32,000 nucleotides of DNA from Saccharolobus solfataricus (GTDB taxonomy: Archaea > Thermoproteota > Thermoprotei_A > Sulfolobales > Sulfolobaceae). Where the stretch lies: contig NZ_LT549890.1 in NCBI RefSeq assembly GCF_900079115.1, forward strand, positions 1,290,001-1,322,000, given 5' to 3'. Positions 1-32,000 of this stretch are shown piece by piece. Within the stretch, counting starts at the first letter, position 1. Each line of letters starts with the position of its first letter. The notes under the pieces are model-generated. The model had not been told where the DNA came from, ran no database searches, and worked only from the letters and a program-made list of their open reading frames with translations. The position numbers and the translations under genes are program-made.

Positions 1-202
1 CACCTATTACAATGTCCTTTACTTCAACGTTAATTCCTAAGTAACTTAATGCCTTCTTTAAATTATCCTCTATCCTTTTATGTGGTGGAGATTCCCTTAA
101 AATGATAATTTGTGTGGGCTTTAGGTCAGTTAATAGTTCTGTCATTATCGCGTTAATTGTTGTAACTGATTTGTCTGAACCAAGTGTAGCTAACTTTTCC
201 AT
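1..202 (-). CDS. partial CDS (first 67 codons, continues past window start), hypothetical protein
   Basis: My own minus-strand translation starts at ATG 202-200: MEKLATLGSDKSVTTINAIMTELLTDLKPTQIIILRESPPHKRIEDNLKKALSYLGINVEVKDIVIG, open to the window edge. It is missing from the ORF track because it is edge-truncated. The beta-alpha-beta pattern is Rossmann/CARF-like, but that is only a guess. Confidence 0.35.
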   Translation of the reverse strand, partial: MEKLATLGSDKSVTTINAIMTELLTDLKPTQIIILRESPPHKRIEDNLKKALSYLGINVEVKDIVIG

Positions 203-336
203 AAATATATATATATAACAAAAAGGTCTTTTTATTATTATAACAGACGGGGGTTCAAAGGGGGCGGAAAACTTCTCTTTGAGATGGATCCCTTTGTAGA
301 AAAGTTAAAAATAGGAAAATAACGAAATACACATCA

Positions 337-1512
337 ATGCCCACCTTAGGGTTTCGCTTCCGTGCTTACGCTGACGAACAAACCCTTAGGGCGTTAAAAG
401 CCCAGTTGAAGTTAGCATGTGAGGTATATAACACCTTAAGGTGGGCAGACATATACTTTTACCAAAGGGATGGGAAAGGGCTTACACAAACTGAGTTAAG
501 ACAGTTGGCTCTAGATCTGAGAAAACAAGATGATGAGTATAAGCAACTCTACTCGCAAGTAGTTCAACAAATAGCTGACCGTTACTACGAAGCTAAGAAG
601 AGGTTTTTCGAAGGTTTAGCACGTTTCCCAAAAGAAAAGAAACCTCATAAATACTACTCCCTTGTCTATCCCCAGTATGGTTGGAAAATACTTCAAGTTA
701 GAGAAATAAGAAAAGGAAGCAAGAAGAAACTAATAACGCTTAAACTATCAAATCTTGGTACATTCAAGGTAATTATACACAGGGACTTTCCCCTTGACAA
801 AGTAAAGAGGGTGATAGTGAAGCTAACAAGATCTGAGAGGATATACATCACTTTCGTAGTTGATCACGAATTCCCCAAGTTACCTAACACTGGTAAGGTA
901 GTGGCGATAGATGTTGGTGTAGAAAAGTTGTTAGTAACGTCAGATGGTGAGTATTTTCCTAATTTGAGACCTCTTGAAAAGGCGTTATGGAAAGTGAAGC
1001 ATCTACACAGAGAACTTTCAAGGAAGAAGTTCCTCTCTCATAATTGGTTTAAGGCTAAGGTTAAGCTTGCTAGGGCTTATGAGCATTTGAAGAATCTAAG
1101 AACGGATCTTTACATGAAGTTGGGTAAGTGGTTTGCTGAGCATTATGACGTTGTGGTGATGGAGGGTATTCACGCTAAACAACTTGTGGGTAAGTCCTTG
1201 AGGTCTCTGAGGAGGAGGCTGAGTGACGTGGGATTTGGTGAGTTGAGGGATGTGCTGAAGTATCAGCTGGAAAAATACGGAAAGAAACTCATCCTAGTTA
1301 ATCCTGCATACACTTCCAAAACTTGTGCTAGGTGCGGGTATGTGAAAAATGACTTGTCTCTATCTGATCGTGTTTTCGTTTGTCCCAACTGTGGTTGGAT
1401 TGCAGATCGTGACTATAATGCTTCTCTTAACATCTTACGTGGATCGGGGTCGGAGCGACCCTTAGTGTGGAGCTCCGCCCTCTACCAGTACTCTGGCAAG
1501 GTGGGGCTGTGA
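337..1512 (+). CDS. tnpB: TnpB / OrfB RNA-guided nuclease-type transposase accessory protein
   Basis: 391 aa. RuvC-like motifs are IDVGVEK, VVVMEGI and [12 protein letters not shown] zinc finger CARCG...CPNCG lies between the last two. The N-terminus FRFRAY...L is typical of OrfB_IS605. A TATA-like ttaaaaata sits about 27 nt upstream of the ATG. Confidence 0.9.
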
Positions 1513-1550
1513 AGCAGGAAGCTCCCTCATTTATGAGGGGGTAGCTCACT
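1400..1550 (+). ncRNA. candidate omega RNA (reRNA) scaffold overlapping the tnpB 3' end and the IS right end
   Basis: In characterised TnpB systems the guide RNA is transcribed from the 3' part of tnpB plus the right end. Here that segment is GC-rich and stem-forming (gggtcggagcgaccc; ccctcatttatgaggg) in an AT-rich genome. About 95 nt of it (1446-1549) is conserved in the ORF-less copy at 19725-19821. The extent is a guess. Confidence 0.4.
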
Positions 1551-1960
1551 TAATACAAGCCTTGAGATAGAAAAACCTAAACTATAGTAGTACATCAGTG
1601 TTGATAACAGATTTATTACTTTTTATCAATATAAATCATATAAAGTATCCGTTTATTTTCAATTCGATATATAATTTAGCTTTTAACAAGAAGAAGATAT
1701 AGTAATTTTAAAAAAAAAAAGAATCTTTTCCAAAAATTTTATTACGTAATTAAAACATTTTGCGAAAGTGGTATTAGCTGAATTTAAACTAAATTTCAAA
1801 TGAATGAAATTATTGTCCACACTCAATTAAACCACTAGTTCTCCTCACCAGATATGGATTATTACGAAATAATATATACAATTAGACTCAATAATATTCA
1901 AAAATACTATAAAGTAAATTATAGAAAGATTTATTAGGTAAATAATCTATATTAACAAAC

Positions 1961-2998
1961 ATGATTATAAAACCCGAACCATCACTTAAAGATTTATCCT
2001 ATATAATTGAGAACGCAGGATTAAAGGCTAGTGATTTACTAAACATGTATAAGAGAATGCTAATTATCAGATACTTCGAAGAGTCCATAAGGAAAATTTA
2101 CCATGAGGGAAAGAATCCCTTCAATATGGCATCCGGTAGAATTAGGGGAGAGATGCACCTATCAATAGGGCAAGAGGCAGTTGCAGTTGGTACGTTATAC
2201 GATATTAGAGACGAAGATGTAGTAGTGAGCACCCACAGACCCCATCATCACGCTATTGCCAAAGGCGTTGACTTAAAGGGATTGGCAGCGGAAATTTTAG
2301 GTAAAGCTACTGGACTCTGCAAAGGAAAAGGAGGGCACATGCATCTGTTCGATAAATCTAAGAACTTTGCATGTAGCGGAATTGTAGGAGCTTCTTTTCC
2401 TCAAGCAGCTGGCGCTGCCTTTGCGTTTAAATATCTAGGAAAAGATAACGTGGCAATATCATTTGCCGGTGAAGGTGCAGCCAATCATGGTACCTTCGCT
2501 GAAACTCTAAATATAGCAAGTGCTTGGGAATTACCATTAATAATAGTTATAGAAGACAACAAATACGCTGATTCTACACCTAAATCCTTCGTTATGTCCA
2601 CCACTTTCCATTATCAGAGAGGTTTAGCATATAACGTCCCATCATATCTTGTTGACGGAATGGATGTAATAGACGTCTACTCAACTTCTAAAAAAGCCAT
2701 AGAGAGAGCAAGGAAAGGTTTTGGTCCCACATTAATTGAAGCTTTAACTTATAGGTATGTAGGACATTTTGAAGGAGACGGAGAGGAATATAGAACTAAA
2801 GAGGAAGTGGAGTTCTGGAGCTCATTAGATCCTATAAGGAGATTAGAAAACAGACTATTACGTCTAAATTACGCTGACAGCGACATTCTAGCTAGACTCA
2901 GAGAGGAGGCAAGAAAGCAAGTTCAAGAGGCAATAGATTTCGCAATAAATAGTAAGTACCCAGAGCTAACTGACGCATTCGGAGGTGTCTTCGCATGA
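1961..2998 (+). CDS. 2-oxoacid (pyruvate/acetoin/branched-chain) dehydrogenase E1 component, alpha subunit, ThDP-dependent
   Basis: 345 aa. The ThDP-binding motif GEGAANHGTFAETLNIASAWELPLIIVIEDNKY is a GDG-X(24-27)-N variant. Further motifs are HLSIGQEAVAVG and YRYVGHFEGD. The stop overlaps the next start (ATGA at 2995-2998). Confidence 0.9.
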   Translation: MIIKPEPSLKDLSYIIENAGLKASDLLNMYKRMLIIRYFEESIRKIYHEGKNPFNMASGRIRGEMHLSIGQEAVAVGTLYDIRDEDVVVSTHRPHHHAIAKGVDLKGLAAEILGKATGLCKGKGGHMHLFDKSKNFACSGIVGASFPQAAGAAFAFKYLGKDNVAISFAGEGAANHGTFAETLNIASAWELPLIIVIEDNKYADSTPKSFVMSTTFHYQRGLAYNVPSYLVDGMDVIDVYSTSKKAIERARKGFGPTLIEALTYRYVGHFEGDGEEYRTKEEVEFWSSLDPIRRLENRLLRLNYADSDILARLREEARKQVQEAIDFAINSKYPELTDAFGGVFA

Positions 2999-3993
2999 AA
3001 ATAAGGGGAATCGCACAAGCCATTGCCGAGGGAATAAGACAAGAGATGGAGAGAAACGACAGAATTGTGGTACTGGGAGAAGACGTAACATATTGGGGGG
3101 CAGTCTTCGGATTTACTATGGGACTTTTTGATAAGTTTGGAAGAAAAAGGGTTATCGATACACCCATTACTGAACAAACATTTATGGGCATTAGCGTTGG
3201 CGCTGCTTCCTCTGGCTTACACCCAGTTGTTTCATTAATGTTCGTAGACTTTCTAGGTGCGGGATTCGATCAAATGTTCAACCATATGGCAAAGAATTAT
3301 TACATGAGTGGAGGTCAATATCCCATGCCAATTACTGTAATTACGGCAATAGGAGGAGGTTATGGTGATTCCTCACAGCACTCACAAGTTTTATATTCAC
3401 TCTTCGCCCACTTACCAGGATTTAAGGTGATAGTACCTTCAACACCATATGACGCTAAAGGTCTTACAATTAAGGCACTAAGAGACAACAACCCAGTCAT
3501 AATATTCGGACATAAACTATTAACTGGACTACCATTTTTACCATTTGAAGGGAATGAAGAAGAGGTCCCAGAAGAACCTTATGAGATCGAATTCGGCAAA
3601 GCAGCCATCAGAAAAGAAGGAACTGATCTAACCATAATTTCCGCCGGCTTAATGGTCCATAGAAGCTTGAAGGCTGCGGAAATGCTACAGAAAGAGGGAA
3701 TTTCAGCCGAAGTAATAGACGTAAGAACGTTCGTCCCGTTAGATGAAGAAACCATAATAAAGTCAGCTAGGAAAACCGGAAGAGTGCTAATTGTAGACGA
3801 AGACTATATGAGCTATGGTGTAACTGGAGAGATAGCATTCAGAATACAGTCTAAGGCATTAAAGGATCTTAAAGTCCCCATATCCAGGCTTGCAGTTCCA
3901 GACGTTCCAATACCCTTTTCAGAGCCTTTAGAAAATGCGGTAATACCCAACGTAAATACAATCTACAGTGAAGCGAAAAAGTTAATCCAATAA
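2995..3993 (+). CDS. 2-oxoacid dehydrogenase E1 component, beta subunit (transketolase-like pyrimidine-binding and C-terminal domains)
   Basis: 332 aa. Motifs are VVLGEDV...GGVF-like (VLGEDVTYWGAVFG), RVIDTPITEQTFMGISVGAA, and PSTPYDAKGL...NPVIIF. It is translationally coupled to the alpha subunit. Confidence 0.9.
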   Translation: MKIRGIAQAIAEGIRQEMERNDRIVVLGEDVTYWGAVFGFTMGLFDKFGRKRVIDTPITEQTFMGISVGAASSGLHPVVSLMFVDFLGAGFDQMFNHMAKNYYMSGGQYPMPITVITAIGGGYGDSSQHSQVLYSLFAHLPGFKVIVPSTPYDAKGLTIKALRDNNPVIIFGHKLLTGLPFLPFEGNEEEVPEEPYEIEFGKAAIRKEGTDLTIISAGLMVHRSLKAAEMLQKEGISAEVIDVRTFVPLDEETIIKSARKTGRVLIVDEDYMSYGVTGEIAFRIQSKALKDLKVPISRLAVPDVPIPFSEPLENAVIPNVNTIYSEAKKLIQ

Positions 3994-4122
3994 ACACTCT
4001 AACGAGAAATTATTGAAACTGTTTAGTGGTAGCGTCAAATATTATCAGTAGAATCCGTTTTATACAATAATTTTCTCTTAATAAATGAACAATCATGAAT
4101 TTTACAAAAATAGGAGTTTATT

Positions 4123-4286
4123 GGGCGATTCAGATATCCGTTGTGAATTCACTTTATTTTAAAGATTACTATGAATTTAACTAAATGAAGATGACCGACT
4201 AATAGAGATATATAGTTACTAATGTTAATATTTTTTACATCTATATCATTCACAAATTGAAATCGCAAAGGATCCGTGAATCACCC
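4123..4286. mobile_element. 164-bp MITE (copy 1) with imperfect terminal inverted repeats
   Basis: The ends gggcgattcagatatccgttg and caaaggatccgtgaatcaccc (reverse complement gggtgattcacggatcctttg) form a terminal inverted repeat. A second full copy of identical length lies at 10332-10495, and partial copies at 5358-5447 and 21399-21431. From memory, 164 bp is the size of the Sulfolobus SM4 MITE class. Family identity is not verified. Confidence 0.7.
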
Positions 4287-4391
4287 ATTATAAACGATTG
4301 TACTATGATTCTTCTGGAATACCTTTAACTATGCAAGTTTTAGACCCTTTATCTATTACTATTGACATGTATCTTAACACTTCAAGACCAA

Positions 4392-4774
4392 TCAAGCTTC
4401 TCCCCTCAAAGTCCCTAGATATTCCCTGATTATCAGTATGTATGCCTTCTCTTGTGGGGTTAGTTTGCTCTTTCTCCCTTGTTCTTTCTTGATCTTGACG
4501 AACTTTGCCTCCTCCAAGTCTTGCCTTAGCTCTCGACCGAATCTCCTTAATCTGGCTAACCTCTCTTCTTCGCTCTCCTCAGAGTTCTCTATCTTACTGA
4601 GCCTACTTTCCTTGTACAACTTGATCAAGTCCTCTATTGACTCCTTGAAATTGTCGAAGTCTTTCTGAGTTAACTTCTTATTCACTAGTGCTTTCAGAAA
4701 GTTTATAGCTTTAGGCAAAGGATATACCACTAGATCATAGTCTAAGAACTTTTCCAAAATACTAACGTGTTCAT
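4392..4774 (-). pseudogene. small helical, highly charged protein gene (about 102 aa when repaired) interrupted near its 5' end by a 79-bp MITE
   Basis: The ORF-track protein begins with MITE-encoded residues (ILEKFLDYDLVVYPLPKAINFLKAL). Removing the MITE and one TA joins ATG 4774-4772 in frame: MNTLVNKKLTQKDFDNFKESIEDL... I recognised no family. Confidence 0.5.
4686..4764 (-). mobile_element. 79-bp MITE (copy 1, reverse orientation), TA-flanked; SM1 size class
   Basis: Nearly identical to 5896-5973 and 24994-25072. Imperfect terminal inverted repeats are TAGTATTTTGGAAAAG and CTTTCAGAAAGCACTA. TA dinucleotides at both ends are consistent with IS630/Tc1-type mobilisation. Confidence 0.8.
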
Positions 4775-4799
4775 AATACAAAATAAGGGGTATCTAAAG

Positions 4800-4888
4800 T
4801 TTTTGTCCCAGAGTCGGATTTATCCAGTTATAAGTACAGTTCTAATGGAAAGCTTACATTATTCTTTCAATTCCTTTATGGATTTATC
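4800..4888 (-). CRISPR. vestigial CRISPR array: one good repeat, one 39-nt spacer, one degenerate terminal repeat
   Basis: The minus strand at 4888-4864 reads GATAAATCCATAAAGGAATTGAAAG, matching 22 of 25 positions of the array repeat at 31597. A second, degenerate repeat starts 64 nt downstream on the minus strand, at 4824 (GATAAATCC then diverged). 64 nt equals 25 + 39, which is the true array period. Confidence 0.6.
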
Positions 4889-5060
<172 letters not shown>

Positions 5061-5357
5061 TGAAGGTTCCTCCTAAATTCGTTGCGTCTCCTAAATAGCT
5101 ATTCAACATTTATACTATTTCATCTAAGTATTTTTTATTTTAACGTCAAGTTATCTTTTTAAAGGTATTTATAAGCAGGCTACTTTTACGTTTGATTTCA
5201 CGAGCCTGTATTAAAAATTATTTAAAGTCATATTATGTTTATACCAATATTATTTGAATTCTAAATTTAATGAAAATAAGTTTTCGTCTTATGGTTGTTA
5301 ATCAGAGGATTTGTAAAAGTATAAGAATGGGTATATATTGGTTTGTATAGGTTTACC

Positions 5358-5447
5358 GTGGGATTCAGATATCCATTGCGGATTCCCTTCATCTTAAAGA
5401 TTGTTATGAAATTAATTACATGAAGACAATTAACTAGCCGAGACGCG
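5358..5447 (+). repeat. left half of the 164-bp MITE family, truncated by the IS1-like element
   Basis: gggattcagatatccattgcggattc...aattacatgaagacaattaactagccgagacgcg aligns with 4123-4212 and 10332-10421. It stops exactly at the IS inverted repeat at 5448. Confidence 0.5.
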
Positions 5448-5504
5448 GGGAGTGTTCTCATGCAGTCATCTTATTCAAGAAGTATTAGTAAAATTATATC
5501 AAGT

Positions 5505-5894
5505 TTATCTAATATACTGTACTTCCTTCAAGTAAGCCTCGTTCAAGGGAGTTCCCTCTCTTGAAAACACGCGAGGGTACATTACATTTGACAAGGCTAA
5601 ACTGTACTCCGCCATTCTTATACTCCTATTAACAGCTTTAGTATCCCTAGCCAGCCTCGCCAACCTACACCAAGAATTATGACTCTCCACAAGATAAGTA
5701 TACTTCTTACCCGCTACACGATTATCGAGAACTTGATAAACACAGTAGTAGTCAGTATAGTTTACCTCACTCCTAGTTAACCAACCCAAGAGATAACGAA
5801 AAGTCCCATAACTCCTATCCCCAAACTCGTAAAAAGGCACCCCATCAGCCAGGACTGTCCAAATCCACAAATCCTCCCTCATCACCCCATACAC
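5505..5894 (-). pseudogene. IS1-family-like DDE transposase, C-terminal fragment
   Basis: 129 aa with the pattern W..V.....F.FGDRS...F..LL......YTDY...Y........GKKYT..VES.NS..R......T.. NRS, which resembles IS1 InsB C-terminal halves. The N-terminal half is missing, and the apparent start abuts the MITE at 5896. Confidence 0.55.
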
Positions 5895-5895
5895 T

Positions 5896-5973
5896 AGTAT
5901 TTTGGAAAAGTTCTTAGACTATGATCTAGTGGTATATCCTTTGCCTAAAGCTATAAACTTTCTGAAAGCACTA
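5896..5973 (+). mobile_element. 78-bp MITE (copy 2), TA-flanked
   Basis: Same sequence as 24994-25072, minus one T in a T-run. It lies inside the defective IS1-like element. Confidence 0.8.
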
Positions 5974-6105
5974 ACGTTCTAATCTATTGGCTGCATCTCG
6001 ATTAAAACGACTAATTGTGAAAATTTCTAGTTTGATTTAATTTTACTATATAATATTGAATAAGATAGCTGCATGAGAACACTCCCAAAATAGTCATTTT
6101 GGTGG

Positions 6106-6924
6106 TTACCATTTTATAAAGTAAGTCCCATAATCTGGTTGCCACAGTTCTAATGTAATTTTATTTCTATCTGCCGCTAACCTATGTTCGCTTTGTATCT
6201 CTACTCCCTCATGAGGCCCATCTAAGGTGACTACTAAAACTTTTTCCGCCTTCACGTTTTTTGGAACCCATGGTAGATTTATCGTAATCTTTGCATAATA
6301 GGTGGGTTGACCTATTGTGATCCCTTCCATACTGTAATTCATATTGTATCTTCTATAAAGCTCTTCCATAGTTGATGGAAAGTATTTTTCATCCCAAGTA
6401 TAGAACCCGTATTTTATCAATTCCCCTACCTCTAACGGGGGATCAAATGTTACGCGGAATTTAATGAGCTTAGGATCTACCTCTTTTTCCCACTTACCTT
6501 CACCTCTTTTATTCTCATCCAGCAGATTTTTCCTAGTTATCTTATTAAACCTTATTACTTTAGAGGCTTTTTCCGCGTTGAACCTATTGGATTGATGAAT
6601 TCTTTCCTTAACCCCGTTAACTAAAGGAGTTGCTTCGAAGTTTATTCTTAGAGCTCTATCTCCTTTAGGAGAGGCACTGCATATCTTATTTATGTTAAGG
6701 AATAGGAGATATTTATCTCCTTCAGAGTATACCTTACCCTTAGTTATCGTACCGTTCTTTAAACCTATTATATTTAGCTTACTCAGCCCATTTAGTATTC
6801 TTTCTATTTCTGTTCTATTCATTCTTATCATTATCTCGTTTATGTTAACGTCCTCATTATCAATGCCAACTTTCTTAAGTAGTGTTGCTATGAGTTTTTT
6901 TGAGGCTAAGGAAAGTTCTCCCAC
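6106..6924 (-). CDS. hypothetical protein, cluster-flanking paralog A (possible N-terminal winged-helix, C-terminal beta-rich domain)
   Basis: 272 aa, long ORF. The C-terminal region shares motifs with the protein at 18690-19481: GELIKYGFYTWD versus GEIIEFGLYIWN, and LELWQPDYGTYFIKW versus IKVHYPDYGIYKLSY. The N-terminus (LIATLLKKVGI...MNRTEIERILNGLSKLNIIGL) looks wHTH-like by eye only. Confidence 0.7.
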   Translation of the reverse strand: MGELSLASKKLIATLLKKVGIDNEDVNINEIMIRMNRTEIERILNGLSKLNIIGLKNGTITKGKVYSEGDKYLLFLNINKICSASPKGDRALRINFEATPLVNGVKERIHQSNRFNAEKASKVIRFNKITRKNLLDENKRGEGKWEKEVDPKLIKFRVTFDPPLEVGELIKYGFYTWDEKYFPSTMEELYRRYNMNYSMEGITIGQPTYYAKITINLPWVPKNVKAEKVLVVTLDGPHEGVEIQSEHRLAADRNKITLELWQPDYGTYFIKW

Positions 6925-7131
6925 ACCTTAATATTCTTAAAGCGTGTTATAAAAGTGTTGCTAAGTCCTCTATGTTGGAAACAAAATGCGGAAGTTGAAA
7001 CCAAATTAAAATTAGATTAACTATCAGTTAATATTAATATTAAGTTATAAACAATTAAAAGGTAAATATTAAGTAAATCTATAAAATTTAATAGGAAACA
7101 TTTATATTTTAAAGGATACTACTAAAGATAC

Positions 7132-7983
7132 ATGATGATGGAGAAAATAGTAATGGTTGCTATATTGATTTTATCAATCATTTCACTGCCATTGACTATA
7201 ATATATCCTCACGCTTCTTCATCTCTTCATTTAGGTCCTCAAAGAATATGCTTTAATATAACGTCAAACAATTACGTAAGTGCAGTATATAAGCCGATAA
7301 TTCAAGTTTTAAACTTAAATGCTAGGCCAAACTCAACCGTTAATATAACCTTAAGTTTAACGAATTCGTCAATGCCTATGATGCTTAAAGTACCTAAGTT
7401 CAATCTATTAGGATATACTTTAGGTGGCAAACTGGTGACAATCAACGTGAACCCTTTAGGATCTCTCTGTTACGGCATACCTGATCTATCGATTTCAACA
7501 CCCGTTTTCTCGGCAGGTGTTTATATGGTTTTCAGCGGGTATATAACTGGTGTTTTGTCTTTTTCTGGAAATATTTCCAAACCATTATTAATAAGACTTA
7601 CAGATGCGGGAAACTTAAGTATACCTATTAAAATTCCTCTCCATGCTTCTGGTAAAGGAATTATAACGCTATCTAATATTACCTATCATGTAGCTATAAG
7701 CCTAGTTGTTAAATATTCTTCACTGCTAAACTCTGGGAATTATACTATACTGCCTCTAAAGCCTATAGGGAACTTTAAGGGAGTCCCGTCCTATATTAAT
7801 GGAATTTATGTTATTGAAAGCAATTCTTACATGACCCTTCTTATCCTTTACTTGTATATTGTGATTGCAGTCGGGATGATTATAGCTATAATTGTCAAAT
7901 TTAGGAGGAAAATAATACATATTATTACATTCCTCAAGCACTTCGTGAAACTTACAAACCCATGCTTAGATAAACCAAAATAA
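7132..7983 (+). CDS. type-I-like membrane-anchored secreted glycoprotein (N-terminal signal/TM, C-terminal TM anchor)
   Basis: 283 aa. The N-terminal hydrophobic segment is IVMVAILILSIISLPLTII. There are at least 8 N-x-S/T sequons. The C-terminal TM is LLILYLYIVIAVGMIIAIIV, followed by a basic tail KFRRK. The TATA-like tttatattttaaa at 7101-7113 is centred about 27 nt before the ATG, which gives leaderless geometry. Confidence 0.75.
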   Translation: MMMEKIVMVAILILSIISLPLTIIYPHASSSLHLGPQRICFNITSNNYVSAVYKPIIQVLNLNARPNSTVNITLSLTNSSMPMMLKVPKFNLLGYTLGGKLVTINVNPLGSLCYGIPDLSISTPVFSAGVYMVFSGYITGVLSFSGNISKPLLIRLTDAGNLSIPIKIPLHASGKGIITLSNITYHVAISLVVKYSSLLNSGNYTILPLKPIGNFKGVPSYINGIYVIESNSYMTLLILYLYIVIAVGMIIAIIVKFRRKIIHIITFLKHFVKLTNPCLDKPK

Positions 7984-8221
7984 TAGAACCTAACCTCAAT
8001 TCAAGAGCGTAGGTATAATGAATGTAGCCTTTTTCATAATAGTTTCAAAAGGACTAGTTTTAACTTAAGATGTTAAAAATGAGTTAGTAATAGAAACAAC
8101 AAGAAATATTTTGTATTAGGGAATATCATTTTCCTTCGCGTCTATTAAGAAAAAGGCTATAATTGCTCGCACTCCTTCTTAAGCATACATATTTATATAT
8201 AACTTAAAACTACTTGTTTAT

Positions 8222-10063
8222 GTGAGCTATAGGACATTACTCTCAATAATTGTGATAATATTGGTAATGATTTCTTCCTTTTCCATATTATGTATAATAA
8301 TATCTAATGCAGAAATTACTATTAACAATAATATTACAGATTCAAATAATATTTATATGGCCCCTAATTTTTTTGGTGCCGATCCCGCTATGATCTTTCC
8401 CTATAATAGTACAATGTTGGGAATTATTCTAGCAGGCGGTGGTGGTCCAGAGCTTTCTGTAAGTCAAGTATATAATTTATCGTATCCTTATAATCAAGTC
8501 ATGTTTAATTATCCGGAAAATGGACCTTTAGAGTTAAATATGTCTTATGATAATTGGTCCATTCATGAAATATCATTCATAGCTCTACCAACTGTAGATG
8601 TTTATCCTACGAAAATATATAACTCTTCACTTTATCTTGGTAAGGGACTACTCTCCGCTACCTATAAAAATATCGCTATCATAATTATTTCTTATAAAGA
8701 TTTTTCCAAATATAATATAACTCTTAGTCAGTATCCTTCCCATATTCTTCAAGGAACGGATGGCATAGGTTTATTTATAATTCCGCTGCAAGCATTACCA
8801 TGGGTTTATGGGAAAAGTGTTAACTCATCCGTGATCCAACAGACCTATATTTTTCAAAACGAGACAAATTTAATAATTAACGGAAATGATTTTGGGTCTT
8901 TAACTCAATTGGGTCTTTATGATGAATTATCATCAACTGTTCAAACTTTAGAGTTTTTAAACACTACTTCACCTTATTCAAGTATATTAATTGATTCGAT
9001 AAATAACACTATAGAAGCTATGGCAAATCGATTTACCATTGATAACCAAACCATTGATAATTCAATTATTGACCTGGCCTATAGTTCGTCAACATTAACT
9101 CCCGGAGAACAAGAATTTTACGCTTACATAGTGAGTTTCGGTGGCAATATTACTACTAAAATAGAAAGTGAAATCTATTCAATTTTACCTAAATTAGTTA
9201 ATTTAATACAGTATCCCAGTATCTCAAATCAATCTCCAACCACAATAGTTTCGGTGTTTAATGTTCTGAATAGATCAGCTACTAAAGTACCTGGTGTTGT
9301 ATATGGATTACTTTACAATTCTACTGGATTAATTTCAAAATCTATAATGAATTCTAATGGTGAGTTAGTATTTAATGTTTCTCCAGGTACGTACGTACTT
9401 TACGTCTACCATTATCCAAACTTAGGACTTAATTATACAGAATATTGGGGTCAAATTAGAATAGATGTCAGATCTGGTATAAATAAATATAATTTTACTA
9501 GAGTTGAGCCGTGGATTTACAATATAATCGATACATCGATAGATTCTCAATTTAAGATATCTGTGAAAATTATTAATCCATTAAATCAAACAGTTAGCGG
9601 GCAGCTATATTTATGGATAAGTAACGGAATCGCATCCTCAGCTAGCGCTCCAACATTTGAAAGTCAGTTGCTCTTAAATCCTGGCGTAAATTCTATTAAT
9701 TATACTTATACAGCCTCAAGTAGTGGTTCTTACTATGTTTACGCAGTTTTGAAATCTTTTGTTTTAAATCCTGAAGGAGAGCCAATAACCACTGATCAAT
9801 ATAATTGGACTAGTATGGGAGGTATAAATATAAGTAATACGCCTACTCAAACTGTAACTACAACGTTTACGGTTACCCAAACCACTGTAAACCGGCAAAC
9901 TATCACCTCTACCGTTACCCAGACAAGCGAAGGTACCACCACAGTAGTAGTGGTTAATAAATCTTTAAGTGCTGGAGCAGAGCTATTAATTATCACTATA
10001 TCTATAATAATTATTGTAATTATGGGAATTATAATAATTCTGTTCCTAAGAAGATCTAAGTGA
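8222..10063 (+). CDS. large surface glycoprotein with Thr-rich stalk and C-terminal TM anchor
   Basis: 613 aa with a GTG start. It has an N-terminal TM (LLSIIVIILVMISSFSILCIII) and dozens of N-x-S/T sequons. Beta-sandwich-like stretches include GELVFNVSPGTYVLYVYHY and ISVKIINPLNQTVSGQLYLW. The Thr-rich linker is TPTQTVTTTFTVTQTTVNRQTITSTVTQTSEGTTT. The C-terminal TM is followed by RRSK. TATA atttatatataa lies at 8191-8202. Confidence 0.8.
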   Translation: MSYRTLLSIIVIILVMISSFSILCIIISNAEITINNNITDSNNIYMAPNFFGADPAMIFPYNSTMLGIILAGGGGPELSVSQVYNLSYPYNQVMFNYPENGPLELNMSYDNWSIHEISFIALPTVDVYPTKIYNSSLYLGKGLLSATYKNIAIIIISYKDFSKYNITLSQYPSHILQGTDGIGLFIIPLQALPWVYGKSVNSSVIQQTYIFQNETNLIINGNDFGSLTQLGLYDELSSTVQTLEFLNTTSPYSSILIDSINNTIEAMANRFTIDNQTIDNSIIDLAYSSSTLTPGEQEFYAYIVSFGGNITTKIESEIYSILPKLVNLIQYPSISNQSPTTIVSVFNVLNRSATKVPGVVYGLLYNSTGLISKSIMNSNGELVFNVSPGTYVLYVYHYPNLGLNYTEYWGQIRIDVRSGINKYNFTRVEPWIYNIIDTSIDSQFKISVKIINPLNQTVSGQLYLWISNGIASSASAPTFESQLLLNPGVNSINYTYTASSSGSYYVYAVLKSFVLNPEGEPITTDQYNWTSMGGINISNTPTQTVTTTFTVTQTTVNRQTITSTVTQTSEGTTTVVVVNKSLSAGAELLIITISIIIIVIMGIIIILFLRRSK

Positions 10064-10331
10064 TCTCTTAATTAATTTAATTATTGGATATGTACTAAAT
10101 TTTATAAATCATTAATAATATTCTGAGAGTATAGAATTTTATCCCATATAAGATGTGATTGGGAACTTTTCTTATTATAGTAAAAATTTCTAGTTCCATT
10201 ATTAACTTATGCTGTAATTTGTATGCATACATACAGATAATTAATGTCGTAGCAATTATCATATCTTCCCTTGATAATACCAGAAACCTTGTACGTCCTA
10301 GAAAGTTTTTAACCTTCAAGTCCACTTTATG

Positions 10332-10495
10332 GGGAGATTCAGATATCCGTTGCGAATTCACTTTATTTCAAAGATTACTACGAAATTAACTAAATGAAGA
10401 TGATTAACTAGCAGAGATACACGATTATCAATATTAACATTTTTACAACCGCATTATTTACAAATTACAATTCGCAAAGGAGACTTGAGTTGCTC
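10332..10495. mobile_element. 164-bp MITE (copy 2)
   Basis: Same length as 4123-4286 and clearly homologous across its length, with a diverged right terminus. It sits in the intergenic region upstream of the tubulin-like gene. Confidence 0.7.
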
Positions 10496-10614
10496 TAATG
10501 TTGTCATATACATCGAAATTAGTTCCAGAACAACGTTGCTTTGGAACCATTTGATATAAGATATATATAAATAGCAGATAGAGTAGAAAGAAACTAATAA
10601 GGGGATGAAAGGTA

Positions 10615-11712
10615 ATGTTAGAAGTAGTATATATAGTAGGAGCATTTGGATCACCGTTGCTAACTCCGCCTACGTTGGCAGTAGCTGGTTTCCTTATCGC
10701 TGTGCTTATGGGTCTAGAATATGGTGTATTATGGGTTCTAACTGGAGAATCTTTAAATAGAGAACTAATATTAGTTATATCAAATATAGTTTACTCGATA
10801 GCGTGGTCTATTACTGCACTACCTTTTACTCCAATATATTATACACTTCAACCTTATTTTTCTCAACCTCTCCTCATTTACCTTTATCTAGCACTTTTCA
10901 TAGGTTCTATATTGCTTGGTGTAATCCCAGCTATAATGTATATAAGAAAATATTTACAATTTAATAAAATACAAAAGGAATTTAAACAGTTAGAACTAGA
11001 TTATAAATCCATAAATCAAGAATATAGTGAAATTAATACGAGACTTAATAAAGCTAAGGAGGAAATCAATAATGTCATGGATAAGATTAATAAAGCTAAG
11101 GAATTACATGAAACCGCACTTAGGGATCCAGACTTAATAGTTACGGCACTTGATAAAAAACCTGAGATACCAGAGGTTATAAGACCTAATGTAAATTACG
11201 TAGTAGCAGGCTTAGGAGGTACTGGAACAGCGCTATTGGAGGCACTCATAGATTATTTAGTTTCAAAAAACGTCATTAAGGAAGACGGGACTAATCCTTT
11301 CTTATTCGTGGCTTTTGATACGAACCAAGCAAGTATTGCGAGACTGAGGAAAAAGTATGAATATACACCAGTTGGAAAACTATTGTATACCTTTAATAAC
11401 TTTGAGGCACTCACTACAGCTAATATAATAAGCCATAATCCTTGGCTTGCTGGGTTAAACGTTGATGTAATTCAAGGCTCTGGAATGAAGAGAGCTATAG
11501 GTTATGCATCTTATAATACGGTGAAGGAAGCCATGATGGAGGATATCCTCAGAAGGTTAAGTGATTTAATTGCCAAAACGAGAACTAATCGTATATTTTT
11601 AATAGTATTTACCGCTTTAGGAGGAGGTACTGGTTCTGGCTCATTCATTCATTTTACGAAGGACTTTATAAGTAGGCTAGGTAGGATAACTGGAGATTCA
11701 GAACCTTACGTG
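10615..11712 (+). pseudogene. 5' part (366 codons) of the IS-disrupted gene for a TM + coiled-coil + tubulin/FtsZ-superfamily GTPase
   Basis: It has 3-4 N-terminal TM helices, then a coiled coil (FNKIQKEFKQLELDYKSINQEYSEINTRLNKAKEEINNVMDKINKAKE). FtsZ-like motifs follow: T1 VVAGLGGTGT (11209-11229), FVAFDTNQASI (compare FtsZ NTDAQAL), T3-like IQGSGMKRAIG, and the tubulin signature T4 ALGGGTGSG (GGGTGSG at 11620-11640). The reading frame runs into the IS at 11713. Confidence 0.8.
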
Positions 11713-12938
11713 AGAGTGTCCGGAATGTAATTATCTGAACGAATAGATAAACAGAATGATAAATATTAATATTGCCAGAAGGGTAGGACCTGGATCACCG
11801 AGAAAAACTTTATAATGGAAAAATATCAAGACGAGAGGATTTACCTATCGCGCATAGCGTTGCCTGATCGCGAGGAGGCGCGTCTCAGAGCTGAACGGCT
11901 CTACGTCCTGGAGGAGTCCTCCGTTGGATCGCGAGGAACATCTTGATGTTGTAGATCACTCCCAGGACGTGAAGGAAGACGTCGTTCCTCCAGGTCGTGG
12001 TCCCGTAGGGCCTCCAGAACGCGTTCAGGTAGGTGCCGAAGAACTCCACGTGGGCCCTCAGGGTAGTGAAGGGCTTCTCCCGCGCTATGAGCTGTGTCGG
12101 GGAGGGAGAGAATCCCCTGTCCGCGATCTTAATCCCCTTGAGCGGTGACTTGAACCTCTTGTCCGAGAAGTTGGCCGGCTTCACCGTGATGGACCTCACG
12201 AAGAGGGAGACGGAGATCACGGCTATGGCCTTGAGCCCGTAGTGCGAGACCCCTCTCTTCTTGGTCCACCTTCCCTCGAACCTCCTCTTGGTTCTCCCCA
12301 GGGAGAGCAGCTTCCTGGCCCTCTCCAGGTTACCTTCCCTCCTCTCCAGCTCCGCCTTCTCCCGAAAGGTCTCCACGCTCCTCTTCCCAGGAGGTAAGTC
12401 CAGTAGGAAGGAGTCCACTAGCCACGCCATGAAGTCCACGAGATGCGCGCTCGCAGGGAGGTAACTGGGTAGGCACTTCTCCTCAAGCTTGAAGGAAATC
12501 TCCAACAACTTCTTCCTCACCCCGTACAACCTGCCCACGAAGTCGTGCAGCGTGCTCTTCCCCACCTTCCTCCCCACGAACCAGGCCACGACCACGTTCA
12601 CGTTAACCATTTTCACCGCGTCCCTATAGGAGCAAGAGTAGAGCACCATGACGATTAACAACTTCAAGTAAACCAGCGCGCCCTCGCCCAGAACCCTCTC
12701 CAAATCCATGGCGTCCAGCACGGGCTTGATCTCCGTTAACCATTTTTCCCTCCACGGCATATCCTCTATTGGGGGAAGAGGGTAGTACATCAGGTTTGGT
12801 ATGTGTCTTAATGTTCTTGCCATGGTACTACCCTCTACTCCCATAACTTAAGTGTTACTCCAATTTAATCCAAGATAATGCTAAAAACCAATTTATTCTT
12901 GCCAATAAAAATTCAATTTTTACATTCCGGACACTCTC
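11713..12938 (-). mobile_element. 1226-bp GC-rich IS (copy 1), IS4/IS5-type DDE transposase, about 18-bp terminal inverted repeats
   Basis: Terminal inverted repeats are (g)agagtgtccggaatgta and tacattccggacactctc. It is flanked by direct ACGTG (11708-11712 and 12939-12943). It is nearly identical to 15218-16444 in the opposite orientation. The size is in the ISC1225 class; the name is not verified. Confidence 0.85.
11885..12844 (-). CDS. IS4/IS5-family (DDE_Tnp_1-like) transposase
   Basis: 319 aa. The motif GLKAIAVISV...ITVKPANFSDKRF...IKIADRGFSPS matches the second-Asp region of IS4/IS5 transposases (..an..D......aDrGY). GC content is far above the surrounding DNA. Confidence 0.8.
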   Translation of the reverse strand: MGVEGSTMARTLRHIPNLMYYPLPPIEDMPWREKWLTEIKPVLDAMDLERVLGEGALVYLKLLIVMVLYSCSYRDAVKMVNVNVVVAWFVGRKVGKSTLHDFVGRLYGVRKKLLEISFKLEEKCLPSYLPASAHLVDFMAWLVDSFLLDLPPGKRSVETFREKAELERREGNLERARKLLSLGRTKRRFEGRWTKKRGVSHYGLKAIAVISVSLFVRSITVKPANFSDKRFKSPLKGIKIADRGFSPSPTQLIAREKPFTTLRAHVEFFGTYLNAFWRPYGTTTWRNDVFLHVLGVIYNIKMFLAIQRRTPPGRRAVQL

Positions 12939-12943
12939 ACGTG

Positions 12944-14959
12944 ATGGGATTCGGCGTGCTACCTAGAGGAAATGAAGGTAAATTATTTCACGTTAATGCA
13001 TTTTCCGCTATAAAGGAAATGCAGTTTATACTTAAAAATGGCGTTAGATCAAAAGATGAGAAGGCAAGTAGCGGAGCAGAAAATACTATAAATCTCATTA
13101 ATCCCTTCTTAGCATTTTTCATTATAAGTAGAGATAGACCCGTTAGAGATATAGATACTAATATAGCGGTAGGTCTAGCGAGATTTATATCGGATATAGG
13201 TACTTCTGGCGTAGTTGAAGCAAATCAGCAAAGTAAATATGCTGAGACTTTCGATCTCGGAGATATTAAAACTAAAGCTGCAATGTCTCCGGATTCCTTC
13301 TTCACCTTCAACAGATATGACATTTATTTCCCTGCTTCAAGAATATCGTGGTATAAAAACGTAGGAGTTATTGTAGTTAATGACATTAATTCTAGATATG
13401 CTAAATTAAGGGAAGAGTTAAATGAAATTTCGAGACTCTTATCTGGATACAAGGATAATATCTCGAAGTTTTTAGCGAATTTAGATAACCTTAACAATAC
13501 CGTTAAATCCATGACTGTAAAGGTGTACAGAAGATGGAGCAATAGAATAGGCGAAACACATACTCAACTTCTAAAGTGGAGGGCGGAAGTAGTAGAAGGA
13601 GGGAGTATATCACCTAAGAACCTTGAGACTCCATTAAATAGCATGAATAGCTCTACTGAAGAAAACGTTGAGAGTATAGTAATCTTAAAGAGGAGAATAG
13701 ATGAGTTCAATGAGATTGTGAAGGAAGAGGAGTCATTTTTAAAGAGTCCTCCTGCAAGCCAGATAGAGTACGTCTTTCCAGTTAGAGAACTTGAGAATTT
13801 TAACGTATCCCAGTTATCCACGGACAAAGCATCACTTTATAGACTAATCGAGGAGTATAGGAGAAAAGACGAATTCTTAAGAGCTTTAGCAGACTTAAAA
13901 GCTCCACTAGGTTCAGTAGGGCAGACAATGGCTAATATCGATTACCAGAAAATTAACGTTCCTATACCCATAACTACCGAGGCTAAAGAATTCATTTCTA
14001 AGTACAATTCTGGCTTAATAAAGCAGAATGCAGTAGTATCCCCCGATATAGCTAGCGTATTGATGGTTACTGCATCAATGCAGGATAATATAAACGTTAA
14101 TGATTTTCCTAATCCAGAAACCCTTAAACAAGCGTTAGAGAGTAAGACTCGCAATCCAGACGCTAAAATGGGCTATATCAATTCAAAAAGATTTAGTATA
14201 TCCACATATCACATAATAAATGGTGTTTACATATGGAGAATATCTAAAAATACCCCTCCTATTCTAAGGGATTTAACGTACCTCATAGAGGATTATGAGG
14301 CTGTTAAGAACGAAAACTTTGGAGAGTTAATTTACCATCATACATTGTTTTATAATGATCCTCAGACCTTTGAAGCATTAACGGGAGAACAAATAGCCAA
14401 TTTATCCCCTAATCAAGCAGCTTGGAGGATAATAGAATTTTGGGCGAACTATAATCCAGAAATAGAATATATTAATATTTGGGGAATTATAGAATTAGCC
14501 GGCGTATATAGTGATCTTAAAATTATTAATAATAATATTGATAATTTAATGGAATTACTTGACGGAGCTATAAAGAGTTTACAAAGGGGAGTAACTAACG
14601 TAGATGTGGTTAAGGTAAAGAAATATTTAGATGCAATAACCTCGGCAAAAGTTCCATCTTCAGAAAACGTTAAGGCAATCTACGAGGCTAATAAAATAGC
14701 GAATAAAGACGAGGTGAATAGAGGTCTCAAAGAGATAGCCGATTTAAGCCTACAAATACTCTCAAAACTGGAAGACATAAAGGTGAGATACGGTCAAAAA
14801 TGGATAGATGATCTGAATAAGTTAAAGAAGGAATCCACAGATTACGGTATAAATAGGATTATACAAACCCTTATAAATCACACTGATACGTTAATTACTA
14901 AATCAGAGAGTTTAAGTGAAGATCTCAATAAATTCGTGGAATCCATAACCTTAGAGTGA
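12944..14959 (+). pseudogene. 3' part (671 codons) of the IS-disrupted tubulin/FtsZ-like GTPase gene
   Basis: Joining 11712 to 12944 restores ...GDSEPYV|MGFGVLPRGNEGKLFHVNAF. GVLPRGNEGK resembles the FtsZ T5 segment (PFxFEGxxR). LINPF is T6-like. VGLARFISDIGTSG...TFDLGDIK resembles H7 plus the T7 synergy loop (N-x-D-x-x-D type, here FDLGD). A long helical C-terminal region of about 500 aa follows. Confidence 0.8.
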
Positions 14960-14965
14960 ACTAAA

Positions 14966-15217
14966 TTGTCCTCCTCATTCGATCCTGAGAGATCCCTACT
15001 AGATTTTTTCAAATCCAATAACAGCGAGCAAACGTTCTATATTTTGAAGGGACTTTATGAAATATATAAAAGTAAAGGTTATACTGAGTTCCTTAAGGAT
15101 ATTACTGGTCTAATTAATTTAGTAGCGAAATATGAGACTATGCTATCCATAAGTTCTAACACTAAAGGTAATTTAAAGAAAATAAAGGATATGTTGGAGA
15201 GGTTAAATATAGACGTG
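14966..15217 (+). pseudogene. 5' part (84 codons) of the second IS-disrupted gene of the cluster
   Basis: A TTG start lies 6 nt after the upstream stop, giving an operon-like arrangement. The frame runs into IS copy 2 at 15218. Confidence 0.65.
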
Positions 15218-16444
15218 AGAGTGTCCGGAATGTAAAAAATTGAATTTTTATTGGCAAGAATAAATTGGTTTCTAGTATTATCTTGGATTAAATTGGAGTA
15301 ACACTTAAGTTATGGGAGTAGAGGGTAGTACCATGGCAAGAACATTAAGACACATACCAAACCTGATGTACTACCCTCTTCCCCCAATAGAGGATATGCC
15401 GTGGAGGGAAAAATGGTTAACGGAGATCAAGCCCGTGCTGGACGCCATGGATTTGGAGAGGGTCCTTGGCGAGGGCGCGCTGGTTTACCTGAAGTTGTTA
15501 ATCGTCATGGTGCTCTATTCCTGCTCCTATAGGGACGCGGTGAAAATGGTCAACGTGAACGTGGTCGTGGCCTGGTTCGTGGGGAGGAAGGTGGGGAAGA
15601 GCACGCTGCACGACTTCGTGGGCAGGTTGTACGGGGTGAGGAAGAAGTTGTTGGAGATTTCCTTCAAGCTTGAGGAGAAGTGCCTACCCAGTTACCTCCC
15701 TGCGAGCGCGCATCTCGTGGACTTCATGGCGTGGCTAGTGGACTCCTTCCTACTGGACTTACCTCCTGGGAAGAGGAGCGTGGAGACCTTTCGGGAGAAG
15801 GCGGAGCTGGAGAGGAGGGAAGGTAACTTGGAGAGGGCCAGGAAGCTGCTCTCCCTGGGGAGAACCAAGAGGAGGTTCGAGGGAAGGTGGACCAAGAAGA
15901 GAGGGGTCTCGCACTACGGGCTCAAGGCAGTGGCCGTGATCTCCGTCTCCCTCTTCGTGAGGTCCATCACGTTGAAGCCAGCCAACTTCTCGGACAAGAG
16001 GTTCAAGTCACCGCTCAAGGGGATTAAGATCGCGGACAGGGGATTCTCTCCCTCCCCGACACAGCTCATAGCGCGGGAGAAGCCCTTCACTACCCTGAGG
16101 GCCCACGTGGAGTTCTTCGGCACCTACCTGAACGCGTTCTGGAGGCCCTACGGGACTACGACTTGGAGGAACGACGTCTTCCTTCACGTCCTGGGAGTGA
16201 TCTACAACATCAAGATATTCCTCGCGATCCAACGGAGGACTCCTCCAGAACGTAGAGCCGTTCAGCTCTGAGACGCACCTCCTCGCGATCAGACAACGCT
16301 ATGCGCGATAGGTAAATCCTCTCGTCTTGATATTTTTCCATTATAAAGTTTTTCTCGGTGATCCAGGTCCTATCCTTCTGGCAATATTAATATTTATCAT
16401 TCTGTTTATCTATTCGTTCAGATAATTACATTCCGGACACTCTC
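15218..16444 (+). mobile_element. 1227-bp GC-rich IS (copy 2), inverted relative to copy 1
   Basis: It has the same terminal inverted repeats as copy 1. Flanking repeats are ACGTG (15213-15217) and tCGTG (16445-16449). It differs from copy 1 by one A in a homopolymer next to the terminal repeat and by a handful of substitutions, which give 4 amino-acid differences in the transposase. Confidence 0.85.
15312..16271 (+). CDS. IS4/IS5-family (DDE_Tnp_1-like) transposase
   Basis: 319 aa, with 4 substitutions relative to 11885-12844. Confidence 0.8.
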   Translation: MGVEGSTMARTLRHIPNLMYYPLPPIEDMPWREKWLTEIKPVLDAMDLERVLGEGALVYLKLLIVMVLYSCSYRDAVKMVNVNVVVAWFVGRKVGKSTLHDFVGRLYGVRKKLLEISFKLEEKCLPSYLPASAHLVDFMAWLVDSFLLDLPPGKRSVETFREKAELERREGNLERARKLLSLGRTKRRFEGRWTKKRGVSHYGLKAVAVISVSLFVRSITLKPANFSDKRFKSPLKGIKIADRGFSPSPTQLIAREKPFTTLRAHVEFFGTYLNAFWRPYGTTTWRNDVFLHVLGVIYNIKIFLAIQRRTPPERRAVQL

Positions 16445-16449
16445 TCGTG

Positions 16450-18693
16450 AAAGAACTGGAGAGATTATCAAAAAGTATTGCCTCTGACCTCATTAATAAC
16501 ATAAACGATGTTTGTATTTCAATTCAAGGTTACTATAATGATAAGAAACTACCCATGGTTTTCAAATATAGCTGCCATGAAATGTTACCAGATCCTTATA
16601 ATGCTGACCATAACTACCCCGCTAGGTTAAAGTATTTCTTGACAACAGTTCTTAGAATGAGGAATTCTTACGAATCAACAGTTAGATTCTCTACAGATTT
16701 AATAGATTACTATTCTAAAAAATTGGGATATGATATATCAAATATAAAGGACTTTTCCGAGAAATTAAGATTCGTAACTAACTCCCTTCTGGATCCTTCT
16801 TTCATATCAACCCTTCAAGGAATTACTAAAGTTCTGATGGATTCAACCGAGTATTTATGTGTAATATCTTATTACTTAACACCTCAAAAAATTAGAGGCA
16901 AGAAACCCTCAACAATTATAGAATACGAGCCATTAATAGATAATATTATTAAATACTCATCATACTTCCTAAGATTTATTTTCGAAAAAACTGACAGATT
17001 TCTAAATTTTATTCCATCAGCTGGCCTAAACTTAACTGAATTAAGGAATATAGCCAATCAAATGCTCGAAATACTCTCTAAAATTAACCTAAATGTTTTA
17101 GAATCTTATCTTACAAATCAAGGAGAGTTGAAACTATCTCAAATTTATACTGGAGACCTACTATTCTTTACCTTCTTTAATTTAGCTGATGCATTAAATA
17201 TTTATGATGATTACATATATAAAATCAGAAACGCAGTACTTTCCGTACCTTTAGAAAATAGGATCGCAATAACTAGAAGTATTCTCGGATTAAAAGATGT
17301 TGAGGATATTAATATGAGCTGTAGAGATGTACATAATTTTATTCTAAATATGAATGAAATCTCAAATGAAATTTATTCTGGTGGAAATATTGCAGAATTA
17401 ATAGATAGTCTGCGAAAGTACGTTTTCATAAGGGATTCTATAAATTATGCTTTTAAAGATGTAGCACTATTAATGCAGAACGTACTATACTCTAAAGAAA
17501 TCACGTATTTAAGTATGTCCCTTCACGTAGAAAACTACATACATAATACCTCAGCCATAGAATTACTTGATAGAATTAGAATAGATTATAATGATTATAA
17601 CCGATTAATTAATAATTTACATGAGTTTAGGGACTGGATTAACGTACTCAAAAAGCTCGATTTAGATCAAAAGTTGTCTGAATCTCTAGTCAAGGTAGTG
17701 AGCGGGGATCCTCCAACTAATAGTAAAATGAGTTTGGATGAAGTAATAGGAAAGATAATTAAGAGAGAACAAGCTAACGTTGAGGAAGTTAAAGGAACTG
17801 GAATATACGAATTTAGAACAGACAATAGGGTAATAAGAGCCATGCCCGTTATATACGATATGTGGAAGGAAATAGGAGATGACGGGATAGAATATTCCCA
17901 TTTAGTAAATTGGTTAAGTAAGAGATTAGATATTGATGATGATAGAAAAGTTAATGAGATAGCAATAAAATACTTAAATGCGTCATATTATGCAGGGTTA
18001 ATAAAACTTGAAGAAAAACCGACAACTAAGCCTCCAGATACTGAACAAACTCGTAAAAGAGAAATCACGATTAACGCAATAGGTATCCCTACTGGAGCAA
18101 GATGGAAATTCATACTCGCACGGGAAAATAAATATCTTAATTTCGATACAAACGAAAGTTCGATAAGGATTAAAGCGCAAGAAAAAGATAATCTAACTTT
18201 CTATGATGTTACGATAGGCAATGTTATATATGTACCCTATCCTAGGACGTATACCATTAGATCTAGTGATTTATCAAAAGGCGTGTTAGACGTAAAATAT
18301 AATGTATCTTCCCCTCAATCAAGTCAAAGGACTGGAAAAACTAATGTGCAAACTAATGTAAAGATTTCCAAACCCAAGGGAACTGCAACCGCAGGTGTTA
18401 TATTATCAATAGTATATATTATCGAACTAATAGTAATTGCAAGTGGATTCCAATACTCTAACATTCTATTTGAAGCATTAACAGTAATGGACATATTCTT
18501 TCAGTTAGCAATAATGGGATTACTAGTATCCGCTGTAACTAACCCCTATAACTCCCATAAAAAAGGTTCATATATTATCATAATATCGATAATAATGTTC
18601 TTCTTTTCAATCCCCATAATAGAATATGTGATATTCTTCATTATATTTGATATTGCAGTTGGAATTTCATTAGCAAGATTTAAACGTAGGTGA
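16450..18693 (+). pseudogene. 3' part (747 codons) of the second IS-disrupted gene: large helical protein with a beta-rich module and 3-4 C-terminal TM helices
   Basis: Joining 15217 to 16450 is in frame (...ERLNIDV|KELERLSKSIA...), giving 831 aa. C-terminal TM segments are AGVILSIVYIIELIVIASGF, LTVMDIFFQLAIMGLLVSAV and IIIISIIMFFFSIPIIEYVIFFIIFDIAVGISLA. I recognised no catalytic motif. Confidence 0.7.
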
Positions 18694-19481
18694 TAGGTAT
18701 GGAAAAGAAAAACTCAATAAATATATCATTATTAGAAAATTTAGCAAATTTTTTCTCCATAGGGGAAATAGAAAAGGGAGAACTAAGAGCAAATTCAGAA
18801 ATAATTAATTATCTTTTAGAACAAGGTCTAATAAGACAAATAGAGAGAAATTTTATAGTAGATGAACTGCTCAAATTTATTATATTAAAATATAGTAATA
18901 TAGTAAAATTAAAAATGTCTAAAGACTATTTAGTGAAGACTCAATCAATATATATACTCTTAATGATAGTAGACGAGAATTATCATAAAATACCTTTTTA
19001 CGACTATATTGCGTATAGCGGACTGGTTAAGATAAAAAAGAAGAGAATTGCAAGGAGTGTAATAAGAAATGGTAAAAAGATCATCAATAATAATCAAGGC
19101 GAAATACATTTAATGAAATATCAAAAAAATAAAATAAAGGCTGAGATTAACCTAGATCAAACGAAGTCTGGAGAGATAATTGAATTCGGCTTATATATAT
19201 GGAATAGGCCATCTAAGCTAAGTTTAATGGGAGATAAGACCTTTAGCCAAAACTATTTCTGGATATACGCTCCTACCTTAGAATACTCCACCAAAATACT
19301 TCTCGAAAATAATCTAAATGTAGAATCGATAAACCTAGAAAGGTTCTTATATCTAGATGACAACCATCAAATTAAGGCACCAATTAAAAATCAATATATG
19401 CTCAGAAAAGAAAAAAATTATATTGAGATAAAAGTGCATTATCCTGATTATGGTATATATAAACTATCGTACAATTTATAA
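18690..19481 (+). CDS. hypothetical protein, cluster-flanking paralog B
   Basis: 263 aa. Either a GTG start overlaps the upstream stop, or the start is the ATG at 18699. It shares C-terminal motifs with 6106-6924 (see that feature). Confidence 0.7.
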   Translation: MIGMEKKNSINISLLENLANFFSIGEIEKGELRANSEIINYLLEQGLIRQIERNFIVDELLKFIILKYSNIVKLKMSKDYLVKTQSIYILLMIVDENYHKIPFYDYIAYSGLVKIKKKRIARSVIRNGKKIINNNQGEIHLMKYQKNKIKAEINLDQTKSGEIIEFGLYIWNRPSKLSLMGDKTFSQNYFWIYAPTLEYSTKILLENNLNVESINLERFLYLDDNHQIKAPIKNQYMLRKEKNYIEIKVHYPDYGIYKLSYNL

Positions 19482-19507
19482 ATTGTTAACTAGGTATTTA
19501 TCTTAAC

Positions 19508-19821
19508 GGGGGTTAAGGGGGCGGAAGACCCTTTCCGTGAGGGATGGATAGCCCCCTTATATAAAAGTTTTTTAACTAATCTAAATCATATATTTTTTAA
19601 TGATAGTTACCAATGGAGTGAGCGTCACCGAGACGTCTTGGTTAAAGCGAGGGTCGATGTGGTACGCCTCTGCTCCGGACAGTAGCCCCAAAGGGGTAAC
19701 AGTGTCATGGTTAATGAGTTTCGTTCGGGGTCGGAACGACCCTTAGTGTGGAGCTCCGCCCTCTACCGCTGGCAAGGTGGGGGTATGAAGCAGGAAGCCT
19801 TGTAGGGCAGGGTAGTTCACT
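19508..19821 (+). mobile_element. 314-bp ORF-less derivative (MITE-like) of an IS200/IS605-family tnpB element, retaining the left end and the right end/omega-RNA-like region
   Basis: 19508-19570 aligns with 245-310 (acgggggtt-aagggggcggaag...). 19725-19821 aligns with 1446-1549 (ggggtcggaacgacccttagtgtggagctccgccctctacc...ggcaaggtggggg...gaagcaggaagc...ggtagttcac). Both copies follow a TAAC (241-244 and 19504-19507). Confidence 0.75.
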
Positions 19822-19845
19822 ATACGAAAATCGTATCGATTGTTT

Positions 19846-20232
19846 GGGGTGTTCTAATGCATCCATCTTATTCGATAATAAATAATAAAATTATATCAGA
19901 TTAGAAATTTTCACAATTAGTCGTTCCGAATCCAGATGCAGCCAAAGGAATTAGAACGTGAAAACAGCCTCTGAAAAAGGTTTATGTGCAAGGATTACGA
20001 AATCTTTTTGTAGTAGTACTTGAATGGATCTCGCGAACTCTTGCACATAAGTTTTTCTAAAATAATGTCTTTGTTCAAATTTCTATATCTTAAACGTTAA
20101 ACGAGCGTTTTTCATATTACTCCAATATTTTTACAAATGTTTTTTGAATTTCATGACTGTTTGAGAACACTCCCAACTTGATATAATTTTACAAATAATT
20201 TTAGAATTTCATGATTGCATGAGAACACTCCC
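19846..20232. mobile_element. 387-bp non-autonomous derivative of the IS1-like element, with a duplicated right end
   Basis: The left inverted repeat ggggtgttctaatgcat and the next 110 nt align with the reverse complement of 5975-6086. The right end aatttcatgaYtgNNtgagaacactccc is present twice (ending at 20174 and 20232). An internal 11-bp stem pairs ttatgtgcaag (19982-19992) with cttgcacataa (20040-20050). Confidence 0.6.
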
Positions 20233-20577
20233 AATTCAAAGAAATCCAATTTTATTTATATCATCAGATACATATAATTAAATTTTAGACTATATTAAAA
20301 ACAGAGTAAATTTTCTTATATTTGAAGAAACAATATGATAATCCTAGCTGAATTTATATTTGTAAGACGATTTTGGATCTACTGAGAAGGGGCGAGGCTT
20401 GTCTTTTCTGTGTCAAAAGAGTTTGAAACTGAAGTAGAAAGTCGTATCTTAAGTACTCGAGTTAAGTTTAAAGTCATGCTATACACTTTTTAATACTGTG
20501 ATTTATACTTTACAATTCCAACTGAAAATCTCGAATGACGTAATTGTCCCCCTTTCACATCTAAACTCAGTAGGACC

Positions 20578-21279
20578 TTGTTCCTCTCCTTCTCCCCAAC
20601 TTACTCAAAGATCACTGAAAGCAAGGAACCACACAAACCCTTAAGAATAACCGTAATAAAAGATCACGGCAAACCCTTATATTCCACGGGTAAAAATAAA
20701 ATAGTGCTAAAGACTGAAAACACATACACATTTACCGTAAATACCCTATTAGAGGATGTGGTAAAGGAAGTGGTAAAGACCGAGAGTGTCAATAAGGAAA
20801 TTTACAATACGAAATTTCACGTTGAGCTGGAAAACATTATAGTCAAAGAGGAGTTTAAGATTAATGATGCCAGATTCTACAAAATTCACTTTAAGACCCC
20901 AACACTCCTACAACCCCCGAGACCTAGTATCAAAAGAAAAGGCAATAGATACGTCTTGTTCCCTTACGTTCCACTCCTCTTTTACTCCATAGCCTCCCAT
21001 TGGAATAGATACATGAATAACAAGATAGTTGGAGTAACTGGTAGCAAAACCCTATATTATTTTAGAGAAGTAAATTACAAGATAAGGCCTCTAACCGCAT
21101 ATTATGGGAACATACCTAATAAGGGATTTGTGGGATGGGTTTTATTTGAGTTAAAAGCTAGGAAGGGAAGCAATTTAAGGGAAAACATCAGAAGGCTCTT
21201 AGATTACGCAAATTACTTCGGTATAGGAAAAAGCAGAAATATAGGTTTTGGAGAAGTAGATGTAAGACCTTTGGAATAA
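20578..21279 (+). CDS. cas6: Cas6 CRISPR repeat endoribonuclease
   Basis: 233 aa. The C-terminal glycine-rich loop [14 protein letters not shown] is the Cas6 signature G-x-G-x-x-x-x-x-G-F-G. The body is beta-rich with a double ferredoxin-like pattern. Only a TTG start is available, because the frame is closed at 20536-20538 and has no ATG. No clear TATA is visible, so the N-terminus or expression may be compromised by upstream IS debris. Confidence 0.8.
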
Positions 21280-21398
21280 TATTAAAGATATCTTATTTGA
21301 TTTCTTAAAGATCTATCATGCTGAATTATTACAGAATAGGTAACTTAATTTGATTAAATTAATGCATATACGTTTATCATTAGTTTTCCTCCAATTTT

Positions 21399-21431
21399 GG
21401 GTGATTCAAGGATCCTTGCGATTTCAATTTG
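21399..21431 (-). repeat. terminal fragment of the 164-bp MITE family
   Basis: gggtgattcaaggatccttgcgatttcaatttg matches the reverse complement of 4254-4286. Confidence 0.5.
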
Positions 21432-21493
21432 TTTCTCTAAAAACAGATAAGAATAATTGATTCGACATTTTCGATAATACTAATAAGAGACGA

Positions 21494-21553
21494 GGGAATG
21501 TTCTCATGCAGTCATCTTATTCGAGAAGTGTTAGTGAAAATATATCTGATTAG
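21494..21553 (+). repeat. solo left end of the IS1-like element
   Basis: gggaatgttctcatgcagtcatcttattcgagaagtgttagtgaaaatatatctgattag aligns with 5448-5505. No partner end or ORF is nearby. Confidence 0.6.
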
Positions 21554-21967
21554 AGGTTTTTATAACTAGCTGGAATTTCCAGACCTCCTAACTCCGAGTA
21601 TTGCCAGAACGTTAGGAATGACTAAAAGCCTCGAAATGTCTTCTACTTCTCTCTTAATATAAACTCATTGACAACTTTTGCTTCTACCAATTCCTTCTGG
21701 TCTGCACTATTCTTTTAGCTTCTTCAACATTCACATGCGGAGTAGACTCCACAAATATATTTTAAACTTTGTGGAATACACTCCACTAATCCGATGAGTT
21801 TGTACCTACCTCGCAAGTTGTCCGAATTGAGTAAAAACCCAAATAGTAAAGTTTATGGGAACCCAGAGACAAGGTTAATTGAAACCTTTTTTAACGATGA
21901 TTCTGACAAAAGGTGAAACAAAGCTGATATTAAATAAAGATTTAAGGTCAGACAAAGAGGTCATATT

Positions 21968-22501
21968 ATGGAGTCGCAGTTACCTAAATTCTTAAAGGAA
22001 CCGGAGAAGTACTCTAGGTTGAGATTACTTGAGGCTCTGCAAGAGCTCTATTTAAGCATTGAAATGCTCAAAGAAGGCTATAGCAGGAACTCCGCAAGTA
22101 AATTATTCCTCTCATGGAAGGCGCTTTTAAGTTCAATCGTTGTTACAAATTTTGGCAAAATAATGGAAACGAAGAAGAAAGAAGGGAAGGAAGACGAGAT
22201 AAAGTGGTACATGAGAATAGGATATTCTGCACCTACTACTGGTCTAATAGGGATTGCAAGAGACCTTGAGAATCTCGGATTTAAAGGGTTAGTTAATCTA
22301 ACAACCGCAATGCTGGGGATTCACAGATACGCATATAACGGTTTAGATGAGGATATAAGTCCTTTTCACAGTAGGAGTGAAGCAATAATATCAATAAAGG
22401 GGTTAATAAAAGCTGAAGTTGAAATAGTAGGCTCAATGAAATTTGGGGATGAAGAGAAAGAGCTCTTTGAGAAAATAAAGAGGGAATTGAACAACATCTG
22501 A
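21968..22501 (+). CDS. hypothetical all-helical protein (possibly PaREP1/HEPN-like)
   Basis: 177 aa. The helical pattern is LLEALQELYLSIEMLKEGYSRNSASKLFLSWKALLS ... LGIHRYAYNG. My recollection of archaeal PaREP1-family proteins is similar, but I cannot verify it. Confidence 0.5.
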   Translation: MESQLPKFLKEPEKYSRLRLLEALQELYLSIEMLKEGYSRNSASKLFLSWKALLSSIVVTNFGKIMETKKKEGKEDEIKWYMRIGYSAPTTGLIGIARDLENLGFKGLVNLTTAMLGIHRYAYNGLDEDISPFHSRSEAIISIKGLIKAEVEIVGSMKFGDEEKELFEKIKRELNNI

Positions 22502-22606
22502 TGGGGAGTCTTATCTAATTTTCTTTTGATGCAAAATGTTAGCGTATAAATTAGAATAAAGGAATCAGATAACTAACATCGTATATTAGTATAATAACAA
22601 CGTAAT

Positions 22607-22750
22607 TTATTTCTTCTCTTTCTCCTCTAATTTTCTAAACTCCAATCTGATCTCACCAAACTTAATACCTCTACTCCTACCAATACCCAGATAAGATGAC
22701 GCTAACAAATACATTAAGGCTCTCCTCTTTAACTTTTCATCTGGTAGCAT
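22607..22750 (-). pseudogene. cas6 3'-terminal remnant (47 codons)
   Basis: My own translation is MLPDEKLKRRALMYLLASSYLGIGRSRGIKFGEIRLEFRKLEEKEKK. The segment YLGIGRSRGIKFGE parallels [14 protein letters not shown] of the cas6 at 20578-21279. An in-frame stop lies immediately upstream of the ATG. Confidence 0.4.
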
Positions 22751-22767
22751 TTATCGGAAAATCCTGG

Positions 22768-22845
22768 CATAGTATTTATAGGAAAATCGTTACACTTTTA
22801 CGTTACATTAAAAATATATAACGAATCTTTCCCGGTTAGATGAGA
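22768..22845 (-). promoter_or_regulatory. promoter-like module with CGTTAC-N7-CGTTAC plus a TATA-like box; inverted copy of 26185-26262
   Basis: On the minus strand it reads ...aatGTAACGtaaaagtGTAACGattttcctataaatac... The TATA-like cctataaata ends about 22 nt upstream of ATG 22750. It is about 75% identical by eye to 26185-26262. Confidence 0.45.
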
Positions 22846-22866
22846 AATGTTTATTGATAAGCTATA

Positions 22867-23943
22867 TACTTCGTCAGACTTTAAAGAGCAAGATTTATAT
22901 TTCATGAGTAATACTAAATTGTTATGCCGAAATCCAGAATGCACGGTATAAGGCTCGACAAGAAACAAGAGGAAGAGAGGAGGATTAACGCTGTAAAAGA
23001 TGTGAGGAACGGGATGAGTATAAAGGACGTTGCCAAGAAGTATGACGTCTCCATCTTTACCGTGTACAAGTGGTTGAGGAAAGGTGACCTGAGCGCTAAG
23101 CCGAGGAAGGGACCCACGAAACTGAAGGACGAGGAAAAGCTCGTCCGAATCTTAGAAAAGAGCCCAAGAGATTTCGGCTTGAACTACGATTTCTGGACCT
23201 TGAAGCTCATAGCGTATATACTTGACAAGGAATTTGGGATAAAGTACAACCCGAGGAGTTTAAGCCCAGTCCTCAAGAAGTTAGGCTTCAAGTACAAGAA
23301 AGGAAAGAGAACTTACGTTAGAGACGATAACGCTGTAGAAAGGTGGGTGAAGGAACAAGGGGAGAAGCTTTTAAAAAAATAAGAGAAGGGTACAAGGTAC
23401 ACATCTTCGATGAGTCGTACGTGTCCTACATAAACAAGGGTAAAGGCTGGATGAAGGTCGGAGGAGGGATAAAGGTCAACCCTAAGAGGAAGAGGTTTGC
23501 AGTAGTAGGCGGGATAACGATTAGTAAAGAGGGAATAACTTTCTCCTATTCGACATACAAGAAGCCCTCGCTGAACTCAAAAGATATTATACTCTACTTG
23601 AGGAAGGTAATAAAGGACGAGAAGACCGTGATAGTGATGGATAATGCTAGAATACACGGTAATGAAGTGAGGGAATTCCTTGAGGAAAATGGGGTGGAGT
23701 TTGTTTATCTGCCGCCTTACTCTCCGGATAAGAGTCCGGCGGAGGGGCCGTGGGCAGTCCTCAAGAAAAGGCTCTACTCGAAGATTTACACGGACTTCGA
23801 GACCTTAATGTGGGATGCAACGAGGTTCCTACGCTCCATATCCAAGAGAGTAAATGACCTTACGTATAGTGTGAAGAGGTGCGGTGAACCTTGGACGTCA
23901 ATACTGAGTGAAGTTTTCTTGCCCTTTAAAGTCTGACGAAGTA
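22867..23943 (+). mobile_element. IS630/Tc1-family IS, 1077 bp; ISC1078 size class
   Basis: Perfect 20-bp terminal inverted repeats: tacttcgtcagactttaaag at 22867-22886 and its reverse complement at 23924-23943. TA target duplications lie at 22865-22866 and 23944-23945. Confidence 0.9.
22924..23936 (+). CDS. IS630-family transposase, two overlapping frames joined by a probable -1 frameshift on T TTA AAA AAA
   Basis: ORFA (22924-23382) carries HTH/winged-helix motifs (MSIKDVAKKYDVSIFTVYKWLRKG; WTLKLIAYIL). ORFB (in the -1 frame, ending 23936) carries DDE_3 motifs IFDESYV, VIVMDNARIH and LPPYSPDKSPAEGPW. An A7 run at 23373-23379 lies in the overlap. Confidence 0.85.
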
Positions 23944-24134
23944 TAATATTAAGAAGTACAATGAAAGATATTTATAAATACATGGATAAATATTTTGACT
24001 TTTTATGATAAGGGAATTTCCTAAAACTACTACTGGCAGTTCAAGAGGCCCATAAAAACTTTTTAAAATTAGAGCCTTTAATTTTAGTATGACCAAAGAA
24101 TTGACGAGGGAGCTTCCGGTATAAAAACCTTTCC

Positions 24135-24220
24135 GTGAAAATCGAGCATAGTACACACCTCAATGCTGGTATTGGGGTAAAGAACTGTTTGATCCAGTGA
24201 AAATCGAGCATAGTACACAC
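24135..24220 (+). repeat. 24-bp perfect direct repeat gtgaaaatcgagcatagtacacac (24135-24158 and 24197-24220)
   Basis: Read directly from the sequence. It lies just 3' of the IS110-like transposase stop, between that element and the IS630-like element. Confidence 0.7.
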
Positions 24221-24246
24221 TACTTATTCAAGTGATGTCACCTGCT

Positions 24247-25275
24247 TTACTCGCTAGCATCAAAGGGCTTATTATAATACAGCACAGCCCAAGTAATAAC
24301 AGCAAGCTTCCTGGCACAAGCAGTAATCAACTTTTTACCCTTCAAATTCCCCTTGTGCTCCTCATAAAACCGCTTAATAATAGGATTAACCTTGATAGCA
24401 GTTAAAGCTGCAAGATAGAAAGCCCTCCTCAAAACAGCATCACCCCTCCTAGATATGCCTCTCGATACAACACTCTTCCCACTGAATTCAACAAGAGGAT
24501 CGAGACCACAGTAAGCGACAAACCTCTTCTTGTCACCAAAACGCTTAACATCACCAACCCTTGCTAAAATTATACAACCCAGCGTTCTTCCAATACCCGG
24601 AATCGTGAAGATCAAACTATCCTTAGGAACAAGATCCTCAAGCTCTTCCTCAATCTCCCTCTTCCTAACCTCAAGCCTCTCCAACTCGTCCAAGAGGAAC
24701 CTAACCTCAGATAATACTATATTATCCTCCCCCCTCAATACCTCATTCAAGTTCTTCTTGGACAAACTGTCCTTATAGCCTAGAAGTATTAAATCCCTCC
24801 TTAGCCTATTCTTAACCCTAACAATGCTCCTTGTGATAAAATCCCATTGGCTTGTTAACTCCTTAGCCTCACTCGTTGTAAACTCACTGCCCATACTTAT
24901 AACTAGTTCAGCGAGCTTTTTATCATTCTTATCACTCTTCTTACCCCTAATGTCCTTGAACTTCTTGAGTACGAGGGGATTAATAATCCTCACTAGTATT
25001 TTGGAAAAGTTCTTAGACTATGATCTAGTGATATATCCTTTGCCTAAAGCTATAAACTTTCTGAAAGCACTAACGTCGTACTCTTTACCCAAGTACTTAG
25101 CCAAGTTGATGTGGTAAACTCCCGTACTTTCTATAGCAACTTTGCAACCCTTTGGCAAGACTTGCTTTACTCCTTCAAAACCTTGCTTATTATTTTGAAA
25201 TTCATAGTATTTACCTTGGAAGTACACTACTAATTTATCTTTTGAAACATCTATTCCGGCGACTGGGGCCTCCAT
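24247..25275 (-). pseudogene. IS110-family (DEDD) transposase split by a 79-bp MITE
   Basis: The N-terminal part is MEAPVAGIDVSKDKLVVY...VAIESTGVYHINLAKYL (DEDD_Tnp_IS110-like). The C-terminal part is INPLVLKKFKDIRGKKSDKNDKKLAEL...IPGIGRTLGCIILARVGDVKRF...YCGLDPLVEFSGKS (Transposase_20-like). The two ORFs are in the same frame and are separated by a stop inside the MITE. The IS ends are not definable by eye. Confidence 0.85.
24994..25072 (+). mobile_element. 79-bp MITE (copy 3), TA-flanked, inside the IS110-like transposase gene
   Basis: Near-identical to 5896-5973 and to the reverse complement of 4686-4764. Confidence 0.8.
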
Positions 25276-25382
25276 GTATACTCACCCTTATTCGGGCTTC
25301 AAGCCCAACTTCCGGTCCGAATTGGAGGAGGCCAAGCTCCCTCTCGAGCTCTAAGCCCAAGGAGATCAACGGCCTCAACCCC

Positions 25383-25411
25383 AGTCAGATCTGTAATACG
25401 CAGATCTGACT
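25383..25411. other. perfect 11-bp stem / 7-nt loop hairpin in the GC-rich non-coding region upstream of the IS110-like transposase
   Basis: agtcagatctg-taatacg-cagatctgact, 108-136 nt upstream (minus-strand sense) of ATG 25275. The whole 25276-25420 segment is GC-rich relative to its surroundings. Confidence 0.6.
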
Positions 25412-25536
25412 AATATGTTTTATATAAGGAGATAAGCTACAAGACAGTAGAGAGACTATACTTCCACCCTCACATCTTCATCATCCTCTACAACCTGCTC
25501 TCAAAGACCGTTGATGACCTTAAGATTGACGCGACC

Positions 25537-26060
25537 ATGGACGGGTTGTTCCCCAGTAGTAACCAAGCATTACAAGAGTGAAAGAGAGAAATCCAGGGAA
25601 GAGATAAAGGAAGGGAGAACTTCGTATACTCCTTCTTCACCTTTGACTTAGGCAGTAACCTGATTGTCGCTTACGGTTATTCGCTTAAGAGTGAGAGGGA
25701 GGCTTATGAGATGGCCCTCGAAGTCCTGAGGGATCTTGCCGTTCGAGTGGACTCTTGAGAGCTGATAAGTACTACAAGTCTACACTGGATGACTTCCCTG
25801 ATTCTGAGGTCTACTTGATACCTAAGTCTAACGCCACGATCAAGGGAGGGAAAAGGTGGAGGGAGATGATATTGAGGTTCATGAGGAACCCACTGGAGTA
25901 TTTGGAGGAGTATTTCAAGCGTGAGAGGGCTGAGTCTCTGATCTTCATTAAAAGGAGGACAAGGTGGATCATAAATAAGGTTAGGGAAGAGAGGATTCAC
26001 TTGACGATCTTAGCGAGGGTCGCGATTCACAATCTACTGTGGTCTAAAGCGTTAGGTTAA
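25537..26060 (+). pseudogene. decayed DDE transposase (frameshifted, N-terminally truncated), family uncertain
   Basis: One frame gives KGRENFVYSFFTFDLGSNLIVAYGYSLKSEREAYEMALEVLRDLAVRVDS*. The next frame gives RADKYYKSTLDDFPDSEVYLIPKSNATIKGGKRWREMI...RAESLIFIKRR...HNLL, where aDKyY and the E-containing tail are typical of IS4/IS5/ISH3-like enzymes. Confidence 0.55.
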
Positions 26061-26184
26061 AAATCCTGTAGGGGTTCAAAGAAATTCCCTTACCATAAAA
26101 AATTTTAATACTTGTTCATGAACTAATGAATATCACGAGTTTTATTCCTTAGTCTCACCAGTTACTAAAAAAAGATTTTCAGTT

Positions 26185-26262
26185 AACGAGAGGATCTTTC
26201 TTATATGTTTTTAACGTAACGTAAAAATGTAACGATTTTCTTATAAGTGCTAATCCCGAGAT
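26185..26262 (+). promoter_or_regulatory. promoter-like module with GTAACG-N7-GTAACG (26216-26221 and 26229-26234) plus a TATA-like box; inverted copy of 22768-22845
   Basis: taacGTAACGtaaaaatGTAACGattttcttataagtgc lies about 120-135 nt upstream of ATG 26352. A second TATA-like ctatataaattt lies at 26264-26275. Confidence 0.45.
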
Positions 26263-26351
26263 GCTATATAAATTTAGAACCCATTAGACTAATTTGTCCC
26301 AGACTCCACTAACCACAATGCTTTAATTCTATGTTTAAACATGAATTTTAA

Positions 26352-29300
26352 ATGAGGAGAATCTTCAAAGCAGAGCAGATTGAAGAGATGCTTAGTAATA
26401 GAAATAAGGTATTTATAGGAGGTCTACCTTTTAGTGGTAAAACTACCCTAATAAATAAATTTTATAATAAGCATAAAAATGAGGAAATACAATTTATTGA
26501 ATTGCCTAAAAAATTCAACAGTACTGATGAATTGAATGAATGGAAGAATAAAATAAAGGGAATTCGGAGGGGTATAATAGAAGGAAGAACTTACATAATA
26601 GAACTCTTATTAGGTAAGGTATCAATAGCTACTACACCATCTCTTCAATCTCCCTATTTGGATTTTAGGGGAAATGCAGTAAGCATGAGGAGTATAGATG
26701 CTATTAAGAGAATATATAAAAATGGTATAAAGGATGATAAGGTAGTATCTAAGATTTTAATGTACTCAACTATTACTACGCCAAATTACTTTACAATCAT
26801 ACCTAAATTAGTAAATGAAGGGATCGAGTTATATAAGCAAGGTAAGTTAGATAAGGTCTTAGAGATTGTATTAGGAGTAAAGAGATTGTACTCTTCATTT
26901 CCTAAAATAGATATAAATGGAGAGGATAGTATAACTTATGCTTTAGGATCAGTCTTACCTAGGAATATAGATTTTAAAACAGCGTGGAGCGAGTTAAGTG
27001 AAACGTGGAAAGAGTTAGTATATTATAGGCTTGACTCCGCGTTAAGACTTCTGCCCGGTAGTGCAGAGAAAATCATTGGTCAAAAAGACATTAAACCTTT
27101 AGGAGATAAGGTAGAGGTAGTTGATATAGAACCCTTTTTCGTAGATTTAGTTGAATGGGGGAAGTCGATTATTCTCGACGGTAATAATCTCTGTATAGTA
27201 GGTCCATTACGCTCTGCAAAATCTTCCCTAGCAAATTATATATATTCTATGGTTAATTCTAAAGATGTTTCTTTGTTAGATTATAATAATTACGATCTAT
27301 TAAGCTTAGATAAGAAAATAAAATCTGAAAATAAAAAATATATTGCAGTTCTCACTGACGATATTTTTTATTCGATTCCCGTAGAATGTAAAGTAATAGA
27401 ATCGAGAAGTTATATTAAAGACTTCATTGATTACCTTTATTTAAAGAATAATGTAAGACGCGTAAAAGGCGCTAACCCTAATGTGCCGATTCACTATTAC
27501 TATCTTTATAAATTAAAATATAATATGTCCGATGAACAAATATATAATGAGTACAAATCTGATATGAACAAATATATTACAAATACCATTTTCGGAAATA
27601 ATAAAGAATTAATCAATAATTATCTCTCACTTCTAATTTTAGGTAAAAAATATTTACTACTACCTGTGAAAGTTAGTGAAATAGTATTGAATAGCCTTAA
27701 CAAACAAATAGATAAAACTTTTATTAACTGGTTCTCAGTATTCGATTTTACAGACTATGATGTAGATGCAAATGAGGAAATGGAAAAGGCAGTATATGAG
27801 GCATTATATAAAGTAAGGGAAGAGCTCATAAGAGTAGTTAAGGAGAATAGATTTGAGGAAGATCTACTTAAAGTCTATTTCGACGCCATATCAAGGTATC
27901 CAACTGATAACGATACCAGAATCGACGAGTTTATAAAGACGGGATACGGACATTATTCTCCAATTGTGTACCTTCTACTTTATAATCCCGACATAATAGA
28001 GGAATTTAATTGGGATTTAGGTGAAAGAGTCAATCAAGCCTGCAGTTCATTAAAAAGTTTAGAGGATATAATCTGGAAGGGTATAACTAGTTCGAAAGAT
28101 ATTGTTGACAAATTATTGGAAGAAGTAATGAATTTCGCTGAATATAAACCGTCAAATTACGCTAGTATTTATGAAATATTATCGTCTGAAAACGTTAATA
28201 TAGAATGTTTAAGAAAGGCGTTTAACATATTAAAGTGGTATATAAGCACTCTAGATGATCGACTTGTATTCCTGAAATTTGAAAATAAGTTATATAATGT
28301 TATATTAAAGACAAAGGATGATAAGCTAATAAACTACTATTTGAAAATGAGTTTTAAAGGCACTACGCGAAGTGCCATATACATTAATCCTGAACACATC
28401 AGCAAAATTGCCGAAATTTCAGATAACGCCAGACTGGAAGCCTTACCTTTAGTAATACTAAATAAAGCGATTAACGACGAGAAGGAAATAGACAAGATTA
28501 TTGATCCCATAGAAACTTATGCTGCATTGCTAGCAATTATGCGTTTGGAAATCGATGCAATAGCTGAAGGTAAGATAGAGACTATCATTAAGTATTATAG
28601 GTATCTAGATGAGCTTTATGATAAATTTGTTAAAAAAGATGTTAGGAAAATCGACGAAAAAGTATTATTTACGCTTTATGATATAGCTTTTGATTTGAAT
28701 GTAAATGAAAAGAGAGAAATATTGGATTTCTTAGCTGAGGAGAAGGAATTTGTAGATTCCGGATACGGACTAATAATGTTTTACTATTATAAAGTTAAAG
28801 ATAATTTAAAGGAAGTTCTTGACTACATTACTACGTTAATTGAACCATATTATAATCTTTTAATAAAAATAAGGAGAATGTATAATGACGAGGACGTATA
28901 TGAACTATTCGAAGCATATAAGATAAAATTAGCTAAGACACTTATCACTTCAAGATACGATTATAAGTTAGTGCTGCAGGATATAATTGACTTATTGTCA
29001 AAAGCTAATATAAGTGATAGGGCATTAAAAAGGAGAATATTAGGTGCGTATTATATATCGAAATTCTTGCTATACGGAGAAGCTAAGAAAATTAAAGTAA
29101 GGGGACCGGAAGAGATACTTTATAGGGTAGCATTAGCATTAACCGGAAATGAAGAGATGAAAAAGGAGTTCTATAAAACTGTTGAAAATATGGAAATTAA
29201 TGATAAACTAATAGTGGAAAATTTAGATTATACCTTAGAAAATTTAGCATCTAATGACTATTTAATACCAATATTGGAAATATACTTCTATCTAAAAGGT

Positions 29301-29447
29301 GATAATGAGAAGTTATCAAAAGTAATGAAATATGTTGAAAAAGAACTATTGGGAGTACCTACATTTATACTTCATAAGCTATTCAACGAAATTAATGTTA
29401 AAGGGAATAGGAATAAATATATTGCATCATTAATATTGTTTATATAA
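26352..29447 (+). CDS. large (1031 aa) protein with two P-loop NTPase-like modules and a long helical repeat-like C-terminal region
   Basis: Walker A GGLPFSGKTT is near the N-terminus. A second, degenerate P-loop is IVGPLRSAKSS, followed by a Walker-B-like YIAVLTDD. The remaining roughly 650 aa are helical, K/E/Y/L-rich and TPR/HEAT-like by composition only. An in-frame stop lies directly upstream of the ATG. Confidence 0.75.
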   Translation: MRRIFKAEQIEEMLSNRNKVFIGGLPFSGKTTLINKFYNKHKNEEIQFIELPKKFNSTDELNEWKNKIKGIRRGIIEGRTYIIELLLGKVSIATTPSLQSPYLDFRGNAVSMRSIDAIKRIYKNGIKDDKVVSKILMYSTITTPNYFTIIPKLVNEGIELYKQGKLDKVLEIVLGVKRLYSSFPKIDINGEDSITYALGSVLPRNIDFKTAWSELSETWKELVYYRLDSALRLLPGSAEKIIGQKDIKPLGDKVEVVDIEPFFVDLVEWGKSIILDGNNLCIVGPLRSAKSSLANYIYSMVNSKDVSLLDYNNYDLLSLDKKIKSENKKYIAVLTDDIFYSIPVECKVIESRSYIKDFIDYLYLKNNVRRVKGANPNVPIHYYYLYKLKYNMSDEQIYNEYKSDMNKYITNTIFGNNKELINNYLSLLILGKKYLLLPVKVSEIVLNSLNKQIDKTFINWFSVFDFTDYDVDANEEMEKAVYEALYKVREELIRVVKENRFEEDLLKVYFDAISRYPTDNDTRIDEFIKTGYGHYSPIVYLLLYNPDIIEEFNWDLGERVNQACSSLKSLEDIIWKGITSSKDIVDKLLEEVMNFAEYKPSNYASIYEILSSENVNIECLRKAFNILKWYISTLDDRLVFLKFENKLYNVILKTKDDKLINYYLKMSFKGTTRSAIYINPEHISKIAEISDNARLEALPLVILNKAINDEKEIDKIIDPIETYAALLAIMRLEIDAIAEGKIETIIKYYRYLDELYDKFVKKDVRKIDEKVLFTLYDIAFDLNVNEKREILDFLAEEKEFVDSGYGLIMFYYYKVKDNLKEVLDYITTLIEPYYNLLIKIRRMYNDEDVYELFEAYKIKLAKTLITSRYDYKLVLQDIIDLLSKANISDRALKRRILGAYYISKFLLYGEAKKIKVRGPEEILYRVALALTGNEEMKKEFYKTVENMEINDKLIVENLDYTLENLASNDYLIPILEIYFYLKGDNEKLSKVMKYVEKELLGVPTFILHKLFNEINVKGNRNKYIASLILFI

Positions 29448-29892
29448 ATTTTCTATATTTTAATAAATTATAATGGAAATAATAGTTGTCCTTCCTCAGT
29501 CTCATCGAGCTGGTCTGAATTAAGGAGTCACACTCTTCTTTTCCATACAACTATAATGTATGCTATCCCATTATGAGTGATATAACTCACGTTGAGTAGA
29601 GGTATATGGTTTATCTTCTCTATTGAAGACGTGATTGAAAAATCCTGGGTAGTTGCGACGATTACGAATAGGTCTATTGCGTATTCGCTTAAGAAAGATC
29701 AAAACGGCTAATGCGAAATAGTTTATTCATCATTTTATCTATTATATTAGTAAAGTGGGAAAAAATAATATCTCCGATTTAAAACCATTTCTCCAGATTT
29801 CATCAAATATTTATTCAGAGATAGCACTTTACAAACTTTTCATGACAATCACTGCTCAGAATTTCACAATTTTTCTCCTTTCCTTACACTCC

Positions 29893-31596
<1,704 letters not shown>

Positions 31597-32000
31597 GATT
31601 AATCCCAAAAGGAATTGAAAGGCAGATATTTCAGTAGATATTCTGCTAAGTGTTACTCCTCGATTAATCCCAAAAGGAATTGAAAGATTTCATATTCAAT
31701 TGCTTTCTCAGTGTCGCAACCTAACTTGATTAATCCCAAAAGGAATTGAAAGTTTTTGTATACCCTAAATCAAATAATATTAATGCAGTTGATTAATCCC
31801 AAAAGGAATTGAAAGTTTGCAAAATTAAGCGCTTTCTCTATCAGCTCAGTTGGGATTAATCCCAAAAGGAATTGAAAGATCTTCTGGCGCATCGCCAAGC
31901 TTAGGCAGAGCTAGAGATTAATCCCAAAAGGAATTGAAAGCCCAATCTTTCAATTGCATTTGGCAAAATCCTAGCCGATTAATCCCAAAAGGAATTGAAA
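31597..32000 (+). CRISPR. CRISPR array: 25-nt repeat GATTAATCCCAAAAGGAATTGAAAG, 7 repeats (the last cut by the window edge), 6 spacers of 36-41 nt
   Basis: Repeats start at 31597, 31662, 31728, 31791, 31854, 31916 and 31977, and all are identical. Spacers are 31622-31661, 31687-31727, 31753-31790, 31816-31853, 31879-31915 and 31941-31976. The leader on the left and the 3' ATTGAAAG (source of the 8-nt crRNA 5' handle) indicate plus-strand transcription. Confidence 0.97.

What the first reader, a model, noticed from the sequence alone, without database searches (positions are those of the whole stretch)
6106..19481. Six-gene envelope cluster built around the tubulin-like GTPase: candidate undescribed membrane-associated system
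The gene order is:
- Paralog A (minus strand).
- Then, all on the plus strand, a 283-aa membrane-anchored glycoprotein.
- A 613-aa Thr-stalk surface glycoprotein.
- The TM/coiled-coil/tubulin-like GTPase.
- An 831-aa helical protein with a beta-rich module and 3-4 C-terminal TM helices. Its TTG start is 6 nt after the GTPase stop.
- Paralog B, whose start overlaps the previous stop.
Four of the six products are predicted membrane or surface proteins, and none has an obvious enzymatic motif other than the GTPase. The tight spacing of the last three genes implies co-translation or an operon. The cluster sits between a vestigial CRISPR leader/array (4.8-5.06 kb) and cas6/csx1/CRISPR (20.5-32 kb). 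This is a variable, mobile-element-saturated, defence-island-like neighbourhood. It is therefore a candidate either for a cytoskeleton-driven envelope-remodelling machine or for a membrane-acting defence/exclusion module. Both functional readings are inference.
Basis: inference. Interest (0 to 1): 0.85.

Follow-up and report, generated by a model that had tools for sequence, protein, structure and literature searches.

The report
Membrane-anchored tubulin-like GTPase operon, IS-disrupted
The real unit is a rare three-gene operon of Sulfolobus-type archaea, not six genes: a membrane-anchored tubulin/FtsZ-like GTPase already noted in 2010, a dedicated helical partner found only beside it, and a small third protein. 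In this genome two transposon insertions have inactivated it.

Summary
The six ORFs are at the stated coordinates. The window is Saccharolobus solfataricus, genes SSO1373-SSO1380. The GTPase (SSO1376 + SSO1378) and its 831-aa partner (SSO1379) are each split by a copy of ISC1234. Removing each insertion restores open frames of 1037 aa and 831 aa.

Makarova and Koonin (2010) already reported the GTPase as an IS-disrupted, transmembrane-fused FtsZl1 (Pfam Tubulin_2) protein. They listed this neighbourhood without interpreting it.

New here:
- Intact relatives form a subfamily of 13 sequences from Sulfolobaceae, Acidilobus, Thermoplasmata and uncultured archaea. All are about 1016-1064 aa, with N-terminal TM helices and invariant GTP-binding loops.
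- The partner family directly follows the GTPase in all 8 loci of the closer clade. It has only 5 hits among 1.84 billion representative proteins.
- The 260-aa gene (SSO1380) follows the partner in every Sulfolobaceae locus that extends that far.
- dN/dS of 0.10-0.25 shows purifying selection, so the disruptions are recent.

The 613-aa glycoprotein is syntenic only within Saccharolobus. The 283-aa protein and paralog A are S. solfataricus-only. No defence, viral or plasmid signature was found.

Best reading: an accessory, membrane-tethered, GTP-dependent assembly of the FtsZl1 kind. It is a new variant of a known kind, its function is untested, and this copy is dead.

The parts
10615..11711 (+). 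5' part of the tubulin/FtsZ-like (FtsZl1, Tubulin_2) GTPase gene (SSO1376). It encodes 3-4 TM helices, a long stalk helix, and the GTPase domain through the GGGTGSG loop. Native coding sequence runs to 11707, followed by the ACGT target site.
   Evidence: Pfam PF13809 scores 36.9 bits (cut-off 27). T1 is at G199-G204 and T4 at G336-G342.
11712..12938 (-). ISC1234 copy 1. The transposase ORF is 11885-12844 (-). It has 23-nt terminal inverted repeats and is flanked by ACGT on both sides.
   Evidence: The name ISC1234 comes from the SSO1377 annotation in PMC2875224 Additional file 5.
12939..14959 (+). 3' part of the GTPase gene (SSO1378). It encodes the T5 region, an invariant DxxD and the PAS..SW motifs, coiled coils, and the helical C-terminal region. 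It is in frame with the 5' part once the IS is removed, giving 1037 aa in total.
14966..15216 (+). 5' part of the partner gene (SSO1379). The TTG start is 6 nt after the GTPase stop, and an SD-like GAGTGA overlaps that stop.
   Evidence: The intact 831-aa form, P0007, is present in strain P2.
15217..16444 (+). ISC1234 copy 2. The transposase ORF is 15312-16271 (+). It is absent from this site in strains P2 and 98/2, so it is a strain-specific recent insertion.
16445..18693 (+). 3' part of the partner gene. It encodes a helical cytoplasmic core, a Saccharolobus-specific beta-rich insert, a Ser/Thr/Pro linker, and 3 C-terminal TM helices.
18699..19481 (+). Third operon gene, B (SSO1380), about 260 aa. 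The probable ATG is at 18699, preceded by AGGTGA. The alternative GTG at 18690 overlaps the partner stop.
8222..10063 (+). 613-aa surface glycoprotein (SSO1375) with a signal/anchor segment, 24 sequons, a Thr-rich stalk and a C-terminal TM helix. It is syntenic upstream of the GTPase only within Saccharolobus. Whether it belongs to the system is unproven.
7132..7983 (+). 283-aa protein (SSO1374) anchored by TM segments at both ends, with 8 sequons. It was found only in S. solfataricus and is probably not part of the system.
6106..6924 (-). Paralog A (SSO1373), 272 aa. Its C-terminal ~130 aa are related to B. It is not present in the other Saccharolobus loci. An A-like gene lies 4 kb downstream of B in Sulfolobus sp. 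B5.

Best explanation
The functional unit is a three-gene operon. This copy is a recent pseudo-operon.

Gene 1 is a ~1040-aa integral-membrane protein of the tubulin/FtsZ superfamily, FtsZl1 / Pfam Tubulin_2 branch. It has 3-4 N-terminal TM helices, and the last of them continues into a ~60-residue cytoplasmic stalk helix. This carries a GTPase domain with intact T1, T4 and T5 loops, followed by coiled coils and a helical C-terminal region.

Gene 2, translationally coupled 6 nt downstream, is a 620-900-aa helical orphan protein found only next to gene 1. Its own TM segment is variable: C-terminal in Sulfolobaceae, N-terminal in one lineage, and absent in others.

Gene 3, in Sulfolobaceae only, is a 260-aa soluble protein.

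Shown: the gene structure, the conservation and coupling of the genes, the tubulin fold, the conserved GTP-binding motifs, purifying selection, the patchy distribution, and the IS disruptions.

Inferred: the GTPase binds and hydrolyses GTP on the cytoplasmic face. It self-associates in a nucleotide-dependent way, as other tubulin-superfamily proteins do. Together with the partner it forms a membrane-tethered assembly that shapes or organises the membrane. This matches the 'FtsZl1-centred membrane remodelling' prediction of Makarova and Koonin, and it would be functionally analogous to membrane-anchored dynamin/mitofusin-type GTPases.

The system is accessory and dispensable in culture. In this strain both gene 1 and gene 2 are broken by ISC1234.

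My confidence is about 0.85 that GTPase plus partner form a dedicated module, and about 0.35 that membrane remodelling by polymerisation is the mechanism. The single figure given for this explanation (0.55) is a compromise between the two.
For: Reconstruction:
- Removing each IS and one ACGT copy gives uninterrupted proteins of 1037 aa and 831 aa.
- The intact 831-aa partner exists in strain P2.
- An intact 1037-aa GTPase, 92% identical, exists in a Saccharolobus MAG.

GTPase identity:
- PF13809 scores above its cut-off.
- The best PDB sequence hit is CetZ 4b46, E 7e-6, aligned through the T4-T5 loops.
- The AlphaFold model of the 82%-identical ortholog has pLDDT 71 overall and 80-90 in the GTPase domain.
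- Foldseek matches that model to tubulin, FtsZ, CetZ and TubZ at probability 1.00.
- In 13 family members, T1 (G199/G201/G202/G204), T4 (GGGTGSG), N384-A385 and D470-x-x-D473 are invariant.

Module:
- The partner family directly follows the GTPase in all 8 loci of the closer clade.
- An exhaustive HMMER search of 1.84e9 representative proteins finds only 5 partner-family proteins.
- 12 of the 13 GTPase loci have a tightly linked, co-directional downstream gene.
- Gene B follows the partner in all four other Sulfolobaceae loci that reach that far.
- SD-like GAGTGA and AGGTGA overlap the upstream stop codons.

Selection: dN/dS is 0.10-0.15 for the GTPase, 0.21-0.25 for the partner and 0.19-0.24 for B.

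Topology:
- The K/R-rich segment after TM4 can be read directly in the reconstructed sequence.
- Sequon density is low in the GTPase, the partner and B.

Accessory status:
- The GTPase is independently disrupted in S. caldissimus by a different 832-bp element with terminal inverted repeats and a 10-bp duplication.
- The taxonomic distribution is patchy.
Against: - There is no experimental datum on any FtsZl1 protein in the literature searched.
- Polymerisation is not established for this family. No FtsZ_C or Tubulin_C domain is present. HMM alignments to solved tubulins stop at H5.
- The conserved DxxD region has low model confidence (residues 452-490) and finds no PDB match on its own.
- In the more distant GTPase loci the downstream gene is not detectably a partner homolog. 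hhalign gives probabilities of 20-48% over the N-terminal ~200 aa only. One Thermoplasmata locus has no co-directional downstream gene.
- The folds of the partner and of B are unknown. The AlphaFold model of B reached pLDDT 38.
- None of the usual FtsZl1 operon partners (vWA, kinase, P-loop GTPase, OmpA) is present.
Confidence: 0.55

Rival explanations
1. It is a membrane-acting antiviral defence or exclusion module. The GTPase and partner would sense or block virus entry or egress at the envelope, as dynamin-like defence GTPases are proposed to do.
For: - The distribution is patchy and the module is repeatedly inactivated.
- In Saccharolobus it lies in variable regions next to CRISPR-Cas, VapBC, HEPN-MNT and IS elements.
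- An AbiEii-like AAA_21 gene lies near the Acidilobus locus.
Against: - No PADLOC model matches beyond weak coiled-coil noise.
- No effector-type domain such as a nuclease or protease is found.
- Loci with long flanks in Thermoplasmata and in a metagenome contig sit among ordinary genes: polyprenyl synthetase, MFS, radical SAM, WD40 and canonical ftsZ.
- S. solfataricus genomes are saturated with IS and TA genes, so proximity to them carries little weight. This last point rests on my own knowledge.
Confidence: 0.15
2. The two surface glycoproteins and paralog A work together with the GTPase, the partner and B, linking a cytoplasmic GTPase to extracellular glycoproteins.
For: - The 613-aa protein is upstream of the GTPase in three Saccharolobus species.
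- In Sulfolobus sp. B5 the core operon is followed by two secreted or anchored Ig/PKD-type proteins and an A-like gene. The same kinds of components therefore recur in a different order.
- Anchored surface proteins also neighbour the GTPase in L005 and L010.
Against: - The three Saccharolobus genomes are close relatives, so shared synteny is weak evidence.
- The surface proteins of different loci are not homologous.
- The 283-aa protein and A are missing from two of the three Saccharolobus loci.
- The 613-aa gene is 551 nt upstream of the GTPase, with a repeat element and a separate TATA-like box in between.
Confidence: 0.15
3. It is a decaying remnant with no current function in any of these lineages: cargo of an old mobile element that is being lost.
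For: - Three independent IS hits occur across two species.
- IS-derived inverted repeats flank the six-gene block in S. solfataricus.
- The distribution is rare.
Against: - dN/dS of 0.10-0.25 across Saccharolobus lineages shows long-term purifying selection.
- Intact full-length copies exist in at least 10 lineages.
- Invariant GTP-binding motifs persist at 26-30% overall identity.
- There are no matches in virus or plasmid collections.
- The flanking repeats are specific to S. solfataricus.
Confidence: 0.1

Closest known systems
FtsZl1 family (Makarova & Koonin 2010, PMC2875224) = Pfam Tubulin_2 (PF13809); 'FtsZl1-centred predicted membrane-remodelling systems'
   Same: - The GTPase domain scores above the PF13809 cut-off.
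- hhalign to classical archaeal FtsZl1 proteins gives probability 98.5% over aa 195-430.
- The layout after the GTPase domain is coiled coil followed by helical regions.
- The operon partners are membrane-associated and uncharacterised.
- This very gene (SSO1376) was assigned to the family in that paper.
   Different: - An N-terminal TM domain of 3-4 helices plus a stalk helix is added.
- The C-terminal ~600 aa are not detectably homologous to classical FtsZl1.
- The operon partners are a different, orphan family (SSO1379) plus SSO1380, not vWA, kinase, P-loop GTPase, OmpA or A1/A2.
- The DxxD motif is invariant within this subfamily.
CetZ / FtsZ / tubulin (canonical tubulin-superfamily cytoskeletal proteins)
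   Same: - The nucleotide-binding domain has the same fold (Foldseek probability 1.00).
- The T1, T4 and T5 motifs are present.
- The best PDB sequence hit is CetZ.
   Different: - There is no FtsZ_C or Tubulin_C domain.
- The protein is membrane-integral and about three times longer.
- The T7 loop is not verifiable.
- Polymerisation is untested.
Membrane-anchored dynamin-superfamily GTPases (BDLP, mitofusin, atlastin, LeoA/DynA)
   Same: The overall logic is the same: a GTPase head on helical stalks tethered to the membrane, often encoded with a paralogous or partner gene, and dispensable. This is a functional analogy only, and the comparison rests on my own knowledge.
   Different: The GTPase fold is unrelated: tubulin-type here, not a P-loop dynamin-type fold. 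There is no sequence or fold match.

Membership tests
FtsZl1 / Pfam Tubulin_2 (PF13809) | Score above the Pfam gathering cut-off for PF13809 | tested here: met
   The window fragment 10615-11730 scores 36.9 bits against a cut-off of 27. PF13809 is precomputed on all five full-length homologs.
FtsZl1 / Pfam Tubulin_2 (PF13809) | GGGTG(S/T)G signature loop (T4) and glycine-rich T1 loop | tested here: met
   GGGTGSG at 336-342 and G199/G201/G202/G204 are invariant in 13 members.
FtsZl1 / Pfam Tubulin_2 (PF13809) | Tubulin/FtsZ fold of the nucleotide-binding domain | tested here: met
   The AlphaFold model of the 82%-identical ortholog P0001 has pLDDT 80-90 over residues 194-450. Foldseek matches it to tubulin, FtsZ, CetZ and TubZ with E 3e-5 to 2e-4 and probability 1.00.
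FtsZl1 / Pfam Tubulin_2 (PF13809) | Architecture: FtsZ-like domain, then coiled coil, then a helical C-terminal domain, with no FtsZ_C or Tubulin_C domain | tested here: met
   There is an extra N-terminal TM domain, which the 2010 paper noted as unique among archaeal members.
FtsZl1 / Pfam Tubulin_2 (PF13809) | C-terminal region homologous to that of classical FtsZl1 proteins | tested here: not met
   hhalign of the 13-member profile against Methanoregula/Methanomicrobiales FtsZl1 proteins (723-727 aa) aligns only aa 195-430.
FtsZl1-centred operon (Makarova & Koonin 2010) | Neighbouring vWA-domain protein, Ser/Thr kinase, diverged P-loop GTPase or OmpA-like protein | tested here: not met
   No such Pfam domain appears in any product of the window cluster or in the partner-family members.
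FtsZl1-centred operon (Makarova & Koonin 2010) | Archaeal accessory families A1 (MA2713) and A2 (MA2710) | not testable with these tools
   Their sequences could not be fetched. Indirectly, the partner profile hit nothing outside its own family in 1.84e9 proteins at E <= 1e-3.
Canonical FtsZ / CetZ / tubulin | C-terminal (FtsZ_C or Tubulin_C) domain | tested here: not met
   No such Pfam hit. HMM alignments to PDB chains end at H5.
Canonical FtsZ / CetZ / tubulin | T7 catalytic loop (NxDxxD/E) that completes the active site of the next subunit | tested here: inconclusive
   D470-x-x-D473-[IV]-[RK]-T is invariant in 13 members and resembles the E. coli FtsZ sequence NVDFADVRT (that sequence is from my own knowledge). 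The region has pLDDT below 50, and a profile of aa 415-512 finds no PDB chain at E <= 10.
Known anti-phage defence systems (PADLOC-DB 2.0) | Match of any cluster protein to a defence-system model | tested here: not met
   There are only weak coiled-coil-type hits (PDC-M64C E 5e-4, LmuB E 1e-3, JetC E 0.09) to the helical parts of the GTPase, and one weak partner hit (Cas11a, E 0.022). The other four proteins match nothing.
Known anti-phage defence systems (PADLOC-DB 2.0) | Consistent co-localisation with defence genes across lineages | tested here: not met
   In Saccharolobus the neighbours are CRISPR-Cas and TA genes. Loci L010 and L022 have housekeeping-type neighbours.
ISC1234 (the inserted element) | About 1.23 kb, terminal inverted repeats, and a transposase annotated as ISC1234 | tested here: met
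   Two copies are 98% identical over 1214 nt and carry 23-nt terminal inverted repeats. The transposase ORF is 319 aa. The P2 ortholog SSO1377 is annotated 'transposase ISC1234'. No ISfinder comparison was run.

The most novel reading that the evidence does not exclude
The TM-anchored FtsZl1 GTPase and its exclusive partner form a previously uncharacterised class of membrane-integral tubulin-superfamily machine. The polymer would be built directly on the membrane through the protein's own TM anchor. It would use an FtsZ-like T7 (DxxD) activation mechanism but a wholly different C-terminal and partner scaffold, and it would drive a membrane process (vesicle or tubule formation, envelope repair, or virus exclusion) in archaea, including Crenarchaeota that lack FtsZ.
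Probability: 0.25. Interest if true: 0.8.

Novelty: new variant of a known kind. Interest (0 to 1): 0.5.

Why it matters
Sulfolobales divide with ESCRT-III/Cdv and were long thought to lack tubulin-family proteins. The FtsZl1 branch is the most divergent part of the tubulin superfamily, and no experimental characterisation of it turned up in the literature searched.

Three results turn a 2010 single-genome curiosity into a defined and testable system:
- The TM-fused form is a real, selected subfamily with intact members.
- It always travels with one dedicated partner gene.
- Intact operons exist in Sulfolobus sp. B5 and in a Saccharolobus MAG.

The natural IS knock-outs in S. solfataricus and S. 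caldissimus also explain why model strains show no phenotype that could be attributed to it.

Tried and rejected
- **Profile search of PDB sequences.** The partner and the A/B family found nothing at E <= 1.
- **Pfam, NCBIfam, PADLOC and PHROGs.** All six proteins and their family alignments gave no meaningful hit except Tubulin_2/Tubulin.
- **Downstream genes in distant loci.** I tried to show that the genes downstream of the GTPase in L005, L006, L009, L011 and L022 are diverged partners. The only signal was weak co-linear N-terminal similarity (hhalign P 2e-4 to 1e-3, probability 20-48%), which I left as inconclusive.
- **Internal relationships.** Partner against the GTPase C-terminus, and A/B against the partner or the GTPase, showed nothing.
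- **Homology among surface proteins of different loci.** None was found.
- **T7-loop test.** A profile of aa 415-512 against the PDB gave no hits.
- **Viral or plasmid origin.** IMG/VR scans with the GTPase, partner and A/B profiles, and tblastn against phage and plasmid collections, were all negative.
- **Sigma-70 promoter/terminator scan.** It is not applicable to archaea and I disregarded it.
- **Composite-transposon idea.** I considered it because IS-type inverted repeats flank the block. I set it aside because those repeats occur only in S. solfataricus.

Full report
**Observation**

ORF listing shows the six reading frames at the stated positions. Two of them are interrupted.
- The GTPase is split into 10615-11730 (371 aa) and 12878-14959 (693 aa).
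- The partner is split into 14966-15235 (89 aa) and 16447-18693 (748 aa).
- Both upstream fragments end in the same foreign peptide, VRVSGM.
- The interruptions are two copies of one ~1.23-kb element, 98% identical over 1214 nt and in opposite orientation. Each encodes a 319-aa transposase and has 23-nt terminal inverted repeats.
- Deleting each element with one copy of the flanking ACGT (TCGT at one end of copy 2) restores uninterrupted frames of 1037 aa and 831 aa.

**Identity of the locus**

The region is Saccharolobus solfataricus.
- Strain P2 (AE006641, 1206914-1229409) has the same genes at 99.6-100% identity. It differs in having an intact 831-aa partner.
- The second IS copy is therefore specific to the window's strain.
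- In P2 nomenclature the genes are SSO1373 (A), SSO1374 (283 aa), SSO1375 (613 aa), SSO1376 + SSO1378 (GTPase halves), SSO1377 (ISC1234 transposase), SSO1379 (partner) and SSO1380 (B).

**What was already known**

Makarova and Koonin (Biol Direct 2010, PMC2875224) reported SSO1376 as follows.
- It is a member of their new FtsZl1 family.
- It was the first tubulin/FtsZ-superfamily protein seen in Crenarchaeota.
- It is disrupted by a transposon.
- It was the only archaeal member fused to transmembrane helices.
- They predicted that it represents a crenarchaeal subfamily that would grow as more genomes were sequenced.

Their Additional file 5 lists SSO1373-SSO1380 but gives no family label to any neighbour. 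In the library searched, no other paper's full text mentions SSO1376, SSO1378, SSO1379 or SSO1380. SSO1373 appears once, as 1.66-fold induced by H2O2. A 2023 survey treats Tubulin_2 proteins only as an outgroup.

**The GTPase**

- Pfam Tubulin_2 (PF13809) scores 36.9 bits against a cut-off of 27.
- A profile of the GTPase region finds CetZ (4b46, E 7e-6) as the best solved structure. The alignment runs through the T4 loop and the GxGxxP..EG..Y..NA T5 region and stops at H5.
- An AlphaFold model of the 82%-identical intact ortholog P0001, built from a 7-row alignment, reached mean pLDDT 71 and pTM 0.60. It shows these parts:
  - TM helices within residues 2-81.
  - One continuous helix at 84-170, which is the last TM helix extended into a stalk.
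  - An alpha/beta nucleotide-binding domain at 194-450 (pLDDT 80-90).
  - A low-confidence stretch at 452-490.
  - Long helices at 496-632.
  - A poorly modelled alpha/beta region at 640-800.
  - A helical C-terminus at 810-1033.
- Foldseek against the PDB returns tubulins, S. aureus FtsZ (target TM-score 0.48-0.50), CetZ, TubZ and Odin tubulin at probability 1.00.

**The subfamily**

The word-indexed protein search, the genome-contig scan and the metagenome scan together gave 13 distinct full-length relatives.
- Their sources are Saccharolobus, Sulfolobus sp. B5, Acidilobus, two Thermoplasmata MAGs and several unassigned metagenome contigs.
- All are 1016-1064 aa with an N-terminal hydrophobic domain, and they are 24-92% identical to one another.
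- 61 positions are invariant across the 13. They include T1, the whole GGGTGSG loop, N384-A385, D470-x-x-D473 and PAS..SW at 496-502.
- Homology to classical, TM-less archaeal FtsZl1 proteins (723-727 aa) is confined to aa 195-430 (hhalign probability 98.5%).
- The DxxD-[IV]-[RK]-T motif resembles the FtsZ T7 loop as I remember it. It could not be verified, because the model confidence is low there and a profile of that region finds no PDB chain.

**The partner**

- SSO1379-family proteins (620-900 aa) lie immediately downstream of the GTPase, 6-32 nt away, in all 8 loci of the closer clade. These are S. solfataricus, S. caldissimus, the Saccharolobus MAG, L003, Sulfolobus sp. B5, L004, L008 and L020. 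HMM E-values range from 1e-93 to 0.
- The conserved part is the first ~620 aa, with invariant C106, C126, P133-Y134 and others.
- The TM segment is C-terminal in Sulfolobaceae, N-terminal in L004, and absent in L008 and L020.
- An exhaustive HMMER search of 1.84 billion representative proteins found only five members, two of them fragments.
- No Pfam, PDB, PADLOC or PHROG relative exists.
- In the remaining GTPase loci (24-35% identity) a co-directional gene follows within 45 nt in five of six cases. It is not demonstrably homologous, with hhalign probabilities of only 20-48% over the N-terminal ~200 aa.

**B and A**

- SSO1380-type genes follow the partner in S. caldissimus, the Saccharolobus MAG, Sulfolobus sp. 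B5 (39% identity) and all the S. solfataricus assemblies.
- The likely start is ATG 18699, preceded by AGGTGA that overlaps the partner's TGA. Similarly, GAGTGA overlaps the GTPase stop ahead of the partner's TTG. From my own knowledge, GGUGA is the Sulfolobus Shine-Dalgarno motif for internal operon genes. This fits translational coupling.
- A and B share only their C-terminal ~130 aa (28% identity, E 1e-7).
- A is absent from the other Saccharolobus loci. An A-like gene (28% identity, E 8e-17) lies 4 kb downstream of B in Sulfolobus sp. B5, after two secreted or anchored PKD/Ig-type proteins.

**The surface proteins**

- The 613-aa protein has a signal/anchor segment, 24 N-X-S/T sequons, a Thr-rich stalk and a C-terminal TM helix. 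The 283-aa protein has 8 sequons and TM segments at both ends.
- The 613-aa protein is upstream of the GTPase in the three Saccharolobus species (86% identity). It has no homolog in the other loci.
- The 283-aa protein is unique to S. solfataricus.
- The 551-nt spacer before the GTPase holds a 119-nt dispersed repeat, and a TATA-like ATATATATAAATA lies about 40 nt upstream of the ATG.
- I therefore treat these genes as neighbours, not demonstrated components.

**Selection and decay**

- Nei-Gojobori dN/dS among the Saccharolobus orthologs is 0.10-0.15 for the GTPase, 0.21-0.25 for the partner, 0.19-0.24 for B and 0.24-0.30 for the 613-aa protein. The genes were under constraint until recently.
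- The GTPase is nevertheless broken in every S. solfataricus assembly seen.
- It is broken independently in S. caldissimus by an 832-bp element with terminal inverted repeats and a 10-bp duplication at nt 458.
- The partner is broken in this strain only.
- The system is therefore dispensable in these cultured strains.

**Context and the defence question**

- In the other Saccharolobus genomes the operon sits beside VapBC and HEPN-MNT pairs.
- No protein matches a PADLOC model meaningfully.
- Nothing was found in IMG/VR, phage or plasmid collections.
- The two loci with 10-kb flanks outside Sulfolobales have ordinary neighbours. One of these is a canonical ftsZ 2 kb from the TM-GTPase in a Thermoplasmata MAG.
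- The defence reading is not excluded, but no test supported it.

**Conclusion**

The finding is real but needs re-scoping. The conserved entity is GTPase plus partner, with B added in Sulfolobaceae.
- It is a new, TM-anchored variant of the FtsZl1-centred systems predicted in 2010, with its own orphan partners.
- The window's copy is a double IS knock-out.
- Mechanism, as inference: a cytoplasm-facing, GTP-dependent, membrane-tethered assembly acting on the membrane.
- I rate the module as well supported (about 0.85) and the mechanism as plausible but unproven (about 0.35).
- Interest is moderate, for four reasons: the headline protein is published, this copy is dead, the partner linkage and the existence of intact orthologs are new, and the FtsZl1 branch remains experimentally untouched.

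Noticed in passing
window 6006-6088 and 19843-19925; also 5448-5505, 20125-20234: 83-nt inverted repeats, 86% complementary, bracket the whole six-gene block. They are the terminal repeats of an IS1-family remnant (5448-6088, with a 129-aa DDE_Tnp_IS1 fragment at 5505-5894) and of a ~390-bp MITE-like element (19843-20234). They are present in S. solfataricus P2 and 98/2 but not at the orthologous loci of the Saccharolobus MAG or S. caldissimus.
   Followed up: partly
window 4117-4235, 5352-5470, 10326-10444: A 119-nt dispersed repeat family (63-84% identity). One copy sits in the spacer between the 613-aa gene and the GTPase gene. It is probably a MITE.
   Followed up: no
window 4686-4764 and 5895-5973: A perfect 79-nt inverted repeat with 1130 nt between the arms. 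It encloses the solitary CRISPR-like repeat (4864-4888) and the IS1 remnant. One arm lies inside the 129-aa ORF 4392-4781 (-), which has a weak DUF6293_C winged-helix hit.
   Followed up: no
window 26352-29447 (+): A 1031-aa protein with an N-terminal nSTAND3 NTPase hit (PF20720, 31 bits) lies between cas6 and csx1. It is a possible STAND-type defence or signalling NTPase.
   Followed up: no
window 337-1512 (+): A TnpB-type protein with OrfB_IS605 plus Cas12f1-like TNB domains lies upstream of the 2-oxoacid dehydrogenase E1 genes (1961-3993).
   Followed up: no
L014 (S. caldissimus AP025226) 6497-7328: An independent 832-bp insertion with terminal inverted repeats (GAGTGTGGACAACAAT...) and a 10-bp target duplication splits the GTPase ortholog at nt 458. 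It carries a 234-aa ORF with no Pfam hit on record.
   Followed up: partly
L010 (Thermoplasmata MAG CAWISZ010000004) 15229-16362: A canonical FtsZ gene (Tubulin plus FtsZ_C domains) lies about 2 kb downstream of the TM-anchored FtsZl1 gene. A surface protein of more than 3194 aa lies directly upstream.
   Followed up: no
L003 (GCA_964635305.1 contig CAZWOP010000055): The GTPase and partner orthologs here show unusually high dN/dS against the window (0.65 and 0.67). The partner also carries a 70-aa low-complexity C-terminal extension (900 aa in total). This suggests relaxed constraint or assembly errors.
   Followed up: no
L008 (NZ_JBAMME010000155, labelled Thermogutta sp. MAG): A contig binned to a planctomycete carries the archaeal-type GTPase-partner pair, with a GTPase 50-52% identical to those on the metagenome contigs L004 and L020. 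It also carries a DUF1286 gene. The contig is probably misbinned, but a bacterial host cannot be excluded.
   Followed up: no
L001 (Sulfolobus sp. B5) 10778-11746: The A-like protein here has an N-terminal CxxC-containing extension and a weak hit to phrog_33343 (E 5e-4). S. solfataricus paralog A lacks this extension.
   Followed up: no

What the first reader, a model, noticed from the sequence alone, without database searches (positions are those of the whole stretch)
10615..14959. Membrane-anchored tubulin/FtsZ-superfamily GTPase gene in a Sulfolobales-type genome
Removing the IS at 11713-12938 plus one copy of its target duplication (through 12943) restores one ORF of about 1037 aa. It has 3-4 N-terminal TM helices and a roughly 50-residue coiled coil. 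After these comes a domain carrying, in order, what read as all the FtsZ/tubulin nucleotide-binding loops:
- T1: VVAGLGGTGT.
- An NTDAQ-like FDTNQAS.
- T3-like GSGMKRAIG.
- The canonical tubulin signature GGGTGSG (11620-11640).
- T5-like GVLPRGNEGK.
- T6-like LINPF.
- An H7/T7-like VGLARFISDIGTSG...FDLGDIK, which would carry the synergy-loop acidic residues needed for polymerisation-activated GTP hydrolysis.
A helical extension of about 500 aa follows. Sulfolobales are textbook FtsZ-less archaea that divide with the Cdv/ESCRT-III system. A tubulin-fold GTPase fused to a membrane anchor is therefore unexpected and, to my knowledge, has not been characterised experimentally. It may belong to the computationally proposed FtsZ-like families (FtsZL1 / Pfam Tubulin_2) that were suggested to act in membrane remodelling, but I cannot verify membership.
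Basis: partly seen in the sequence, partly recalled or inferred. Interest (0 to 1): 0.9.

Follow-up and report, generated by a model that had tools for sequence, protein, structure and literature searches.

The report
IS-split membrane-anchored FtsZ-like GTPase gene
This is a real tubulin/FtsZ-fold GTPase gene with its own membrane anchor in Saccharolobus solfataricus, knocked out by a jumping gene. This exact gene (SSO1376) was already described by computation in 2010, so it is a confirmed but known oddity that nobody has tested experimentally.

Summary
**Observation: confirmed.** Removing the IS (11713-12938) and one copy of its target duplication joins 10615-11712 to 12944-14959. The result is a stop-free 1037-aa ORF, 92% identical without gaps to intact 1037-aa orthologs from Saccharolobus shibatae and Saccharolobus MAGs.

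**Interpretation: largely right.**
- The protein passes Pfam Tubulin_2 (FtsZl1): 55.5 bits against a cut-off of 27.
- It matches a CetZ profile (hhalign probability 98.6%).
- Its AlphaFold model hits only FtsZ, tubulin, CetZ and TubZ in the PDB.
- T1-T5 are placed correctly. The T7-like DLxD motif is invariant but unproven.

**Novelty claim: fails.** The window is S. solfataricus P1/P2, and the fragments are SSO1376 and SSO1378. Makarova & Koonin (2010) described exactly this gene, including its FtsZl1 membership, transposon disruption and N-terminal TM helices.

**What I add:**
- The C-terminal half is not decayed (dN/dS 0.14).
- The gene heads a tight operon with an approximately 830-aa membrane-anchored partner, itself split by a second copy of the same IS, and a 263-aa protein (SSO1380).
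- None of the vWA, P-loop GTPase or OmpA partners of classic FtsZl1 operons is present.
- About eight TM-anchored clusters exist in thermoacidophilic archaea.

It is dispensable, patchily distributed and sits among defence, toxin-antitoxin (TA) and IS genes. Its function is untested.

The parts
10615..11712 (+). 5' part of the FtsZl1-type gene (= SSO1376, residues 1-366): TM helices, stalk, and the GTPase domain through T4/H4
   Evidence: The ORF translation is an exact match to AAK41610.1 / WP_010923363.1. The Pfam Tubulin_2 match starts at residue 197.
10651..10953 (+). N-terminal membrane anchor, 3-4 TM helices (residues 13-113)
   Evidence: Hydropathy segments are 13-45, 51-71 and 82-113. 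AF2 helices are 18-43, 49-67 and 85 onward. All full-length orthologs have N-terminal TM segments.
10954..11124 (+). Helical (coiled-coil-like) stalk of about 57 residues between the membrane and the GTPase domain (residues 114-170)
   Evidence: AF2 gives a single helix 85-170 with pLDDT 80-93. Weak coiled-coil-type Pfam hits fall at 115-167.
11200..11229 (+). T1 loop, VVAGLGGTGT
   Evidence: Aligned to the CetZ IGxGQAGGK motif by hhalign. G199, G201, G202 and G204 are invariant.
11620..11640 (+). T4 tubulin signature, GGGTGSG
   Evidence: Invariant in all family members. Aligned to the CetZ/tubulin T4 loop.
11713..12938 (-). IS5-family insertion sequence (ISC1234-like, about 1.23 kb) interrupting the gene. 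The transposase ORF is at 11885-12844 on the minus strand.
   Evidence: 23-bp perfect terminal inverted repeats and a second copy 98% identical. Weak DUF772 / IS5 transposase hits. Absent from the intact ortholog L014. ISC1234 is a known IS5-family element of S. solfataricus; the name assignment rests on length and family only.
12939..12943 (.). Right copy of the target-site duplication, (A)CGTG. The left copy is at 11708-11712.
   Evidence: There is a single copy in the empty site of L014.
12944..14959 (+). 3' part of the gene (= SSO1378, residues 367-1037 plus stop): S5/T5 through the end of the GTPase domain, a long coiled coil, and the C-terminal domain
   Evidence: In frame with the 5' part. 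100% identical to P0002 / SAI85046.1, and SSO1378 (AAK41612.1) is in the same cluster. Gapless against P0026.
12953..12982 (+). T5-like loop, GVLPRGNEGK
   Evidence: Aligned to CetZ GLGILPGSDEG in the PDB profile search and in hhalign. P373 and E377 are invariant.
13106..13138 (+). Strand S6 plus the T6-equivalent loop, FLAFFIISRDR.
   Evidence: AF2 strand at 423-427. hhalign co-linear with CetZ LLLDNDAW. S428 is invariant and R429 nearly invariant.
13250..13270 (+). T7/H8-like motif, FDLGDIK (D470 and D473 invariant)
   Evidence: Invariant in the 12 TM-anchored members. A D/E-x-x-D/N pattern recurs in the soluble relatives. Co-linear with CetZ VVDASEVINT. Not significant on its own, and low pLDDT.
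13334..13516 (+). Long helix / coiled coil directly after the GTPase domain (residues 497-557)
   Evidence: AF2 helix 497-557 with pLDDT above 90.
14966..15217 (+). 5' part of the operon partner gene g2 (84 codons)
   Evidence: 7 bp after the FtsZl1 stop codon. Joins in frame to 16450-18693 to give 831 aa. 79% identical to the 900-aa neighbour in L004 and homologous to the 840-aa neighbour in L014.
15218..16444 (+). Second copy of the same IS, inverted relative to the first, splitting g2. The transposase ORF is at 15312-16271 on the plus strand.
   Evidence: Inverted repeat I1, 1214 nt at 98%. The empty site in L014 has a single CGTG.
16450..18693 (+). 3' part of g2: a mainly helical protein with three C-terminal TM helices
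   Evidence: No Pfam, NCBIfam, PADLOC or PHROG family.
18690..19481 (+). g3 (= SSO1380), 263 aa, overlapping the g2 stop codon by 4 bp
   Evidence: Exact match to AAK41614.1. Conserved after g2 in L001 and L014-L017.
8222..10063 (+). Upstream 613-aa predicted surface protein (N-terminal signal/TM segment, Thr-rich stalk, C-terminal TM). It accompanies the cassette in Saccharolobus.
   Evidence: TM segments at 1-34 and 580-612. A 607-aa gene occupies the same position in L014-L017; homology to it is inferred from position and length, not tested directly.

Best explanation
**What it is**
The feature is the transposon-inactivated gene SSO1376 + SSO1378 of Saccharolobus solfataricus. It encodes a membrane-anchored member of the FtsZl1 (Pfam Tubulin_2) branch of the tubulin/FtsZ superfamily.

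**Anatomy of the intact protein (shown)**
- Residues 1-113: 3-4 TM helices.
- Residues 114-170: a helical stalk. The Lys/Arg-rich segment after the last TM helix suggests the rest of the protein is cytoplasmic (my reading of the sequence).
- Residues about 190-500: a tubulin-fold GTPase domain with intact T1-T5 loops.
- Residues 497-557: a long coiled coil.
- Residues about 560-1037: a conserved, mostly helical C-terminal domain.

**Genomic setting (shown)**
- It is the first gene of a tight operon with an approximately 830-aa membrane-anchored helical partner (g2) and a 263-aa protein (SSO1380). In Saccharolobus a surface-anchored 607-613-aa protein lies just upstream.
- In this genome two copies of one IS5-family element have split both the GTPase gene and g2, so the system is dead here.

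**How it probably works (inferred)**
- The protein binds GTP.
- It probably self-associates head to tail through a retained T7-like DLxD loop and/or through its coiled coil.
- With g2 it would form a GTP-regulated assembly on the inner face of the membrane. This would serve an accessory, non-essential process such as membrane or envelope remodelling or vesicle formation. It does not serve cell division.
For: **Repair and identity**
-. 92% identical and gapless against intact P0026.
- Exact matches to AAK41610.1 (SSO1376), and to SSO1378 and SSO1380 cluster members.

**Family**
- Tubulin_2: 55.5 bits against a cut-off of 27, covering profile positions 2-343 of 356.
- PDB profile search: best hits are CetZ 4b46 and 4b45.
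- hhalign against CetZ: probability 98.2-98.6%.
- AF2 GTPase core pLDDT is 80-92. All of the top 50 Foldseek PDB hits are FtsZ, tubulin, CetZ or TubZ, with TM-score 0.5-0.59 normalised to the target.
- About 25 soluble proteins of 840-985 aa match profile positions about 200-1035; seven were scanned and all seven are Tubulin_2. The whole post-anchor architecture is therefore the canonical FtsZl1 one.
- Makarova & Koonin 2010 name SSO1376 as FtsZl1.

**Operon**
- A 7-bp gap and a 4-bp overlap between the genes.
- g2 is conserved next to the gene in L001, L004, L005, L008 and L014-L017. g3 is conserved in L001 and L014-L017.

**Recent inactivation after long constraint**
- dN/dS is 0.14 overall, and 0.10 and 0.18 for the two halves.
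- The target duplications are intact.

**Not cell division**
- The gene is inactive in viable strains P1/P2.
- It has a patchy distribution: 43 clusters at E <= 1e-30 among 1.8 billion representatives.
- In a Thermoplasmata MAG it coexists with a canonical FtsZ 2.2 kb away.
Against: - No biochemical or genetic data exist for any FtsZl1 protein in the searched library.
- The T7 region is not confidently modelled: pLDDT is below 50 in two models. It is also not significant in profile comparison on its own.
- No FtsZ_C or Tubulin_C domain is detectable, so polymerisation is unproven.
- The vWA, P-loop GTPase and OmpA partners on which the original 'membrane remodelling' inference rested are absent here.
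- The neighbourhood of toxin-antitoxin pairs, CRISPR accessory genes, a STAND NTPase and IS elements fits a conflict-system reading equally well.
Confidence: 0.8

Rival explanations
1. The cassette (surface protein, TM-FtsZl1, g2, g3) is an accessory conflict or defence module, or other island cargo, rather than a housekeeping membrane-remodelling machine. The GTPase would act as a membrane-bound NTP-dependent switch or effector triggered by infection or stress.
For: - The flanks differ between otherwise identical Saccharolobus loci. They carry VapBC, HEPN-MNT, AAA_14, and Cas6/CsaX.
- In the window the operon lies between IS elements and Cas6, PaREP1, an nSTAND3-like 1031-aa NTPase, and Csx1.
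- The distribution across Sulfolobaceae, Acidilobus and Thermoplasmata is patchy and looks like horizontal gene transfer.
- In L009 an AbiEii-like AAA_21 gene is nearby.
- Two genes of the one operon were knocked out by IS in the laboratory strains.
Against: - No PADLOC family matches any of the four proteins.
- There are no homologs on plasmids, phages or IMG/VR viral contigs.
- No recognisable effector domain (nuclease, protease, pore, TIR and the like) was found.
- Variable regions of Sulfolobales genomes hold many non-defence genes, and only a handful of loci were examined.
Confidence: 0.25
2. The protein is a tubulin-fold GTPase that does not polymerise. It would work as a dimeric, stalk-mediated (dynamin- or switch-like) membrane GTPase, and the 'T7' motif would have another role.
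For: - Makarova & Koonin could not align the S6-T7 region or any C-terminal domain with FtsZ, and they raised the possibility of no filaments.
- There is no FtsZ_C or Tubulin_C hit.
- A 60-residue helix follows directly after S7, where FtsZ has its C-terminal beta-sheet domain.
- The T7 segment has low pLDDT.
Against: - D470 and D473 are invariant with FtsZ-like D-x-x-D-[IV]-[RK]-T spacing (the FtsZ motif is recalled from my own knowledge).
- The motif sits a short but variable distance after H7. In P0005 and L010 it follows H7 directly.
- It is co-linear with the CetZ T7 loop.
- The region is part of the conserved Tubulin_2 profile up to position 343 of 356.
Confidence: 0.25
3. It is a cell-division FtsZ substitute or helper in Sulfolobales.
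For: It is the only tubulin-superfamily protein reported in Sulfolobales.
Against: - It is disrupted in viable S. solfataricus P1/P2.
- It is rare among Sulfolobales and absent from most representatives scanned.
- It falls below the Pfam Tubulin threshold and lacks FtsZ_C.
- It coexists with a true FtsZ in Thermoplasmata.
- Sulfolobales divide with Cdv/ESCRT-III (established knowledge; also stated).
Confidence: 0.03
4. The two fragments SSO1376 and SSO1378 are expressed separately and still function as a split protein.
For: Both fragments remain open reading frames. The downstream ORF has an in-frame ATG inside the IS end, at 12878.
Against: - The break lies inside the GTPase core, between H4 and S5, and separates T1-T4 from T5-T7.
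- The IS fuses VRVSGM* onto the first half.
- The partner gene g2 is also split.
Confidence: 0.03
5. The glycine-rich motifs belong to an unrelated P-loop or Rossmann family.
For: None found.
Against: Pfam, the PDB sequence profile search, hhalign and Foldseek all return only tubulin/FtsZ-superfamily proteins.
Confidence: 0.01

Closest known systems
FtsZl1 family (Makarova & Koonin 2010, Biol Direct 5:33) = Pfam Tubulin_2, PF13809
   Same: - Passes the Pfam threshold.
- Has the same order of FtsZ-like GTPase domain, extended coiled coil and alpha-helical C-terminal domain.
- Profile matches to soluble Tubulin_2 proteins run over positions about 200-1035.
- SSO1376 is explicitly listed in that paper.
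   Different: - Carries an extra N-terminal 3-4 TM anchor plus stalk.
- The operon has no vWA, P-loop GTPase, protein kinase or OmpA partner. Instead it has two orphan proteins (g2, g3) and a surface-anchored protein.
- Contrary to the 2010 remark, the part after the transposon is intact and fully alignable.
CetZ (archaeal tubulin-like cell-shape proteins; PDB 4b46, 4b45, 3zid)
   Same: CetZ is the best sequence-profile match among solved structures. T1, T3, T4 and T5 align (GFGVLPRxxEG against GLGILPGSDEG). S6, H7, T7 and S7 are co-linear.
   Different: - No CetZ C-terminal domain (PF21011) was detected, and identity is only about 20-25%.
- CetZ is soluble and about 360-390 aa, without a TM anchor, coiled coil or 500-aa extension.
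FtsZ (e.g. S. aureus FtsZ 6kvq/3voa; M. jannaschii 1w5a)
   Same: FtsZ gives the top structural matches: Foldseek E about 3e-6, probability 1.0, TM-score 0.5-0.59 normalised to FtsZ. The D-x-x-D-[IV]-[RK]-T motif resembles the FtsZ T7/H8 motif (the FtsZ motif is from my own knowledge).
   Different: - 15-17% identity, and below the Pfam Tubulin gathering score (30.9 against 33).
- No FtsZ_C domain.
- FtsZ is tethered to the membrane through partner proteins (FtsA, ZipA, SepF) rather than through its own TM helices (established knowledge; SepF in PMC8178401, listed).
- This gene is not needed for division.
ISC1234-type IS5-family insertion sequences of S. solfataricus
   Same: About 1.23 kb, a single IS5-like/DUF772 transposase of about 319 aa, terminal inverted repeats, a short target duplication, and multiple near-identical copies.
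   Different: The name was not verified against ISfinder. The Pfam and NCBIfam transposase hits are below their curated cut-offs.

Membership tests
Tubulin/FtsZ superfamily (fold level) | Rossmann-like GTPase domain with the T1 G-rich loop and the T4 signature GGGTG(S/T)G in the canonical order | tested here: met
   The motifs are at residues 196-205 and 336-342, and they are invariant in the family. hhalign against CetZ gives probability 98.6%, E = 6.5e-16. The PDB profile search hits CetZ and tubulins.
Tubulin/FtsZ superfamily (fold level) | Three-dimensional fold matches solved FtsZ/tubulin structures and no other family | tested here: met
   The AF2 GTPase core has pLDDT 80-92. All of the top 50 Foldseek PDB hits are FtsZ, tubulin, CetZ or TubZ, with probability 1.00.
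Tubulin/FtsZ superfamily (fold level) | T7 'synergy' loop with acidic residues after helix H7 that completes the active site of the neighbouring subunit | tested here: inconclusive
   An invariant D470-x-x-D473 motif is co-linear with the CetZ T7 loop. The segment alone is not significant (probability 0.6%), and its pLDDT is below 50 in two models.
Tubulin/FtsZ superfamily (fold level) | C-terminal (GTPase-activating) beta-sheet domain: FtsZ_C, Tubulin_C or the CetZ C-terminal domain | tested here: not met
   No Pfam hit to FtsZ_C, Tubulin_C or PF21011. A 60-residue helix follows S7. hhalign of residues 630-830 against CetZ gives probability 0.6%. The later beta-containing region, 634-810, is modelled too poorly to exclude a displaced domain.
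Tubulin/FtsZ superfamily (fold level) | GTP binding and hydrolysis, and GTP-dependent polymerisation | not testable with these tools
   This needs biochemistry on an intact ortholog.
FtsZl1 / Pfam Tubulin_2 (PF13809) | Scores above the curated Pfam gathering threshold over most of the model | tested here: met
   55.5 bits against a cut-off of 27. Residues 197-501 match profile positions 2-343 of 356. All intact orthologs carry PF13809.
FtsZl1 / Pfam Tubulin_2 (PF13809) | [quoted passage not shown] | tested here: met
   AF2 helices at 497-557, 562-633 and 811-1034. Soluble Tubulin_2 proteins of 840-985 aa match profile positions about 200-1035.
FtsZl1 / Pfam Tubulin_2 (PF13809) | Typical operon partners: a vWA-domain protein, a diverged P-loop GTPase, a protein kinase, or an OmpA-family protein | tested here: not met
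   No such domain was found in the neighbours in the window or in L001, L003-L006, L008-L011 and L014-L017. This is a typical context feature of most members, not a strict requirement.
FtsZl1 / Pfam Tubulin_2 (PF13809) | Named as a member by the authors of the family | tested here: met
   The paper names SSO1376. The window's N-terminal fragment is an exact match to AAK41610.1, whose cluster also holds SSO1378. Equating AAK41610.1 with SSO1376 rests on locus-tag order and my own knowledge.
Canonical cell-division FtsZ | Pfam Tubulin (PF00091) above threshold, plus an FtsZ_C domain | tested here: not met
   PF00091 scores 30.9 bits against a cut-off of 33, and there is no FtsZ_C. For contrast, the real FtsZ in L010 scores 158.9 and 86.2 bits.
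IS5-family insertion sequence | Terminal inverted repeats, a short target-site duplication and a single DDE transposase, with the element absent from the orthologous empty site | tested here: met
   23-bp terminal inverted repeats and two copies 98% identical. (A)CGTG is duplicated, with a single copy in L014. The transposase family hits are weak and below their cut-offs.

The most novel reading that the evidence does not exclude
The four-gene cassette (surface-anchored protein, self-anchored FtsZl1 GTPase, membrane-anchored partner g2, and g3) is a distinct tubulin-superfamily membrane machine of thermoacidophilic archaea and has not been studied as a system. The GTPase would be inserted directly in the membrane and would polymerise through a retained T7-like DLxD loop to deform or organise the membrane. 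Possible roles are vesicle budding, S-layer or envelope insertion, or an infection-triggered response. It would operate in organisms that otherwise use only ESCRT-III for membrane scission.
Probability: 0.25. Interest if true: 0.75.

Novelty: already known. Interest (0 to 1): 0.3.

Why it matters
Sulfolobales are the model for FtsZ-independent, ESCRT-III-based division. A tubulin-fold GTPase with its own transmembrane anchor in this lineage is therefore a real curiosity. No FtsZl1 protein appears to have been studied experimentally.

The gene itself is not a discovery, because it was published in 2010. The practical value of this re-examination is that the question is now directly testable:
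- Intact, purifying-selected orthologs exist in cultured Saccharolobus/Sulfolobus strains (S. shibatae, Sulfolobus sp. A20).
- The operon partners are defined.
- A specific pair of residues (D470/D473) can be mutated to test whether this family polymerises like FtsZ.

Tried and rejected
1. **Non-tubulin P-loop or Rossmann origin of the glycine motifs.** Rejected by Pfam, the PDB profile search, hhalign and Foldseek.
2. **Alternative IS boundaries (11708-12942, no target duplication).** Rejected. That join is out of frame (my own reading of the sequence; no tool call tested it), and the empty site in L014 keeps one (A)CGTG.
3. **A known defence system.** PADLOC gave only noise for the GTPase and nothing for the partners.
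4. **A plasmid or virus origin.** No tblastn hit in PLSDB or INPHARED, no relative in IMG/VR, and no meaningful PHROG.
5. **g2 as a diverged paralog of the FtsZl1 C-terminal region or of CetZ.** hhalign probability is 0.4% or less.
6. **A displaced FtsZ-type C-terminal domain in residues 630-830.** hhalign probability is 0.6%, and AF2 pLDDT is below 50 in both models. This is unresolved rather than disproved.
7. **The T7 segment or the C-terminal 540 aa against PDB sequences.** Only spurious kelch or designed-repeat hits appeared, or none.
9. **Word-indexed homolog searches.** They found few relatives (6, 18 and 10 hits). The exhaustive representative search was needed to see the family.

Full report
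**1.

The region contains two co-linear ORFs, 10615-11730 (371 aa) and 12878-14959 (693 aa). They are separated by a GC-rich 1.23-kb element that carries a 319-aa ORF on the minus strand.

The element has perfect 23-bp terminal inverted repeats (11708-11730 / 12920-12942). A second copy, 98% identical and inverted, lies at about 15218-16444. Its ORF gives weak IS5/DUF772 transposase hits. ISC1234 is a known IS5-family element of S. solfataricus. The length and family fit that element, but I did not verify the name.

Joining 10615-11712 to 12944-14959 yields 1037 codons without a stop. Two results show the repair is exact:
- In an intact ortholog (L014) the empty site reads CCTTACGTG|CTGGGATTC, with one (A)CGTG. 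The window has that sequence on both sides of the IS.
- The repaired protein aligns with the intact 1037-aa protein P0026 at 955/1037 identities and zero gaps.

**2. Identity of the window and of the gene**

Exact-sequence look-up shows the N-terminal fragment is AAK41610.1 / WP_010923363.1, named 'tubulin-like domain-containing protein' of Saccharolobus solfataricus. The C-terminal fragment is SAI85046.1, and SSO1378 (AAK41612.1) is in the same cluster. The downstream 263-aa gene is SSO1380.

Makarova & Koonin (Biol Direct 2010, PMC2875224) describe exactly this gene, which they name SSO1376. Their points were:
- It was the first FtsZ/tubulin homolog seen in Crenarchaeota.
- It is disrupted by a transposon just after the GTP-binding loop.
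- It is distinguished by N-terminal transmembrane helices.
- It is probably the founder of a crenarchaeal subfamily of their new FtsZl1 family.

That is the only paper in the held library that mentions SSO1376. Later surveys treat Tubulin_2/'FtsZ-like' proteins only as an outgroup. The statement that it is experimentally uncharacterised stands as far as the library shows.

**3. Fold and family**

The repaired protein passes Pfam Tubulin_2 (PF13809): E = 7.4e-15, 55.5 bits against a cut-off of 27, residues 197-501 matching profile positions 2-343 of 356. It falls just below the Tubulin (PF00091) threshold, 30.9 against 33.

Other lines of evidence agree:
- A family profile finds CetZ structures (4b46, 4b45, 3zid) and then tubulins as the only PDB sequence matches.
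- Profile-profile comparison with a CetZ alignment gives probability 98.2% with 6 sequences, and 98.6% (E = 6.5e-16) with 39 sequences.
- The AlphaFold2 model (mean pLDDT 69.9) has pLDDT 80-92 in the GTPase core. It shows the expected alternation S1-H1-S2-H2-...-S4-T4-H4-S5-T5-H5-S6-H7.
- All of the top 50 Foldseek hits in the PDB are FtsZ, tubulin, CetZ or TubZ: best E = 2.8e-6, probability 1.00, TM-score 0.5-0.59 normalised to the target.

**4. Motif-by-motif check**

|---|---|---|
| T1 | VVAGLGGTGT | Aligns with the corresponding CetZ element |
| NTDAQ-like | FDTNQAS | Aligns |
| T3 | GSGMKRAIG | Aligns |
| T4 | GGGTGSG | Aligns |
| T5 | GVLPRGNEGK | Aligns with CetZ GLGILPGSDEG |
| T6 | LINPF | Misplaced |
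| H7/T7 | VGLARFISDIGTSG...FDLGDIK | Plausible but unproven |

- **T6.** LINPF precedes strand S6, which is FFIIS at residues 423-427. The T6-equivalent loop is SRDRP; S428 is invariant and R429 nearly so. It lines up with the CetZ 'DNDAW' segment.
- **H7/T7, for.** D470 and D473 are invariant in all 12 TM-anchored members. A D/E-x-x-D/N pattern recurs in soluble relatives. In P0005 and L010 the motif follows H7 directly (GSGGFDPNDVRTIM). The deeper hhalign run places it opposite the CetZ T7 segment VVDASEVINT, and places the following SFFTFNRY opposite CetZ strand S7.
- **H7/T7, against.** The segment alone is not significant (probability 0.6%). Both AlphaFold models leave it below pLDDT 50.
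- **C-terminal domain.** No FtsZ_C/Tubulin_C-type domain is detectable. A 60-residue helix with pLDDT above 90 follows immediately. This agrees with the 2010 statement that FtsZl1 cannot be aligned with FtsZ beyond H5.

**5. What is new relative to 2010**

(a) *The predicted subfamily exists.* Intact proteins of 1009-1057 aa occur in:
- Saccharolobus shibatae and Saccharolobus MAGs (27 contigs);
- Sulfolobus sp. A20, B5 and C3;
- an Acidilobus MAG and two Thermoplasmata MAGs;
- several metagenomes.

Truncated or partial forms occur in S. caldissimus and a Metallosphaera MAG. An exhaustive search of 1.84 billion representatives gives 644 proteins at E <= 1e-3 and 43 at E <= 1e-30. About eight clusters are TM-anchored.

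(b) *The architecture is canonical FtsZl1 plus an anchor.* About 25 soluble proteins of 840-985 aa match profile positions about 200-1035; seven were scanned and all seven are Tubulin_2. The GTPase, coiled coil and C-terminal domain are therefore the canonical FtsZl1 architecture, and the TM anchor plus stalk is the lineage-specific addition.

[quoted passage not shown] With intact orthologs this does not hold:
- There are no gaps or stops.
- dN/dS against L014 is 0.14 overall, 0.10 before the IS and 0.18 after it.
- The insertion is therefore recent, on a gene that had been under purifying selection.

(d) *The gene heads a tight operon.*
- g2 starts 7 bp after the stop codon and g3 overlaps g2 by 4 bp.
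- g2 is itself split by the second IS copy at a CGTG target. Joining 14966-15217 to 16450-18693 gives 831 aa in frame, with three C-terminal TM helices.
- g2 homologs follow the GTPase gene in L001, L004, L005, L008 and L014-L017. g3 follows in L001 and L014-L017. More distant loci have a large co-directional downstream gene without detectable similarity.
- In Saccharolobus a 607-613-aa protein with a signal/TM segment, a Thr-rich stalk and a C-terminal TM helix lies upstream.

(e) *The classic partners are missing.* None of the partners is a vWA protein, P-loop GTPase, kinase or OmpA protein, the components on which the 2010 'membrane remodelling system' was built. None matches any Pfam, NCBIfam, PADLOC or PHROG family.

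**6. Context and function**

The neighbourhood is a variable region:
- The flanks of the Saccharolobus cassette differ between genomes. They carry VapBC, HEPN-MNT, an AAA_14 ATPase and Cas6/CsaX.
- In the window the cassette lies among a TnpB-type element, IS630 and IS110 transposases, Cas6, PaREP1, an nSTAND3-like NTPase and Csx1.
- No relative is found on plasmids, phages or viral contigs.

The gene is dispensable, since it is inactive in strains P1/P2. It is patchily distributed, and in a Thermoplasmata MAG it lies 2.2 kb from a bona fide ftsZ. A role in cell division is therefore very unlikely.

The best-supported mechanism is a cytoplasm-facing, membrane-inserted GTPase that self-associates and works with a second membrane-anchored protein. 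The self-association could run through the T7-like loop, the coiled coils, or both. Whether the output is membrane or envelope remodelling (the 2010 proposal) or a conflict-related response cannot be decided from sequence. I give the latter about 0.25.

**7. Verdict**

It is slightly wrong on T6, and unproven on T7 and polymerisation.
- It is wrong on novelty, because this exact gene is in the literature and is annotated as tubulin-like in RefSeq.
- Interest is moderate to low as a discovery. It is a good, now well-defined target for the first experimental study of an FtsZl1 protein.

Noticed in passing
window 14966-18693 (IS copy at about 15218-16444): A second, inverted copy of the same IS (about 21 substitutions in 1226 bp) splits the next gene of the same operon (g2, 831 aa when repaired). 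It sits at a similar GACGTG target. Two independent hits in adjacent genes of one operon suggest target preference, relaxed selection after the first hit, or selection against the cassette in this lineage.
   Followed up: yes
window 20578-21279, 26352-29447, 29893-31026 (minus strand): A Cas6 gene, a 1031-aa protein with a weak nSTAND3 NTPase N-terminus, and a Csx1 (CARF-HEPN) gene lie downstream of the operon, with a PaREP1 gene at 21968-22501. No CRISPR array was seen in the window. There is only a 58-bp repeat of 1.9 copies at 20125-20234.
   Followed up: partly
window 337-1512, 22924-23936, 24247-24993 (minus strand): There are three further mobile-element genes: a TnpB/Cas12f-like OrfB_IS605 protein, an IS630-type transposase split into HTH and DDE_3 ORFs (probably a programmed or real frameshift), and an IS110-family transposase. 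At least five IS-related elements lie in 32 kb.
   Followed up: no
window 1961-3993 compared with L014 20563-22548: The 2-oxoacid dehydrogenase E1 alpha/beta genes lie upstream of the cassette in the window. In the intact Saccharolobus loci similar genes (same Pfam domains) lie downstream of it. If they are orthologous, this points to a rearrangement, probably IS-mediated, in S. solfataricus.
   Followed up: no
L010 15229-16362: In a Thermoplasmata MAG a canonical FtsZ gene (Tubulin 158.9 bits, FtsZ_C 86.2 bits) lies about 2.2 kb downstream of the TM-anchored FtsZl1 gene. The two tubulin-superfamily proteins therefore coexist and may be linked.
   Followed up: partly
L008 (NZ_JBAMME010000155.1): A 9.2-kb contig binned as 'Thermogutta sp.' (a planctomycete) carries a TM-FtsZl1 gene 38% identical to the Saccharolobus one, plus a g2 homolog. 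This is either horizontal transfer to a thermophilic bacterium or a mis-binned archaeal contig.
   Followed up: no
proteins P0032, P0029, P0056, P0086, P0091, P0098, P0101: Several database entries are partial forms of the family. The S. caldissimus protein (883 aa) starts after the TM anchor. Several proteins of 160-216 aa match only the TM-plus-stalk region. They could be contig-end fragments, further pseudogenes, or cases where the anchor and the GTPase are separate genes.
   Followed up: no
L003 6017-7723; L002 6762-7253; L001 7379-9679: In distant loci, non-homologous predicted surface proteins lie next to the cassette: Ig-like bMG3/Big_1 or PKD domains (L003, L002) and a 766-aa protein with a C-terminal TM anchor but no domain scan (L001). 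They echo the 607-613-aa surface protein upstream in Saccharolobus.
   Followed up: partly

What the first reader, a model, noticed from the sequence alone, without database searches (positions are those of the whole stretch)
11708..16449. The same GC-rich IS hit two adjacent cluster genes, in opposite orientations, at the same target motif
Two 1226/1227-bp IS copies interrupt the GTPase gene and the very next gene. They differ by one homopolymer indel and a few substitutions, giving 4 amino-acid differences in the transposase. In the GTPase gene the insertion lies between the T4 signature and T5, 24 codons after GGGTGSG. Both insertions sit at ...ACGTG|A... (ccttACGTG|atggg and tagACGTG|aaaga), with duplications ACGTG/ACGTG and ACGTG/tCGTG. 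Two independent knock-outs within 3.5 kb of one operon suggest one of two things. Either there was selection to silence the system (a toxic or costly product, or a lab-adaptation event), or a local hop with strong ACGTGA target preference. The inverted 1.2-kb copies also make the 2.3-kb segment 12939-15217 a ready-made invertible cassette through homologous recombination.
Basis: seen in the sequence. Interest (0 to 1): 0.65.

Follow-up and report, generated by a model that had tools for sequence, protein, structure and literature searches.

The report
Two ISC1234 insertions in a dead operon
Two copies of ISC1234, a catalogued Sulfolobus insertion sequence, interrupt a tubulin-like GTPase gene and its neighbour; the first hit is already published and shared by sister strains, and the second is a strain-specific hit on an operon that was already broken, so the finding is ordinary.

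Summary
Two inverted copies of one 1.23-kb, GC-rich IS (window 11712-12938 and 15217-16444) split a 1037-aa tubulin-like gene and the adjacent 831-aa gene.

The element is ISC1234, an IS5-family element of Saccharolobus solfataricus. The GTPase is the FtsZl1 protein SSO1376. Makarova & Koonin (2010) already reported it as disrupted by a transposon just after the GTP-binding loop.

The target is the 4-bp palindrome ACGT, not a 5-bp ACGTG. It is the target at 12 of 20 independent sites, and 5 more are one base off.

The two copies differ by 21 substitutions and belong to two subfamilies. Copy 2 is one substitution from five copies elsewhere in sister genomes, so a local hop from copy 1 is rejected.

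Copy 1 is shared with strain P2, CP160827.2 and many sequencing runs. Site 2 is empty in all of them. CP160827.2 instead carries a different IS in the third gene.

The best reading is one founding knock-out followed by neutral, lineage-specific IS accumulation in a dead operon of an IS-saturated genome. Selection for silencing and a functional invertible cassette have no support here. Interest is low.

The parts
8222..10063 (+). Conserved upstream neighbour, 613 aa. It has a signal/TM segment, an ectodomain rich in N-glycosylation sequons, a Thr-rich stalk and a C-terminal TM anchor.
   Evidence: An orthologue (607 aa, 86% identity) sits directly upstream of the intact operon in MAG loci L023-L026. 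Pfam gives only a sub-threshold HTH_NWD1 hit.
10615..11711 (+). 5' part of the FtsZl1 (Tubulin_2) GTPase gene, SSO1376-type. It encodes four N-terminal TM helices, a coiled coil, and GTPase motifs T1 to T4.
   Evidence: The repaired 1037-aa protein hits Pfam Tubulin_2 (E 7e-15, 55.5 bits against a cut-off of 27). GGGTGSG lies at residues 336-342. SSO1376 is named in PMC2875224.
11708..11711 (.). Left target-site duplication ACGT of copy 1.
   Evidence: Empty sites in L010 and L023-L026 read CCTTACGTG.
11712..12938 (-). ISC1234 copy 1 (subfamily A), 1227 bp, with 19-bp perfect terminal inverted repeats. It is antisense to the GTPase gene.
   Evidence: It is 1-3 substitutions from eight copies in CP033235.1. 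The same insertion is present in P2, differing only by two homopolymer indels.
11885..12844 (-). Transposase of copy 1, 319 aa.
   Evidence: It is in the same 90% cluster as proteins that NCBI and UniProt name 'IS5-like element ISC1234 family transposase'.
12939..12942 (.). Right target-site duplication ACGT of copy 1.
12943..14959 (+). 3' part of the FtsZl1 gene. It is in frame with the 5' part once 11712-12942 is removed.
   Evidence: The repaired ORF is 1037 aa. It is 92% identical over its full length to the intact orthologue in L023.
14966..15216 (+). 5' part of gene 2, an 831-aa orphan membrane protein (AAK41613 / Q97YE7 in P2).
   Evidence: The gene is intact at 831 aa in P2, in the 98/2 draft and in many runs.
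15213..15216 (.). Left target-site duplication ACGT of copy 2.
15217..16444 (+). ISC1234 copy 2 (subfamily B), 1228 bp, in the same direction as gene 2. It is present only in this genome.
   Evidence: It is 21 substitutions from copy 1 but 1 substitution from L027, L028, L030, L031 and L034. The site is empty in P2, L014, L015, L044 and L010.
15312..16271 (+). Transposase of copy 2, 319 aa. It has 4 aa differences from copy 1 and 1 aa difference from P0027 (AAK42278).
16445..16448 (.). Right target-site duplication of copy 2. It reads TCGT, one mismatch to ACGT.
16449..18693 (+). 3' part of gene 2, with three C-terminal TM helices.
   Evidence: A GTG-started 748-aa ORF (16447..18693) begins at the junction.
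18690..19481 (+). Gene 3 of the operon, 263 aa, soluble, no known domain. It is intact here.
   Evidence: It is conserved after gene 2 in L023 (87% identity) and L011 (39%). In CP160827.2 it is interrupted by a 1173-bp IS1-type element.

Best explanation
**What it is.** The window comes from a Saccharolobus solfataricus genome that is nearly identical to strain P2. It is most likely strain P1; this is inferred from the 3,034,024-bp contig length and the accession patterns.

**How the IS inserts.** The element is ISC1234, an IS5-family element with a presumed DDE transposase. It inserts at the palindromic tetranucleotide ACGT. Repair of a 4-nt staggered cut duplicates that tetranucleotide.

**Order of events.** Two separate transposition events from two different ISC1234 subfamilies hit one three-gene operon: TM-fused FtsZl1 GTPase, then an 831-aa membrane protein, then a 263-aa protein.
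1. A subfamily-A copy entered codon 366 of the GTPase gene in the common ancestor of the sequenced S. solfataricus laboratory lineages. This inactivated the operon.
2. A subfamily-B copy from elsewhere in the genome later entered codon 84 of the downstream gene, in this lineage only.

**Why two hits.** The second hit, like an independent IS1-type hit in gene 3 of another lineage, is most simply neutral IS accumulation in DNA that was already non-functional. The genome is about 10% IS.

**Shown versus inferred.** Shown: IS identity, boundaries, target, subfamily assignment, presence or absence across strains, and intact orthologues under purifying selection. Inferred: the staggered-cut mechanism, the neutrality of the second hit, and the strain name.
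For: **IS identity.** The transposases fall in the cluster named ISC1234 / IS5 family.

**Ends and target.**
- The 19-bp inverted repeats are perfect, and the duplications are 4 bp at 17 of the 19 genome-derived sites.
- The target is ACGT at 11 of 19 sites. It is ACGA or TCGT at 5. Three sites are atypical.
- A metagenome copy adds one more ACGT site.

**Subfamilies.**
- Copy 1 is 1-3 substitutions from eight copies.
- Copy 2 is 1 substitution from five other copies.
- The two copies differ from each other by 21 substitutions.

**Presence and absence.**
- The P2 locus is 100% identical across 15 kb. It has copy 1 at the same site and an empty site 2.
- The 98/2 draft and more than 20 sequencing runs have intact gene 2, with contigs that break at the copy-1 ends.
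- CP160827.2 has copy 1, an empty site 2, and a 1173-bp IS in gene 3.

**Intact operon in nature.**
- Both sites are empty in Saccharolobus MAGs at about 90% nucleotide identity.
- dN/dS against the window is 0.14, 0.25 and 0.19 for genes 1, 2 and 3. The repaired ORFs carry no stop or frameshift, so inactivation is recent.

**Chance clustering.** The simulated probability that any pair lies within 3.5 kb is 22-50% for 15-25 copies, and 57-91% if only 30% of the genome is permissive. About 32 operon-sized segments per genome are expected to hold at least 2 IS.

**Literature.**
- The disruption of SSO1376 is already described (PMC2875224).
- IS elements make up about 10% of the genome (bioRxiv 10.1101/2024.09.02.610847).
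- IS elements cluster next to other IS in S. solfataricus (PMC2246112).
Against: - Neutrality of the second hit is inferred, not measured. No expression or fitness data exist here.
- Three lineages each carry hits in this one operon, which could also be read as repeated selection.
- The right-hand duplication of copy 2 is TCGT rather than ACGT. This is unexplained; it may be a point mutation or a repair or sequencing error.
- The window genome's own other ISC1234 copies could not be retrieved, because look-ups of its proteins were blocked. Subfamily B membership therefore rests on sister genomes.
- HMM support for an IS5-type DDE domain is below curated cut-offs.
Confidence: 0.8

Rival explanations
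1. Adaptive silencing. The FtsZl1 membrane module is costly or toxic, for example in laboratory culture. Each IS hit (gene 1, then gene 2 here, gene 3 in CP160827.2) was selected because residual expression remained harmful.
For: - Three lineages carry disabling IS hits in this one 6.4-kb operon.
- Intact alleles are seen only in environmental MAGs and other species.
- Copy 1 is antisense and copy 2 is sense, so downstream genes might still be transcribed.
Against: - The founding hit alone already truncates the GTPase.
- The later hits are by different IS types at different places, as expected for random decay.
- Chance clustering is likely in this genome, and IS clustering is a documented general pattern here.
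- No expression or fitness evidence exists.
Confidence: 0.12
2. Local hop. Copy 2 is a daughter of copy 1 that transposed 2.3 kb away into the nearest preferred ACGTGA site.
For: The two copies are close together, belong to the same IS family, and share ACGT-G-A at both sites.
Against: - There are 21 substitutions between the copies, while copy 2 is 1 substitution from five subfamily-B copies elsewhere.
- Its transposase shares all four variant residues with P0027.
- The operon holds 27 ACGT sites.
Confidence: 0.02
3. Functional invertible cassette. The inverted IS pair acts as a recombination switch that flips the 2.3-kb segment and so regulates the operon.
For: - The pair forms 1.2-kb inverted repeats at 98% identity.
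- ISC1234 copies do recombine: L029 is an A/B mosaic, and L029 and L034 share only one junction.
- P1 and P2 differ by two large inversions (PMC4872121).
Against: - The segment is in native orientation, colinear with P2 and the MAGs.
- Both genes are already broken in either orientation.
- No site-specific recombinase is associated with the pair.
- Any inverted IS pair has the same property.
Confidence: 0.02
4. Promoter donation. Copy 2 lies in the sense orientation and ends 2 nt before an in-frame GTG. It re-drives transcription of an N-terminally truncated gene 2 (748 aa) and gene 3, downstream of the polar block made by copy 1.
For: ORF 16447..18693 starts at the junction and is in frame. 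The transposase stops 173 nt upstream on the same strand.
Against: This is purely positional. No archaeal promoter or transcript evidence is available, and the protein would lack its first 83 residues.
Confidence: 0.03

Closest known systems
ISC1234 (IS5 family) of Saccharolobus solfataricus, as named by NCBI, UniProt and ISfinder
   Same: - The 319-aa transposase is 99-100% identical to proteins named ISC1234 transposase.
- Length is about 1.23 kb with terminal inverted repeats.
- It occurs in many copies in P2, P1 and 98/2-type genomes.
   Different: Nothing essential differs; these are two ordinary copies. I could not find a published target-site description in the searchable library. The ACGT logo derived here may or may not already be in ISfinder.
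E. coli IS5 (own knowledge: 4-bp duplication at the target YTAR)
   Same: Both make a 4-bp target duplication at a short, near-palindromic tetranucleotide. Both have a single transposase ORF and short terminal inverted repeats.
   Different: - The target is ACGT rather than CTAG/CTAA.
- The transposase is so diverged that IS5 HMMs score below their cut-offs.
- The element is archaeal and restricted to Sulfolobales.
FtsZl1 (FtsZ-like 1, Pfam Tubulin_2) family; SSO1376 of S. solfataricus (Makarova & Koonin 2010, PMC2875224)
   Same: [quoted passage not shown] It has an N-terminal TM fusion, a coiled coil and a helical C-terminal region.
   Different: - The paper judged the part after the transposon 'partly disrupted and poorly alignable'. 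Here, precise excision gives an intact 1037-aa ORF that is 92% identical to intact orthologues now available.
- No vWA partner gene was found.
- The second insertion, in gene 2, is not mentioned in the paper.
IS-driven strain differences between S. solfataricus P1 and P2 (PMC4872121)
   Same: The strains are almost identical in sequence but differ in mobile elements and inversions.
   Different: This particular polymorphism is not described in that text: ISC1234 in gene 2 here, and an ISC1217-type IS near window 21593-21600 in P2 only.

Membership tests
ISC1234 / IS5-family insertion sequence | Transposase near-identical to named ISC1234 transposases | tested here: met
   Both 319-aa proteins fall in the 90% cluster whose members are named 'IS5-like element ISC1234 family transposase'. 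Copy 2 is 1 aa from AAK42278.
ISC1234 / IS5-family insertion sequence | Terminal inverted repeats bounding the element | tested here: met
   A perfect 19-bp inverted repeat, GAGAGTGTCCGGAATGTAA, sits at both ends of both copies and of 24 other copies.
ISC1234 / IS5-family insertion sequence | Short target-site duplication of fixed length (4 bp for the IS5 group) | tested here: met
   The duplication is 4 bp at 17 of the 19 genome-derived sites. The exceptions are one 5-bp and one 7-bp duplication. Copy 2 has one mismatch.
ISC1234 / IS5-family insertion sequence | DDE catalytic domain recognised by IS5-family profile models at curated cut-offs | tested here: inconclusive
   - Pfam DUF772 scores 22.2 bits against a cut-off of 23.1.
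- NCBIfam transpos_IS5_4 scores 17.5 against 140.
- DDE_Tnp_1 is found only in one homologue, at E 0.054.
- D144 (LVDSF) and D242 (DRGF) are invariant in the alignment, and E267 (RxxVE) is kept only in the full-length homologues. These are read as the catalytic triad by inference.
FtsZl1 / Tubulin_2 branch of the FtsZ-tubulin superfamily | Pfam Tubulin_2 (PF13809) match above the gathering score, with T1 and T4 GTP-binding motifs | tested here: met
   The repaired protein scores 55.5 bits against a cut-off of 27, over residues 197-501. GGGTGSG lies at 336-342 and GLGGTG near residue 199.
FtsZl1 / Tubulin_2 branch of the FtsZ-tubulin superfamily | Tubulin/FtsZ GTPase fold | tested here: met
   The AF2 model of intact orthologue P0001 has pLDDT 70-90 over the GTPase domain. 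Foldseek against the PDB returns tubulin, CetZ, TubZ and FtsZ at probability 1.0, E about 1e-5, over 270-320 columns.
FtsZl1 / Tubulin_2 branch of the FtsZ-tubulin superfamily | [quoted passage not shown] | tested here: met
   The model shows long helices at 496-632 and 854-1032, many with pLDDT above 80.
FtsZl1 / Tubulin_2 branch of the FtsZ-tubulin superfamily | vWA-domain protein in the same operon (typical of most FtsZl1 operons, not strictly defining) | tested here: not met
   - Genes 2 and 3 and the upstream 613-aa protein have no vWA hit or any other domain hit.
- The gene 2 model is too poor to judge by fold (pLDDT 40).
- Gene 2 has only 6 representative relatives among 1.84 billion proteins.
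Programmed DNA inversion switch (phase variation) | Dedicated site-specific recombinase and short inverted recombination sites flanking a promoter or gene segment | tested here: not met
   The inverted repeats are whole IS copies. No recombinase gene lies in or beside the segment. The segment holds only gene fragments.

The most novel reading that the evidence does not exclude
The TM-anchored FtsZl1 three-gene module is the only tubulin-superfamily system known in Sulfolobales. It sits among CRISPR-Cas genes (Cas6, Csx1, a CRISPR array) and nSTAND3-like genes. On this reading it is a conditionally harmful membrane-remodelling or defence module, and laboratory S. solfataricus lineages have repeatedly and adaptively silenced it: ISC1234-A in gene 1, ISC1234-B in gene 2, and an IS1-type element in gene 3.
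Probability: 0.1. Interest if true: 0.45.

Novelty: already known. Interest (0 to 1): 0.15.

Why it matters
As an IS finding it matters little. It shows how IS elements keep landing in an operon that is already dead, in a genome that is about 10% IS. It also gives a clean target logo for ISC1234: a 4-bp ACGT duplication.

The useful by-product concerns the interrupted gene. Intact orthologues of the only crenarchaeal FtsZ/tubulin-superfamily protein now exist in Saccharolobus MAGs and in S. shibatae. They sit in a conserved operon under purifying selection. The S. solfataricus allele is restored exactly by removing 1231 bp, so the protein could be resurrected and studied.

Tried and rejected
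- **Scan of species-representative genomes for the 19-bp inverted repeat.** It gave only one chance hit, in an Ignavibacteria MAG where only the 19-mer matches.
- **Metagenome scan for relatives of the transposase.** Only 3 loci were found.
- **Plasmid BLAST and viral-contig scan for the IS.** Neither found anything.
- **PADLOC defence models on the operon and its neighbours.** No match.
- **AF2 model of gene 2.** Mean pLDDT was 40, so no fold search was attempted.
- **Sigma-70 promoter and terminator scan.** It is not applicable to an archaeon and was uninformative.
- **Literature on the ISC1234 target site.** Look-ups under the PMC ids I recalled for Filée 2007, She 2001 and Redder & Garrett 2006 returned 'no paper held'.
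- **5-bp ACGTG duplication.** Considered and rejected, because the other copies show 4 bp.
- **Inversion already having occurred.** Rejected, because the gene halves are colinear with P2 and the MAGs.
- **Assembly artefact for copy 2.** Rejected, because the junctions are precise, the site is an ACGT target, and the copy has a distinct subfamily sequence.


Full report
**1. Observation**

A whole-window repeat search finds one long inverted pair. Its arms are 11708-12921 and 15235-16448, 1214 nt gap-free and 98% complementary. Reading both junctions shows a perfect 19-bp terminal inverted repeat, GAGAGTGTCCGGAATGTAA, at all four ends. This fixes the boundaries:
- Copy 1 is 11712-12938 (1227 bp), with a 319-aa ORF on the - strand at 11885-12844.
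- Copy 2 is 15217-16444 (1228 bp), with its ORF on the + strand at 15312-16271.

The elements are 52% GC in a 35% GC background. The transposase ORF has GC3 of 80%, against 25% for the host gene it interrupts.

Aligned, the copies differ by 21 substitutions and one T5/T6 indel. This gives 4 amino-acid differences.

Deleting each IS plus 4 bp restores two uninterrupted ORFs: 1037 aa (10615..14959) and 831 aa (14966..18693). Insertion 1 splits codon 366, 24 codons after GGGTGSG (residues 336-342). Insertion 2 splits codon 84 of the next gene.

**2. What the IS is**

The two transposases belong to a 34-member 90%-identity cluster. NCBI and UniProt name its members 'IS5-like element ISC1234 family transposase' of Saccharolobus solfataricus. 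Relatives exist only in Sulfolobales: S. islandicus at 87% and Metallosphaera at 44-49%.

Profile support for an IS5-type DDE domain is below the curated cut-offs. The family assignment therefore rests on four things:
- the curated name;
- the terminal inverted repeats;
- the 4-bp duplication;
- the motifs LVDSF and DRGF (invariant) and RxxVE (kept in the full-length homologues).

**3. Target site**

I retrieved 24 further full-length copies from sister genomes (CP033235.1, CP011057.2, CP160827.2, CP033241.1, CP050869.1 and P2). Together with the window these give 19 independent insertion sites. One more site comes from a metagenome.

The duplication is 4 bp. Among the 19 genome sites the target is:
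- ACGT at 11 (12 of 20 with the metagenome copy);
- ACGA or TCGT at 5;
- atypical at 3 (ACCT, a 5-bp ACTGT, and a 7-bp ACTTCGT).

Positions outside the tetranucleotide are weakly biased. G at +1 occurs in 8 of 19 sites. 'GA' on at least one side occurs in 7 of 19, against about 2.3 expected (post-hoc p about 0.005).

ACGT occurs 3.3 times per kb in the window, and 27 times in the 6.4-kb operon. Target preference therefore cannot explain why this operon was hit twice.

Copy 2 has mismatched duplications, ACGT and TCGT. The empty site in five other genomes reads ATATAGACGTGAAAG. The T is therefore a later or repair-associated change.

**4. The two copies are not mother and daughter**

Clustering the full-length IS sequences gives at least two active subfamilies:
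- Copy 1 is 1-3 substitutions from eight copies (L002-L009).
- Copy 2 is 1 substitution from five other copies (L027, L028, L030, L031, L034), and 21-22 substitutions from all A-type copies.
- Its transposase shares all four variant residues with P0027/AAK42278.

A local hop from copy 1 is therefore rejected.

**5. Sister strains and empty sites**

*P2.* The P2 locus (AE006641, 1,206,914-1,229,409; L013) is identical to the window across 4966-15218 apart from two homopolymer indels, and identical again across 16446-21600. It carries copy 1 at the same position. It lacks copy 2, so gene 2 is an intact 831-aa protein, AAK41613/Q97YE7.

*Other S. solfataricus assemblies.* The 98/2 draft and more than 20 short-read assemblies also have intact gene 2. 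Their contigs end at the two ends of copy 1.

*CP160827.2.* This genome has copy 1 and an empty site 2. It also has a 1173-bp IS1-type element with an 8-bp duplication in gene 3.

*MAGs.* Saccharolobus MAGs carry the operon intact, with ACGT at both sites. The same intact protein is also recorded under S. shibatae. L023-L026 are at 90-92% nucleotide identity and L010 at 89.5%.

*Selection on the operon.* dN/dS between the window and L023 is 0.14, 0.25 and 0.19 for genes 1, 2 and 3. The repaired ORFs have no secondary lesions. The operon was therefore functional until recently.

*Source strain.* The window's proteins sit on a 3,034,024-bp contig together with SAI-series accessions. This suggests strain P1 (LT549890). 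Its paper reports near-identity to P2 apart from mobile elements and two inversions (PMC4872121). The strain name is an inference.

**6. What was interrupted**

The repaired gene 1 matches Pfam Tubulin_2 (E 7e-15). An AF2 model of the intact orthologue P0001 has a confident GTPase domain. Foldseek aligns that domain to tubulin, CetZ, TubZ and FtsZ at probability 1.0.

This is the FtsZl1 protein SSO1376. [quoted passage not shown] Their remark that the downstream part is 'partly disrupted' is not borne out. The excised ORF is 92% identical over all 1037 residues to the intact orthologue.

The operon and its neighbours:
- Genes 1, 2 and 3 are conserved together in Sulfolobus sp. B5, at 50%, 32% and 39% identity.
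- Gene 2 is an orphan, with 6 representative relatives among 1.84 billion proteins. It has three C-terminal TM helices. Its model is unreliable.
- No vWA partner was found, and there is no PADLOC match.
- The upstream neighbours are membrane-anchored, sequon-rich surface proteins.
- The surrounding region holds Cas6, Csx1, a CRISPR array and nSTAND3-like genes, plus six IS-related elements in 32 kb.

**7. Explanation**

The best reading is two independent ISC1234 insertions separated in time. The founding hit in gene 1 is shared by all sequenced S. solfataricus lineages examined here. Copy 2 in this genome, and the IS1-type element in CP160827.2, are later lineage-specific hits on an operon that was already dead.

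Simulation gives a 22-50% chance that some pair among 15-25 ISC1234 copies lies within 3.5 kb. The chance rises to 57-91% if only 30% of the genome tolerates insertions. With about 200 IS per genome, about 32 operon-sized segments are expected to hold at least two IS. IS clustering next to other IS is documented for this species (PMC2246112). IS elements make up about 10% of the genome.

Adaptive silencing cannot be excluded, but nothing here requires it.

The 'invertible cassette' is a generic property of any inverted IS pair. ISC1234 copies do recombine: L029 is an A/B mosaic, and L029 and L034 share one junction only. However, the segment is in native orientation and flipping it would change nothing functional.

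**8. Verdict**

The element, the gene and the first insertion are already known. The second insertion is a strain polymorphism.

Interest is low at 0.15. The main residual value is that the FtsZl1 operon can now be reconstructed from intact orthologues.

Noticed in passing
window 11885-12844 and 15312-16271: The ISC1234 transposase ORF has 57% GC and GC3 of 80%, in a host whose genes have GC3 of about 25%. Yet its only relatives are in Sulfolobales. Metagenomic relatives at 88-89% identity are less GC-rich (48-50%). This compositional anomaly is unexplained.
   Followed up: partly
window about 21593-21600 (P2: L013 15403-16549): P2 carries an extra IS of about 1145 bp between Cas6 and the PaREP1 gene, encoding a 354-aa DDE_Tnp_2 (ISC1217-type) transposase. 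The window lacks it. This is a reciprocal IS polymorphism between the two near-identical strains.
   Followed up: partly
L044 (CP160827.2) 15954-17128: A 1173-bp IS encoding a 316-aa DDE_Tnp_IS1 transposase, with an 8-bp duplication, interrupts gene 3 of the same operon in another S. solfataricus lineage.
   Followed up: yes
L029 and L034 (CP033235.1 and CP033241.1): Two ISC1234 copies share one flank but not the other, and the L029 copy is a mosaic of subfamilies A and B. This is evidence of recombination or gene conversion between ISC1234 copies in 98/2-derived strains.
   Followed up: partly
L005 and L036 (CP033235.1, two coordinates): The same ISC1234 junction sequences occur at two places in one genome, next to other transposase fragments. 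ISC1234 appears to be nested in another repeated element that was itself copied.
   Followed up: no
L035 and L003: These sites have atypical target duplications: a 7-bp ACTTCGT and a 5-bp ACTGT.
   Followed up: no
window 6106-6924 (-) and 18690-19481 (+): Gene 3 of the operon has a diverged paralogue 12 kb upstream on the opposite strand, at 28% identity over the C-terminal 130 aa. That paralogue is conserved in the MAG loci, and a relative lies near the operon in Sulfolobus sp. B5.
   Followed up: no
window 5448-5523, 6006-6088, 19843-19925, 20125-20234, 21494-21569; also 4686-4764/5895-5973/24991-25084 and 1444-1486/19725-19767: Several families of short MITE-like or IS-end repeats flank the operon and the Cas6 gene. 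One family starts GGGAGTGTTCTCATGCAG. Another is a 79-bp perfect inverted pair spaced 1130 bp apart. A third is a 43-nt repeat that also follows the TnpB gene at 337-1512.
   Followed up: no
L010 (GCA_964635305.1 contig, 6129 bp): This MAG orthologue of gene 1 is 89.5% identical in DNA but only 82% in protein, with dN/dS of 0.65 against the window. The contig ends in a 70-bp inverted self-match. The cause may be accelerated evolution or assembly and consensus errors.
   Followed up: no
window 26352-29447 (+), 29893-31026 (-), 20578-21279 (+), 31597-32000: The operon lies in a defence neighbourhood. This holds Cas6, a 1031-aa protein with an nSTAND3 N-terminus, Csx1 (CARF+HEPN), and a CRISPR array with repeat GATTAATCCCAAAAGGAATTGAAAG (Rfam CRISPR-DR25, read on the - strand).
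   Followed up: partly
window 11809 and 12916 compared with P2: The only differences between the window's copy 1 and P2's copy at the same site are two homopolymer-length changes (TTT/TT and T5/T6). The P1 paper itself flags mononucleotide-run errors in its PacBio assembly, so the 'homopolymer indel' between copies 1 and 2 may be a sequencing artefact.
   Followed up: partly
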